Positions 1 to 64,000 of a DNA stretch of 64,000 bases are shown in pieces. The stretch's first letter is position 1; each line of letters begins with the position of its first letter. The translations under genes and the position numbers were made by a program. Under the pieces are notes generated by a model. It had not been told where the DNA came from. It ran no database searches and worked only from the letters and a program-made list of their open reading frames with translations. This DNA comes from a virus: positions 1 through 64,000 of IMG/VR virus record IMGVR_UViG_3300042691_028354; one strand, written 5' to 3'.

Positions 1-63
1 TTTCCGGGGCCGGTCTGGACCTGGGCGTGTCACTACGAGACTCAATGAACTCACCACTTTCCA

Positions 64-290
64 TTTGCCTGAACCGAAACGACCCGGCTCTTCGCTCTGC
101 ACTGTGTCGGCCGGCGGTGCGCTTGTCCGACGTGTCTCGGCTCCGGTGATCACTGTTCGCATTGGCTGTGGTCTGCTGCCCCGATGACGACTGATCGAGT
201 GTCCTGGCCTGACCGCAGTACGTGAATACGTATACGCCCCCTGCTCAGAAAAAAATCGCTTGGCCTTACGGCCGGTTTGCCTGAACCGAA
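64..290 (+). repeat. 15-bp direct repeat TTTGCCTGAACCGAA (64-78 and 276-290)
   Basis: Exact repeat read in the non-coding left end. Confidence 0.75.
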
Positions 291-386
291 GTGCGCTCTG
301 ACTCTGCTTCGCTGCGGCTTTCATGACCTCATGACATCATGACTTCAGTGTGAAACCGTGTAGACCCGGCGATGTAGTGTTGGCAC

Positions 387-1040
387 ATGCAACTGCGAGC
401 CAGCGATCACCTTGAATGGTGTGCGTCGGTGATGCGGGCATGCAAGGAAGAACTTGTCCAGGAGTGCGGGATCGGGTCCGAGTGTGCGCCGACCGTGTTC
501 GCCTTTGACCGCAAGGGCGCTGCTCTGGGGTGGGCGCAGATGGACGTAGGGTGCGACTCCTCCGAGGAGCAGTACCGCAAGTTGGCAATCGTGGCCGGCA
601 TGATGCGTTCCGGTTGGCATGCGGGCGCAACCGTGGTCGTCGTCGAGGGTTATGCGTGGCTAGATGCGGACAGTGGCTCCGAAGTGCCGCTTGCTGCCGC
701 CTTTGCTTCGGGCGACCTGCGGGCTGTTGAGGCGCTGGCGCTGGCCTATGCCGACGAGAACGGCGACGTGATCGAGATTGCGCTGCCTTATAACCAGAAG
801 TTGGGGCGCATCGTGGAGTGGGAACTGCCTCGCAGGCGAGATGATGACTACCTCGGCACACTCTCAGACGTCGGACGCAACGTCTTCCACTACATCGAGC
901 CACTGGAGTGGCCAACTGATTATGCCCCAGCGGTCTACATGGCCGAGATCGCTGAGCGCATGGCAGATCACGGCTTCCTCCTCGTGTGTGGGGTACCCGG
1001 GCAAGAGACTGCGTGGAACACCTCATCGGATGATTATTGA
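387..1040 (+). CDS. Hypothetical phage protein (217 aa)
   Basis: Protein-like composition; TAGTGT -10 element 6 nt before ATG (leaderless). Confidence 0.8.
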   Translation: MQLRASDHLEWCASVMRACKEELVQECGIGSECAPTVFAFDRKGAALGWAQMDVGCDSSEEQYRKLAIVAGMMRSGWHAGATVVVVEGYAWLDADSGSEVPLAAAFASGDLRAVEALALAYADENGDVIEIALPYNQKLGRIVEWELPRRRDDDYLGTLSDVGRNVFHYIEPLEWPTDYAPAVYMAEIAERMADHGFLLVCGVPGQETAWNTSSDDY

Positions 1041-1159
1041 CGTCAAAGTCCTGACCAAGTGAGCGATAAATGGATGTCACATGAAGTAGCACTTATACGA
1101 CCGCGGGTACCACTTGCGAAGTAGCGGAATCAGCTTTAGTTTCCGTCGCCCGAGTCCGA

Positions 1160-1552
1160 GTGATTCGGGATGCAAATACAAAGACGGCGGTCGGTCCAGA
1201 AGGGACGGAAGTGAAACAGGATTCACACCTCACAACATCAGAAACACGTCCTGATGTTCTACTTTGGCTAAACCATGAACAAGACTTTCGCTGCGTAGCC
1301 CTTGACGGTATTTCCCCTCAAGAAAGATTCCGGTTGGTGCAGCGGTACATCCTCGACATCACGGCAATCTTCAACTACGTAGACTTTTTGTCCGATAAAG
1401 CGATGACTGGTTTGCATGCCGCCAGCACGGCACTGGTTCAGGAGTTGGCCGGCCCCGGCGTCTTGGCATTCCTGTCGGCTGACGATCAACGACTTGAACG
1501 ACTGTTGGCCTCTGAGCAGGAGCCTGACGCGCACCTACTAGAAGACTGGTGA
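1160..1552 (+). CDS. Hypothetical protein (start may be GTG at 1211)
   Basis: ORF co-oriented with neighbours; helical, protein-like composition. Confidence 0.6.
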   Translation: MIRDANTKTAVGPEGTEVKQDSHLTTSETRPDVLLWLNHEQDFRCVALDGISPQERFRLVQRYILDITAIFNYVDFLSDKAMTGLHAASTALVQELAGPGVLAFLSADDQRLERLLASEQEPDAHLLEDW

Positions 1553-1606
1553 CTACTCGGGCTAGGGCCTTGACGTGATGTGAAGTGATGTAACAGAATC
1601 TGACTC

Positions 1607-1843
1607 ATGCCCGAACATGAGTTTGAGTCTCGTCGGACCGACCGCCCTTATCGCTTCACCCTGACAGATGTACTTGCCAACGTCTTCATCGTGACGTTCC
1701 TCGGGTTCATCTGGGTGACGGTTATTGCGCTGATCGTTCTTGCTCTTGGAATCTTCGGTTGGTACACGATCCCCGCCATGGGGGTCGCAACTTTCGCCAT
1801 GTGGCTCTTGGTGCGCATGAGCGAAGGCGGTGATCGTGAGTGA
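1607..1843 (+). CDS. Small membrane protein (two predicted TM segments)
   Basis: Two long hydrophobic stretches; GTGA overlap with next ORF. Confidence 0.75.
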   Translation: MPEHEFESRRTDRPYRFTLTDVLANVFIVTFLGFIWVTVIALIVLALGIFGWYTIPAMGVATFAMWLLVRMSEGGDRE

Positions 1844-2133
1844 TCCCGTATCAGCCAACGGTTGAGGAAGAGACAGTTGAACGGGTCCGTATGGCCCTCG
1901 CCGAGTACGGACATCCCGAAGCTCCGGTTCGTTGGGATGAAGCGGACAACGGTCCCGCGGTGCGCCTGATGGAGCACCCCTCTTACGTGACGCCCGACGC
2001 GTGCTACCGAGCGTTCCTTGTCTGCGGTGTTGATGTGCCCTGCTTCACCTGCTGGTCACACGGCATCGAGGACACCGGTACGCCTTGCACACACTCGGTG
2101 AACTACGAGGGGGTGCTTCGTGGCCCTGCGTGA
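1840..2133 (+). CDS. Hypothetical protein with CxxC
   Basis: Translationally coupled within the operon. Confidence 0.7.
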   Translation: MIPYQPTVEEETVERVRMALAEYGHPEAPVRWDEADNGPAVRLMEHPSYVTPDACYRAFLVCGVDVPCFTCWSHGIEDTGTPCTHSVNYEGVLRGPA

Positions 2134-2440
2134 CGAGATCGCGGACGCACTAAGCGTCATCCGATCATCCAAGGACAGTGAGCCCTCTGAGGAGGACTAC
2201 GACGACGCCGACTTCATCATCCAAAGGCTCCTTCGGAACCGCCCGGGCCTGCTTGCGCTCCTTGGCGACGCAACGATGCCGCCTCGGGGTGAGATGTCCA
2301 ATCGTTTGCGTTGGTGGGGGACTGTCCCCCTGAAGGAAGACGTTGCTGAGTGGTGGCCGACCGAACCCGAGCCGAACATTGACGCCGATCTGCTGAGTGC
2401 TGCCGACTACATCGACGCGCTTGAGGCAGATCGTTCATGA
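2120..2440 (+). CDS. Hypothetical protein
   Basis: Coupled ORF; GAGGGGG RBS. Confidence 0.7.
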   Translation: MALRDEIADALSVIRSSKDSEPSEEDYDDADFIIQRLLRNRPGLLALLGDATMPPRGEMSNRLRWWGTVPLKEDVAEWWPTEPEPNIDADLLSAADYIDALEADRS

Positions 2441-2688
2441 CTCCGCGTATAGCCCGCATTCGACGCCGCTGGCCGACCGAGCCTTTGTTCCGCCTGACTC
2501 GCAGTGCGACGAGTAGGGAACTTGCTGAGTCGCTTCAGGTCAGCACGAAGCGTGTTGATCGGGCCGTTGTTACGGGCCTGAATGACAAGAGCGCCGATGA
2601 GTTTGCCTGCCGCCTTGGCCTTCATCCAGCGATGTTGTGGGGTGACTGGTTTGATGCGGTCTCAGAGCTTGACGAGGTCGACGCGTGA
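2437..2688 (+). CDS. Small HTH-like DNA-binding protein
   Basis: SRELAESLQVSTKRVDR helix-turn-helix pattern; ADEFACRLGLHPAMLW. Confidence 0.6.
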   Translation: MTPRIARIRRRWPTEPLFRLTRSATSRELAESLQVSTKRVDRAVVTGLNDKSADEFACRLGLHPAMLWGDWFDAVSELDEVDA

Positions 2689-3668
2689 TCCTCGACCTCT
2701 TCGCTGGCCCTGGCGGATGGAGTGAAGGTCTGCGCATGCTCGGTTTGCCTGAACTGGGAATCGAATGGGACGCAAACGCCTGCACAACTCGCAACGCTGC
2801 CGGTCACCCCACTTTGGCTGCCGACATCGCCGAGTTGTCCACGAAGGACTTCATCGGTCATTACGAGGGCCTCATCGCCTCACCGCCATGCACTGACTTT
2901 TCCTTGGCCGGCAACCGGCTCGGGGTAGACGGAACCAGTGGCCACCTAGTCACTCAAGTGTTGCGGTGGGCGAAGGATCTACGTCCTGCGTGGATCGCGT
3001 GTGAACAGGTCCCTCCTGTTTTGCCGATCTGGCTTGACTACGCAGAGCAGTTGCGCACATGGGGCTACAAGGCGTGGGCAGGCGTTCTGAACGCCGCCGA
3101 CTATGGCGTTCCACAGACGCGCAAGCGTGCCGTACTGATGGCGTCGCGTGTCGGACCGGTTTCTGCGCCGACACCTACCCATTCAAAGGATTCGCTCGTG
3201 AATACCATCCCCTGGGTCTGTATGGGTCAGGCCCTGTCCTGGGGAACTACGCCGGCAGGGTTCTCCTGCGCAATCGACACCGGAGAGCGCCAGAAGCTCA
3301 CTCGGGACGAGGCGAACCTGAGTTGGTCGGCGAGCGACGTGGTCCTCAACACCGGTCGAGACTGGAAGAAGGGGAAGGGGCGTGATGATGCTCAGAAGAT
3401 CGCCCTTTCCGCCCCAGCCCCAACGCTCACTGGTCAATGCAGTGCGTGGTGGTTTCAGAACATTGCAGTTGGGCGTCCGTACCCGGCTGCGCCGTTCACA
3501 CCAACCGATGCGCTAACCCTTCAGGGCTTTCGCCCCGACTACCCAGTGCAGGGTCGTCGGGCCGAGCAGTTCACTCAAATCGGCAACGCCGTCCCCCCGC
3601 CGTTGGCGGCCCATGTCGTCAAGGCCCTCTCCTTGCCGGCGATTGAAGCACTCGAGGTGACTCGGTGA
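2685..3668 (+). CDS. C5 cytosine DNA methyltransferase
   Basis: Motif I DLFAGPGG, motif IV SPPC, motif VI EQV, motif VIII PQTRKR, motif X QIGNAVP. Confidence 0.93.
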   Translation: MILDLFAGPGGWSEGLRMLGLPELGIEWDANACTTRNAAGHPTLAADIAELSTKDFIGHYEGLIASPPCTDFSLAGNRLGVDGTSGHLVTQVLRWAKDLRPAWIACEQVPPVLPIWLDYAEQLRTWGYKAWAGVLNAADYGVPQTRKRAVLMASRVGPVSAPTPTHSKDSLVNTIPWVCMGQALSWGTTPAGFSCAIDTGERQKLTRDEANLSWSASDVVLNTGRDWKKGKGRDDAQKIALSAPAPTLTGQCSAWWFQNIAVGRPYPAAPFTPTDALTLQGFRPDYPVQGRRAEQFTQIGNAVPPPLAAHVVKALSLPAIEALEVTR

Positions 3669-4015
3669 GCGACATGTATGCGGCTCATTCCGAGATCCGA
3701 GAGATGCGTGCTGCGAACAACGAACTACATCAACTGAACACCCAACTCCAAGCCCAACTCAAGGAGGCAACTCGCATGGATAAGCCATGTGGTGACATCA
3801 CCGGAATCTTTTCTGACAGGTGGCCGTACAACTGGCATGCCTGTTTCTACTGCAAGCCTCACGGCGTAACGGCCGAAGCATCAGGTAAGTCTTGGCTTGG
3901 CCGCAAGAAGGCTCATGCCGCATACGAACGAGCGATGCTTCAGGTCTTTCGCGTCGGCGCTGATCATGCAACGACGATGGCTTCTGTTCAGCGGCGTTCC
4001 GAGTGGGGTGCGTGA
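3665..4015 (+). CDS. Hypothetical protein
   Basis: Coupled ORF (GTGA / TGATG overlaps). Confidence 0.7.
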   Translation: MSDMYAAHSEIREMRAANNELHQLNTQLQAQLKEATRMDKPCGDITGIFSDRWPYNWHACFYCKPHGVTAEASGKSWLGRKKAHAAYERAMLQVFRVGADHATTMASVQRRSEWGA

Positions 4016-4299
4016 TGCAACTCGTAGATCCGATCAATGTTGTGAAGGTCAAGTCGGTTGTGACCCACGCGAAGGCACTTGCTTTCATTCATCGCTTCAT
4101 CACCCTCAATGGCTACCCACCGAGCATCCGTGAGATCGGTGCGGCGGTGGACGAGAGATCTTCGGCCCAGGCCAAGGTCATCGTGGATGGCATCGTGCGT
4201 CGGGGATGGCTCCGACGGGTCCCGAAGATCCCACGCGGCATCATCATCACTCCTGACGGCATGGACGTACTCAAGTACATCGAAGAGAACGACCTGTGA
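4015..4299 (+). CDS. LexA-type winged-helix DNA-binding domain protein (no peptidase domain)
   Basis: FITLNGYPPSIREIGAAV...RGWLRRVPKIPRGI matches the LexA N-terminal domain. Confidence 0.8.
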   Translation: MQLVDPINVVKVKSVVTHAKALAFIHRFITLNGYPPSIREIGAAVDERSSAQAKVIVDGIVRRGWLRRVPKIPRGIIITPDGMDVLKYIEENDL

Positions 4300-4973
4300 T
4301 CACCCGCATCCACGACGGCGGCTTCGTCACTCTTGATGCGGCCATGGCCGATGACCTGAGCGTCGTCAACGCTGCTCGCGTGAGCTTCGCCAAGCAGTCG
4401 GAGTCGATGGGGGATTCCGAGGTTGGGCTTGTGGGCTTTCTAATGCGAGAGCGTCACGGGACTCCCTTCGAGCACAACGCTTTTCGCTTCCATGTTCGTT
4501 GCCCAATCTTCGTGGCACGTGAGTGGTTCCGTCATCGCATCGGCTCTTTCAACGAGCTCAGTGGCCGCTACACAGAACTGCCGGCAGAGGCTTATCTCCC
4601 GAGTGCGGAGTACGTTCGATCCCAGACCGGAAAGCCTGGCTCCTACTCCTTCGTGGCAATGACCCCTGAGATAGCGGAGATAGCGAGGGACCGCATCGAA
4701 GAGGCTTACGCCAAGGCGTTCAACAACTACCGATCCATGCTTGCTGCTGGAGTGGCCAAAGAGGTTGCACGCATGGTCCTGCCGGTCGGCACCTACACCG
4801 AGTTTTACTGGACGGTGAATGCCCGCTCGCTGATGAACTTCCTGTCACTGCGTAATGCTCCCACGGCACTTCGGGAGATCCGAGACTACGCAATGGCAGT
4901 TGAGAACAAGTTCGGTCTCACGATGCCCGTGACCTACGCAGCGTGGCTTGAGAACGGCCGTGTTTCTCCGTGA
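4296..4973 (+). CDS. thyX: Flavin-dependent thymidylate synthase
   Basis: VNAARVS, HGTPFEH, REWFRHRIGSFNELSGRY ThyX motif. Confidence 0.95.
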   Translation: MITRIHDGGFVTLDAAMADDLSVVNAARVSFAKQSESMGDSEVGLVGFLMRERHGTPFEHNAFRFHVRCPIFVAREWFRHRIGSFNELSGRYTELPAEAYLPSAEYVRSQTGKPGSYSFVAMTPEIAEIARDRIEEAYAKAFNNYRSMLAAGVAKEVARMVLPVGTYTEFYWTVNARSLMNFLSLRNAPTALREIRDYAMAVENKFGLTMPVTYAAWLENGRVSP

Positions 4974-5422
4974 CTAGCAATAAGGACACCCAGTGGCTTC
5001 AAGCCTGCCTCGCCATGGGGCAGTTGTTTTCAACCTGCACCAGGCGCCAGTACGCCGCGCTGATCATCGCGCCGAACGGGCGACTTGTCGGTTTCGGCTA
5101 CAACGGCTCTCCGCCCGGGCAGTCACATTGCAACGAGGGGGCTTGCCCTCGAGCAAACTCCACTGTTGCTCACGGATCCCCTTACGACGCGGGCGCTGGA
5201 CGCTGCATCGCTGTCCATGCTGAGGCAAATGCTCTGTTGTTCTCTGACGCCACGGCACGCACCGGAGCAACTCTCTACGTCAACGGCCCACCCTGCGCTG
5301 ACTGCTCCAAGCTCATCGCTGCGTCTGGGATCACTCGCGTGGTCCACACTCCAGATGAGGCTTATGCGTCCACAGGTCTAGCGGAGATGGGAATCGCCGT
5401 GGAGCAGATCAAGTTGATTTAG
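4970..5422 (+). CDS. dCMP deaminase family protein
   Basis: GYNG, HAEANAL and PCADC zinc-binding motifs. Confidence 0.9.
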   Translation: MTSNKDTQWLQACLAMGQLFSTCTRRQYAALIIAPNGRLVGFGYNGSPPGQSHCNEGACPRANSTVAHGSPYDAGAGRCIAVHAEANALLFSDATARTGATLYVNGPPCADCSKLIAASGITRVVHTPDEAYASTGLAEMGIAVEQIKLI

Positions 5423-5652
5423 TACGGGGGAAGGTGAGTGGCGGACGACGTTGCATCCTTGCCGACACCGAGCCAGCGCAACAGTGTCATCAACTTGTAC
5501 GGGTTGTCCGTGCGGATCGTGATGCTGGCACCGTCAAGATTGCCGTCCTGGTCGTAGATGGCTTCAGCCGACGAGCCGGGCCACTGTTCACTGAACCTCA
5601 ACTCAAGATCAAGAGCTTCGGCAGGGTTGGTGGGGGAGTCGTCGTTGAACAT
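5419..5652 (-). CDS. Hypothetical protein (77 aa)
   Basis: ATG at 5652 preceded by TAGGCT -10 element. Confidence 0.55.
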   Translation of the reverse strand: MFNDDSPTNPAEALDLELRFSEQWPGSSAEAIYDQDGNLDGASITIRTDNPYKLMTLLRWLGVGKDATSSATHLPPY

Positions 5653-5686
5653 CGCTACGTAGCCTAGATGACTGCGCTGTCCGTTG

Positions 5687-5860
5687 CTATGCCCCGTCGA
5701 TGGAGCGCCGTACCTCAATCAGCCATGGCCACGGCATGGAGAACTGGCGGATGCGTGTTGGACTCAATGAGTAGATGACGATTCCATCAGTATTGATCTC
5801 ACATTCCACAGACTCATCACCTCCGGTGACAAGAATGGGATCCACGGCGCTTGATTCCAT
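5687..5860 (-). CDS. Small hypothetical protein (57 aa, MESSAVDPILVTGG...), below the ORF-track cut-off
   Basis: Hand translation; TACCAT -10 element 7 nt before ATG. Confidence 0.55.
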   Translation of the reverse strand: MESSAVDPILVTGGDESVECEINTDGIVIYSLSPTRIRQFSMPWPWLIEVRRSIDGA

Positions 5861-5892
5861 GATGTGAATGGTAGATGGCAGCCCTTACGGCA

Positions 5893-5929
5893 AAGAAGAA
5901 GCCCACCCTCGAAAGAGTGGGCTTCTTTC
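5893..5929. terminator. Intrinsic terminator hairpin, probably for the rpf-like gene and possibly bidirectional
   Basis: AAGAAGCCCAC...GTGGGCTTCTT inverted repeat with T-rich flanks. Confidence 0.75.
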
Positions 5930-5966
5930 ACTTGTTTCAGTTTGGAGATTGCTCTCTTTCAATGAG

Positions 5967-6626
5967 TCAGATCCAGCCGAACTTGCGACTACAGCCCGGC
6001 CAAGCTTTCCACCCAGATCCGGCGAGGACTCGCTCAGCGATCACAATCTGCTGTTCACGACTTGCTTCCCACGGGTGAGGGGCGAACTCTCCACCGCCGT
6101 AGGAAAGCCACGTTGAGTAGGAGCGCTGGTGCATGAACTGAAGACCGCCACCGAATCCATTTCCGGTATTGGTGGCCCAGTTGCCGCCGGCCTCGCACTG
6201 AGCAAGTTGATCCCAGCGAGAACCGTCACCTGAGTCGTAGTTGGGTGCAACGGATGGTGATGCGACTTGAAGTGCTGGTGCATCGGGCACCGAGCCAACT
6301 CCAAGAAACGCAACAGCAGCGAGATGAGCCTCTCGAGTGCTGCTTCCGTACTGACCATCAGCAGCAACGCCGAGCTTGACTTGGAGATCAGCAACGCGCT
6401 CGCTGCTTTCACCCCAGCCGTACCCCGACAGCACGGCCTCCCAATCAACTGGTGCTTCCATGGGAGTTGTTGTCGTAGTGGTCGTCTCGATGACGACCCC
6501 CTCCAGTTCGGTGAAACGAGAGGGTTCGGATTCAGTGCTTCCAGGTGGAGCAGCGCTGATCACAATGGCAACAAGGGACATGAGAACGACCGTCGCTAGG
6601 ACGACCATGTTTCGGGTATGACGCAT
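5967..6626 (-). CDS. Secreted resuscitation-promoting-factor (Rpf)-like lytic transglycosylase with a peptidoglycan-binding domain
   Basis: N-terminal signal/TM segment; VADLQVKLGVAADGQYG PG-binding motif; WDQLAQCEAGGNWATNTGNGFGGGLQF...ASREQQI...GWKAWPGC Rpf domain; GGAAGGA RBS before ATG 6626. Confidence 0.9.
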   Translation of the reverse strand: MRHTRNMVVLATVVLMSLVAIVISAAPPGSTESEPSRFTELEGVVIETTTTTTTPMEAPVDWEAVLSGYGWGESSERVADLQVKLGVAADGQYGSSTREAHLAAVAFLGVGSVPDAPALQVASPSVAPNYDSGDGSRWDQLAQCEAGGNWATNTGNGFGGGLQFMHQRSYSTWLSYGGGEFAPHPWEASREQQIVIAERVLAGSGWKAWPGCSRKFGWI

Positions 6627-6883
6627 GAAAGCGTTCCTTCCGTAGGGGACAGGACCCACTCGGTTGGTCACTTGCGATCCGAGTGGTGCGCCACCCTTAC
6701 GGCGGGTGACTGGCCATCGCGCGACGTAACGCATACTTGACGTGACCTACGTCTAGCGATGTAAAGCCTAGTCTTACCCCTATACGGCAATGATGCAAAC
6801 GAGTGCAGTGAAGTCATGTACTAGCGATCAGATCGCTTGACCACAGGCCATCAACCGTGTTCTGATGGCGGCAGAGGAACTTC

Positions 6884-6892
6884 TGTGGATAA
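6884..6892 (-). promoter_or_regulatory. Perfect DnaA box (TTATCCACA on the minus strand)
   Basis: TGTGGATAA on plus strand. Confidence 0.55.
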
Positions 6893-6898
6893 CTCGAC

Positions 6899-6916
6899 CC
6901 GTCACCTTTCCGTCAC
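6899..6916 (+). repeat. Integrase arm-type sites, left (CCGTCAC x2, 11-bp period)
   Basis: The same tandem pair recurs at 7167-7184 on the other side of the att core. Confidence 0.75.
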
Positions 6917-7038
6917 GGCGATAGGCCCAGAGAAGCCTTTATCTACGGCATTTCACACCAAGTAAGCGATCCCAAACACGCAGGTTGGAACACATTTCCC
7001 CAGTTCGGAGACTCGAACACTACTGAGTCACACTGAAA

Positions 7039-7083
7039 CTGGGGGACCGAAGGTCGTGGGTTCGAATCCCGCCAGCCCGACCA
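7039..7083 (+). other. attP core: 3' half of tRNA-Pro(GGG)
   Basis: CTGGGGG anticodon loop, GGTTCGAATCC T-arm, CAGCCCGACCA acceptor end; no matching 5' half; lies just upstream of the integrase. Confidence 0.85.
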
Positions 7084-7109
7084 AAGAAAACCCCTGAAGG
7101 AATAAGGCT

Positions 7110-7137
7110 CGGAGGCTCCTCGGAAGGGGGGCCTCCG
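7110..7137 (+). terminator. Hairpin downstream of the att core (putative terminator for the reconstituted tRNA)
   Basis: CGGAGGCTCC...GGGGCCTCCG inverted repeat. Confidence 0.55.
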
Positions 7138-7166
7138 GTGCCGAGATCTGCCCTCTGGGGGCGTTT

Positions 7167-7184
7167 CCGTCACCGTTCCGTCAC
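7167..7184 (+). repeat. Integrase arm-type sites, right (CCGTCAC x2)
   Basis: TTTCCGTCACCGTTCCGTCAC. Confidence 0.75.
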
Positions 7185-7209
7185 TGATGTAGGTCAATCG
7201 CTAATAGGG

Positions 7210-7218
7210 TGTGGATAA
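7210..7218 (-). promoter_or_regulatory. Perfect DnaA box
   Basis: TGTGGATAA on plus strand. Confidence 0.55.
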
Positions 7219-7274
7219 GCGTAGAGACGAGCGCATAAGCTCGTGGTCTAGTCGCATCACTTTAGCGAAGGAAC

Positions 7275-8402
7275 GTGAATCCAATGCAGGGACGTGTATT
7301 CAAGACAGAAACGTGGGGATTCGTCTTTGACCTACCTAAGGTCGATGGTGTCCGCCAGCAGTACAGGCGACAGGGGTACCGAACGAAGGCTGATGCGGCT
7401 CAGGCCATGCGTGAGGCCATTGAGAACTTCGGCAAGGTCGCCGGAACCTCGCTCACACTTGAGCGATTCATCAACGAGAAGTGGTGGCCGGTCCATTCGG
7501 TTGAACTGAAGAGTTCAACGAAGGGCGCATACAAAACGATCCTGAACCGACACATCGTCCCGAGACTCGGGAAGTGCCGAGTTGCCGAACTTGATGTCGT
7601 TGCCGTGAAGGAGTTCCGGGCTGAGTTGATCTCTTTGGGATTGGCTCAGAATACGGTCCGCAATGCTTTGACTGTCCTGAAGGCAATCTGCCGCTCAGCG
7701 GTCGAGCATCGCCTCCTGGCTGAGAATCCGACCAGTTCGGTGCGGCACAAGAAGAAGAACGGCACGGCCATGAAGATTCGTGCTCTTACCTCAACACAAC
7801 TTGCTTCGCTCCTGGCGTACTGGAAGGACGACCCGATCTTCGGTGTCGTCTACACCGCAGCCATGACTGGAATGCGTCGTGGTGAAGTTCTCGGGCTTTG
7901 GTGGGAGGACGTAGATCTTGCCACGGGGTCACTTAGGGTCAACCGCAACCTTGTGTCTGTCGCGTATGCAGTGGAACTCACCACGCCGAAGTCCGAGACA
8001 AGCGAACGTGATGTCTTCCTTCCACCACAACTCGTGTCTTACCTTCGTGCGTTGAAGACCGATCGGGATGCTGCTGGTGTCTCTTCGCCACATGTGTTCG
8101 TCACGGCCAAGGGGGAGCCATTTCACCCCGACTACATCCGGCAGCGGTACCGTCGGCGAATGTTGACGTGGAGTGGACCAACTATTCGCTTCCATGATCT
8201 ACGTCACACGTGGGCGACGATTGCCCTTGATAGTGGTGTGGGGATCAACGCCGTAAGCGAGATGCTCGGCCACTACGACGCCGGCTTCACTTATTCGGTC
8301 TATGGCCATTCATTGCCCAACTCTCACTCGAGTGCGGCGGAGACGTTTGGGCGGGCGCTTGATCAAGCGGTTGACAAGTCTCCAGAGTCTGAGTCTGCGT
8401 AG
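7275..8402 (+). CDS. int: Tyrosine integrase
   Basis: N-terminal arm-binding region; TGMRRGE, HDLRH, LGH and Y catalytic residues. Confidence 0.95.
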   Translation: MNPMQGRVFKTETWGFVFDLPKVDGVRQQYRRQGYRTKADAAQAMREAIENFGKVAGTSLTLERFINEKWWPVHSVELKSSTKGAYKTILNRHIVPRLGKCRVAELDVVAVKEFRAELISLGLAQNTVRNALTVLKAICRSAVEHRLLAENPTSSVRHKKKNGTAMKIRALTSTQLASLLAYWKDDPIFGVVYTAAMTGMRRGEVLGLWWEDVDLATGSLRVNRNLVSVAYAVELTTPKSETSERDVFLPPQLVSYLRALKTDRDAAGVSSPHVFVTAKGEPFHPDYIRQRYRRRMLTWSGPTIRFHDLRHTWATIALDSGVGINAVSEMLGHYDAGFTYSVYGHSLPNSHSSAAETFGRALDQAVDKSPESESA

Positions 8403-9127
8403 AGATCAAGGCCCATAGCGTTGCGTCCCATCTCGGTCGCCACCTTGATGGTGGTGTGTGAACCTGAGAACGGATCAAGCACCCAGTCGCCGGGTTCGGT
8501 GGCCAGTGGGATGCAGCGCCTTGGGAGTTCCTCTGGGAACGGTGCAGCATGGGCGGACTTGCGCACGGGAGCAAATGTCCACACGTTGCCTCGCTCGGTC
8601 AGTCGGTCGGCATGGAAGCGATGTGAGCGGTCCTTTGCGAGCATGAATAGGAACTCACTTGAGATGCCCGGACGACGGGCGTGCTTGAGGTCCTCTGGGC
8701 GAAGACGCTGCTTGTTCCATGTGATGCAGGATCTGTAGAGCCATCCCTCGGCAACAAAGATCTCGACAACTCGGTGGGGGATGTTGAGCCACTGCATCGG
8801 TGGGCGATCGGTGCGGCCTTGTCGGTAGCGCATCCGACCGTCCTTAGCCCCACCTCGGTTGTAGTCGCCACCAGCGCCCCCTGATCCGCTGGCGGTGTCG
8901 GACAGGTTGAGCCACAACAGACCGTCGGTTGCAAGCACTCGCCGCCACTCGGCAGCACAGGCGCGCATGGACTCAAGGTATTCCTCCACCGAGCCGGTCC
9001 CGATCTCGCTATCGCTGTCTCCGTATCGACGAAGTGCGAAGTACGGCGGTGAGGTGACAATGGTTTGGAACTGGCCATCCGGCACGTCGATCTGACGTGC
9101 GTCGCCGGCAACGATCTCACCGATCAC
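8363..9127 (-). CDS. Amino (N4-C/N6-A) DNA methyltransferase, beta class
   Basis: TSPPY catalytic motif N-terminal, HAAPFP, LDPFSGS SAM motif C-terminal; GTG 9127 overlaps the upstream stop. Confidence 0.9.
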   Translation of the reverse strand: MIGEIVAGDARQIDVPDGQFQTIVTSPPYFALRRYGDSDSEIGTGSVEEYLESMRACAAEWRRVLATDGLLWLNLSDTASGSGGAGGDYNRGGAKDGRMRYRQGRTDRPPMQWLNIPHRVVEIFVAEGWLYRSCITWNKQRLRPEDLKHARRPGISSEFLFMLAKDRSHRFHADRLTERGNVWTFAPVRKSAHAAPFPEELPRRCIPLATEPGDWVLDPFSGSHTTIKVATEMGRNAMGLDLYADSDSGDLSTA

Positions 9128-9318
9128 TTGATGCCTCGGAGCGCCCGATGAGCCTTGATCGCGGGCATCGCTTCGTCTTCCCACCATCGCATCAGTTCAC
9201 GCGTGGCCGTGGCGTCGGGGCCTGCACACAGGAGCGCCTCACATAGGCGATCGGCGTGTGCCATCTCCCGCTCAAGGTTCCCTACAAAGAAGGGCTCGGT
9301 GGGACCAGTCACGTGCAT
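9124..9318 (-). CDS. Small hypothetical protein (64 aa)
   Basis: GTGA coupling to the methyltransferase. Confidence 0.65.
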   Translation of the reverse strand: MHVTGPTEPFFVGNLEREMAHADRLCEALLCAGPDATATRELMRWWEDEAMPAIKAHRALRGIK

Positions 9319-9431
9319 TGCATACCTACTTCACTAGGGCAGATCAGGCTGACTGAGTGTAGAACATCATGTATAAGAATCAATAGCCTGAGGGTGGACG
9401 CGAGGCCGCTGATCTGATGTATGGTCGGCAT

Positions 9432-9746
9432 GTGTTTATGAATGATGTCGAAGGGGGATACCCCGAATACGTAATGCAGGGGGTCCGTCTGGTCAGGGCT
9501 TCAAGGGACCGGTGTCCAGTCTGCGCTCACCCAACGGGTGACTGTGCTGGCGAGACCAAAGTTCCTCGGGTCCTAGGCGCCGACTTTGCTCCTAAACGCG
9601 GGGGCGATCCCGACGTACTGGTCACTGAAGATCTCTATGAGTCAATCCAGTTGACGCCACGTACGGCGACACGAGTTCTTGTCGCTAAAGCCGGGACATA
9701 CATCAGTCATGAGAAGGCGCTTAGTTACGGCCTACTTGACGACTGA
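9432..9746 (+). CDS. Hypothetical protein with CPVCAHPTGDC motif
   Basis: ORF; TATGGT -10 element 6 nt before GTG 9432. Confidence 0.7.
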   Translation: MFMNDVEGGYPEYVMQGVRLVRASRDRCPVCAHPTGDCAGETKVPRVLGADFAPKRGGDPDVLVTEDLYESIQLTPRTATRVLVAKAGTYISHEKALSYGLLDD

Positions 9747-9829
9747 TTGCTCATCGTAGCCGTATAGGTCGGCACGTAGAGTCGTTACCCACCCAACTGT
9801 CATCCATCTATCAGCAAGGAAGGTCCATC

Positions 9830-11758
9830 GTGGTCAGTATTGATCCCGAGTTTGTAGCTCGCTACGCAGAAAAGAGCGCCCCATGGGGCTTTGGTGGTCT
9901 TGGGGAGGTCGTGTACCTACGCACCTATAGCCGCCGCGTAGAGGGGGAGGATCGCAACGAAACCTGGCCCGAGACCCTTGCTCGCGTAATCAACGGTGCG
10001 ATCGAGATCGGCACACCCTTCACTCAGGACGAGGCGGAGAGGTTGTTTGATCACATGTTCCACCTTCGTGGGTCGGTGAGTGGTCGCGCCTTGTGGCAAC
10101 TCGGTACACCTCTTGTGAGCGAGCTCAACGGAGCGAGTCTCAACAACTGCTTCTTCGTGAACATCGAGTCGATTGAAGACATCGAGTTTCTGTTTGACCA
10201 CCTCATGCTCGGGGGCGGCGTGGGCTTCTCTGTGGAGCGGTCAAAGATCCATGAGTTCCCAAAGGTGAAGGCTGGGGTGAAGATCACCCACGAGCGCACC
10301 AACGATGCCGATCTCATCGTGCCCGACAGCCGAGGTGGCTGGCGTCGCCTGCTCCATGCCGTACTGAAGTCCTACTTCTACACCGGCAAATCGTTCTCCT
10401 ACTCCACCCTTCTCATTCGTGAGTTCGGTGCGCCCCTCAAGACATTCGGCGGAACGGCCTCGGGTCCTGGTGCGTTGATCGACGGCATCGCCGACATCTG
10501 CAAGGTCTTTGAGAACCGTGAAGGCAAGAAGCTCCGTTCGGTCGACGTCCTGGACATCTGCAACATCGTTGGACGCATCGTTGTCTCCGGCTCGAGTCGA
10601 CGCTCTGCCCAGATCGCCATCGGCGACCCAGACGACGTGCTGTTCCTGCGAGCAAAGAACTGGGGGACTGGCAACATCCCCGGTTGGCGAGCGAACTCCA
10701 ACAACTCCATCTACGCCGATGCCTACGACGAGATCATGGGCGAGTTGTGGAAGGGCTACGACGGGTCCGGCGAGCCGTACGGTCTGCTCAATCGTCGGTT
10801 GGCCCGTTCGGTTGGTCGACTCGGAGAGAAGCGCCCTGATCCGTCCATCGAGGGATTCAACCCGTGCGCCGAGATCGGACTTGGCGATGGCGAGTCGTGC
10901 AACCTTGCAACGATCTTCCTGCCCAACATCGAATCACTTGACCAGTTCACCGAACTGAGTCGCTTGCTCTACAAGGTTCAGAAGACGATCACTGGTCTGT
11001 CGTACCCGTATGCGAAGACCAACAAGATCACCTCGAAGAACCGCCGCCTCGGGCAGTCAGTCACCGGCATTCTTCAGTGCAGCGAAGAGCAGTTGTCCTG
11101 GCTCTCACCGTCCTATGAGTACCTGCGCGACTTTGACATTGCGTATTCCGAGGAGAACGACATTCCTCGTTCAATCCGGCTCACCACGGTTCAGCCCTCA
11201 GGAACACTGTCACTGCTTCCCGGAGTGACCCCAGGCATCCACCCTGCCTTCGCCCAGTACTACATCCGTCGGGTTCGCTTTGGTGCTGCCGATCCACTCA
11301 TTGAGTCATGTCGTAAGCGTGGTTACCACGTGATCCCCGACATGGGTCTTGATGGCCGCGAGGATCACACCCGTTGGGTCGTGGAGTTCCCAGCGAAGTC
11401 CCCCGAGGGAGCCGTGCTTGCCGCAGACATGACGGCAGTGGAGCAGTTGGAATGGGTCAAGAAGATGCAGACCGAATGGGCAGACAACGCCGTGTCGGTC
11501 ACCGTCTACTACCGCCCCAACGAACTTGACGAGATCAAGGGCTGGCTCAAGGACAACTATGACCACTCGGTGAAGTCGGTTTCGTTCTTGCTTCACGCAG
11601 ACCACAACTTCCCACTCGCTCCCTACGAGGAGATTGATCAGGACACCTACGACAAGATGGTCGCCAAGATTGACCTGACCATCCCGCTTGTAGGGACGCT
11701 TGATGACAACCTGCTGGACGACCCGTCCTGCACCACTGGGGCCTGCCCGGTTCGATGA
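9830..11758 (+). CDS. nrdJ: Class II (adenosylcobalamin-dependent) ribonucleotide reductase
   Basis: YLRTYSR, NCFF, NPCAEI, QPSGT, C-terminal CTTGACPVR; no small subunit nearby. Confidence 0.93.
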   Translation: MVSIDPEFVARYAEKSAPWGFGGLGEVVYLRTYSRRVEGEDRNETWPETLARVINGAIEIGTPFTQDEAERLFDHMFHLRGSVSGRALWQLGTPLVSELNGASLNNCFFVNIESIEDIEFLFDHLMLGGGVGFSVERSKIHEFPKVKAGVKITHERTNDADLIVPDSRGGWRRLLHAVLKSYFYTGKSFSYSTLLIREFGAPLKTFGGTASGPGALIDGIADICKVFENREGKKLRSVDVLDICNIVGRIVVSGSSRRSAQIAIGDPDDVLFLRAKNWGTGNIPGWRANSNNSIYADAYDEIMGELWKGYDGSGEPYGLLNRRLARSVGRLGEKRPDPSIEGFNPCAEIGLGDGESCNLATIFLPNIESLDQFTELSRLLYKVQKTITGLSYPYAKTNKITSKNRRLGQSVTGILQCSEEQLSWLSPSYEYLRDFDIAYSEENDIPRSIRLTTVQPSGTLSLLPGVTPGIHPAFAQYYIRRVRFGAADPLIESCRKRGYHVIPDMGLDGREDHTRWVVEFPAKSPEGAVLAADMTAVEQLEWVKKMQTEWADNAVSVTVYYRPNELDEIKGWLKDNYDHSVKSVSFLLHADHNFPLAPYEEIDQDTYDKMVAKIDLTIPLVGTLDDNLLDDPSCTTGACPVR

Positions 11759-11763
11759 GATGT

Positions 11764-11790
11764 GGGCGGGGGCTTCGGCTCCCGCCCTTC
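11764..11790. terminator. Hairpin between convergent nrdJ and ART genes
   Basis: GGGCGGGGGC-TTCG-GCTCCCGCCC followed by TTCT. Confidence 0.75.
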
Positions 11791-12687
11791 TCACTTCCTA
11801 AATCGAGCAAGGGCGGTTCGATAAGCGGCGGCTTGTGCTGCTCGAATGACCTTGATGTCCTTGGCTCTAGTGACGAAGCGCTCAGCACCCTTAGGGGGCT
11901 TGGCACCCTTGCGGGTATCAGACTTGAACTCAAGGCTCTCAATGGTGGGCAGGACCTTGGTCTCGGCGTCGTCCTTCACGACGCGCCCGTTGTCGTCAAT
12001 CTCAAACCACTCGTCATTTTGGGCGATGAGACGGACGCGAGCGACGGGAGCGCCATCTTCGCCAGTCATCAGTTCCATAATCTCGTAGGAGGATGGGGGG
12101 AGTAGGAGTTCCGTCTCGCCCTTCACTTTGCTGAACCTATCCCCGAGGTATGCACCCTTTGCACCGGCTGGAACGTCAATCTCAAGACGGGCCAAGCCGG
12201 GCCAGTAATAGCCGCCTGTAAGTGATGTTGATTGGAACCCGAGGTCATTCAGGACATCACCCTCTTCGAGGTTGTCCAAGACGTATGGGTCGATGTATCG
12301 GATGGTCTTCAACGGCTCGGGGATCTCGCTCGCATCAAGAGCCGCTTGGATCTTCTCCACGGGCTCCAGCTTCGGGCCGTTGCGATTCAGGCGCATGGAC
12401 TTGTTGATCATCTCGTAGTCCATGTTTGTGTAGTTCTTCAAGGCATAGAGCTGTTCAGGCTCAAGGCCCTCGCGCCACAACTCCCACTTTTTCCCGTACT
12501 CTTCAGCGGCGTCGTTGTCAGTAAACCGTTTATAGAGATCGTTGGCGGCGTCGACTATCTGTGCCACCGGCACCGGAGTGACGTCACGTCCGCCGCGAGT
12601 CGCGGTGTAGAGGCCGTCCCCGTCTCCATCGCGCTCATCCGACTTCGCCTCAACGACGAAATGCACTCCGAAGAACCGCTCAATCAC
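11791..12687 (-). CDS. ADP-ribosyltransferase, VIP2/C3/Alt-like R-S-E clade
   Basis: ALKNYT...YEMINKSMR, TIRY, GFQSTS, GAKGAY, ETELLLP; N-terminal DGDGDG motif. Confidence 0.85.
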   Translation of the reverse strand: MIERFFGVHFVVEAKSDERDGDGDGLYTATRGGRDVTPVPVAQIVDAANDLYKRFTDNDAAEEYGKKWELWREGLEPEQLYALKNYTNMDYEMINKSMRLNRNGPKLEPVEKIQAALDASEIPEPLKTIRYIDPYVLDNLEEGDVLNDLGFQSTSLTGGYYWPGLARLEIDVPAGAKGAYLGDRFSKVKGETELLLPPSSYEIMELMTGEDGAPVARVRLIAQNDEWFEIDDNGRVVKDDAETKVLPTIESLEFKSDTRKGAKPPKGAERFVTRAKDIKVIRAAQAAAYRTALARFRK

Positions 12688-12757
12688 CCCATCATGCTAC
12701 TTCATGCGCTGACATGAAGACCTGAATCAATGTAGCCTGACAACGTAGACTGTGGTC

Positions 12758-13126
12758 GTGCGCCTTCATGATCTCGCAGCGACTGGAGCACCGAGAGTTC
12801 TCTACGAGGCACTCATGGTCCTCCACCAACGAGGGTGGACGCAGGGCATCACTCGCAACCCCGCTACCGGTGAGGTCGATCTCTTGGGTGCTGTGGCTAT
12901 TGCTGCCGGCGCACCCATCGGGGCAGTGACCGAGCAGCCGGACCTGCTTCAAAGTGTTGTTCCACAGGCCATGCGCCCAGCAGCGTACGTGGCGTGGGAG
13001 GCCCTTGAGTGGTCGGTGGGTGATGATCCACTGTTGTGGCAAGACCAAACGGGACGCACTTTCAAGGAGGTCGCCTCAGCCCTTGTGCGAGCCGCTAACC
13101 GCCTCGAGATCGCTATTCGCCCTTAG
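12758..13126 (+). CDS. Hypothetical protein resembling the DUF6197 family
   Basis: RGWTQG...DLLGA...WQDQTGRT.KEV pattern; leaderless TAGACT. Confidence 0.65.
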   Translation: MRLHDLAATGAPRVLYEALMVLHQRGWTQGITRNPATGEVDLLGAVAIAAGAPIGAVTEQPDLLQSVVPQAMRPAAYVAWEALEWSVGDDPLLWQDQTGRTFKEVASALVRAANRLEIAIRP

Positions 13127-13275
13127 TCCCCACTTGGCCGCAAGCGGCCCCTACAGGCCTTGCGTGAGGCGTCCTTCTTCTTGTCCTTGGCCGTCCAAAC
13201 CTTTGGCATCTCCGCCGGTAGCCAGCGGCCCGGTGCTGATTTCGGGATGGGCTTTCGTTTGGGCTTCTTTGCCAT
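13123..13275 (-). CDS. Small Lys/Arg-rich protein (50 aa, MAKKPKRKPIPK...)
   Basis: Hand translation; AAGGA RBS. Confidence 0.5.
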   Translation of the reverse strand: MAKKPKRKPIPKSAPGRWLPAEMPKVWTAKDKKKDASRKACRGRLRPSGD

Positions 13276-13291
13276 TGGAGGTCCTTACGCG

Positions 13292-13321
13292 AAAAGGCCC
13301 CCCGGTTTCCCGAGGGGCCTT
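13292..13321 (-). terminator. Intrinsic terminator after the major capsid gene
   Basis: Minus strand AAGGCCCCTCGGGAAACCGGGGGGCCTTTT. Confidence 0.85.
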
Positions 13322-13340
13322 GTCACTTACTTCTGTTGAA

Positions 13341-14672
13341 TCAGTCAGGCTGTGCGTCGAAGTCCACGGCCACAAACGACTCGGGGCGCTTGACCGCAAG
13401 AGCAAGACGCTCTTCGGCCAGGACCACGATGGCGTTGCGGACGAAGAAGTCTGCGTGCTGTTCCGAGATACGGATCGAAGCCTGCTCACGGTCGTACAAC
13501 TGAGCACCGGTTCCGAAAGCACCAACGAGGGCGGTGCCTTCGTCGATGGCCGGGGTGTCAACAACCGGCATGCGCCAGATGCGGGGTTCCCCACCGAGTG
13601 CGACGGAGACGGCGACAAGGTACTGACCGTTGGTGTCCTTGGTCAGTTCGATGTCTTCCCAGTCGTTCGGGTGGAGGACAACACCGGTTGGCTCGTAGTA
13701 CGCCAGGAAGGCGAGGGTGGCCGCACGACGAATGGCATCAGCCTTGGTGTCAGCAACTGGCAACGTGTTGCCATCTGACCAGGCGTAGCTCTGAACGCCA
13801 GAGGTGTTCAGGATGCCAAGGAGGTTCTCACCGGTGCCGTCACCGTTGAGGATCTGCTGATCCTCTTGGAGACGAAGGCCGTAGAGAAGTTCGTTGTCGA
13901 TGATCGACCGAAGCTGCGGTTCGTCCGAAAGGACGTTGCGGTGCGCTGCTTCCCAATGGGCAAGCGTGCGAACCGGAGCCTGATGACCTTCAAACACCAT
14001 CGACGACTGCGGCTTGAGGCCGAAGGCGCCGCCCGAACGCTCTGCAACAGTTGAAGCGTTGTTGTTTGCGGTCGTGCCGGGGACGGTGAAGCCGATCATG
14101 CGGAAGTACTCGATGACCGCAGCCGTTGTGGTGCGGGTCGGGAACAGGTCGCGAACACGACGGGTGCGCATCGGCGAGGTGACGATGGCATCGCGTTCAA
14201 TGGTGCCGAACGAGCCGGGGGTGCCGGTCGGGAGCGCCGAGAAGACGTCCTTCTGGCCGTAGCGGCCCGAGGTGAGGTCAGCGCGGTTCACGACGAACGG
14301 CGACGGCATGTTTGCACCGTTGCGTCCACCCTGAAGGCTCTTGAACTCTTCGGAATCGAGGAAAAGCTGGCCGAGGCTCTTCGCACCCATGGAGCGAGCG
14401 AACTCGTGGCCGGCGTCAACCATCGCAGCAACGGACTCGTCAAGAGTCTCGGTGCCCCATTCGGAAACGGACTTCATGGATTCGAGGCCGTCAATGAGGC
14501 TACGAAGTTCCTTGATGTCTCGCATGTTGGAGTCAAACGCAGCCTTTTGGTCTGTGCTGACGTGAACGGTGCCGTCCTCAATCTGGAAGGCATCGGCGAT
14601 GGCCTTGTTGTCGGCCATCTTCTGGTTGAGAGCTCCTTGAAGCTCTCGGAGACGACTTTCGTCGAATGACAT
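13341..14672 (-). CDS. Major capsid protein, HK97 fold with N-terminal delta domain
   Basis: EDQQILNGDGTGENLLGIL, VLHPNDWEDIELTKD.NGQY, AEERLALAVKRPESF; AAGGAG RBS before ATG 14672. Confidence 0.95.
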   Translation of the reverse strand: MSFDESRLRELQGALNQKMADNKAIADAFQIEDGTVHVSTDQKAAFDSNMRDIKELRSLIDGLESMKSVSEWGTETLDESVAAMVDAGHEFARSMGAKSLGQLFLDSEEFKSLQGGRNGANMPSPFVVNRADLTSGRYGQKDVFSALPTGTPGSFGTIERDAIVTSPMRTRRVRDLFPTRTTTAAVIEYFRMIGFTVPGTTANNNASTVAERSGGAFGLKPQSSMVFEGHQAPVRTLAHWEAAHRNVLSDEPQLRSIIDNELLYGLRLQEDQQILNGDGTGENLLGILNTSGVQSYAWSDGNTLPVADTKADAIRRAATLAFLAYYEPTGVVLHPNDWEDIELTKDTNGQYLVAVSVALGGEPRIWRMPVVDTPAIDEGTALVGAFGTGAQLYDREQASIRISEQHADFFVRNAIVVLAEERLALAVKRPESFVAVDFDAQPD

Positions 14673-14857
14673 TTCACACTCCTTCAGTGTGTTGCTGGAA
14701 TGAACCATGACGGTTTGACCCATCGGGCTCAGGTAAGCACCCAGCCACTCGGCGTCACTAAAAGAGTATAAAAGACCATAACCCTCCATCACGGGAAGAG
14801 GGGTCAGGATCTACTTGTGGTGATAGCACCTGACCCAAATAGGTCTAGTGATGAAAC

Positions 14858-17062
14858 TCAGGCGACGGCCGTTTGACCCTCGGGTCTATCGTCCACCTCT
14901 GTCGGCACAGGAGCCTCGGGGAACGGGAAGGGGAGATCGCGAAGACGCAGTCGTGTCGACTTCTTGGGCTTGCGTCCACGTGAGATGCTCAGGTGACTGA
15001 TGGAGCGAGAGCTCCGAGAGAAGTCGGTGCCGTCCTGAACCATGCCGTCAAAGTCGCCGTCTCGGGCAAAGAAGTCGTACCGCTTCACAGCGACCGTCTT
15101 TGCCTTCCATGGGTGACCATCGGGCAATAGGTCATTGTCGCCCACATACCGAGCGTTGTCGGGCTTGCCCTTGGAAAGGATCTCAAGGAAGGCGTTGACC
15201 CGACCCATCGCCCACTGGCCTCGAGCCATGCCCGGTCGATGAGAGCCGGAGAATGCCCCAGCCCCTCGGCGATAAACCGATTTGAGGGTGCGGAGGTTCG
15301 TGCGCTGAGACTCGTCACTGACCTTCTCGTTGTGGGCACGCACCTTCTCGGTCAAAGACGCTTCGGTCGCTTCGCTGATCTCAATCTCAGAGCCACTGCT
15401 TCGGGAGGCGGCGGAGCCAATGGCGTTGCGACGGGAACCTCTGATCTGATCAGAGCGAGGCGCTGGGGTTGCGGCAAGACGGTCCGATCTTGCCTTTCGG
15501 GCTTTGGCGGCCGGGGCGGAGACAAGACCCCCACCAGGCAGTGTGTCAATGCCGGTCACTCCGTATTCGTTCAGTTGCTCCCACACTTCGCGAGCCGCAA
15601 CACGACGGACCCGCTTTCGGGTCCGCTTGGGTCGAGGCATCATCTTGATCGCCTCAAGCAGCGTCTTGGCGCCCATGGTCTCGGGGTCGGGGGGGAGTCG
15701 ATCAGGAAGATCGTCAGCAAGGCGGATCTCGCCACCGTCCTTCAAGATTGAGCGATAGTCGGCCAGCAATGCTTCGTCCACTGGACTGGAAGGCTTGGCC
15801 GCTCCGGTCCCGAGTGCGATCAATCGAGCAGTGAGCTCGTCAGTTGATGCGAACGCTCCTGGGATGAGTTCCTCAAGGGTGGCGTCAGTCTTGGCGGACT
15901 TCTTCTTGGACGCACTGAAGCCCGGGAGGCTTTCTGCGGCGTTGAGTTTGGCCATGGCGAGTTCTCCAGGGGTCATGGGGGGCTTGGTCATCCCGGGGAT
16001 CTTTGAACCGTCCCAGTTGCTTGCCCCACTGGTGGGCGCTGGACTCATGTTCTCGGGCTTCGGTTTGGGTTTGAGGACATCGGCTTTGCGCGTGAAGCGC
16101 TTCCATGCCTTGACGTCGTAGACCCGAAGGGACTTGCCCATCTCTTTGGAGGCAATGAGTTTGGGTGACTTGGTCAGGTCATCGCTGTCGTAGAGGTAGA
16201 ACTCGTCAAACAGGTCGTTCTTCAGCGCCCTCGGGATGATGTCGCTGACCGTGGCGTGGACGTGGAGTAGTTGACTCGTCGGCACCTTCCGGCCGGTCTT
16301 GGCGAACCGTTCCTCGTTGAGTTTGCGAGCCGTCTCAATCTCATTGGTCATGTAGTGAGCGACGATGCGGTGGCCTTCACTGCGGAGGAACTTCACCCTG
16401 TCTTCAAGGGTGGAATAGCGGCCGTCGCCAGTTGTGTCGTAGATGACGTCGGACTGTTCCTTGAGTAGGGCGTCAGTCACCCTGTCGTTGAGGTGCTTGG
16501 ACTCCTCATGGACAAGACTCGCTGCGTCCTTGATGCCTTCGTTGCGCCACTTCCCGTACTCGGGAATCGTGTCCTTGAGTTCGTCCGTGTCGACCTTGAT
16601 GGCCTTGGTCAGTGCGCCTGAGTTCTTCAATACGCCGGCGTCAAGGGCCGAGGACTTACGAGTGGCCGGGCCACCACCGAGAACGAAGACGGTGGGATTG
16701 TCTGACTTGGGCGTGGCCTCCGCCTTGGCGAGGTACTTCTCAACCACGGAGTCGTGGAACTTCTTACGAAGCGGATTCCACCGACCGGTCTGGTCTGTCA
16801 GGGCGTACTTGGTGTTGGTTGGCCGCTCGAGTACGCCGGTAAAGGGCTTGCGCTTCTTGGACGCCTTGAGTTTGGCCCGCTTCAACTTCTTAGGCGGTGC
16901 TGGGGCCTCAAAGGGTGTGTTGTCGTTGATGCGGCCATCGTTGTCGCCGTCAAAGGATGCGCTCACCATCGAGGAGATGGACCGGACGCTGCCGATCGTG
17001 CCGGGTTTGTTGCGCTTGCCAAACCCGAACAGCGTCTTCTCCTGCACCTGGCCCTCGGCCAT
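14858..17062 (-). CDS. Multidomain head-operon protein: zeta-toxin/PezT-like P-loop kinase plus C-terminal 'VYRRGAGAF...HRPG...WAMGRVNAF' domain
   Basis: VFVLGGGPATRKS, DTDELK, VIYDTTG, ERFAKTGRKVP, FDEFYLYD; two DxDxDG motifs. Confidence 0.75.
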   Translation of the reverse strand: MAEGQVQEKTLFGFGKRNKPGTIGSVRSISSMVSASFDGDNDGRINDNTPFEAPAPPKKLKRAKLKASKKRKPFTGVLERPTNTKYALTDQTGRWNPLRKKFHDSVVEKYLAKAEATPKSDNPTVFVLGGGPATRKSSALDAGVLKNSGALTKAIKVDTDELKDTIPEYGKWRNEGIKDAASLVHEESKHLNDRVTDALLKEQSDVIYDTTGDGRYSTLEDRVKFLRSEGHRIVAHYMTNEIETARKLNEERFAKTGRKVPTSQLLHVHATVSDIIPRALKNDLFDEFYLYDSDDLTKSPKLIASKEMGKSLRVYDVKAWKRFTRKADVLKPKPKPENMSPAPTSGASNWDGSKIPGMTKPPMTPGELAMAKLNAAESLPGFSASKKKSAKTDATLEELIPGAFASTDELTARLIALGTGAAKPSSPVDEALLADYRSILKDGGEIRLADDLPDRLPPDPETMGAKTLLEAIKMMPRPKRTRKRVRRVAAREVWEQLNEYGVTGIDTLPGGGLVSAPAAKARKARSDRLAATPAPRSDQIRGSRRNAIGSAASRSSGSEIEISEATEASLTEKVRAHNEKVSDESQRTNLRTLKSVYRRGAGAFSGSHRPGMARGQWAMGRVNAFLEILSKGKPDNARYVGDNDLLPDGHPWKAKTVAVKRYDFFARDGDFDGMVQDGTDFSRSSRSISHLSISRGRKPKKSTRLRLRDLPFPFPEAPVPTEVDDRPEGQTAVA

Positions 17063-17064
17063 GG

Positions 17065-17406
17065 TCAGATGACCTTCTTGGCGCGCGCCTCGAGCAGGTC
17101 GGCCATGATCTTGTCGGCACGTTCTTTGCCCTTGCCCGAGTAGGGAAACACCTCGGAAGCCGAGCCCGTGCCGGTGCCGCCGGCTCGCCCCTCTGCACGC
17201 TCGATCATCTCTTCGATCTCTGCGACGTACTCATCGTCGGAGTAGGCCTTGAACGTGGCCACGATGGAATCGGCCTGACTGGCAGCCATCGTTCGGGGGT
17301 CGCCGGCGGCGGCAAGGCCCTTATCCGTGGCGATGATGATGAGGCGCGGGTCATCATCTTGGATGCCCTTGTTCCACTTGGTATACAGGATTACGGTTGA
17401 CTTCAT
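17065..17406 (-). CDS. Hypothetical protein (candidate antitoxin/immunity)
   Basis: Small ORF coupled between two toxin-domain genes. Confidence 0.65.
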   Translation of the reverse strand: MKSTVILYTKWNKGIQDDDPRLIIIATDKGLAAAGDPRTMAASQADSIVATFKAYSDDEYVAEIEEMIERAEGRAGGTGTGSASEVFPYSGKGKERADKIMADLLEARAKKVI

Positions 17407-17873
17407 TCGTCGTCCTCAAGTCCCCTCAGCAACTTGCTCACGATTTCTTTGACGGTGGCCGTTGGGGGGAGTCCGATAAGTGGTCCATCGCCGTTTTGAA
17501 TCGAACGCACCGTGATCTTCTCGTTGTCGGTGCTGGTCCAGGTCACGCCCGATCCATCCTCCAAAGCCATGACGCGGCCCTTCACTAGGCTGAAGTGTGG
17601 ACGGTCGTCGCCAAACACCATGGTTGGAAGCCCACCAGAAACGGCATTGCCAACCATGAGCATCGCCTGAATGATCGGCTTACCGGCCAAAGCTTCCAAG
17701 CCCTCAACAACAAACGGCCCCCATGCCACATAACCACCTGAGTAGCCAAACTCCACCTGCATTCTCAGTTCGGCGTCCGGCCATGGAGTCGGTGTGGCAT
17801 TCAATGTCGCGTAGTCGGACAGTTTGGCCTTTGACCATTCGGGGAGTTCGTCGTCAATCATCTTCACGGCCAA
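17403..17873 (-). CDS. Hypothetical protein (candidate immunity protein)
   Basis: Starts 2 nt after the stop of the 2154-aa gene. Confidence 0.65.
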   Translation of the reverse strand: MAVKMIDDELPEWSKAKLSDYATLNATPTPWPDAELRMQVEFGYSGGYVAWGPFVVEGLEALAGKPIIQAMLMVGNAVSGGLPTMVFGDDRPHFSLVKGRVMALEDGSGVTWTSTDNEKITVRSIQNGDGPLIGLPPTATVKEIVSKLLRGLEDDE

Positions 17874-17875
17874 TC

Positions 17876-27750: not shown

Positions 27751-30700
27751 TCACGGGTCAAGCAGACGGCCGCGCTCGTCGGTGATTCCACGAATGACGT
27801 CCATCTCACGCTTGGAGTACTCGGACTCAAACACGCTCTGAACTTCCTCGAAGAGGTCCATCATTCGCTCGTAGACTTCATCGCCTCCATCTGGAAGCTC
27901 ATCGGCCCGAAATGCCGCACTCTCCAAGAGGTCGTAGTACTCCTTGGGATCAATGCTGCCCCCACCCAGTCGATCAAGGGCGTCCACCTGGACTTCAAAG
28001 AGTCTCAACTTGGTGGCGTCGTCTACGCCCGAAGCATCCTGAGCATCGACAAGCTTGTCAATCAGCTCAACAACCTTCTTCTCTCGGGTAAAGGGCTTCA
28101 ACTCGAAGGCTTCATCAAGTTGTGACCGAATGTCATCAACGGGGTTGGCCTTGGACGACTTGCGAGACGGTCCACCCATGTCGTCGACATAGCTGTCGTA
28201 GTTCGCCAAGAGTGCCAGTAGGCGACCCTTCATGTTCTGGTACTTGCCCGTATCAAGGAGGTCGCGAATCTCGGACGGACTGAGGTCGTCAAGCACGCTG
28301 GCGTCGATACTCATCTGCTCAAGCAGATTCGCAACATCATCACGAGCCTGAGCGACCGCGCCGACGTACTCCTCGAAGGCGTCCTCGTCGTCTTCTTCCA
28401 CCTCATTGGCAGCCCTCTCGACTGCGTAGAAGTCAAGCGGACCTTCAGCGTTGAGATCTACGTCGTAGTCGTCAAAGAGGTCGGCTGTTTCAGTCTTGAG
28501 GTCGGCCCATTCTTGGTCCACATCGTCGCGAAGTTCGGGCTTGACGAAGTTGGAGGTGATCAAATCGGACAAACCCTTGTTGGTGTCCTTGGGAAGGAGG
28601 CCGTCAGGAGTGTCTCGATAACTGTCCACCAAGGGTTGGATCTGGAACGGGTAGTCAACTGCTCCGCCAACCCCCGAAAGGTTCCCCTTCAAGACGGTGC
28701 CGTCGCCGCCACCGAGCAGCGCACTGAGTTCATCTGCGACATCAGTGGTCGGTGGGTCAACGAAGTAAGTCGTTAGTTCCGGCTTGTCAAGGTTCTTGCC
28801 ATCGCGACGAAGCACGAGAACGTCAAGGTTCCTAGCGCCTCGAGTGGCGGTTACGGCCACAGTTTGTTTATCGCCCGACATGTAGAGACCGTTGCCGACA
28901 TTGATGCGCGAGCGTTCCCTGGCGCGCTCCATGTCAATGATCTCGTTTATGTTCTTGCGTCCCTTGTCTCCATCCTGAGCAAACAGGTCAGCAAGAGCCG
29001 TGTTCACCTTGCCCCGGAGCCTTGAGACTGACTGCTTGTCGTTGGGGTACGGGCTGAACAGTTCCGGCGCCCATGCCTCGTCTTCTGGTGTCAGTTGCTC
29101 AAGGATGCCTGGGAGTTGGTTGTCAATACGATCACGCAGTGTGTCCGTGATGCGACTCCGTGTCGCTGAATCAATGCCTGCTGCCTTCATAGCATCATCG
29201 TATGAATCAATGTCGAAATCCGCAAGGTCTGATAGGCGATCGAATGCTTCATCGTCCGACATGTCGCCATAGAAGGTGCGACCCTGATCGCTAGAGCGCA
29301 TCGAGAATGGCTCAGTCCATGGCTCGCCCGGGTTGAAGACACCTTTGTCGCCACCCATGGCACGGAACTGCATGGAGCCGCCGACGTCAATGCGATGGAT
29401 CTTGTCGTCATCGTCAAGGATGACGTTGTCGCCGACAAGGCCGAAGACATCCCAACTCGAGGCAAGAGCGTCGTAGGCGAAGCCGTCTCGAGCCTGCTCT
29501 TGAAGGGCTTCGGTCATTCCGTCGTCACCGATCGGTTTGCCAAGCCCGCCATCTTTGGTCTGCACGGCCTTCTTGGCGATGTACCACTTGCCGTTGCTCT
29601 CATAGATGCCCGTCTCGTCGGTAGCGAGACCGGCAGTCTTGTAGAAGAGGTGGGCAGACATCTCGTTCTGAGCATGAGCCTCGGACTTCGCCGGCTTGAC
29701 AAGGTATCGCTGACCCTTGTCGTCGGTGTACCAGCGACCACCCTGAGACCCAAGAGGACCCGAGCCTCGCTCCATTGCCTTGAACTCGTCGGCCGACGGA
29801 AGGCCGTTCAGGAGCTTCCCGGCGCGACCAGTCGGTCGCTCGGGGGGTTCTGGGGTATCACCCGCTGGCGGCTTCGGGGGCTTCGGGGGCGTGGGTGGTT
29901 TATTGCTGCCACCTCCGCCAGGTTTGAGCTTTGAGGGTTTCCGGTCATACCAACCCATTTGACGCTTGACGGATTCGGGGAGATCGGATCCAATCGGCTT
30001 CCGAGTTGGGGCTACACGATCAAGATCTGCCGCAGACGGGAGCTTCAATGCGGGCTTGCCGGAATCGCTTGGCTTGCTCGTCACATTGCGCATGGCAGTG
30101 GTTCCCTCTTGAACCACGCCATCACCGTCAGCATCTCGGGCCTTGGGATTGACAGCCTGCTGAATCAACTTTCGAGTGCCGCGACCCTTACCGCCGCCCG
30201 CGCTGGAGTTGCTCAGTTTGCGCAACTTTCCCAGCGCGGACTTACGGTCAAAAGGGACGGCATCACCGTCCTCGGTGCCGTAAAGGTCAAGAGACTTGAC
30301 TCGCAGTTCATCGCCATGGCCGTCGACAAGCGTCGCAACGGCGTCAATCAGTTCCTGGCTGTCTGCCTTGATCGCGATCCACGATCCGTCTGCGGTGTCC
30401 AGTGACACTTCGGCGCCGTGGTATTCGGCGATGGAATCAAGGAGCGACTTCAGTCCGAACATGGCGTCCGGTGTGGTTCCGAGGACAAGGTAATCATCAC
30501 CCTTGCGCTCAAGACCGGTGGAAGCATCTCCCTCATTGAGGATCTCGGTGAGCAGATTGATCGCATCGCGAAGGCGCTCCATGTTGCGCCCGGCGACGGT
30601 TCGGCCGACCTTGACGTCGAGCTGTTCCATGATGTCGTCGTAAGCGACCTTCTTGCCCCGGCGACGTCGTTCGTTTTGGCGAGCGGCAAGCATGTTGCGC

Positions 30701-32478
30701 TGGTTCTGGTACTTGCGAAGTGCTTGGACTCGCTTGCGGTGCTCTGTCGGAACCTCACGCATAGCGTTGGGGTCATCGAACGAGCCGACGGGGTAGCGAC
30801 CACCATCTCTGAGTTCAACAAAGCCCGAGCCGTCTTCTTCAATCCGAGCATGGGTGTCGTACTTGTCAATGCGGTAGCGGCGAGAGCTGTTGTCAATCTC
30901 GCCACGAGGTTTGACGGTTGGCCGTTTAGGCTTCCGCAGTAGGTAGTTTCTGTCCCTTTGCGGCTTTTTGAATGGGGGCTTTGTCGGCTTCTTGGGAGCA
31001 GCAGTCTCGCGATCGGTGCCATCAAAGATGACGCCGTCTCCATCGCGATCGACTTCGTCAACTACAGAGCTGCCGCCGACCCTGCCAGCGATCTGCTTGA
31101 CGCCGCACATGCCCTTGCCGCCACATCCGCATCCACAGTCCTTGTCGCCGGCCATGCCTGCGCCTGGACCGGGAACGTCGGGGGCTTCGGAACCGTATTC
31201 TTCATCGTCCTCATCCTCCACGGGGATGTAGACAGTCTCGGCTCGGACTTCTTCGGCCGAACCGACCATGATGAGGCCGCGTTCGGAATGCCACGATGCC
31301 CGCATTGTCATGGGTTCGCCGTCGTGCATGTGGTCGAACACCACTGTGTTACGACTCATGTCGCGAATCTTGACGGGACCGCCGTACTCCTCGGCAATGG
31401 CGTCGGCAAGGTTTTCGGCCATTGAGACCTGTGGGTCCACTACAAACCCATCGCCGCCTTCGCCGTAGTCTTCGTCGTCCTCTTCGTAGTCCTCGTCGTA
31501 GTCTTTGTCGTCGCCTTCGATTGACACTGCGTATTTGTCGCCATAGCGATCGGCGATGAACTCCATGAGGCCTTCCGCCATCTCCCGCACGGCATCGTCG
31601 CCCTTCTCATTCTTCGCTTCGAGCTTGGCGATTGCCTCGCGAATCACGTCCTTCATGTAGCCCTCGCCGCGGGATCCGACGGCCAGCCACTTCATTTGAG
31701 CGACGACGCCCGGAAGGCGGAAGTCCTGCTTGTGTCGGGCGACCCACGCTTCGCGGAGCTCTAGTGCTGCGACCTCGGTGTCGGTCGTTGCTTTGCCGCC
31801 GCGCTTGGCGATCGGTAGGAGCTTGGCGTACTGGTCGTTTCCTCGGATGTTCCCACCCTTGGCCCAGATCGTCGGATACTTCTCCTTGACCATTTGGGCG
31901 AACTCGGGGTCGAACAGGTTCCACTCGCTCTTGCGGAACGAATCCACCTGATTCTCTTCGTCCTGCATTTCGCTCTTGATCGAGATCGTCGCTGTGAGCT
32001 GATTCGCCCCATGAAGCACCGGGCTGACTTCGTAGAGTTCGAGTTCCTTCAGTAGGTTCGCCTGGCGCTGGGACGAGTAGATCGAGTCGAGGGTCTTGTA
32101 CCCGATTGACCATTCCTGCTCCTCCCCAAAGAACAAGATGTCGTTGAATGCTTCACGGCCACGCTCTGACCGGAGGTTGAACTGAACCTTGGCGAAGAGG
32201 CCACCTACACCGGCCTTCTTCATCTTGGCGGGCAGGCGAGGATCGCTCGCCGGCACCTCGTACATGTCGATGACCTTGCCGATGGGCTTGTTCCAGTCAT
32301 GGCCCCAGACGACACGAGGCTTGCGGCGCTTCAGGCTTGACGTGAAGGCACCCGGCATGACGATGTCGCCGACCGAGTCCTTGTTGCCCACGGCAGCCAC
32401 GAAGCACTCAACGATGCCCATGGCCTCGTCGATGGAAAGTTGGCCACTCATGGCCTTGAACTGGAGTGAATCACCCAT
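27751..32478 (-). CDS. HK97-type prohead protease fused to about 1400 aa of cargo, including a kinase-like domain
   Basis: N-terminal GNKDSVGDIV.PGAF, WGHDWNKPIG, WSIGY, LYEVSPV..GAN; later GSQGG..Y..YLVKP...NE...WDVFG..DN...RIDVGG. Confidence 0.88.
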   Translation of the reverse strand: MGDSLQFKAMSGQLSIDEAMGIVECFVAAVGNKDSVGDIVMPGAFTSSLKRRKPRVVWGHDWNKPIGKVIDMYEVPASDPRLPAKMKKAGVGGLFAKVQFNLRSERGREAFNDILFFGEEQEWSIGYKTLDSIYSSQRQANLLKELELYEVSPVLHGANQLTATISIKSEMQDEENQVDSFRKSEWNLFDPEFAQMVKEKYPTIWAKGGNIRGNDQYAKLLPIAKRGGKATTDTEVAALELREAWVARHKQDFRLPGVVAQMKWLAVGSRGEGYMKDVIREAIAKLEAKNEKGDDAVREMAEGLMEFIADRYGDKYAVSIEGDDKDYDEDYEEDDEDYGEGGDGFVVDPQVSMAENLADAIAEEYGGPVKIRDMSRNTVVFDHMHDGEPMTMRASWHSERGLIMVGSAEEVRAETVYIPVEDEDDEEYGSEAPDVPGPGAGMAGDKDCGCGCGGKGMCGVKQIAGRVGGSSVVDEVDRDGDGVIFDGTDRETAAPKKPTKPPFKKPQRDRNYLLRKPKRPTVKPRGEIDNSSRRYRIDKYDTHARIEEDGSGFVELRDGGRYPVGSFDDPNAMREVPTEHRKRVQALRKYQNQRNMLAARQNERRRRGKKVAYDDIMEQLDVKVGRTVAGRNMERLRDAINLLTEILNEGDASTGLERKGDDYLVLGTTPDAMFGLKSLLDSIAEYHGAEVSLDTADGSWIAIKADSQELIDAVATLVDGHGDELRVKSLDLYGTEDGDAVPFDRKSALGKLRKLSNSSAGGGKGRGTRKLIQQAVNPKARDADGDGVVQEGTTAMRNVTSKPSDSGKPALKLPSAADLDRVAPTRKPIGSDLPESVKRQMGWYDRKPSKLKPGGGGSNKPPTPPKPPKPPAGDTPEPPERPTGRAGKLLNGLPSADEFKAMERGSGPLGSQGGRWYTDDKGQRYLVKPAKSEAHAQNEMSAHLFYKTAGLATDETGIYESNGKWYIAKKAVQTKDGGLGKPIGDDGMTEALQEQARDGFAYDALASSWDVFGLVGDNVILDDDDKIHRIDVGGSMQFRAMGGDKGVFNPGEPWTEPFSMRSSDQGRTFYGDMSDDEAFDRLSDLADFDIDSYDDAMKAAGIDSATRSRITDTLRDRIDNQLPGILEQLTPEDEAWAPELFSPYPNDKQSVSRLRGKVNTALADLFAQDGDKGRKNINEIIDMERARERSRINVGNGLYMSGDKQTVAVTATRGARNLDVLVLRRDGKNLDKPELTTYFVDPPTTDVADELSALLGGGDGTVLKGNLSGVGGAVDYPFQIQPLVDSYRDTPDGLLPKDTNKGLSDLITSNFVKPELRDDVDQEWADLKTETADLFDDYDVDLNAEGPLDFYAVERAANEVEEDDEDAFEEYVGAVAQARDDVANLLEQMSIDASVLDDLSPSEIRDLLDTGKYQNMKGRLLALLANYDSYVDDMGGPSRKSSKANPVDDIRSQLDEAFELKPFTREKKVVELIDKLVDAQDASGVDDATKLRLFEVQVDALDRLGGGSIDPKEYYDLLESAAFRADELPDGGDEVYERMMDLFEEVQSVFESEYSKREMDVIRGITDERGRLLDP

Positions 32479-32587
32479 ACCGAAGGACCTCGCTTTACTT
32501 GAGGTCAAAGAGTAGTAGGCGATGTATACGGAAACGGGAACGACTATACGGATTTACACGTCTTCCCAGTTGAGGGAGTTTCCGTAT

Positions 32588-34870
32588 TTAGGATCGGTAT
32601 CGCAAGCGACAGCGACACGCAAGACTCAATGACGCTGGTGCCATCGGGTCTCCCGGGAAGCGCAGTGGCATCCCGTTCACCTTGAACGACTGGCCCATTT
32701 GCACGGTCGTCCCATCAAGTGAACGGTGGGCGGGTCTCACCCGATCATCGCGACGGGTTACCCATGTCTTTTCAAGGAGGCCCGAGCGTTGACCGGCAAG
32801 ATAGAGGCCACCATTGAAGGCGCTTTGTCCCTCGATCTGAGAGATTCGGTTGCGGCGACCACCAAGGAGTTCCACGAACACCGCAGCCAATCCGGCAAGA
32901 AGGAGGGCATGGCCCGAGTCAACGCCATCGCTTGCCGCAAGAGTCTTGGCGGCGAAGACGGCAGCGGCAATCTTCTCCTGTGTGGTTGAGTTTGCCTGCT
33001 GGACCCGTTGGGCTTGCTGGTCGGCAAGGCCGGTGAACTCCTCATCGCGAGCGATTTCCGTATTTGTCTTCTCTCCTACGAGAGCGGACGCCTCGGCCAT
33101 GATGCCGGCGAGTACGGGAGTTACGTCTTCAGCAGTTTGGCGATTCCAGCCAGGGAGGTCGAAGAGTTGTTCTGTTGTTAGACGACCTTCGGCGATGGCC
33201 TTGCGGGCCTTTGACCCACGGGCCTTCTCCATTACGACGCGCTGCTGGCGCTCATAGAGGCGTTCAAGGGTGCGATCAAGAATCTGCTCCCACCGTTCGG
33301 TAGCCGTGTCGGCCTTGGTCTCGAAGTCTTCGTCAAAGATCGCCTGTTTCAGCGTCTTTAGTTGTGGTGCATCCGCAGGGGGTCGGCGAGCACCGTCTAG
33401 GGATGGTGCGGTCGGGTCATTTTCCTGGGCTGCGGGCGCCATGTCCGCCTCATCGACGATGGTGACACCCTCCGGCAATGGCGGTTCAGCCGAGCCTGCG
33501 TCCGGCGGAGCCGGAGCCTCGGCCGGCGCTTCGGGTGCGACCTCGGAGACGCCCTCGGGGAGTGGCTGCTCAGCCGGAGGAGCCCCAGGGTCGCCCGGCA
33601 TGGCACCCATGGCTTGCTGCTGCGTGGCGGGATCGACGTAGGGCATCTCGCGTTCGGTGTTACCGATCGGTGCGAGGTTCGGGTTGGCCAGCATGGAGTC
33701 GGCAAGGTCGGATTCAACTGGATCTCGGCCGGTCCCTGCTCGGTACTCGTTGGCAGTGATCAGGCCGTTGTTGAACTCCTGAAGGAGATACTGCTCACGC
33801 TCCTGCTTAGCGAGAATGAGAATCGGGACATTGGAGTTGTCAAACTCAAACCAAAGTTTGGGGTCAAGGGGATCAAAGCCTCGAGCCAGCATCTCAAGAT
33901 GCGGCTGCATGGTCTCCATCCAAAACACCCGAAGTTCCTCGGCGGCATTTGAGAAGGTCCGTCCACTGGCATTGCCGATGACTGATTCCGGCACGCCGAA
34001 GGCGGCAAGGATCTCTTCCTTGGTGAGTCGACGCATCTCCACGTAGGCGGCGTCACGAGGATTCGAGCCGGTGTCTACGTAGTCGGCGCCCTCCTCGGAA
34101 GCGATAACGGTGGTGCCACCGGCACGGCCGATGTTGCCTCGGAAGCGGCTTCGGAGTTCTTCTTTGTCCTCTTCGTCCATGTCGCCACGAACAACCAGAA
34201 GGCCACCGGGGCGGCCGTCGTTGACAAGGAAGTTGCGGTTGTAGAACTTGGCCAGATTCTCGATCTCGATGGCCACGCCGGCAGATTCCATGGGGGTCAT
34301 GGACAGGTAGGGATCAAGTGGGTGTGGGTGGCGGAACCAAAGGACCTGCTCGGGCTTGAGGATCGTGCGCTGTCCACTCGGCATCAGCACCTCGTAGCCA
34401 GAGACGAACTTGCGCGGGTCGGGGATCGGACTGGTGTGTTGCGGGGGAAGCAGATGGAGGGCAGTTGGCCTGCCATCACGACCGGAGATGATCTCCACGA
34501 ACGCGCCGCGAGTACTCAGCAACATTTGGGCTGAGAGTCGATGGCGGAAGATGAAACTGTTCTCGCCTGGGTTGGACGCCATGTTGAATAGCTTGAGAAT
34601 GCTGGCGTCATCGACGATGGGGCCGACGGGGGAGTTGTTGTTGCGTGCTCTGACTGGGAGGCGAGCCTGATTGCCGGCGATGGCGTCCACGGCACGGAAC
34701 AGCCATGTGACGCGCTTCATGCCATCGCGATAGGCCCGTTCGATGTCCCACCCGTCGTGGTAGCCGCGATCTATCGCCAGGGACGGATTCGTGGAGACGG
34801 GCGCGCCATAAGGGATGGCCTTTTGGCCGCCATTGCCAATCCCTTTGTTGTTCGGCGTGTTCCAGCCCAT
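32588..34870 (-). CDS. HK97-family portal protein fused to a C-terminal MuF (SPP1 gp7-like) domain
   Basis: FYNRNFLVNDGRPGG, EILAAFGVPESVIG, ITANEYR; C-terminal KTWVTRRDDRVRPAH...LRFPGDP...CRC. Confidence 0.9.
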   Translation of the reverse strand: MGWNTPNNKGIGNGGQKAIPYGAPVSTNPSLAIDRGYHDGWDIERAYRDGMKRVTWLFRAVDAIAGNQARLPVRARNNNSPVGPIVDDASILKLFNMASNPGENSFIFRHRLSAQMLLSTRGAFVEIISGRDGRPTALHLLPPQHTSPIPDPRKFVSGYEVLMPSGQRTILKPEQVLWFRHPHPLDPYLSMTPMESAGVAIEIENLAKFYNRNFLVNDGRPGGLLVVRGDMDEEDKEELRSRFRGNIGRAGGTTVIASEEGADYVDTGSNPRDAAYVEMRRLTKEEILAAFGVPESVIGNASGRTFSNAAEELRVFWMETMQPHLEMLARGFDPLDPKLWFEFDNSNVPILILAKQEREQYLLQEFNNGLITANEYRAGTGRDPVESDLADSMLANPNLAPIGNTEREMPYVDPATQQQAMGAMPGDPGAPPAEQPLPEGVSEVAPEAPAEAPAPPDAGSAEPPLPEGVTIVDEADMAPAAQENDPTAPSLDGARRPPADAPQLKTLKQAIFDEDFETKADTATERWEQILDRTLERLYERQQRVVMEKARGSKARKAIAEGRLTTEQLFDLPGWNRQTAEDVTPVLAGIMAEASALVGEKTNTEIARDEEFTGLADQQAQRVQQANSTTQEKIAAAVFAAKTLAASDGVDSGHALLLAGLAAVFVELLGGRRNRISQIEGQSAFNGGLYLAGQRSGLLEKTWVTRRDDRVRPAHRSLDGTTVQMGQSFKVNGMPLRFPGDPMAPASLSLACRCRLRYRS

Positions 34871-35064
34871 CACTCAGCCCCAAGTAGGTAACCGACGAAT
34901 CCACATGTCACGCCTAGCGTGATCCACCCCGCAGGTGGGTAGATCATGGCAACCCCGACGCTAGTAGTAATGATAAATGTCAGCATGAGGGCGTAGGCCG
35001 CAACCGATCGTAAAGTGATGCTAGCGAACAGCATTGCGCGAAGGTTTGAGAGCAGTTTGGTCAT
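34870..35064 (-). CDS. Small two-TM membrane protein immediately upstream of the portal
   Basis: Hydrophobic; typical position in HK97-like head modules. Confidence 0.75.
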   Translation of the reverse strand: MTKLLSNLRAMLFASITLRSVAAYALMLTFIITTSVGVAMIYPPAGWITLGVTCGFVGYLLGAE

Positions 35065-35130
35065 AGACGCATTCCGTGGTCGGGCTAAACTAGATTAGCC
35101 CTGACTCTAGTAGATGCGCCGGACGACATT

Positions 35131-36444
35131 ATGAGTGAACCAAACTGGCTTGAGGTGCTTGAGTACCTAAAGCCGAAGACACCGCCGTACTGTCCTGAGC
35201 CTCCATCGGTTCAGCAGTTGGTCTTTCTTCGCACGAATGCGATCGAGGGACTGTTCGGCGGAGCGGCCGGAGGTGGCAAGTCAAGCGCACTGCTCATGGC
35301 TGCGTTGCAGTACGTGGAGGTCCCCGGCTACTCGGCGCTGTTGTTTCGTCGCACGCTCGCCGACCTCACTCTGCCCGGCGCACTCATGGACCGATTCAAG
35401 GACTGGATCGGCCCGCACGACGAGATCGGCTGGAACGCCAACACCAACACGGCGACCTTCCCTTCTGGGGCGCGCATCAGTTTCGGATACCTCAACAACA
35501 AAGAGGACTACCTCCGCTACAAGGGCACGGAAGTCCAGTTTGTCGGAATGGACGAAGTCACCGAGATACGCGAGACCGACTACCGGTACCTGTTCTCTCG
35601 TTTGCGCCGACCCTCAAGTGGCCCACTCAGTCGTGTGCCGTTGCGGATGCGGGCGGCCTCGAACCCCGCTCCAAACTGGGTGCGCCAGCGCTTCATCATT
35701 GAAGGGCCATCTAAGGGCCGGATCTTTGTTCCGTCCAAACTGACCGATAATCCTGGCGTCGACGCCGAGTCCTATCGCCGAGCGCTCGCCGAACTTGATC
35801 CGGTGGAGCGCAAGCGCCTTGAGATGGGCGACTGGTGGGCTACGAGTCTTGGCTCCATGTTCAATCGCGAGGACGTGGTGGTCATTGACCCCATGGACGT
35901 GCCGGCGAACGTGGACCGGACAACTCGGGTCGTGCGCTTTTGGGACATGGCGGCAACCGAGCCGTCTGCGTCCAACCCCGATCCCGACTGGACTGTTGGC
36001 ACACTGATGATGTTCCACGAGGGCATCGCCTACGTACTTGACGTACGTCGGGTACGGGTGCGCTCCGAGCGGGTTGAAGCCCTTATCGCCGAAACGGCCG
36101 CAGATGACGGCCCACTGGTGTCGGTCCGCATGGAGCAGGAGCCGGGTTCTTCGGGCAAGGCTCTGATTGACCAGTACGCCCGCTACGTGCTTCCTGGCTT
36201 TGACGTTCAGGGCATCCGAGCAACCGGTGACAAGGTCAGTCGAGCTCGCCCATTTGCCTCAGCAATGGCGAACGGCAACGTGCGCGTGGTGGCTGCCAGT
36301 TGGCTCAGCGATTGGCTTGACGAGTTCACATCGTTCCCGGAGTCATCGTTCCATGACGATCAGGTTGACTCCGCCGTTGGTGCGTTCACGTTCTTGACAG
36401 GACTTGGTATGCCTCAGAGAAAACGCGCTACGCTTATCGTCTGA
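35131..36444 (+). CDS. terL: Terminase large subunit
   Basis: Walker A GGAAGGGKS, Walker B VGMDE, ASNP motif, nuclease WDMA...HDDQVD. Confidence 0.93.
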   Translation: MSEPNWLEVLEYLKPKTPPYCPEPPSVQQLVFLRTNAIEGLFGGAAGGGKSSALLMAALQYVEVPGYSALLFRRTLADLTLPGALMDRFKDWIGPHDEIGWNANTNTATFPSGARISFGYLNNKEDYLRYKGTEVQFVGMDEVTEIRETDYRYLFSRLRRPSSGPLSRVPLRMRAASNPAPNWVRQRFIIEGPSKGRIFVPSKLTDNPGVDAESYRRALAELDPVERKRLEMGDWWATSLGSMFNREDVVVIDPMDVPANVDRTTRVVRFWDMAATEPSASNPDPDWTVGTLMMFHEGIAYVLDVRRVRVRSERVEALIAETAADDGPLVSVRMEQEPGSSGKALIDQYARYVLPGFDVQGIRATGDKVSRARPFASAMANGNVRVVAASWLSDWLDEFTSFPESSFHDDQVDSAVGAFTFLTGLGMPQRKRATLIV

Positions 36445-36501
36445 GTCGGGTACAGTACGACTCAGTATCCTTACCTAGCCAACAACAGGAGGTCTGCGCC
36501 T

Positions 36502-36990
36502 ATGCAGACGTCACAGCGTCCCGAACTCGAGGACGGCCTTCTTGCCCTTTACGAGGCCATCAATGGCCGACTGAAGGAAGGCGACATGGACAATGTCGCT
36601 GAGGCCTTGTTCTTCCTGAGTCGAATCAAACGCGAGATCACTGAACTCTTTGATCAAACCCAAGCGAAACTTGTCGATCTGATGGGCGACGAGCCCGAGA
36701 TCACCAGTCGCAACGTCAACTACGAGAAGAAGCAAGGCGCTCCTCGTAAGTCTTGGAACCACAAGGATCTTGGACAACTGGTCGCTGATCGCATTGTGGA
36801 CATGTCCATTGACATGGACACCGGTGAGGTCATGAAGTCAACCAACGAGATGCTCACCCAGATGCTTACCTACTGCGGAGTTTCGTACTGGCGAGTGAAG
36901 GAACTCAACAAGATCGGCATCAACGCTGACCGCTTCTGTGAAGTCGGCGAACCGAAGACATCAATCATCATCCACGCCAACGAGGAGTAG
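36502..36990 (+). CDS. Hypothetical phage protein
   Basis: AGGAGG RBS; heads the recombination cluster. Confidence 0.75.
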   Translation: MQTSQRPELEDGLLALYEAINGRLKEGDMDNVAEALFFLSRIKREITELFDQTQAKLVDLMGDEPEITSRNVNYEKKQGAPRKSWNHKDLGQLVADRIVDMSIDMDTGEVMKSTNEMLTQMLTYCGVSYWRVKELNKIGINADRFCEVGEPKTSIIIHANEE

Positions 36991-36992
36991 AC

Positions 36993-37703
36993 ATGGCAAT
37001 CACACCACGACAAGAACCCGATTACGACAAGATCATGGCTGATCTCGCAGAGCCGTTCCCGCCGGAACTGCTCAAGGTCAACAAGGCTAAGGGCGGTCTT
37101 ACGTACGTCCCGGTGGCCGAAGTCATCGCCCGACTCAACCGAGTCCTGGGCGTCACCGGATGGAACACTCAGGTGGTTGACACCTGGCGCGAACCCGATC
37201 ACGCCGACTGGGTCCTTGCTCGCGTCAAGCTCACTGTGTACATCGGTGATCGCATCATTGAGCGCGAGGGCATCGGCGGCCAGCAGGTGAAGTACAGGAA
37301 GACCGGCGATGTCGTCGACCTCGGCGATGAGTACAAGGGTGCTGTCTCCGACGCCCTCAAGAAGGCAGCACAGAGCCTTGGCGTAGCCCTTGACCTTGCA
37401 CGTTCCGAAGAGGCCCTTGCTTACGACGACGCGATCTACGAGTCGCTTCCCGCTGCCGAACCTTCCCCAAGTGCTGGATTGTTCGGAGTCCTGAAGGAGC
37501 ATCTCGGCACCATGGATCCCAACGCTAAAGAGGCGTTCAAGGCGTGGTGGGCCGAGACTTTCCCCGATGAGCGTTCTCCTGGCACCGGCACCGACGTACA
37601 GCGCCTCAATGACGCCATTGCTCAGGCCGTGGCCATCAAACTTGGAGCCGATTCCGTCGGACCCGTCACTCGTGATGGTGAGCCGATGGAGGATGCCGCC
37701 TAA
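36993..37703 (+). CDS. Rad52/Sak-like single-strand annealing protein
   Basis: LTYV...VIARLNRVLG..GW; KGAVSDALKKAA..LGV.LDL. Confidence 0.85.
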   Translation: MAITPRQEPDYDKIMADLAEPFPPELLKVNKAKGGLTYVPVAEVIARLNRVLGVTGWNTQVVDTWREPDHADWVLARVKLTVYIGDRIIEREGIGGQQVKYRKTGDVVDLGDEYKGAVSDALKKAAQSLGVALDLARSEEALAYDDAIYESLPAAEPSPSAGLFGVLKEHLGTMDPNAKEAFKAWWAETFPDERSPGTGTDVQRLNDAIAQAVAIKLGADSVGPVTRDGEPMEDAA

Positions 37704-38494
37704 TGCAGGTAACTGGCGAACCATGTCAGGCGCCGGCACACCTGTCGCCGTCGTCCATCGGCACGTGGCAACAGTGTCCACTCAAGTTCCGCTACGGCCG
37801 GATTGAGAAACTGCCCGAGCCGTCCACCGAAGCCCAACTCATGGGCAACTTTGTCCACGAAGTTCTTGAGCACTTCTACGAGAAGTCAACCGAAGAGCGC
37901 ACTCAGGTAACGGCTCGCGCTCTTGCTGCGCAGCGCTGGGATGCCGAGTGGGCCGAGAAGGTTCAGGAACTCAACCTCTCACCCGAAGGATTACATCGCT
38001 TCCGCTGGCAATCGTGGTGGTGCATTGAAGCGCTGTGGGAACTCGAGGATCCTCAGGTCCTCCAGCCGGCAGCGGTCGAGCAGCGCCTCACGATGCAGGT
38101 CGATGAAGCGAAGGTGCTTGGCATCGTGGATCGCTACAACTACAACGAGCAGGGTCGTATTGTCGTGTCGGACTACAAGACTGGCAAGAAGCCGCGCCAG
38201 CGCTATGAAGCCGAGAAGCGCTTTCAGTTGCTCGTGTACACCGACATGCTTCAGCAGCATCTTGACGCTGAGGTTGCTGTCGCTGAACTGCTGTACCTGA
38301 AGGAAAAAGTGAAGTGGGCCATTGAACCCACGAAAACCGAACTGACGCGTATGCGTACTACTGTTGTACGAGTATGGAACGAGCTACAGCAGGCGTGCAT
38401 TACCGGCACGTTTGAAGCCAAGCGTGGAATCCTCTGCGATTGGTGTAGCTACAAGACCTTCTGTCCTGCTTGGCAACACTCTTATGCTCCCTGA
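37703..38494 (+). CDS. RecB-family PD-(D/E)xK exonuclease (AddB/Cas4-like Cys cluster)
   Basis: LSPS...CP, GNFVH, GIVDR, DYKTG, QLLVY, CDWCSYKTFC. Confidence 0.88.
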   Translation: MQVTGEPCQAPAHLSPSSIGTWQQCPLKFRYGRIEKLPEPSTEAQLMGNFVHEVLEHFYEKSTEERTQVTARALAAQRWDAEWAEKVQELNLSPEGLHRFRWQSWWCIEALWELEDPQVLQPAAVEQRLTMQVDEAKVLGIVDRYNYNEQGRIVVSDYKTGKKPRQRYEAEKRFQLLVYTDMLQQHLDAEVAVAELLYLKEKVKWAIEPTKTELTRMRTTVVRVWNELQQACITGTFEAKRGILCDWCSYKTFCPAWQHSYAP

Positions 38495-38984
38495 TGAACC
38501 CTTCGCCAGACTCGTCGCTGATGACGTGAAGAACAAGGTCTCTGCCTCACAGGCGGAGTACCTTAGGCTTCCCGAGAATCGAGAGCGCTGGAGTCAGCAC
38601 CTTCAGGCCCTTGTACGAAACCTCAACTCTCAACTTGAGGACCTCTCGGAACGGGAGCGACAGGAGATCGGTCGCTACGAGATGCTCGGAGCTGACGGGG
38701 TTCGCCTCATGGCGGAGATCCAAACCGAGCTCGAAGATCGCCGACGCAAGATCGGTCGTTTCCGCTTCTACGTCGAAGCGCGCCTTGACGAAGTTGACCG
38801 CCTTATCGCAGTGACCAGTGATGACCCGGTTGAGCAAGGGCGCTCCATTGACCTTGTCCGTTCGGCAATCATCCGCCACCGAGAGATCATTGTCGGCAAC
38901 GACTTTGACTACAGCGAAGTTGACGAAGCGCTGTGGGCGACCCTCGAGGGCAAGTGGTTGTTTGACGACCTGGTCCTGGACTAG
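38484..38984 (+). CDS. Hypothetical coiled-coil protein
   Basis: ATG 38484 overlaps the upstream gene. Confidence 0.7.
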   Translation: MLPDEPFARLVADDVKNKVSASQAEYLRLPENRERWSQHLQALVRNLNSQLEDLSERERQEIGRYEMLGADGVRLMAEIQTELEDRRRKIGRFRFYVEARLDEVDRLIAVTSDDPVEQGRSIDLVRSAIIRHREIIVGNDFDYSEVDEALWATLEGKWLFDDLVLD

Positions 38985-38986
38985 CC

Positions 38987-40078
38987 ATGCGGCGCCAAAC
39001 GAAGCGCCAAGTGATCAAGGTCGGCGTCGCAACGACTGACTGGTCAGGTTCCATAACCGACTCACGTGGCTGGCCGGCCCTCGGAGGCGCTGGTTGGGTT
39101 CGCTTTGGTCAACAGAAGCGTCACCTCAAGAACCATGTCGTCATCGGCAACCTCGCCGTGGTCGGTGGTCGCTTGGCCGTCTACACCCCCGATCAACGCC
39201 TTCATGCCGACTGTGACGTTGTAGTCCTTCAGCGATACATGGACGACTGGGTTCCCGAAGCAGTGGCCCGTGCCGTAGCCGGCGGCCAGATTGTGATCAA
39301 CGATGTCGATGACTGGTTCTGGGGAATCCACCCCAAGAACCAAGCAGCCAAACTTGTTGATCCCGAACTGAACAAGACCTCCAACATTGATCACTACCGA
39401 GACACACTCAGTGCATCGACTGTCGTGACGTGCTCCACGCCGTTCTTGGCTGAACGCATTGGCGAGTTCGGCATTGAAACCAAAGTAATCCGAAACGGCG
39501 TTGCTACAACAATGTTTCGCGAGCGGCTCCACAAGACTGGACGCCCGATCATTGGATGGACCGGCTCAACAGCGCATCGCTCCGGCGACCTTGGCGTCTT
39601 TGCCAAAGTTGTTCCATTGATTGAAGGCAACTCGCGCTTTCATCACACCGGCTCGTATGAAAAGTACCCAGCATTCGCCAAGGAAATCGGCGTGCTGCCG
39701 GCGCGAGTGTCCACACTTCCGATGCTTGCCCCAGAGGACTATCCACTCGGATTGGCCTTCGACGTCGGTATCGTCCCATTGACTGACATCGAGTTCAACA
39801 AGGCCAAGAGCTACATCAAGGGTCTTGAATACGCAGCAGCGTCGATCCCGTTCATCGCATCTCCATCGCCCGAGTACGTGCATCTCCATAAAGAGACTGG
39901 CATCGGGCGGATTGCAGAAACCCCGCAAGAGTGGGCTGCACATCTCAACGAACTGCGAGACCCGGAACTGCGCACAAAGGAAGCCCGTCGATCACGGATG
40001 GCGGTTCGCGACAACGGCCTTGATGCCCTGGCTGCTGCGCGCTCATGGGATTCACTGTTTTGGGAGTTACACCAGTGA
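38987..40078 (+). CDS. GT-B (GT4-like) glycosyltransferase
   Basis: INDVDD, IGWTGS..H..DL, DVGIVPL...FNKAKSYIKGLEY...IPFIAS. Confidence 0.85.
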   Translation: MRRQTKRQVIKVGVATTDWSGSITDSRGWPALGGAGWVRFGQQKRHLKNHVVIGNLAVVGGRLAVYTPDQRLHADCDVVVLQRYMDDWVPEAVARAVAGGQIVINDVDDWFWGIHPKNQAAKLVDPELNKTSNIDHYRDTLSASTVVTCSTPFLAERIGEFGIETKVIRNGVATTMFRERLHKTGRPIIGWTGSTAHRSGDLGVFAKVVPLIEGNSRFHHTGSYEKYPAFAKEIGVLPARVSTLPMLAPEDYPLGLAFDVGIVPLTDIEFNKAKSYIKGLEYAAASIPFIASPSPEYVHLHKETGIGRIAETPQEWAAHLNELRDPELRTKEARRSRMAVRDNGLDALAAARSWDSLFWELHQ

Positions 40079-40377
40079 GGCATCGTTCCAAGAAGAAAGA
40101 AGCCGAGTACCGCCTGCGTCGCCCCTTGGTCGAGCGAATGCTCACCGAGCAGCCGTGGTGCCAGGCATGTCCAGTCTTTGCTGAACATGACGAGAAGGTC
40201 ACTTACGTTCGCAACCGGTCCTGCGATGTACACGAACTGAAGCGCCGCAGCCAGGGTGGCTCGATCCTTGATGAGGACAACTGCATCACGGTGTGTCGGC
40301 CGTGTCACCGCCGGATCGGCAACTACCCACAACTTGCTGTTGATCTTGGTTTGGCCCGTTGGTCCTGGGAGGACTAG
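40075..40377 (+). CDS. HNH endonuclease
   Basis: CQAC...DVHE..RRSQGG....N...CRPCH. Confidence 0.85.
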   Translation: MRHRSKKKEAEYRLRRPLVERMLTEQPWCQACPVFAEHDEKVTYVRNRSCDVHELKRRSQGGSILDEDNCITVCRPCHRRIGNYPQLAVDLGLARWSWED

Positions 40378-40991
40378 GAGTTTTGGGTGTCCATGGGGGA
40401 GTACGAACCAACTCGTTGGCTTAGACGCGCTGAGTGATTCCACTGAGAGGCCAGCGCTGCGCCGTCATCGGTGAGGTGTCCGCCCCCGTTGAGATAGCCG
40501 TCGGTGCGACTCGCAACCACCAGCGCATCGGCCACGTTGATGAGCTTGACGGCCAGGCCGCGGCGTCGGAACTCGTTGGCAACATAGATCTGTTCAATCG
40601 TCGCATCCGAACGACGCCACTTGATGGCGGCTACCTGATCGGCTGCGGTCTTGCCGGTCAGACGGAACTGGTCAGCGTCAAGCACTGTTCCGTCGGTGAA
40701 ACGCTTGTCGGCAAATGCCATCAGAGCGGCGACGCCACCGATCATGTCGTTGTAGTTGATCAGTAGATACCAAAGACTTGGTGCCTTGGGCAGGTGGGCG
40801 TGGTCAACGTGAACCGTCAGGTGCTGACCATTGAGTGACACTCGGGAGAACGGATCCGCCCCCGTGGGTCTGACGTTGGACTCAATCGTGGATGGGTGGG
40901 GATGCTCGTCGGTCGCAAACGACTCGACTGCATTCCATCCGTCCATGAGTGAATCGGAACGCCAAAACCACAGGGTCGGGTAGTCCGGCAT
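40374..40991 (-). CDS. GNAT-fold acetyltransferase-like protein
   Basis: IEQIYVANEFRRRGLAVKL acetyl-CoA-binding motif A. Confidence 0.7.
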   Translation of the reverse strand: MPDYPTLWFWRSDSLMDGWNAVESFATDEHPHPSTIESNVRPTGADPFSRVSLNGQHLTVHVDHAHLPKAPSLWYLLINYNDMIGGVAALMAFADKRFTDGTVLDADQFRLTGKTAADQVAAIKWRRSDATIEQIYVANEFRRRGLAVKLINVADALVVASRTDGYLNGGGHLTDDGAALASQWNHSARLSQRVGSYSPMDTQNS

Positions 40992-41500
40992 TAGACGTTC
41001 GGGCTTGACCCGGTGTAAGAGATGGCGATTGTCACCTTTGCTGCGGTGAGGTCGTAGGTCTCGAAGTCGCCACCGTCACTGCTCACGTAGAGCATGAGGT
41101 ACTCATCGGGATCCATCTGTGCCACGTTGCCGACGTAGTCCGTGGTTGACCACCACGAGGCTTCTTCGACTGGGACTGAAACATTGCTGGTCCAGTCGCC
41201 CTGTCCGCAGTTGACGGTTGGCTTCTCGTTGTCACCGAAGAACGGGACGATGTCTTCGTAGTAGGCGGGGTCGTCGACGCCAACTGACTTGCGACCCTTC
41301 ATGGCCCCAAGTTCCCAAATGCGGTCCCAGTCGGTTGCGTCGGGGCCTTCTCCGCGCATTTCACCGTTCACGGTGAACTTGACGCCGGTGACGATGACTT
41401 TCTGAGGAAATGAGACAAGGCAGTAGTAGTCACCACTGCCGTTCTCGTCAACGCCGTCAATGTCGACACTGAGAATGGAATCTGGAATGATGCCTGACAT
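40991..41500 (-). CDS. Hypothetical acidic beta-rich protein
   Basis: ATG 41500; coupled to the GNAT gene. Confidence 0.65.
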   Translation of the reverse strand: MSGIIPDSILSVDIDGVDENGSGDYYCLVSFPQKVIVTGVKFTVNGEMRGEGPDATDWDRIWELGAMKGRKSVGVDDPAYYEDIVPFFGDNEKPTVNCGQGDWTSNVSVPVEEASWWSTTDYVGNVAQMDPDEYLMLYVSSDGGDFETYDLTAAKVTIAISYTGSSPNV

Positions 41501-41599
41501 GGTCTCTCTTTCTGTTGGGAAGAACCAACTGACCAAGATAGAACTTGAATCATCCGTCTACCCGTAAGTTGTGAGTGTCAAACAATGTAGCCTGACGGT

Positions 41600-42118
41600 G
41601 TGATAACCGTCATTGGACTGGACCTTTCGCTCACTTCAACCGGCATCTGCGTTGATGGCGTTGCCGAGTCGCTCAGCAGTCAACTCAAGGGCGTAGAGCG
41701 ATTGGCTGATCTTGCCGAGCAGGTCTGTGAACGCGTGAGTTCAACGCCCCATGCCGTCGTGTGCGTGGAGGGATACTCGTTCGGATCTCGCAACTCTCAG
41801 GCTCATGCCATTGGTGAGCTCGGGGGAGTGGTGAGGTACCGACTGTGGCAACTGGGCATACCTGTCGTGGACATCCCCCCGACGTGTCGGGCGAAGTTCG
41901 CTACCGGTCGAGGCAACGCCGGCAAGGACGAGGTGGTCTCGGCCATCTCGGCCCGCACCGGCATTGTCTGGGCAGGTAAAGGCGCCAATGACAGATGTGA
42001 TGCGTGGATCCTTGAAGAGATGGGTCGCACCCATTTCAACTCCCAGCGCTACGACTGGCCTCAGGTGAATCTTTCCGCCATGGACAAGGTGGATTGGTCG
42101 CCCTTTACATCACAATAG
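41600..42118 (+). CDS. RuvC-like Holliday junction resolvase
   Basis: IGLDLSLTSTG, VEGYS, KFATGRGNAGK, DRCDA. Confidence 0.85.
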   Translation: MITVIGLDLSLTSTGICVDGVAESLSSQLKGVERLADLAEQVCERVSSTPHAVVCVEGYSFGSRNSQAHAIGELGGVVRYRLWQLGIPVVDIPPTCRAKFATGRGNAGKDEVVSAISARTGIVWAGKGANDRCDAWILEEMGRTHFNSQRYDWPQVNLSAMDKVDWSPFTSQ

Positions 42119-42139
42119 CGACGGTCTACAGTCCGTCAC

Positions 42140-42502
42140 ATGGCAATGACCAACGGAGTTCAACGGTCACGTCCGATCTCGCAGGTAGATGTCGAAGAAG
42201 AAATCATTCGACTGCTGAATCTTCTTGAGGCGGAGACCGAAGCGTTTGAGGCCCTGGCCGAAGACGGTGCAAAGAAGGAAGCGAAGTACAAGGCGGAATG
42301 GGCAAAGGCCTACCTCTCGGCCACCGGCTCCATCAAAGAGCGCGAAGCGTGGTCCGACTACCAAATGGAAGACAAGGCGCTTGACTTCAAGATCGCCGAA
42401 GGACTCGTGAAGGCAAAGCGGGAGAAGTTGACTTCGTTGAGGACCTCCATAGATGCCCTGCGCACGTTGAACGCCAACGTCCGTAGTCAGGTGATGCCGT
42501 GA
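42140..42502 (+). CDS. Coiled-coil hypothetical protein
   Basis: Helical ORF; leaderless TACAGT. Confidence 0.75.
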   Translation: MAMTNGVQRSRPISQVDVEEEIIRLLNLLEAETEAFEALAEDGAKKEAKYKAEWAKAYLSATGSIKEREAWSDYQMEDKALDFKIAEGLVKAKREKLTSLRTSIDALRTLNANVRSQVMP

Positions 42503-43293
42503 ATGAGCGGGTTCACCCGAAGCTTGATCCGTTGATTGTCCCGGTCTCGTCGTTGCGCTATCTCGAGCCGAACCCGCGCAAGGGCAATGTGCTCGCGATC
42601 AAGGCCTCTCTTGAGCAGTTCGGTCAGCTCAAGCCGATCGTTACCAGGCTCAATGAAGACGGCACCGCCACGGTCCTAACCGGAAATCACACCCTGAAGG
42701 CAGCGGTTCTACTGGGGTGGGAGTACATCGCCGCAGTGGTTGACGAAAGCATGGATGACGCCCACGCGTCGGCTTTCTCATTGGTAGACAACCGAGTGAA
42801 CGAGCTCGGCAGTGTCGACTCTGAGATCCTGTACGACGCGCTCATTGACGTGGTCGAAGTGATGCCTGAGATGTTTGACGCCGTGGGCTGGGACGACTTT
42901 GAGATCGCCTCCATTGCAGTGGGCGTTGAGAACGACGATGGCACTGTAGCCACTGGGCAGGCCGGCGGATACGTTGCCCCCGAGTTTGTTGGCCGCACCG
43001 GAGAGCCAACGGTCAAGCCAACCTTGGATTCCACCGACCCCGAAGGGCCTCGACTTGTCGCCCCATCCGGGACCGATGAACGCGCCGCCATCGTCGCCGG
43101 TGTGGGTGGAGCGATCTCTCAAAACCCGAACGCCAAGAAGGCCGCCGTCCAGTACACGCTTGTGTTTGATGACGCTGACCAAATGGGGCGCTGGTGGGAG
43201 TTTGTCCGCTTCCTTCGATCTTCCGAGGTCTATGTCGGCGAGACCATCTCCGAGCGACTCATGGACTTCATTGAAGCCCACAGCGACTTCTAG
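42499..43293 (+). CDS. ParB/Srx N-terminal domain protein
   Basis: NPRKGN...SLEQFGQ.KPIV...VLTGNH...A..LGW...DNR. Confidence 0.85.
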   Translation: MNERVHPKLDPLIVPVSSLRYLEPNPRKGNVLAIKASLEQFGQLKPIVTRLNEDGTATVLTGNHTLKAAVLLGWEYIAAVVDESMDDAHASAFSLVDNRVNELGSVDSEILYDALIDVVEVMPEMFDAVGWDDFEIASIAVGVENDDGTVATGQAGGYVAPEFVGRTGEPTVKPTLDSTDPEGPRLVAPSGTDERAAIVAGVGGAISQNPNAKKAAVQYTLVFDDADQMGRWWEFVRFLRSSEVYVGETISERLMDFIEAHSDF

Positions 43294-43301
43294 GAGTCAT
43301 C

Positions 43302-43451
43302 GTGGAAGCCGATGTCGAACTGAAACGCACGCAAGACAATCGTGCGTGGTTCCTCAAAGTTGGCGATGAGGTCATCTTCTTGGAGTCCACGTCCGTGGGC
43401 GTTCGCTGCCCAGAGTGCGGCTATGTCGGTTGCCGTTGCGAGGACTGGTAG
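43302..43451 (+). CDS. Small zinc-ribbon protein (49 aa, ...RCPECGYVGCRCEDW)
   Basis: Hand translation; AGGAG RBS before GTG. Confidence 0.6.
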   Translation: MEADVELKRTQDNRAWFLKVGDEVIFLESTSVGVRCPECGYVGCRCEDW

Positions 43452-43496
43452 CAATCGGTCATACTGAGTTCTCTATCTAGTCCTAGTGAGTCAAGC

Positions 43497-43838
43497 ATGA
43501 GTAAATCTGAAAAGTACGTCGCAGTTCTAATCTCACAACGCACAGCGGATGAGTTGACCAAGTACGTCGACTGTTACGCCCCTTTACTGAATGAGGTGGC
43601 CCTCGCCTGCACCCAGCCCTTCAAGGAGTCGGCTGAGGTCGACGAGATCAAGCGCCTGCGGGGAATCATTGATGAGCTCATCCCGTACCTGATCATTGAC
43701 GTGCGCTCCGGCATCACCTTGGGGGAGCCGCCCCTGGGACACGATGACGACTGCTCCGACTGCGACTGGTACCGAGAGTCACTGGCGTGGAAGCAGCGCC
43801 TCAAGTCGGGCGAACTGGGATCGGTGTACAGGCTGTGA
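43497..43838 (+). CDS. Hypothetical protein
   Basis: ORF coupled to the next gene. Confidence 0.65.
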   Translation: MSKSEKYVAVLISQRTADELTKYVDCYAPLLNEVALACTQPFKESAEVDEIKRLRGIIDELIPYLIIDVRSGITLGEPPLGHDDDCSDCDWYRESLAWKQRLKSGELGSVYRL

Positions 43839-44998
43839 CCCGCCAGCGCATGTTCTTGGACATGTCATGCGTCGATGCAGCCCGAGAGCGCATGCGCCAC
43901 ATCTACGACACCTTTGACACAGTGTGCGTGCAGTTCTCAGGCGGCAAAGACTCAACCGCCGTATTGCTGCTCGCCAAGGAGATCCACGACGAGCGCAACC
44001 TCGGCCCAGTCAAGGTCATCTTCCGAGACGAAGAGATGCTCAGTCCCATGGTCGAGGAATACCTGCTGTTCGTGCGCGAACTGCCGTGGGTTGACATGGA
44101 GTGGTTCTGCCTTCCCGTCGGACAGGAAGTCTGGGTGCTGGGTCGGCGCGAATACGTGCTGCTGTGGTCACCCGAGCGGGCCGCCGAGGGCCGACTTGTC
44201 CGAGAGATGCCGTCATGGGCAATCGGCGCCGAAGACTTCGGTCTTGACCCGGCAGAGCCGATCCCCGAGTCCATCGACTACTACACGATGGTCGGAAAGA
44301 AAGGCATGACGGCCTTCGTCACCGGCGTGCGGGCAAACGAGTCAATGATTCGTTACCGCTCCTGTGTGCAGAAGCTCCACGAGAACTACATCGTTCAGCC
44401 CTACCGGCTCAAGAAGTCCATTCCATTGCGGTTCGCCAAGCCGATCTACGACTGGACCACCAACGACGTGTTGCGCTTCGTGACCGTCGAACACGACTTC
44501 CCCGTCTGCGAGTACTACACCGTTGCTGCGATCAGTGGCTCCAATGCCCGAGTGGGTGTGCCGTTGCATTCAGTCGCGGCCCGACGCATCGGCGACGTTG
44601 TGGCAACCGAACCGGAGTTCTACGACCGCCTCTACGACTGCTTCCCACACATCGACGCCCAGCGCCGACTGTGGTCTCAAGTCAACGTGGACGCGTTGGT
44701 CGACTCCTACGCACTTGACGAATGGGACGGCGTTCGTCGCTGTATTGAGGACAACGTGTTGACCCCAGGATTGACCCAGGACGCAATGGCCTATGCCGCC
44801 GCCTTCCGAAAGAAGTGGGCCAACGATCCTTGGTCCTACCCCCTTGAGTGGCTGGTGCGAAACCTACTCCTGAATGACTTCTCAGTCACTTCAGTTACTC
44901 CCGTCGGCCCCAAGACGCGCGCCCACGCTCGCCGCATGGCCGCCGCCCAACAGATGGCTGACGCCAACACCCTCGACGCTTTGGACGACAACCGATGA
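43835..44998 (+). CDS. PAPS-reductase-family PP-loop protein (IbrA/YbdN-like)
   Basis: QFSGGKDS, FRDEE, GVRANES..R, PIYDWTTNDV. Confidence 0.85.
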   Translation: MTRQRMFLDMSCVDAARERMRHIYDTFDTVCVQFSGGKDSTAVLLLAKEIHDERNLGPVKVIFRDEEMLSPMVEEYLLFVRELPWVDMEWFCLPVGQEVWVLGRREYVLLWSPERAAEGRLVREMPSWAIGAEDFGLDPAEPIPESIDYYTMVGKKGMTAFVTGVRANESMIRYRSCVQKLHENYIVQPYRLKKSIPLRFAKPIYDWTTNDVLRFVTVEHDFPVCEYYTVAAISGSNARVGVPLHSVAARRIGDVVATEPEFYDRLYDCFPHIDAQRRLWSQVNVDALVDSYALDEWDGVRRCIEDNVLTPGLTQDAMAYAAAFRKKWANDPWSYPLEWLVRNLLLNDFSVTSVTPVGPKTRAHARRMAAAQQMADANTLDALDDNR

Positions 44999-45543
44999 AC
45001 CCAATCGACACCCTCACCTACGTATCAACAGATGAACTCACACCGGCTCCATGGCGAGTGACATACACACTGAAGCCAGACATGATCACCATTGCCGAAA
45101 GCCTGCTTGCCAACGGGTGGATCCAGCCGATCGTCGCTCGTCACGACGGAACCATCATTGATGGTCATGCTCGAGTCTTCATAGCCTCAACCGACCCACG
45201 CCTAGACGGGTCAGTCGTCCCCGTGGTGCGCCTGAACGTGGACGATCCAACTGCGGTGGCTACACACATCCAACTCAATCGGGGCCGAGGCGGTGTGCAG
45301 GCAAAGCAACTGAGCCGAGCCATCAAACGACTCATCGCAGCCGGGTGGGACGACGAACGCATCTGCGCGTCACTACACATGGACTTTGAGGAGTTCGACC
45401 TGCTTGCCGACGGATCACTGATCAAGTCCAAGAAACTGGCAGAGCACAAGTGGTCACCCGCGTGGATTCCTGTCGAAGCACCGCCAGCCGGCAGCATTCA
45501 GGAGACCGTTCACATTGAGAGGCCACCCAACGGCGACCGCTGA
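44995..45543 (+). CDS. ParB-like nuclease-fold protein (IbrB/YbdM-like)
   Basis: SLLANGWIQPIV...IIDGHAR...NRGRG. Confidence 0.8.
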   Translation: MNPIDTLTYVSTDELTPAPWRVTYTLKPDMITIAESLLANGWIQPIVARHDGTIIDGHARVFIASTDPRLDGSVVPVVRLNVDDPTAVATHIQLNRGRGGVQAKQLSRAIKRLIAAGWDDERICASLHMDFEEFDLLADGSLIKSKKLAEHKWSPAWIPVEAPPAGSIQETVHIERPPNGDR

Positions 45544-45612
45544 GCATCTGCTGACTCAGTAGCACGAAGTGGTACCTTCGGGGTGTAGTTCGTCATGAAC
45601 GAGGTCCTTTGA

Positions 45613-45846
45613 ATGGCTATCCAGCGCCGCCGCCGAGATGTAGAACTCAGCCGTCGCGACCGACGTCGTCGTCGGCCTCGTCGCACTTCGGTGACCCCGA
45701 ACGCAGAAGTTACTCCTGACATCACCCCAAACCGACCTGGCTCCACGCCGGCCACCCCAGAGCGTCGTCGCGGTTTCGCTCGACGCCTTGCCGATGCGCT
45801 TCGCCGAACCGGTCGACGCATCGCCGGCACCAGCAACGACGGCTAG
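45613..45846 (+). CDS. Arg-rich protamine-like small protein
   Basis: 23 Arg in 77 aa; GAGGT RBS; first gene of the neck/tail operon. Confidence 0.65.
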   Translation: MAIQRRRRDVELSRRDRRRRRPRRTSVTPNAEVTPDITPNRPGSTPATPERRRGFARRLADALRRTGRRIAGTSNDG

Positions 45847-45859
45847 GGCGGTCTAGCTC

Positions 45860-46489
45860 ATGCTCGTTGACGCTGACGACCTGGCCACCTACATGGACCT
45901 TGGCCGGTTTACGAACCGCCAAGAGGCCAACGCCGACCTGATCCTTGAGGGCGTTCAGGCAGAAATCGCCTCATACCTGCGCCGACCGGTTGAACCGGAG
46001 GAGTTTCTGGAGGTCTACACGATCCCCGAGGACTACCTCTACATCTCCCCAAGCGCGTACTTCTACGATCGAACCCTTGACGTCACAGCCGACTCCATCG
46101 AGCGCATCGTGGAACCGCCTTACACGTTGCACCTACGCCAAAGCCCAGTGTCCGAGGTAGAGCAGGTCAGAGTCAAGGGTCGCGCTGCTGCCACATGGAC
46201 GACACTGACCGCCGGCACGCAGTACGTGGCTAGCCGGTGGGGAATCGACATGTTTGCTGTTCAGGCTTTCGATCAGGTCGAGGTCACCTACACCGCCGGG
46301 CTTGAGGAACAGGCTCAGAAGTACATCCGTCTCCTGATCTTGCGCGTAGCAAGCCGAGAGATGCAGAACCTCACCGATGATGTGGTCGGCCTCAAGGATC
46401 TGAACACGCGAGAGGTCGCCGTCCAGGACGTCGGACTCACCGAACGCGACTTCATGGTGTTGAAGCGGTGGCGTAGGCGGCAGATCTAG
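45860..46489 (+). CDS. Head-tail adaptor (neck) protein
   Basis: Position; VEVTYTAG pattern of gp15/gp6-like adaptors. Confidence 0.75.
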   Translation: MLVDADDLATYMDLGRFTNRQEANADLILEGVQAEIASYLRRPVEPEEFLEVYTIPEDYLYISPSAYFYDRTLDVTADSIERIVEPPYTLHLRQSPVSEVEQVRVKGRAAATWTTLTAGTQYVASRWGIDMFAVQAFDQVEVTYTAGLEEQAQKYIRLLILRVASREMQNLTDDVVGLKDLNTREVAVQDVGLTERDFMVLKRWRRRQI

Positions 46490-46491
46490 CC

Positions 46492-46965
46492 ATGACCTCC
46501 GTAGAGATTGACGTCGACATCTCCGAGGCCTTTTGGCACATTCGCGGCATCAAGGAGAAAATGGGCCACTACAAGCCCGTCTTTGAGATCGCACGCGAGT
46601 TCCTTGAAACAGCAAACGCCTCCAACTTCGCCAATCACGGCGTGTCGTCGGGCAAACCTTGGGCTCCTTACGGCACATGGTCGGCTCGCGCTGGGCAGCC
46701 GGTGACGATGGTGAGCAGGCGTGGCGGCAATCTGCTTGAGTCGCTGACCAACCTGCGCGGCATGCCCAACGAGATCAACGACTCCACGGCAACTTTCGGA
46801 ACCAACATTCGCTACGCACAGTTCCACCAGTACGGAACTTCCAACATGCCGGCCCGTGAGATCGTGTTCGAGCCGGTTGGGTTCAAGAAGGCGCTCTCAG
46901 CAGTGACCGACACCTACCTCACCGGGCTGAACCCAAGCCTTGATGACCTGAAGGCGTCGTTCTGA
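46492..46965 (+). CDS. Virion morphogenesis (Mu gpG-like) neck protein
   Basis: FGTNIRYAQFHQYGT..MPAR. Confidence 0.8.
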   Translation: MTSVEIDVDISEAFWHIRGIKEKMGHYKPVFEIAREFLETANASNFANHGVSSGKPWAPYGTWSARAGQPVTMVSRRGGNLLESLTNLRGMPNEINDSTATFGTNIRYAQFHQYGTSNMPAREIVFEPVGFKKALSAVTDTYLTGLNPSLDDLKASF

Positions 46966-47573
46966 TGCAGCAGGGACCGTGGCTTGCCAAGAAGTACGTC
47001 ACTGACTACCTCGCGTCTGATCTTCCGACGCGCCTGATTCAGCATCGCAACGAGTGGCAACTTGACTCCGAGCGGCTTCCCGACCCTGAGCTCTATGTCG
47101 CTTACGAGCCGGCCGGCCTCGAGGTTTGGCCGACGATCATCACGATCCAAATGGCAACATCGCAAATCGTTCGCACCGACTACGCCAACTGGACCACCGA
47201 TCCGAACTATCGAGTCACCTACAACCTGCGCACCTACGTGTGGGTTCGGGGTGAAGGGCCAGAACAGACCACCGAGACCCGTGATCGACTTACGGCGGTG
47301 GTCCGAGCAAGCTTGCTTGATCATCCCGCCATGGCCGCCAACGACCCCGGCTTCTTTCCAACGGCAACATCCGAAGTGAGACTTGATGAAACGACGTTGC
47401 GTGAAGAGTATTCGGACCTCTCGTATGCGAAGGGCGATCGCGTGATCGCTGGAGCGTTCCTTGGCTACGAGTTCAGCCTCAATGAGCAGATTACGCGTCA
47501 GAAACTTGGCGATGTATCGGTTATTGGCATTGACATCCAGCAGGTTCCGTTGGGAGAGGACTTTACGTCGTAA
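46965..47573 (+). CDS. Putative tail terminator/completion protein
   Basis: Position between neck and sheath genes. Confidence 0.6.
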   Translation: MQQGPWLAKKYVTDYLASDLPTRLIQHRNEWQLDSERLPDPELYVAYEPAGLEVWPTIITIQMATSQIVRTDYANWTTDPNYRVTYNLRTYVWVRGEGPEQTTETRDRLTAVVRASLLDHPAMAANDPGFFPTATSEVRLDETTLREEYSDLSYAKGDRVIAGAFLGYEFSLNEQITRQKLGDVSVIGIDIQQVPLGEDFTS

Positions 47574-47583
47574 AGTGGTGTAC

Positions 47584-47910
47584 ATGGCCAATGTCGCGCG
47601 TGTGTGGAATCCGTTGAGCCGACCCGTTCAGGTTTCGGTAAATGGTGTGATGGTTGCCGGACTCACTGAGTCCGATGTTGATCTTGACGATGTTGTTGCG
47701 GCTGCTGCGCTTACCGCAGGTGACATCGTTCTACTTGCGCCCACTAAGACTGTTTCGGTGGCAGAATCAGTGGAGCCACAACAGACTGAAGAAGTAGCGG
47801 TTCCCGCTGACTCTGATGAACCTGAAGAGGCACCCACCGAAGAGGAAGAGGCACCCGAGCCCGCTCCTCGCCCCCGTAAGAAGCCCGCTACCCAGGCGAA
47901 GGAGTCCTGA
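47584..47910 (+). CDS. Hypothetical protein with acidic low-complexity tail
   Basis: Leaderless TAAAGT 7 nt before ATG; coupled to the sheath gene. Confidence 0.65.
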   Translation: MANVARVWNPLSRPVQVSVNGVMVAGLTESDVDLDDVVAAAALTAGDIVLLAPTKTVSVAESVEPQQTEEVAVPADSDEPEEAPTEEEEAPEPAPRPRKKPATQAKES

Positions 47911-49430
47911 TGCCAGGCGTAAATGTCACCACCGGCGTGCGAGTCGGCCCGACTGGGGTTGATGCTGCACCGGCATCGACCTTCTTCATCGTTGGTACCG
48001 CGGAACGTGGTCCCGTCGATGAGGCGATGACCGTCACCAGCATGAGCCAGTTTGAGGCCATCTATGGTGGGTTCTCCTCGAGCTTCACGCTGAACGACAA
48101 TGTCCGCACCTACTTTGAGGAAGGTGGCACCCGTGCCATCGTTTCTCGAGTCGTTGGTGCTGATCCTGATGCCGCTTCGGTGGATGTCGTGGATGCCTCT
48201 GACGGCAACGTCCTCAGCCTCACCGCCGCTTCGCCGGGCGTGTGGGCCAACTCGGCAGCTTCGCCGGCAAAGGACGGCCTCAAGGTCATCGTTACCGCCG
48301 CTGGTGGGACCGGCTTCACCTTGGTGCTCACCTACAAGGGTGAGACCATCTTCTCTGGCGGGCCGTTCCTCAACGAAACGCTTATTGACGGATCAACCAA
48401 GTACGCCAAGCAGTTTGCGGCCGAGGCCATCAATGGTTCTGCTGCACTGACCCACTTCGTGTCGGCCGCCGTCGGGAACTCAGTTCTCAACGCTGCGGCA
48501 GACACTCTTGACTTCACTGGTGGCTCGGAAGGCGACTCCATCGTCGCTGCCGACTACGTCACCGGTCTTGACCTGTTCGACTACGACTTCGGCCCTGGTG
48601 CCGTCGCCGTTCCCGGCCAGGCCTCATCGACCATTTGGGAAGGCATTCGTGACCATGCGGTTGCGAATCGCCGCATCGCCCTGTGTGCGACGACCTCGAC
48701 CCGCACCTCATCGCAGGCCATCGGCGATGCCGACGCCTACTGGGGTACGACCGCAGCGTCTCGCAACGAGGCTTCCTACATGGCGTTCTACTGGCCATGG
48801 GTCACCGTTCCCGACGGCTTCGGTGGAACCCGTGATCAGTCCCCCGAGGCGTTCGTGGCTGCGGCCCGAGCTCGGGCACACCTTCAGGGTGGCCCGTGGC
48901 GTCCCGGTGCGGGCGAGGTCTCCGCTTCTCGCTACGTCACCGGCCTTGTCACTCCTGTGACTAAGTCGACGGGCGACACGCTTGATGCCAGCCGGGTCAA
49001 CGCCCTGCGAGTCATCGGCAACACGGTTCGTGTCTACGGCGCCCGCTCGGTGTCGTCGGACGAGACCAACTGGCGCTTCATCACCTACCGAGACACCCTC
49101 AACTTCATCACGGGTCGAGCCGAAGCGGCTCTTGAGCCACTGGTGTTCCGTCCGATTGACGGTCGAGGCAACCTCTTCGGTGAGATCGAAGCGATCCTGA
49201 CCGGAATCATGGAGCCGATTCGTGCGGACGGCGGTGTGTACGAGGGCATTGACCCCGTCACCGGCAACCAGCTCGATGCCGGCTACTCGGTGAGCGCCGA
49301 TTCGGCCAACAACCCGACCGCAGATCTCGCCAACGGTGTCGTCACCGCTGTCGTGGGTGCTCGCGTCTCGCCGGTTGCTGACCAAATCAACATCACCATC
49401 ACCAAGTCGGCCCTCAACGCCATCGTCTGA
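47910..49430 (+). CDS. Contractile tail sheath protein
   Basis: MPGVNV, GTAERGP, AFYWPWV, VNALR...VYGARS...WRFI. Confidence 0.93.
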   Translation: MPGVNVTTGVRVGPTGVDAAPASTFFIVGTAERGPVDEAMTVTSMSQFEAIYGGFSSSFTLNDNVRTYFEEGGTRAIVSRVVGADPDAASVDVVDASDGNVLSLTAASPGVWANSAASPAKDGLKVIVTAAGGTGFTLVLTYKGETIFSGGPFLNETLIDGSTKYAKQFAAEAINGSAALTHFVSAAVGNSVLNAAADTLDFTGGSEGDSIVAADYVTGLDLFDYDFGPGAVAVPGQASSTIWEGIRDHAVANRRIALCATTSTRTSSQAIGDADAYWGTTAASRNEASYMAFYWPWVTVPDGFGGTRDQSPEAFVAAARARAHLQGGPWRPGAGEVSASRYVTGLVTPVTKSTGDTLDASRVNALRVIGNTVRVYGARSVSSDETNWRFITYRDTLNFITGRAEAALEPLVFRPIDGRGNLFGEIEAILTGIMEPIRADGGVYEGIDPVTGNQLDAGYSVSADSANNPTADLANGVVTAVVGARVSPVADQINITITKSALNAIV

Positions 49431-49448
49431 GACAAGGGGTAACACGAA

Positions 49449-49931
49449 ATGGCAAAGGTTTCCCAGCGGCAGATCGTAGCGGCGGTAAAGCCGTCTGCTT
49501 CGCAGCCGAACACCCGGCGCACACCGCCGGACTTCACGACTGGCGTTCGTCGCTACTTCGCTCAGGTGTCGGGCGGCGAGGTCCAGGCCTCGGTGGAGAA
49601 GGTCTACGACGGTGGTTCAACCACCCCGCAGGTCCTCCCCGCACCGATCGAGGTTGGCGACGTCACCGTCACCCGTCACTACGACCCCGATGTCGACGCA
49701 CCACTGATCGCTGGGGCTCGCCCCCTCGTCGGCAAGGCGCGCTACGACGTTGCGGTGTTCACTCTTGACGCAGACAACCAGATCATCCAGGGCCGCACTC
49801 GGGTCTACCCGAGCACGCTGTTAGTGAACATCACCGAGCCAGAGGGCGATTCGTCCTCGGGTGGCCCGGCGACGTTCTCGATGACCTTCTCCTGTGAGAA
49901 TGTCACCAACTCGGGCGGCTCGCTGATCTAA
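49449..49931 (+). CDS. Tail tube protein
   Basis: Follows sheath; FAQVSGG...DVTVTR.YD pattern. Confidence 0.8.
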   Translation: MAKVSQRQIVAAVKPSASQPNTRRTPPDFTTGVRRYFAQVSGGEVQASVEKVYDGGSTTPQVLPAPIEVGDVTVTRHYDPDVDAPLIAGARPLVGKARYDVAVFTLDADNQIIQGRTRVYPSTLLVNITEPEGDSSSGGPATFSMTFSCENVTNSGGSLI

Positions 49932-49962
49932 CCCAGTCGGGTTCACAACTCAGTTTCTCGCT

Positions 49963-49990
49963 AGGGCGCTTCCTCAAAGGGGGCGCTCTT
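49963..49990 (+). terminator. Hairpin after the tube gene
   Basis: AGGGCGCTTCCT-CAA-AGGGGGCGCTCT. Confidence 0.5.
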
Positions 49991-50044
49991 GCGCGTATAC
50001 TGCGTTACATTCACCCCTAGTAACTCAGTAGATTGGAAACTGAA

Positions 50045-50587
50045 ATGGATCTTGACTCGGTCTTCACCTTTGGTGACGACGGTGGCGATGACATCGCGAT
50101 CACCAAGGACTTAGCCGATGGTGGCGACATCGTTATTGCCGGCGACGAACCCAGCCTCCTCGCTCAGCTCAAGAACGCCCTTGCCAAGGACGTTCGACGC
50201 ACGGACATTCTTGTCGAGGTTCCTGAGCGCAAGAACATGATCATCCGATACTCGCCGAACATCACCCAGCACCAGATTCGTGCGTGGCGTCGCGGCTCGG
50301 GCGACAGTCGCAAAGAAGGCATGGATGCTGTGCGCTTTGCGTGCCACGTCCTGGCCAACACCTGTACCGGAATCCTTATCAATGGACAGGAAGTCACCGA
50401 GAACGGCGAACCAGTGACCTTCTCTCACGAGATTGTCATGCAGATGGTTGGCGCCACTCGAGTGTTTGATTGCGTTCGAGCCGTTTACGGTCTTGACCCT
50501 CACGTCGAAGCGGCAGCGTTGGCTGTCCTTGATGCTGCTGGATTCAATGACGACGTGGAGCAGGTGGACCCTACGAAAGTGTCGTAG
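50045..50587 (+). CDS. Tail assembly chaperone (G-like)
   Basis: Between tube and tape measure; ends VDPTKVS. Confidence 0.75.
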   Translation: MDLDSVFTFGDDGGDDIAITKDLADGGDIVIAGDEPSLLAQLKNALAKDVRRTDILVEVPERKNMIIRYSPNITQHQIRAWRRGSGDSRKEGMDAVRFACHVLANTCTGILINGQEVTENGEPVTFSHEIVMQMVGATRVFDCVRAVYGLDPHVEAAALAVLDAAGFNDDVEQVDPTKVS

Positions 50588-50760
50588 ACGACCTGATGGG
50601 CTCGCCGGACATTCAGACGGCGGCCCGGATGGGGGAGTTGTTCGGCCAAGATCCGATCACACTCCTTGACTGCGACAGGGTCACATGGTTGATCCGATTG
50701 GCCTGTGCTAAAGTCATAGCACGGGATCGTGAGGAGCAAGCCAAAAGGGCGAAGTCATAA
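50569..50760 (+). CDS. Tail assembly chaperone extension (T-like) in the -1 frame
   Basis: -1 frame open from 50551 to TAA 50758-50760: ...DLMGSPDIQTAARMGELFGQDPITLL...AKRAKS. Confidence 0.65.
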   Translation, partial: PYESVVDDLMGSPDIQTAARMGELFGQDPITLLDCDRVTWLIRLACAKVIARDREEQAKRAKS

Positions 50761-50811
50761 GACACTGAGTCATGGCTGCGTTTCAGAACGCCCCGAGGAG
50801 GTGATCCCGTA

Positions 50812-53800
50812 GTGTCTGATGTCGTCATCAAGATTGAAGTCAATGACGCCGACGCGCAGGCAAAGCTCTCAAAGCTTGAAGCTCGCCTGCTTAGACTGAA
50901 GGCTGCGGGGGCCTCTACTGGGGACGCCTTTGATGGTCTCAGTGGTGACATTGACAACACCACGAACTCCTCGTCCAAGTTGAGTAAGTCTCTCAACGAC
51001 AACGACAACCATCTCAGAAGACTGGCCAAGTCAACCGGTTACACCGAGAAGGAACTCAAGAGAATCGGCGGCCCATTCAAGATCTTCGGTCGGGTTCTCG
51101 GTGGAGTTGGCAAGTTTGCCAAGTACGCAGCAATCGAGTTCGGCGTGATGAGCATCGTTCTTGGGGGCCTGAAACTTGCCCTTATCGCCGGTGAGCTTGC
51201 AATCAAGGGCTGGAACATGGCCTTGCGCGCAAGTGCGGCCGGCGTGGGCGTTTTTATCGGTGGCGTCGCCACAGCGCTCGCTGCCATCAGGGAACTCAAT
51301 AACGCTCGACTCACACCCTTCGCTCGGCAAGCAGGCCAGGTGGCGATGGATGGTCGCGTTGACCTTGTAGGTCCAGTTGGCGGGGTGATGGGAGACCGTC
51401 AGCTGGGCATGTTTGACGACAAGTCGCTCACCGGAGCGATCAGCGCTCAGTTGAGAGCCGGGCAGCAACTTGACGCTCAGTTCAGATCCACTCTTCAGGT
51501 CCTGGGCAACTTTGCCGTTGTGGCTGACGATCCGAACAAGGCCATCGCCGGACTCAGTGGTGCTTTCTCTAAGGCTCGGCAGGAAGGCAGTTTCACTGAG
51601 GACATCATCAAGAGCATCTCCGAGAGTTCGCCAGAACTGGCAAAGGCAATCACAGACTCTGGGATGGGGGTTGATGCCTTCACTCAAGCTCTTATTGACG
51701 GTCGGGTTGATGGACTTGAGGCCTTCACTGATGCCCTAGACGTAGTGAACAACACGCTGATGGGGAAGGCCAAGGGGGCCTTCCGTGCGCTCAAGGAGCA
51801 GCTCACCGAAGTCGGCCAACCACTGGTCGACGGCCTCAAGCCGGCCCTTACCGCAACCGAGCGACTCCTCTCCAACTTCTTATCATCGGTGACTCCGGTT
51901 ATTCAGGACGTACTTGGCCGACTCTTCCCGCAACTTGCTGGATCCGGTGATTCCATCCTCGGCAAGGCACTAGACAAACTCGCCGTCTCAATCAATCAAA
52001 ACCTCCCCAAACTGGAGGGGTTGATGGATCGCTTCAAGGGTGGTTGGAAGGCAGTCGAAGGATTCTTCTCCCGTCTTGCCGACGGCATGACGAACGCCAG
52101 TAGTGGCTTTGACACCCTCTACAACAACATTCTCAAGCCACTCGGTAGTGAAATCTGGAAGACCATCACTCACGCTGTCGAGGGATTCAACGACGTCATC
52201 AACGATACGTCCGGGGTAAGTGGCAACTTTGCCGACCGGATCTCAAAGATCTTCGATGGTGTGCGCAGTCTGATCGACGGCTTCAACGAGTTCCGAAAAG
52301 CCATTGCCCCATTGGTCGACGCCCTCTTGTCGCTTATGGGGGTCCTCGGCAAACTTCTTGAACTACCTGGCATCGGACTCCTTGCTGCAATGTTCGGAAC
52401 AAGCGCAATCATCGGCGGAAAGGCACGCAAAGCGAATACTCGCGGGACAACCGGCAGTGCGAACGCCATGAACAACGTCGCCGGCTTCCTCAGCATGGGC
52501 ATGTATAACCCACTCGGTACGCAGCGCACCAAGAATGCCCCTCAGTTTGTACAGGACTACCGGACCCTCAGGGGCATGGGTGATGTCAGTCGTCGCGAAG
52601 CAGCCGGAGTCATCGCTGGTTACGCAGCTGATGGCGTAAAGGCATCGGTCGGTACGGCCGTCAAGGCTGCCGCTCCGACTCTGTTGGCATTGGGCGGCTC
52701 ACTTGTGGGTGGAGCGATCCTGAACAACGCCAAACCAAGTGATGCAGGCAGTCAGGTATTCGGGCAGGCCCTCTCCATGGGTGGTCTTGGAGCGAGCGTC
52801 GGATTCATGGCTGGAGGACCTGTCGGTGCAGCCATCGGCGGCGGCATTGGCCTGGCTGTCGGTGGCGTGACTGGCCTCTTCTCCGCTCGGGCGGCCAGGG
52901 ACAAGGAGCTCAAGGAGGCACGGGCAAGCGGCGAAGACATGTCCACTGCCGGCATGAACCCGAACCGCCTGTTTGGCTCTGGTGGTGTAGTTGCTCAAAT
53001 GAACAAGAATCGCGAAACCATCGCGATGCTCAATCAGTTTGACACCTTCATGACGCAACGCAAGGACCTGTCTACCTCCATTGACAGCAAGCTGGACGCG
53101 TTCTACACGGCAAACAAGGTTTCAGTTGACCGAGCGGGCTTGATGAACGAGGAACTGACTCAGGCGGAAAAGGATGCCAGTGTCGTCGCTGCGAATCGCG
53201 GATTCATTACCGACCTGAAGAACCTTGACCCCACGGCTCGAGCCGAGGCCATCAAGCGACTGAAGGATCTCAGCACTTTGCCAACTGAGATCAAAGATGA
53301 ACTTGAAAGGTTCGCTTCCGTAGACGCGAACGTCGGCGGCATTGCCGAAAAGTTCGGCAACAGTGCTGATGAGATCAAGAAGTTCGCTGAGGGACTGGAA
53401 GAAGGAAACCTCAAGTTGGCTAAGGGCAAAGGGGTCCTTGAGAACAACTACCGAACGCTTTCTAACGTCCTCAATCTGACACAGGACGAGGCCGCCAACT
53501 TCGCCGACAACCTGGGCATCAACATGCTTGAAAGGCTCATCACCTTTGAGGATGTTCTAACCGGTCTTGGCTACGCGTTTGATGAGACAGGGCAGATTCT
53601 TGACGATGCCGCAAACAGGTCAGTGGCATCCACTCGACTTCTCAGTGGCGTAATGAAGAGCATCAATAAGGAACTAGATACTCTTCAAAAAGAAGAGGCC
53701 GTCGTCACCAGTCGCACCCAGTTCTTTGGAACCGGAGGCACAGCAGCACAGGTCGCTCAGAATGGTGCCGACTATTTCCAAAGCGTTCTTCAGAACGCAA

Positions 53801-54918
53801 CTCAGCAATACATAGACAGCGCCCTTCAGGCAGAGAACGACCCAGCCGCAGTCAAGATGACATTCGAGCAGATGACGCAATCTGTCCTTGATCGCCTTGA
53901 TGCCGACTTCGCGGCCGCCGGCAATGTCAGTGGCGCTGTTGCTGACCGCTTCCGTGCGAACCGAGCCACTGTTGGCGCCGAGTTGGAAAAGGCGAAAACG
54001 CAGTTCGGTCCTCGGATCCAGTACGACTCAGCATTTGCCAAAGATGCTCAGAGCATCCTCAACGCACAGATCGGTGGAGTGCTCACCAAATCCGGCGGCT
54101 TCCAAACTGCCGACGAGTTAGACGCCGCTGGGACAAGTGCCGCACTAGCAATGCGCGACGAGTTGAAAAAGAAGTACCCAAGCATGCAGTTTGATGAGGC
54201 AAACCTGAATGCGATGAAGCGGTTTGTACTTGCGGGTCTGCAAGATGGCACGCCGGCAATGACCAATGCGATGATTACTGGCGCCGACTATTTGGTTCAA
54301 AAACTTGCGACCACTCCGATCACGGTCATCACAAGGACAAGTGATCCGTTTGCCGCCAATCGTAAGGATCCCCTGACGGGAGAAATCCTTAGCGATGACG
54401 AGATCGCTAGACGTGCCGCCGCCGCTGCTGGCGGCAACGTCGCGCCCAAAAAAGACACCTCCACTCCCCGATACGGCAAGGTAGGAGACACCGCTTCAAG
54501 TCAGTTTGAGCGCACCCTCGGCAAGCACATGGCCTTCAACTCCGGCCTGGCCGGGAGTCGCACGATCACCTCGGGCCTGCGCAACTGGGGCCTTGGTTCA
54601 CCGTCGTCGGATCACCGCTTCGGAAACGCCTACGACCTCACCGGCGACAACCTCGGCGCCTATGCAGAGTCGGTAAATGGATCAGGCGGCTTCGCTGAGT
54701 TCCACGGAGCAGCAGGTACTCGACACCTTCACGTTGTGCCGCCAGCCGGCGATACGGCAACCGCCATGGCTGGAGCCATGAGTGGGATGGTGAGTGGCGG
54801 ATCCAACACCTACAACATCAGTGTTGTCGGAGGACCCGGCACCGACGAGGCCGAACTTGCCCGTCGTGTCATGGCCGAGATCGAGCGACGCGAACGTGAT
54901 CGACAGGAGCGCCGCTGA
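50812..54918 (+). CDS. Tape measure protein with C-terminal M15-like Zn peptidase
   Basis: Long Ala/Gly-rich helical protein with hydrophobic segments; C-terminal ITSGLR...SDHRFGNAYDL...HLHV. Confidence 0.9.
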   Translation: MSDVVIKIEVNDADAQAKLSKLEARLLRLKAAGASTGDAFDGLSGDIDNTTNSSSKLSKSLNDNDNHLRRLAKSTGYTEKELKRIGGPFKIFGRVLGGVGKFAKYAAIEFGVMSIVLGGLKLALIAGELAIKGWNMALRASAAGVGVFIGGVATALAAIRELNNARLTPFARQAGQVAMDGRVDLVGPVGGVMGDRQLGMFDDKSLTGAISAQLRAGQQLDAQFRSTLQVLGNFAVVADDPNKAIAGLSGAFSKARQEGSFTEDIIKSISESSPELAKAITDSGMGVDAFTQALIDGRVDGLEAFTDALDVVNNTLMGKAKGAFRALKEQLTEVGQPLVDGLKPALTATERLLSNFLSSVTPVIQDVLGRLFPQLAGSGDSILGKALDKLAVSINQNLPKLEGLMDRFKGGWKAVEGFFSRLADGMTNASSGFDTLYNNILKPLGSEIWKTITHAVEGFNDVINDTSGVSGNFADRISKIFDGVRSLIDGFNEFRKAIAPLVDALLSLMGVLGKLLELPGIGLLAAMFGTSAIIGGKARKANTRGTTGSANAMNNVAGFLSMGMYNPLGTQRTKNAPQFVQDYRTLRGMGDVSRREAAGVIAGYAADGVKASVGTAVKAAAPTLLALGGSLVGGAILNNAKPSDAGSQVFGQALSMGGLGASVGFMAGGPVGAAIGGGIGLAVGGVTGLFSARAARDKELKEARASGEDMSTAGMNPNRLFGSGGVVAQMNKNRETIAMLNQFDTFMTQRKDLSTSIDSKLDAFYTANKVSVDRAGLMNEELTQAEKDASVVAANRGFITDLKNLDPTARAEAIKRLKDLSTLPTEIKDELERFASVDANVGGIAEKFGNSADEIKKFAEGLEEGNLKLAKGKGVLENNYRTLSNVLNLTQDEAANFADNLGINMLERLITFEDVLTGLGYAFDETGQILDDAANRSVASTRLLSGVMKSINKELDTLQKEEAVVTSRTQFFGTGGTAAQVAQNGADYFQSVLQNATQQYIDSALQAENDPAAVKMTFEQMTQSVLDRLDADFAAAGNVSGAVADRFRANRATVGAELEKAKTQFGPRIQYDSAFAKDAQSILNAQIGGVLTKSGGFQTADELDAAGTSAALAMRDELKKKYPSMQFDEANLNAMKRFVLAGLQDGTPAMTNAMITGADYLVQKLATTPITVITRTSDPFAANRKDPLTGEILSDDEIARRAAAAAGGNVAPKKDTSTPRYGKVGDTASSQFERTLGKHMAFNSGLAGSRTITSGLRNWGLGSPSSDHRFGNAYDLTGDNLGAYAESVNGSGGFAEFHGAAGTRHLHVVPPAGDTATAMAGAMSGMVSGGSNTYNISVVGGPGTDEAELARRVMAEIERRERDRQERR

Positions 54919-55631
54919 TGGCCATCTCTCAGATCTTCACTGGGGAGTTCAACTACACGGACTCACCCGATCGAATCCTGCGCTCACTCAACGGCGAGCA
55001 GTTTGCTCCCGGCGCTCTCTCTACCGCCGATGCCAACGTGCGACAGGTAACGATCCGCACCGTGCAGTCAATCAACTTCTTCGGCTCAACCCTTGTTCCA
55101 TCGGTCACTTTCCCCCTTGCGCCGAACGATGTTTCGTTCTCCGACTTGGCGGACCGCTATGAAGAAATCGAACGTCCAGGGCGCGATCCACTGGTCTACA
55201 AGTCCGGTGCCCGCAACCCCAAGATGGAACTCCGACTTCTACTCACGGCCAATGACAACCGAGGCTCGGCGTCCATGGAGTTTGGACTTGTGTGGCTTCG
55301 ATTGGTTGCTCGAGTTGACATCGACGTGATTCTGATCGGCATGGGACTGATGTCATCGTCGGCCCGATACCGGGTGACGGAACTCAGTGCTTCTGCGGTT
55401 CGACTCAATCCGAATCAGGAAATCACCGCCGCTGAAGTCAGTCTTTCGCTTGTTGAAGTACCCCAAGTGGTTCAGAGTCGAGCAACAGTGCCTGGAGCAA
55501 CTGCCATCAAGGATGTTCCTGCGCCTGCTGGCGGCTTCCTGTCCGCTCAGGGTCGAACCGAGGCCGTACCTACCTACAGTCGCACTTCAAACGCCGTCAC
55601 GACGTGGAGCGCCCTTCGGGAGCTCGGGTAA
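54918..55631 (+). CDS. Putative tail tube initiator/baseplate protein
   Basis: Position after TMP; FPLAPNDVSFS...EIERPGR.P. Confidence 0.65.
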   Translation: MAISQIFTGEFNYTDSPDRILRSLNGEQFAPGALSTADANVRQVTIRTVQSINFFGSTLVPSVTFPLAPNDVSFSDLADRYEEIERPGRDPLVYKSGARNPKMELRLLLTANDNRGSASMEFGLVWLRLVARVDIDVILIGMGLMSSSARYRVTELSASAVRLNPNQEITAAEVSLSLVEVPQVVQSRATVPGATAIKDVPAPAGGFLSAQGRTEAVPTYSRTSNAVTTWSALRELG

Positions 55632-56854
55632 TGGCTAGTGCGCAGACGATCGGAAATGTGATCGTTGAGACACCACAAGGTCTTGTCGACGTTGGCGAGT
55701 ACTGCGCCGAAGGCGAGCTTGAGTGGTCAATGGACTCCGTGTCTCAGGTGACATTCAAGATCATTGATCGCGATCTCAAGATGCTGTCAAAGGGCTTCTT
55801 TACTCTTCGACAACTCGTCTACTTCGCGATCTCGGCCTGGGAGATCTCTGGGGTAGAGATCGGATCTCAAAATGGGATTGAGGCAGTCACGATTCAGTGT
55901 CGATCCCACAATGCGCAGCGATTGAAGTATGAGAAGGGAAATGCTCTCTTCACTGGTGGCAACGCCAGCTCATACGCCGCATCAAAGGCGCGCCAGTATG
56001 GAATGAGGCCTTTCGTTGAGAACAGCCCTCCGAAGGAGAACATCACCCAAAGTTCCAACCCCTTCTTCGAGGAATCCGTATGGGACGTTCTGCGGAAGAA
56101 CGCAGGCGAGGACGACTACGTCCTCTTTGAGACCAACAACACCCTCTTCTACTGTTCCGAGCAGTTTCTTCTCGGGAAGTTTGCGGTAGTCGATTACTCG
56201 ATGTTTGGCCCTGGGCAGTTTTTGTTCACGCCAATAAAGTGGCGACCAAACCCCGCTTGGGCTCCGCAGTATCAGAAGATCGCATCGCCTCAAGGACGTC
56301 CAGCGGTTTCGTTCGGAGCAAAGAGCAACGCATGGGTGGCTTATGCCCAAAGGGTCCTTATCGAGCGGGCCGGCAAGTTGATCTATGACCCACCCGGTGA
56401 CTACGGACTCAGCACCCGTCAAGCGGTTGCCGACATCCAGTCCTTCTTCCGCACCGGAGGCGATTGGAACGTCATTGACTGGCGCACTTGGGGTGTTATT
56501 GACTTCTTCGCCAACTTCTATGAGCTCTTTCCTGACCGGTATGCAATGACATCCATTGACATCCCCAACGCACGCAAGAGTGAAGACGCCAAATGGTCTG
56601 CAACACTGGACCTTGAGTTGCCCTACACCGAGGGTTTCTATCTTCGTCCCGGCATGACACTGAGACTTGACGAAGTCCCCGAGTTCACCTGGTACTACTT
56701 GGTTCGATCGGTCAACGTCCGATTGGGGACCAACGAACCGGTGAGAATCTCGGCCTCAACCCCGAACTTGCCTCGAGACGATCTCCTCAAGGCCCTTGAT
56801 CGTCTAGGTCGCATCAGCGCTTCGGGTGGCGGCTTCGCTACAGTTGCGGGTTAG
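55631..56854 (+). CDS. Baseplate hub protein with inserted peptidoglycan-binding-like segment
   Basis: ESVWDVL...FETNNTLFY hub pattern; VAYAQRVL...GDYGLSTRQAVADIQ PG-binding pattern. Confidence 0.7.
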   Translation: MASAQTIGNVIVETPQGLVDVGEYCAEGELEWSMDSVSQVTFKIIDRDLKMLSKGFFTLRQLVYFAISAWEISGVEIGSQNGIEAVTIQCRSHNAQRLKYEKGNALFTGGNASSYAASKARQYGMRPFVENSPPKENITQSSNPFFEESVWDVLRKNAGEDDYVLFETNNTLFYCSEQFLLGKFAVVDYSMFGPGQFLFTPIKWRPNPAWAPQYQKIASPQGRPAVSFGAKSNAWVAYAQRVLIERAGKLIYDPPGDYGLSTRQAVADIQSFFRTGGDWNVIDWRTWGVIDFFANFYELFPDRYAMTSIDIPNARKSEDAKWSATLDLELPYTEGFYLRPGMTLRLDEVPEFTWYYLVRSVNVRLGTNEPVRISASTPNLPRDDLLKALDRLGRISASGGGFATVAG

Positions 56855-56859
56855 TTCCT

Positions 56860-59800
56860 ATGCCCATCAACCCGACTAGATCAGTCTCTACAGCATCTAC
56901 ACCAACCGGGATCTACCTCGGTCAGATTGTCGCGATCAGTAACGAGATCGGCCGGCTTGACGTCATGGTCAGACGACTGGCTGGCGATGCCGTGTTCCGA
57001 GGGGTTGATTACGTCGACTCTGGGTTCACCACAGCCCCCAAGGTGGGCGAGTTTGTCGCTGTCAGTTTCGTCGAAGGTCGCACCGAGAAGATCATCGTGC
57101 TCGGCCGGCTCCGGTCCGCGGTTGGTGATCCCGAAGTTGATCAAACCGGAGCCGAAGAAGGATCCATCCTGCTCCACGATGGAGCTCGCTGGTCCGTCGG
57201 TGAGGTAATCGGCACCGTCGGCAAGGTGGATGTCACTGTCGATGACGGCCAAATCGTCCTGACCCTGCCCCCCAACGTGAGCATCACCGGAGACCTTTTC
57301 GTCTCGGGAGATCTCACAGTCACCGGAACCACTACGACCGTTGATGCCGTCACGGTGGACGATCCCATCATCACCATTGGGGGCGAGTCTCCACTTGCTA
57401 GCGATGACAACCTTGATCGAGGCGTGCAGTTCTCTTGGCATACCGGCTCTGCTGCCCGTAGTGGGTTCTTCGGCTTCGATGACTCGAGTGGAAAGTTCAC
57501 CTTCATCCCGAACGCCACCATCACTGGCAACGTCGTGTCGGGTACCAAGGGCACACTTGACGCCAACATTGAGTGGACTGACGTACTCAACAAACCGGAC
57601 CCCGTCGTCACGGTAACCCTCACCGGCGACGTCACTGGGACCGCCAACACGACACTCACCGATCTGGCAAGCGGGACAGTCTCAGTGTCCACCACGATCG
57701 CAGCCAACTCCGTAGCCCTCGGAACGGATACCACCGGCAACTACGTAGCGTCGCTCGTAGCCGGAACAAACGTCACTTTGGCAAACAACTCCGGCGAAGG
57801 GGCCACTCCCTCAATCACGGTCAGTGGCACCCTCACCGACATCAACTCGATCTCGTCACCTGACTTCATCCAGTTTGACACCACGGCGACCGAGGCATCC
57901 ACTGTTGGCAAACTCACTTGGAACGACACCGACGGAACACTTGACCTGGGCTTGAAGGGTGGAGTCAGCGTCCTCCAACTCGGTCAGGAGTCCCTTGTCC
58001 GTGTTCTGAACAACACTGGGTCAACATTGGCCAATGGTCAGGTCGTGCGCGTTGCTGGCTCACAGGGTCAGCGTCTGACCGTCGCTCTCGCAACGGCAGC
58101 GAGTGAAGCTGGGTCATCCAAGACCCTTGGTGTTGTCACGGAAACGATCGCGGACGGACACTCCGGCTTCGTGACCACCGAAGGCTTGGTCAGGGGCCTG
58201 AACACAAGTGCCCTCACCGAAGGTTCGCTGATCTGGCTGAGTACCACGGCTGGAGGAATGACGACGACCCGACCGACGGCACCCAATCACGGGGTCCTAG
58301 TCGGACTCTGCACACATCAAAGCAGTGGTACCTCTGGGTCAATCTTCGTAAAGGTTCAGAATGGGTTTGAACTTGAGGAGCTCCACGATGTCTCTCTAAC
58401 TTCTCCCAGCTCCGGCCAGTTCCTGAAGTACAACGGATCACTTTGGGTCAATGACGCGATCGACCTTGCCACCGACACGGTGGGGGACTACATCGCCTCC
58501 ATCACCGGTACTTCTAATCAAGTCACCGTTACGGGGTCTGGAGGGGAATCGGCTGCGGTCACTTTGTCCCTCCCACAAAGCATTGCAACCACGTCATCAC
58601 CAACCTTTGCCGCCGTCACCACGACGGGAGTGGCTTCGGTCGGGGGGGACCTTGGCGTCACCGGCAACATCACCGTCACGGGCAACCTAACTGTCAACGG
58701 AACGACCACGACAGTCAACTCTACGACGGTCACCATTGACGACCCGATCCTTACCCTCGGCGGGGACACCGCCCCGACTGTCGATGACAACAAAGATCGC
58801 GGCATCGAGTTCCGGTACTACGACACTGCTGCCCGGATCGGGTTCTTCGGGTACGACGACTCGAGTGGCAAGTTCGCTTTCCTGCTCAATGCGACCAACA
58901 CCTCCGAGGTCTTCTCGGGAACCAAGGCCGAGATTGACGCAACCGTCGACTGGTCCAACATCGCCTCCAAGCCTGATCCGGTGATAACGGTGACACTCAC
59001 CGGGGACGTCACGGGTACAGCGAATGCGACTCTCACCGATCTTGCCAGTGGGACGGTCTCGGTGGCAACGACGATCACTGGCAACTCTGTGACCCTCGGG
59101 ACCGACACGATTGGTGACTATGTAGCGACGCTCAGTGCCGGCACCGGCGTCTCGGTCAGTGGGTCAGGCACCGAGGGTCGAGCGGCGACTGTTGCGATTG
59201 GTCAGGATGTTGGAACGTCAGCGACACCCACGTTTGGTCGTCTCACACTGAGCCAAGCAACGGGTACCGCCCCGATGACGGTGAGCTCGACCACCGCAGT
59301 CACGAATCTCAACGCCGACCTTCTTGACGGCCAGCACGGATCTTGGTGGGTTCCAACCGGAGCCATCATGCAATACGCCATGTCCACGGCCCCGGCAGGC
59401 TGGCTGCTTTGCGACGGTTCGCCAAAGCTCAAGGCTGACTATCCAGATCTGTGGGCATTGCTCGGAAACACTTACGGCACATCAAACACCACTCAGTTCT
59501 ACCTCCCTGACCTTCGAGGCCGAGTCGCCGTTGGCCTTGACAACATGGGCGGTACTGATGCCGATCGACTCGGTGTCACCAATGTCCTGGGTGGGTCTGG
59601 GGGAGTCCAAACGGTCACACTTGCCGACACACAGATCCCCACCCATACCCACAGCAACGCCCTGGGTGGTACCACGACGTTCGCCACCAGCGGCCACAGT
59701 CACTACGAAGGAAACCTTCGAGCCGCCATCGGTGCTGCCAATGGTGATGCGGTGACCATAGCGTATGTCGCTGAATCAACCTCAGTGGTCGCATCAGGGC

Positions 59801-60030
59801 GCGGCCCGTCTTCAGTAAGCTCCTACATCGTTTCTGGGGCATCGTTCTACAACGGAGCGTTTGGTCCTCTAGCGTTCAACCATCACACACGCGTCTACGG
59901 GCAAACTGACTCGGTTGTATCTGGGGGTACTGCCACGGTGACCTTGACTAATGGCGGTACGACCGGCGGGGGAGGCTCTCATGACAACATGCAGCCCTAC
60001 CTGCTGACCTGCTACATCATCAAGACCTAG
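56860..60030 (+). CDS. Baseplate spike (gpV/gp5 OB-fold) fused to fibre repeats and a tail collar domain
   Basis: N-terminal PKVGEFVAVSFVEG...IIVLG; duplicated ~165-aa unit; PTGAIMQY...APAGWLLCDG...YPDLWALLG...LPDLRGR collar. Confidence 0.8.
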   Translation: MPINPTRSVSTASTPTGIYLGQIVAISNEIGRLDVMVRRLAGDAVFRGVDYVDSGFTTAPKVGEFVAVSFVEGRTEKIIVLGRLRSAVGDPEVDQTGAEEGSILLHDGARWSVGEVIGTVGKVDVTVDDGQIVLTLPPNVSITGDLFVSGDLTVTGTTTTVDAVTVDDPIITIGGESPLASDDNLDRGVQFSWHTGSAARSGFFGFDDSSGKFTFIPNATITGNVVSGTKGTLDANIEWTDVLNKPDPVVTVTLTGDVTGTANTTLTDLASGTVSVSTTIAANSVALGTDTTGNYVASLVAGTNVTLANNSGEGATPSITVSGTLTDINSISSPDFIQFDTTATEASTVGKLTWNDTDGTLDLGLKGGVSVLQLGQESLVRVLNNTGSTLANGQVVRVAGSQGQRLTVALATAASEAGSSKTLGVVTETIADGHSGFVTTEGLVRGLNTSALTEGSLIWLSTTAGGMTTTRPTAPNHGVLVGLCTHQSSGTSGSIFVKVQNGFELEELHDVSLTSPSSGQFLKYNGSLWVNDAIDLATDTVGDYIASITGTSNQVTVTGSGGESAAVTLSLPQSIATTSSPTFAAVTTTGVASVGGDLGVTGNITVTGNLTVNGTTTTVNSTTVTIDDPILTLGGDTAPTVDDNKDRGIEFRYYDTAARIGFFGYDDSSGKFAFLLNATNTSEVFSGTKAEIDATVDWSNIASKPDPVITVTLTGDVTGTANATLTDLASGTVSVATTITGNSVTLGTDTIGDYVATLSAGTGVSVSGSGTEGRAATVAIGQDVGTSATPTFGRLTLSQATGTAPMTVSSTTAVTNLNADLLDGQHGSWWVPTGAIMQYAMSTAPAGWLLCDGSPKLKADYPDLWALLGNTYGTSNTTQFYLPDLRGRVAVGLDNMGGTDADRLGVTNVLGGSGGVQTVTLADTQIPTHTHSNALGGTTTFATSGHSHYEGNLRAAIGAANGDAVTIAYVAESTSVVASGRGPSSVSSYIVSGASFYNGAFGPLAFNHHTRVYGQTDSVVSGGTATVTLTNGGTTGGGGSHDNMQPYLLTCYIIKT

Positions 60031-60121
60031 GCCCATTCCTGAGTCACCTGAATACAGTAGTAGTACATGGCAACCCGCTGATCTGTGCTAGATGGGTGTT
60101 GCTTCGTGGAAGAATGGGCCT

Positions 60122-60433
60122 GTGGACGTACTAGCTTTCCCTTTCCGTTTCAATACGGATGGCACTCCCGTCAAGGTAGTTCAGGACTCTGAGGCGCATC
60201 ATGCCCAGCAGTTGGCCGCGCTTGTTCGCACTATGCCGGGAGAACTTCCACTGGCTCCTCAGTACGGCGTTCCTGATCCAACCTTTGACGGTCTTGATCC
60301 TGGCGCAATCGCGGCAGCAGCAGCGCTATTTCATCCGACGATCGTTATCAACGACATAGCAATCTACGCCACTCGAACCGGCCGCATAGCGGTTCAAGTT
60401 GACTTCGGTACCCAAGGCTCGGTGACCCAATGA
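60122..60433 (+). CDS. Baseplate wedge protein (gp25/gpW-like)
   Basis: LAFPFR...T.PGE.PLAPQYG. Confidence 0.8.
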   Translation: MDVLAFPFRFNTDGTPVKVVQDSEAHHAQQLAALVRTMPGELPLAPQYGVPDPTFDGLDPGAIAAAAALFHPTIVINDIAIYATRTGRIAVQVDFGTQGSVTQ

Positions 60434-62166
60434 CCTCTCCTGATGTCCGCTCCTATGTTGATCTGACCCTGTTTGACGCGAGCAGTCAGGCAATCCTCCA
60501 AAAGGCCCTTGACTACGCCATCGTTGCCCTGCCCGAGTACGAGCCACGGGAAGGGTCCATCGAGACAACGATGCTCGAGTCCATGGCCCTTGAGGTTCAA
60601 GAGGCCATCTACGCCATCAACCGACTTCCTGGTGCCGTCACCGAGGTCCTTCTACGTCTCCTTGACATCGAGCGCTCCGATGGTGTGCGAGCAACGGCCG
60701 TGGTGCGTTTCACCGGTCAGACCACAGCCGGGTTCACGGCCCCGGTTGGAACTCGCCTGATCTACCAGCCCGACTCCATCTCCGACTTTCTTCTACTTGA
60801 GACAACCGAAGCAGCCACCGGCACTCATGCCAAGCCTATTCAGTCGGCAACTCGGGCCTCCACGACACTGACTGTTGTGACCACGACTCGACATGGACTC
60901 TCAACTGGAGATCAGGTCTCAATCTCAGGAGCAGGAGACGCCCTGCTCAACTTGTCCAATCAGACCATCGCCGTCGTGGACGCTACGACTTTCACCATTA
61001 CCGTGAGCTCGTCGGGTAGCGCTTCTGCCACCACTGGCACGGTGACTCCTGCCCTCACCATCCCAGCGACAGGGTTTGCTGCTGTCCGGGCCACGACAAC
61101 AACTGGGGCCTTCAATGGTCTTGCTGGTGGAACGTCACTCAGTCTCTTGTCAATCGTGTCTCAGGTCGATGCGGCAGAACTTGAGACTCAACTACTTGGT
61201 GGATCTGAACCCGAAGACGATTCCGAGTACTTCACTCGCGCATCAGCAACACTCAGTCGCCTTTCCACGTCATTGGCTACAGCAACACAGGTCGGGCAAT
61301 ACGTCGCGGAATCCGGCCGCTATCCCGACGTTTATCGAGTGCTTGCCGTTGACAACACTGATGGCGTTCGCGTGGGCGATCTTGCCGGCTCGATCATGGT
61401 TGCTGTTGCTCCAATCGACGCCACTCCCCAAAACCTCAGTACGGGCACCGGAGATGGCTCACTGACAAGCGATGACATTGGGTATGGCACAAAGGACGAG
61501 GTTTACGACGGCATCGCCGAGCGACTGAACGCTTCGCTTGACGTGACCGTGGTTGACCCAGCAATCGTCACGGTTCAGGTGGACACCACCGTCAAACTTC
61601 CCGACGGGTTGTCGGCTGAGTCGGTTCAGGCAGCTTGCGAAGACACACTCGCCGGCTACCTCTCGCCCAATACTTGGCCATGGACTGACACTGTCCGAGC
61701 CAACGAGGTTGCCTACGCTCTGCGTCAGACGACCGTGACAAGCGGAACCGTTGTTCAGCCTGCGTGTGAATACGTGGAGTCACTGACACTTACGCCAACG
61801 AACGCCTTCGTCTCGTCCGACAGTCAGCGATTCGAGATTGATGAGGTGAGGCGCACTGGCACGACCTGCCAGGTGAACCTCTCGGCGAATCACGGCATCA
61901 CCTTTGACGCTTCGGCGGGCGAAACCCTTTGGCTGAAAGTCGGCGGCACCACGACCTCTAGCGGAGCTTTCAATACGGCGACGATTGTCTTGGCGACCCT
62001 TGCTGACACGGACCGCTTCACCTATACGCAAGGCTCAGGGCTAATCAACCCGACCCCCGATAGTGGCTATGTCTTGCCAATCAAGCGGACCGCCGGAGGC
62101 GACTTGGTGATCTACGACCCGGCCGTGCTGGTCCTCAGTGACTCTCACGACATCACTACGGCGTAG
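60430..62166 (+). CDS. Baseplate J-like protein
   Basis: VRFT...APVGT, GGSEPEDDSEY..R; inserted beta-rich HGLSTGD modules. Confidence 0.85.
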   Translation: MTSPDVRSYVDLTLFDASSQAILQKALDYAIVALPEYEPREGSIETTMLESMALEVQEAIYAINRLPGAVTEVLLRLLDIERSDGVRATAVVRFTGQTTAGFTAPVGTRLIYQPDSISDFLLLETTEAATGTHAKPIQSATRASTTLTVVTTTRHGLSTGDQVSISGAGDALLNLSNQTIAVVDATTFTITVSSSGSASATTGTVTPALTIPATGFAAVRATTTTGAFNGLAGGTSLSLLSIVSQVDAAELETQLLGGSEPEDDSEYFTRASATLSRLSTSLATATQVGQYVAESGRYPDVYRVLAVDNTDGVRVGDLAGSIMVAVAPIDATPQNLSTGTGDGSLTSDDIGYGTKDEVYDGIAERLNASLDVTVVDPAIVTVQVDTTVKLPDGLSAESVQAACEDTLAGYLSPNTWPWTDTVRANEVAYALRQTTVTSGTVVQPACEYVESLTLTPTNAFVSSDSQRFEIDEVRRTGTTCQVNLSANHGITFDASAGETLWLKVGGTTTSSGAFNTATIVLATLADTDRFTYTQGSGLINPTPDSGYVLPIKRTAGGDLVIYDPAVLVLSDSHDITTA

Positions 62167-62169
62167 GCC

Positions 62170-64000
62170 ATGCACAGCGGAAACCTTCTTGACGGCAACA
62201 CCTCACGCTTCACCTCGACCCTGCTTCAGAACGTCGGCAACTGGGTCGGTGTCACCAACTGCACCCTGAGTCGTACGACGAAGCGATTCCACACTGGCAT
62301 TGCGTCGGCACTTATCGCCCATGATGGCGTTGGTACCACAATGTCGGCGGAGTCCGGTGAAGCCGCAATGATGACCCTTGCACCGGTCACGGCACAGCAC
62401 GCCCACAGTGGCGATGACGTCTTTCGCGCCATTTTGTGGTTTCACCATGAAGTACCGAACCGAGAGGTTCGTGTAGGAATCCAGTTCTACGACATCACTC
62501 TTGACCCGATCAACTATACGTCCGCCCATTATCAAGATGTTCCCATGGGCTTCGGGGAATGGACACTTGCCGTTGTCGACGTCGTGGTCCCAGTTGATGC
62601 CGAGTTTGGCTCGGTCCGAGTTGATCTTGTCGACATTGACACATCAAGCGACCTTGACGGGCTTGTGTGGATTGACGACGTGGCGCTACTCGAGCGGGTG
62701 GAGATCTCCGAAGAGGCCTTCGTTGGAAGAGTCTCTCGCTGGATTCCGGCCTACATGCTTGAAGACGATGCGGCACAGTCAAACCCGGTGAACCCCCTGC
62801 TCAGCTTCCTTGACGTAGCGGGCGTGCAACTCTCCGAGATTCAGGAACTCATCCCAGCGTTCGGTTACGAACGAGTCGGCAATCCCCTTTACCCCACTGC
62901 CACCTCCTCACTCGTTGACCCCTCAGACTTTCCTGAAGGCGGCACAAAGGCCGAATGGCTTTCTTGGATCGCTCAACTTGTCGGTCTACGACCAGGTGCA
63001 ATCACCGAGAATCTTGATGGTGGTGCGTGGGACATCCTTGATTCGGACTATCCAACTTGGGCCGACTGGGAAGACACGCTAAACGGGGATGAACTCCCCG
63101 CTGCCGTTGCCGCCACGTCCGCAAGCCGGACATCGGGAACGGTTGAGGTTATCAAGGCAAATCACGGCCTTGTTGCTGGAGACGTCGTGAGTGTTACGGG
63201 TGCATCCCCGACCACATTCAGGGGTTTTTACGAGGTTGAGACAGCGTCGACAAACGCCTTTTACTACTCGCAGTCTTACGTCATCCAGTCACTCATCCGA
63301 GTTGGCACAACCGTCACGATCGTATGTGGTCGTCCTCATGGGCTTAGCATCGGGTCCTCCGTGATCGTGGCAGGAACGGGTGTGACTGCCGCCGACGGAA
63401 CCTTTAGCGTTACTGGCGTTTCGGAGTCGGACTCAGGTAAATCCGGCATTGACACCCTGACCTACACGACCGTTAGTTCGGGTGCTCTACTTTCCTACAC
63501 GGGTACCGTCTACCCTGCCAACGGATCTGCCACGGGCCTGAACTATCAAGTGGCTTCGGACCTGTCCTGGCGTGACGCTGAAGGTGTGAGTTTCTACTCC
63601 CTGACCCGAGCGCAGTCGCTAGCCGAGTTCATTCGCACGGGTGCTTCTGGCGTTTGGGCTGGCACCGAGGAAGGCCTGAAGCGAGCTGCTCGCATCCCAT
63701 TGAGCGGCTTTGACGAGCGTTGCAGCGTCGAGCGCAATGATGGAACATTGACCATGACCCTTGAAACGACCGTCTCGGCGGAAGTGGGGGACTGGATCGA
63801 GGTCTACGGCTCGGCGGAATCAAGCGTGAACCGCAACTACCTGATTGACTCAATCTCCACCGATCGCGGCGTTTCAATCATCACGGCCAGCAGTGGCGGT
63901 TCATACGTGGATCCCACACTTGGGTTCGTCACCAACCGACGGGTGGAAGTCGAGCGCAGTGCGTGGGTCGGTGTGATCTCGCAGATCAGTGTCACGAGCA
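62170..64000 (+). CDS. Baseplate wedge (gpI-like)/receptor-binding protein, truncated by the window end
   Basis: Partial hand translation from ATG 62170 (not in ORF track): N-terminal CBM-like region, RWIPAYMLEDD...LLSFLD, EWLSWIAQLVG, AGTEEGLKRA; no stop seen in the stretches translated. Confidence 0.75.
   Translation, partial: MHSGNLLDGNTSRFTSTLLQNVGNWVGVTNCTLSRTTKRFHTGIASALIAHDGVGTTMSAESGEAAMMTLAPVTAQHAHSGDDVFRAILWFHHEVPNREVRVGIQFYDITLDPINYTSAHYQDVPMGFGEWTLAVVDVVVPVDAEFGSVRVDLVDIDTSSDLDGLVWIDDVALLERVEISEEAFVGRVSRWIPAYMLEDDAAQSNPVNPLLSFLDVAGVQLSEIQELIPAFGYERVGNPLYPTATSSLVDPSDFPEGGTKAEWLSWIAQLVGLRPGAITENLDGGAWDILDSDYPTWADWEDTLNGDELPAAVAATSASRTSGTVEVIKANHGLVAGDVVSVTGASPTTFRGFYEVETASTNAFYYSQSYVIQSLIRVGTTVTIVCGRPHGLSIGSSVIVAGTGVTAADGTFSVTGVSESDSGKSGIDTLTYTTVSSGALLSYTGTVYPANGSATGLNYQVASDLSWRDAEGVSFYSLTRAQSLAEFIRTGASGVWAGTEEGLKRAARIPLSGFDERCSVERNDGTLTMTLETTVSAEVGDWIEVYGSAESSVNRNYLIDSISTDRGVSIITASSGGSYVDPTLGFVTNRRVEVERSAWVGVISQISVTS

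Follow-up and report, generated by a model that had tools for sequence, protein, structure and literature searches.

The locus described here raises the question of why a phage should place its prohead protease and capsid genes 17.8 kb apart, fill the interval with giant mosaic 'polyvalent' proteins and fuse one of them to the protease itself. The window analysed is a 64-kb stretch of an 86-kb source fragment (IMG/VR record IMGVR_UViG_3300042691_028354); complete relatives reach ~137 kb and have terminal repeats. The genes form a head-assembly operon belonging to a large phage that, like its close relatives, is uncultured; its host is probably an actinobacterium. An earlier note on this DNA, made from the sequence alone, had proposed a head operon loaded with packaged effectors, and an ORF and strand check bore out its gene order: portal-MuF, S78 protease fusion, ORFs of 647, 444, 2154, 156, 113 and 734 aa and an HK97-type capsid gene, all on the minus strand (Table 1). 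The separation of protease and capsid to which it drew attention also holds, whereas the two genes adjoin in the nearest cultured phages, Cantare and ChisanaKitsune.

Table 1. Features of the head-assembly region, in window coordinates.
Feature	Coordinates	Strand	Evidence or remark
R-S-ExE ADP-ribosyltransferase (ART), 298 aa	11791..12687	-	PF03496 (ADPrib_exo_Tox) 8.8e-17; N-terminal DGDGDG motif
DUF6197 gene	12752-13126	+	1.8e-13; between 298-aa ART and capsid genes
HK97-fold major capsid protein	13341..14672	-	PF05065 (Phage_capsid) 8.7e-44; N-terminal delta-like domain
734-aa protein	14858..17062	-	DxDxDG motif, Zeta-toxin-like kinase, DUF5824, second DxDxDG motif
DUF5824 of 734-aa protein	15128-15304	-	PF19141 5.7e-8
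Zeta-toxin-like kinase of 734-aa protein	16187-16735	-	PF06414 (Zeta_toxin) 1e-20
113-aa small protein	17065..17406	-	Only beside 2154-like giants
156-aa fast-evolving small protein	17403..17873	-	Always directly after giant gene
2154-aa mosaic protein	17876..24340	-	N-terminal CPPG, Lys/Pro-rich linkers, kinase, C-terminal DarT-like ART
DarT-like ART fold of 2154-aa protein, residues 1940-2154	17879..18523	-	Predicted structure
PI3/PI4-kinase / HipA-like domain of 2154-aa protein, residues 1335-1710	19211..20338	-	PF00454, family-wide
~444-aa conserved head-operon protein	24399..25730	-	Two CPPG (C-x17-C) motifs
647-aa protein	25768..27711	-	Joins two modules that relatives encode as separate genes
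S78 prohead protease fusion, 1585 aa	27751..32508	-	N-terminal protease and ~1400-aa extension
Kinase-like domain of protease fusion, residues ~905-1165	29014..29796	-	Predicted structure
DxDxDG-type motif copy (DADGDGVVQEGT) in protease fusion	30100..30135	-	Second copy 31015-31050
S78 protease domain, residues 29-182	31963..32424	-	PF04586 (Peptidase_S78) 1.8e-12
Portal with C-terminal MuF-like head-morphogenesis domain, 761 aa	32588..34873	-	PF04860, phrog_2662, phrog_2468
Large terminase	35131..36444	+	Terminase_6C 7.5e-12, Terminase_6N 2.9e-8; divergent from portal gene

The portal gene product combines a Phage_portal domain (2.8e-50, residues 58-379; phrog_2662, 3.5e-95) with a MuF region recognized by phrog_2468 (head-morphogenesis; 9.5e-26, residues 512-759) and by PF04233 (Phage_Mu_F) at residues 699-757, the latter scoring 26.5 bits, below the cut-off of 29.6 bits. 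The protease fusion, 1585 aa from a TTG start or 1575 aa from the first ATG, also matches phrog_80 (5.9e-29), and contains a His in VWGHDW and a Ser in EWSIGY that, from HK97-type proteases, we take to be catalytic. Pfam gave no match to the kinase-like domain in its extension. The AlphaFold model of this domain (pLDDT 83.3, pTM 0.79) returned 201 PDB matches with Foldseek at E<=1e-3, the best 44 of which were all kinases or phosphotransferases; the predicted fold appears closest to CtkA (2.6e-5, TM 0.46-0.49). K59, E70, D141, N149 and D162 are invariant in 11/11 aligned sequences. The kinase family comprises 5412 representative clusters, mostly within proteins of 1000-7000 aa, where its partners include MuF and an ART (P0002) or two ART domains (P0010).

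The 2154-aa protein had no tblastn match among 50,697 phage records. Its own kinase domain matches PF00454 at 2e-4 and 21.8 bits, below the cut-off of 27.1 bits; across the family, PF00454 is matched by 9/10 members (best 2.6e-7) and HipA_2 by 4/10, and K121, E133, D226, N231 and D248 are invariant in 10/10. The C-terminal domain was matched neither in Pfam nor in a PDB sequence search. Its model (pLDDT 81.6, pTM 0.83) placed DarT in the top seven Foldseek matches (E about 0.02-0.09), and in VIA-align the predicted fold likewise appeared nearest to DarT (Z 9.4, 9.0, 8.5 and 8.2; 142-151 residues aligned), followed by other ART-fold rows at Z 4.1-6.0 (ranks 5-11) and at 3.8 and 3.6 (ranks 12-13), with the first row outside the ART fold at rank 14 (Z 3.6). 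The candidate catalytic Glu position holds Glu in 2/4 distinct sequences and Gln in the rest, a point against the explanation preferred below. Relatives carry a same-size ORF (20-30% identity) at the position of the neighbouring 156-aa gene, and phmmer/jackhmmer matches to the 113-aa protein occur in seven loci, each downstream of a 2154-like ORF.

Nearer the capsid gene, the 734-aa protein matches phrog_16619 'minor head protein' (2.5e-38). The Walker A motif of its Zeta domain reads GGGPATRKS, against GSGK[ST] in most relatives, and this atypical P-loop, with RKS where GK[ST] is usual, counts against the explanation that we prefer. The capsid ORF spans 483 aa (13341-14792), but translation probably begins at 14672, for a protein of 443 aa; this protein is 49.7% identical to the Cantare capsid and has a conserved K|S[LI]G boundary after a variable segment. 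The 298-aa ART, which contains STS and ETE, does lie beyond the capsid gene, as the earlier note stated, but does not simply adjoin it: because the plus-strand DUF6197 gene separates the two, the ART is outside the capsid transcription unit, and being cut off from the operon in this way counts against its being packaged cargo. With these results every fold of the five enzymatic domains predicted earlier was recovered, Zeta and one ART by Pfam, one kinase by family-wide Pfam, and the second kinase and the DarT-like ART by structure.

Towards the protease, the 647-aa protein has a conserved C-terminal motif, F..S.MEFE.L, and only weak Pfam matches (PepSY 0.0023). The adjacent ORF (24399-25895) spans 498 aa, the real gene ~444 aa; the database holds an identical 444-aa entry, homologues occur in 31/80 related loci, and all 63 database relatives are unnamed or 'hypothetical'. 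Two short motifs are common to otherwise unrelated head-region proteins, in agreement with the shared tags reported earlier. DxDxDG-type motifs occur twice each in the protease fusion and the 734-aa protein and once in the 298-aa ART, and CPPG motifs twice in the 444-aa protein and once in the 2154-aa protein; a search of Cantare and ChisanaKitsune found neither motif. DxDxDG lies upstream of the capsid gene in only 15/80 loci and also occurs downstream, and is therefore no universal entry signal.

IMG/VR holds 291 relatives, of which 80 loci with 70-82% capsid identity were kept for analysis. Among the 46 with at least 8 kb of sequence upstream of the capsid gene, 43 carry a same-strand ORF of at least 1000 aa there, and ORFs of at least 400 aa cover a median 82.5% of the stretch. 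Protease and capsid share a strand in 15/15 contigs checked, lie 15.6-48 kb apart in the 14 long contigs with a measurable distance, and the protease sits within an open frame of 474-4740 aa in 16/16 genomes checked. The shuffled giant genes with enzyme domains in this interval amount to 15-35 kb. The protease-giants-capsid block stays intact even in three relatives whose portal gene is on the other strand (L008, L015, L066). Variable cargo between protease and capsid genes, which the earlier note had proposed to look for by synteny, is indeed present: two kinases, Zeta and ART domains in the window; RNase_T, NUDIX, DnaJ, HTH and Zeta domains in G002; and Zeta with DUF3721 in G004. A core is kept across the clade: the 444-aa protein, the N-terminal and C-terminal modules of the 647-aa protein, and a DUF5824 segment beside the capsid gene; in G002 and G004 the gene directly after the protease has a conserved acidic C-terminal helix motif. 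Clade-wide conservation of the layout and turnover of cargo among relatives are shown by these data, as are gene order and domain identities.

On balance, we think it probable that the giant enzyme proteins are cargo, co-assembled in the prohead and ejected with the DNA into the host. They would be made late, alongside portal, protease and capsid, and would assemble inside the prohead, the protease-fused cargo entering with the protease and the rest perhaps through the short shared motifs or the conserved 444-aa and 647-aa proteins. The S78 protease probably cuts the capsid protein at the conserved Lys|Ser boundary and may also cut cargo at linkers. At infection the cargo would leave with the DNA, and the two protein-kinase-like domains, the zeta-type kinase, the DarT-like ART and the Arg-type ART would modify host targets, for host takeover or counter-defence. 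This is precisely what the published polyvalent-protein model predicts for phage effectors (PMC5512222, PMC9503650), which we count in favour of packaged cargo. Also in its favour are the one-strand position of all the genes between portal-MuF and capsid, the fusion to the protease, the clade-wide layout, the turnover of cargo around a kept core, the recovery of all five enzyme folds and the partners of the kinase family in other giant proteins. Packaging, cleavage, ejection and targets are what we infer, the sole experimental link being the closest cultured-phage match of the 734-aa Zeta domain, cyanophage P-SS2 ORF030 (35.9% identity, 3e-32), which is encoded in the head region, is 1499 aa long and combines a MuF with a Zeta_toxin domain. 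ORF030 is listed with an average of 96.5 peptides in purified virions, a figure for the whole protein that is unmapped to the Zeta part (Table 2, PMC2784084), and is the best indirect support for packaging.

The giants could instead serve a mainly structural purpose, as a scaffold, inner body or core within the head that gives a large capsid its shape or controls DNA exit, on the model of phiKZ/SPN3US-type heads or the T7 core, with enzymes as secondary passengers. The clade-wide persistence of the conserved core proteins and the acidic-helix gene in the usual scaffold gene position favour such a role, and SPN3US is described as packaging many head proteins processed by its prohead protease (PMC10052503, PMC5694885). 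However, most of the length is unconserved even at this level of capsid identity and domains shift between proteins, so that arms-race cargo fits better than architecture; the capsid protein, moreover, already has its own delta-like domain. We consider a mainly structural role unlikely, and it overlaps with packaged cargo in that both put the proteins inside the head.

Quite unlikely, in our judgement, is that the proteins are late-expressed but unpackaged effectors or toxins, acting in the infected cell or on neighbours after lysis and sharing the operon for timing. MuF-linked toxins of temperate phages are discussed as polymorphic toxins in PMC5576092, and the toxin-like end of the 2154-aa protein with its two small fast-evolving genes resembles a toxin-immunity cassette. 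Moreover, gp117 of the Pseudomonas phage Dolphis, a kinase and ART giant, sits among nucleotide-metabolism genes and not in a head module, an observation that also counts against the cargo reading. Yet the covalent fusion to a prohead protease is hard to explain without prohead entry, the block remains intact where the portal changed strand, and the virion detection of ORF030 (PMC2784084) likewise argues against unpackaged effectors. External head decorations or fibres, bearing enzymatic or binding domains on the capsid surface, are highly improbable: the genes adjoin the capsid gene and long Lys/Pro-rich linkers exist, but domain scans found no Ig-like, collagen, lectin or depolymerase domains, and the prohead protease works within the shell. 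Kinases, ARTs, NUDIX and J-domains also need cytoplasmic substrates (ATP, NAD+, DnaK).

Among known systems, phage T4 packs Alt (an ART) and internal proteins in the prohead, trims them with its prohead protease and injects them, much as proposed here; its cargo differs in consisting of small proteins with an N-terminal targeting peptide, and in the T4-type protease and core. DarB of the phage P1 Dar system is very large. Pfam and PHROG scans of the window found no homology to DarA, DarB or Hdf, and domain content differs; the likeness lies in very large enzymes with helpers and in ordered head loading tied to morphogenesis, as Dar is described in PMC9024508 and PMC12810830. P-SS2 ORF030 (Sullivan et al. 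2009) is a single protein of a cyanobacterial siphovirus, without a protease fusion or giant-gene series. Large ORFs in the portal-capsid interval also occur in deposited actinophages, cultured or assembled: Streptomyces phage Gilgamesh, in which a portal-MuF fusion is followed by gp48 (a 4624-aa hypothetical protein) and the capsid gene; Actinomycetia phage DSL-LC01, whose portal and protease genes flank a 3289-aa ORF carrying the same kinase-like domain; and ChisanaKitsune and Cantare, with a VIP2-like ART and ~1000-aa ORFs between those two genes. The deposited records of these four nowhere annotate or discuss the giant ORFs as cargo. Unlike in the present phage, the extra genes precede the protease in these genomes, and the annotated protease adjoins the capsid gene in DSL-LC01 as in ChisanaKitsune and Cantare.

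A precedent is the work of Iyer, Burroughs, Anand, de Souza and Aravind (PMC5512222; extended in PMC9503650), who predicted in 2017 and 2022 that phages package multidomain effectors (ART, kinase, zeta, Nudix) in the head and inject them, the effectors being either joined to MuF, portal or the serine peptidase that processes the capsid or encoded next to one of these. The polyvalent proteins, described for conjugative elements as well as phages, resemble ours in combining ART, kinase, zeta-like kinase, Nudix and peptidase domains and in being encoded by portal-terminase phages beside virion genes or joined to them. Their assemblin-like peptidase is given as 'always' C-terminal (PMC5512222), whereas the protease is N-terminal here, and here several giants occupy the 15-48 kb that separate protease from capsid throughout a whole clade. 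The kinase group treated there, mainly from Verrucomicrobia-Chlamydia and Bacteroidetes (pro)phages, may or may not equal the present family. As to prior description, which the earlier note had named as a ground for rejecting its proposal, the idea itself was already in print in those papers, and the locus is a large example of it and not a new type of system; new by comparison are its scale, the fusions that begin with the protease, and the short shared motifs.

The head operon is one unbroken minus-strand gene series from 34873 down to 13341, portal through capsid, with the large terminase gene divergent from the portal gene, and the ORF list of the earlier note is correct for it. The window covers the opening 64 kb of its IMG/VR source record, which is 86,492 bp long and has a CheckV completeness of 58%. 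The parts of an HK97-type head module are present (portal, S78 serine protease and HK97-fold capsid with an N-terminal delta domain); the protease–capsid adjacency typical of such a module is absent, the two genes lying 17.8 kb apart. The Pfam MuF match of the portal protein, at 26.5 bits, is under its cut-off. The ADP-ribosyltransferase (ART) that the earlier note placed just downstream of the capsid gene does lie further on in that direction, but a plus-strand gene separates the two. Converging on the ART gene is a gene for a class II (B12-dependent) ribonucleotide reductase; the reductase stop codon ends at 11758, and that of the ART gene occupies 11791-11793. Sites returned by a simple promoter and terminator scan of 11000-18000 were no commoner than in shuffled sequence.

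Features of the head operon and its downstream flank, in transcriptional order of the minus strand
Feature	Coordinates	Strand	Profile match
Portal protein with C-terminal MuF-like domain, 761 aa		-	PF04860 2.8e-50; phrog_2468 9.5e-26
Protease fusion, 1585 aa	27751-32508	-	Peptidase_S78 prohead protease, residues 29-182, 1.8e-12
Protease fusion, residues 183-310	31579-31962	-	
Protease fusion, kinase-like domain	28969-29871	-	
647-aa protein, after protease fusion	25768-27711	-	
~444-aa protein, after protease fusion		-	
2154-aa protein	17876-24340	-	
156-aa protein, after 2154-aa protein		-	
113-aa protein, after 2154-aa protein		-	
734-aa protein		-	Zeta_toxin 1e-20; DUF5824 5.7e-8
HK97-family capsid protein		-	PF05065 8.7e-44
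DUF6197 protein, between capsid and ART genes	12752-13126	+	1.8e-13
ART, 298 aa, beyond capsid gene	11791-12687	-	PF03496 8.8e-17
Class II ribonucleotide reductase	9830-11758	+	

The same arrangement runs through the clade. Searching IMG/VR with the capsid yielded 291 relatives, of which 80, with capsids 70–82% identical, were kept. A same-strand ORF of at least 1000 aa lies upstream of the capsid gene in 43 of the 46 loci with at least 8 kb of upstream sequence (longest 3224 aa, many of these ORFs ending at the locus edge), and ORFs of at least 400 aa fill a median 82.5% of the upstream stretch in the same 46 loci. In all 15 long contigs of relatives the S78 domain is on the strand of the capsid gene, and in the contigs checked the protease always sits within a long open frame, of 474–4740 aa; the longest fusion seen is the single 4740-aa frame of contig G005 (the record of locus L062), with its S78 domain at 53239-53676. 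Protease–capsid spacing, taken from 14 of the 15 contigs (the remaining one, G008, is incomplete and has the two genes at its opposite ends), is 15.6–36.3 kb in 13 contigs and 48 kb in G015, for which the spacing alone was taken. In loci L008, L015 and L066 the portal–MuF gene (~17.4–20.3 kb, minus strand) is on the strand opposite to the capsid gene and downstream of it, and the block of protease, giant genes and capsid is intact despite the moved portal gene, as shown for L066 (contig G013).

The synteny check proposed in the earlier note did find variable cargo between the protease and capsid genes of relatives. Two of the relatives have complete genomes (137 kb, with terminal repeats), and in one complete genome of 137.8 kb about 11,000 codons (33 of 35 kb) separate protease from capsid. 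The protease–capsid interval encodes ORFs of 802, 482, 1721, 217, 690, 2480, 1280 and 3464 aa in the relative G002 and of 1758, 543, 1657, 875, 219, 658, 1747 and 546 aa in the relative G004. A core recurs, comprising both halves of the 647-aa protein, the 444-aa protein and the DUF5824 segment, around which the cargo differs: RNase_T, DUF3626, NUDIX, DnaJ, HTH_23 and Zeta in G002, DUF3721 and Zeta in G004. The Zeta domain occurs in proteins of 368 to 3464 aa across relatives; at locus L104 (G002 50402-60793) the gene immediately before the capsid gene, on its upstream side, encodes a 3464-aa protein that joins NUDIX, HTH_23, a DnaJ J-domain and Zeta_toxin.

Other segments of the operon have counterparts elsewhere in the clade. 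In the 647-aa protein two modules are fused that G002 and G004 encode separately; one of them comes straight after the protease in these relatives, where a scaffold gene usually sits, and has a conserved F..S.MEFE.L at its end. Within the protease fusion, residues 183-310 are without a Pfam match, but seven related loci encode homologues of this segment (1e-16 to 1e-25) as stand-alone ORFs of ~240 aa, which lie 1–3 kb past the capsid gene in the downstream direction; DUF6321 occupies the equivalent post-protease place in G002 and G004. A literature search on DUF5824 found no paper.

Five enzymatic folds had been guessed from motifs in the earlier note (two kinases, a zeta-like kinase and two ARTs), and all were recovered, by Pfam profiles or predicted-structure matches. 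The Zeta domain of the 734-aa protein scores 74.5 bits with PF06414 against a 22.3-bit cut-off. The canonical Walker A motif G-x4-G-K-[ST] is absent from it, the sequence being GGGPATRKS in the window and GGGPASRKS in its nearest relative, locus L007; the Lys and Ser are retained. Canonical G-K-[ST] is present in 16 of the 19 other aligned Zeta relatives, with GK-S in L053 and MKST in L022 and L027. The 298-aa ART scores 61.5 bits with PF03496 (cut-off 23.4 bits) and shows QSTS and ETE, whose STS and ExE we take to be the motifs of an R-S-E class ART.

Both kinase domains are predicted to have a protein-kinase-like fold with the conserved Lys, Glu, catalytic Asp/Asn and metal-binding Asp. That of the 2154-aa protein (residues 1335-1710) reaches 21.8 bits with PF00454, under the 27.1-bit cut-off; among ten aligned relatives PF00454 is matched in nine (best 2.6e-7) and HipA_2 in four, and Lys121, Glu133, Asp226, Asn231 and Asp248 do not vary. 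No Pfam match exists for the second of these domains, that of the protease fusion (approximately residues 905-1165); its AlphaFold model, built from 11 sequences, has a pLDDT of 83.3 and a pTM of 0.79 and gave 201 PDB matches at E≤1e-3, all 44 among the matches listed being kinases or phosphotransferases. The top match is Helicobacter pylori CtkA (2.6e-5, TM 0.46–0.49), and aminoglycoside phosphotransferases, RIO kinases and VPS34 are also among those listed.

The C-terminal 215 residues of the 2154-aa protein are predicted to have the DarT fold and are a candidate ART. Their model (pLDDT 81.6, pTM 0.83) has DarT in the top seven Foldseek rows, with E values of ~0.02–0.09, and an independent all-against-representatives alignment gave DarT Z scores of 9.4, 9.0, 8.5 and 8.2 over 142–151 aligned residues, followed by other ART-fold proteins (OspC3/CopC ~6, Tpt1 5.7, SopF 5.6 and weaker ones, the lowest at 3.6); a non-ART protein first appears at rank 14, with Z 3.6. 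The domain has no Pfam match and no PDB sequence match, and ESM Atlas gave weak leads for it (clusters at 0.91–0.93, with Shigella_OspC in 33% of one cluster) and no usable match for residues 230-570 of the same protein. His37 is invariant, and the candidate Glu position is Glu in two of four distinct sequences and Gln in the others; two of the five active sites in the window, this one and the Zeta Walker A, have unusual or unmapped residues, which counts against the loading reading. Among broader searches, PDB sequence searches with the entire 1585-, 2154- and 734-aa proteins returned nothing useful, PDB profile searches gave marginal PI4K/CtkA rows for the 2154-aa kinase and nothing for the kinase-like and DarT-like domains, and no match to the 2154-aa protein came from a tblastn search of 50,697 phage records. 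Roughly 3500 residues are without an assigned fold. The 156-aa and 113-aa genes lie directly downstream of the DarT-like domain and are found together with 2154-like giants; a complex prediction of this domain with the 156-aa protein scored 0.00 and, run without controls, carries no weight on binding either way.

Searched with a profile, the protease-fusion kinase matched 5412 representative clusters at E≤1e-3, 1932 of them at E≤1e-30. No Pfam model matches the family at threshold; it may deserve a family definition of its own. Its members lie mostly inside proteins of 1000–7000 aa, some with several copies. Among nine members scanned, P0002 combines MuF, the kinase-like domain and ADPrib_exo_Tox, two ART domains are present in P0010, a DRAT-like ART forms the C-terminal end of P0013 and of P0023, and sub-threshold HipA_2/HipA_C matches cover the kinase-like domain in three (P0002, P0020 and P0117). 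Travelling with MuF and ART domains, the family could be a common, unstudied host-takeover enzyme.

Two short motifs link otherwise unrelated proteins of the head region: DxDxDG in the 1585-, 734- and 298-aa proteins and CPPG in the 444- and 2154-aa proteins. The earlier note had spoken of shared tags on unrelated proteins. In the six-frame translation of the entire 86-kb record, D-x-D-x-D-G has five copies, two in the protease fusion, two in the 734-aa protein, one in the ART and none elsewhere. Relatives share the extended consensus [FY]DPNAxDGDxDGx[VI]Q[ED]GTxF[EQ]RP. In G004, head-operon proteins contain four copies of the short pattern, three of them fitting this consensus, and a fifth lies at 131.4 kb; the single copy of G002 is in its protease fusion. 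The best 150 of the 5412 kinase-family representatives hold 14 copies in 13 proteins, against none in 20 shuffles. Across the 80 loci, 21 same-strand ORF copies lie upstream of the capsid gene, nine downstream and one on the opposite strand, an upstream copy being present in only 15 loci. F[KR]CPPG...G...C has three copies in the window (two in the 444-aa and one in the 2154-aa protein) and seven in the loci, all upstream of the capsid gene, and neither motif occurs in the scanned head-region stretches of the phages Cantare (28.8 kb) and ChisanaKitsune (29.4 kb). Both motifs are real, under protein-level selection and lineage-specific; their patchy distribution means that they are not the sole route into the head. 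It is conceivable, and in our judgement unlikely, that F[KR]CPPG-x-G-x-C and the extended DxDxDG are modular tags that dock unrelated cargo to the prohead of this clade and that, together with protease-fused cargo, they form a programmable capsid-loading code. The DxDxDG motif resembles an EF-hand-like loop, and such docking could therefore depend on calcium. If such a code exists, it would let these phages give as much as a quarter of a 137-kb genome to an injected proteome whose parts can be exchanged.

At the level of sequence, capsid loading is argued for most strongly by the fusion of cargo to the protease: a prohead protease must be within the shell to act, and anything fused to it would enter too. 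Capsids of the clade have a delta-like N-terminal domain, followed by a variable segment and a conserved boundary that in most cases reads K|S[LI]G. This boundary resembles the HK97 maturation site, so that capsid cleavage by the S78 protease after the Lys is a reasonable guess. All cargo enzymes require cytoplasmic substrates, and the J-domain and NUDIX domain of G002 would suit proteins that refold and act after tail passage. We lean slightly towards most of the giant head-operon proteins being packaged in the head; that these proteins are ejected is put at a little under an even chance, and their cleavage by the S78 protease is advanced more tentatively. If packaged, they would make this clade one of the groups of tailed phages that invest most heavily in injected proteins, with the protease–cargo fusions, from 474 to 4740 aa, as a natural series on large-protein entry into and exit from an HK97-type head and the two short conserved motifs as candidate loading signals.

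Relatives occur in metagenome-assembled genomes labelled Actinomycetota, Phycisphaerae, Campylobacterota and Verrucomicrobiales, labels whose conflict makes binning unreliable for host assignment. Loci L110–L114, with capsid genes 66–74% identical to that of the window, lie inside these mixed-label bins and are probably phage contigs binned with unrelated genomes. WhiB-family matches (one in the source record, at 86360-86482 and outside the window, three in G002 and two in G004) and the nearest cultured relatives point to a putative actinobacterial host.

The nearest cultured phages are the myoviruses Cantare, of Brevibacterium, and ChisanaKitsune, of Gordonia, with capsids 49–50% identical. 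Unlike the window, both have adjacent protease and capsid genes, and their extra large genes, including a VIP2-like ART, are placed after the portal and before the protease. The deposited phages Gilgamesh, of Streptomyces (4624 aa), and DSL-LC01 (3289 aa) likewise have giant ORFs without annotation at a broadly similar place, and packaging, if borne out, would mend the annotation of 'hypothetical' giant genes in Gilgamesh, ChisanaKitsune and Cantare. The closest cultured-phage match of the window Zeta domain is ORF030 of cyanophage P-SS2 (35.9% identity, 3e-32), for which Table 2 of Sullivan et al. 2009 (PMC2784084) gives a mean of 96.5 peptides in purified virions, the one experimental anchor for packaging. 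In Pfam this 1500-aa protein (locus L120, 10801-15300) has a MuF and a Zeta_toxin match but, at E≤0.01, none to a capsid family; it is named 'Major capsid protein' in the same Table 2 and 'minor head protein' in GenBank. Against packaging counts gp117 of Pseudomonas phage Dolphis, a kinase and ART giant outside any head module. MuF polymorphic toxins (Jamet et al. 2017) pair an N-terminal MuF with a C-terminal toxin domain and have a cognate immunity gene directly downstream. In the window, by contrast, MuF is fused to the portal without a toxin domain, and the giants lack a MuF match. The two small genes that follow the DarT-like domain may be counterparts of an immunity gene.

The interpretation in the earlier note, that effectors are assembled inside the prohead, cut free by the protease and ejected with the DNA, is plausible, partly supported and largely anticipated in print, being the polyvalent-protein model of Iyer et al. 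2017 (PMC5512222). Passages of that paper describe polyvalent proteins as phage and plasmid polypeptides with 2–15 domains (ARTs, kinases, a MuF-fused zeta-like kinase and peptidases among them); phages encode about 35%, and these are 'likely to be packaged in the capsid'. Among the papers listed by our literature search, none linked polyvalent proteins with actinophages. The giants of the window resemble polyvalent proteins in joining several unrelated domains per polypeptide (kinase and DarT-like ART, S78 and kinase-like domain, Zeta and DUF5824) and in their virion-gene context in a portal–terminase phage, flanked by portal, TerL, protease and capsid; packaging and delivery would be a further likeness, suggested by homology to the virion-detected P-SS2 ORF030. 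Compared with the proteins described in those passages, the present clade differs in its N-terminal protease, the assemblin-like peptidase being 'always' C-terminal there, in the far larger amount of such sequence (15–35 kb, up to a quarter of the genome) and in the constant layout (at least 291 IMG/VR relatives) and lineage-specific short motifs that accompany it.
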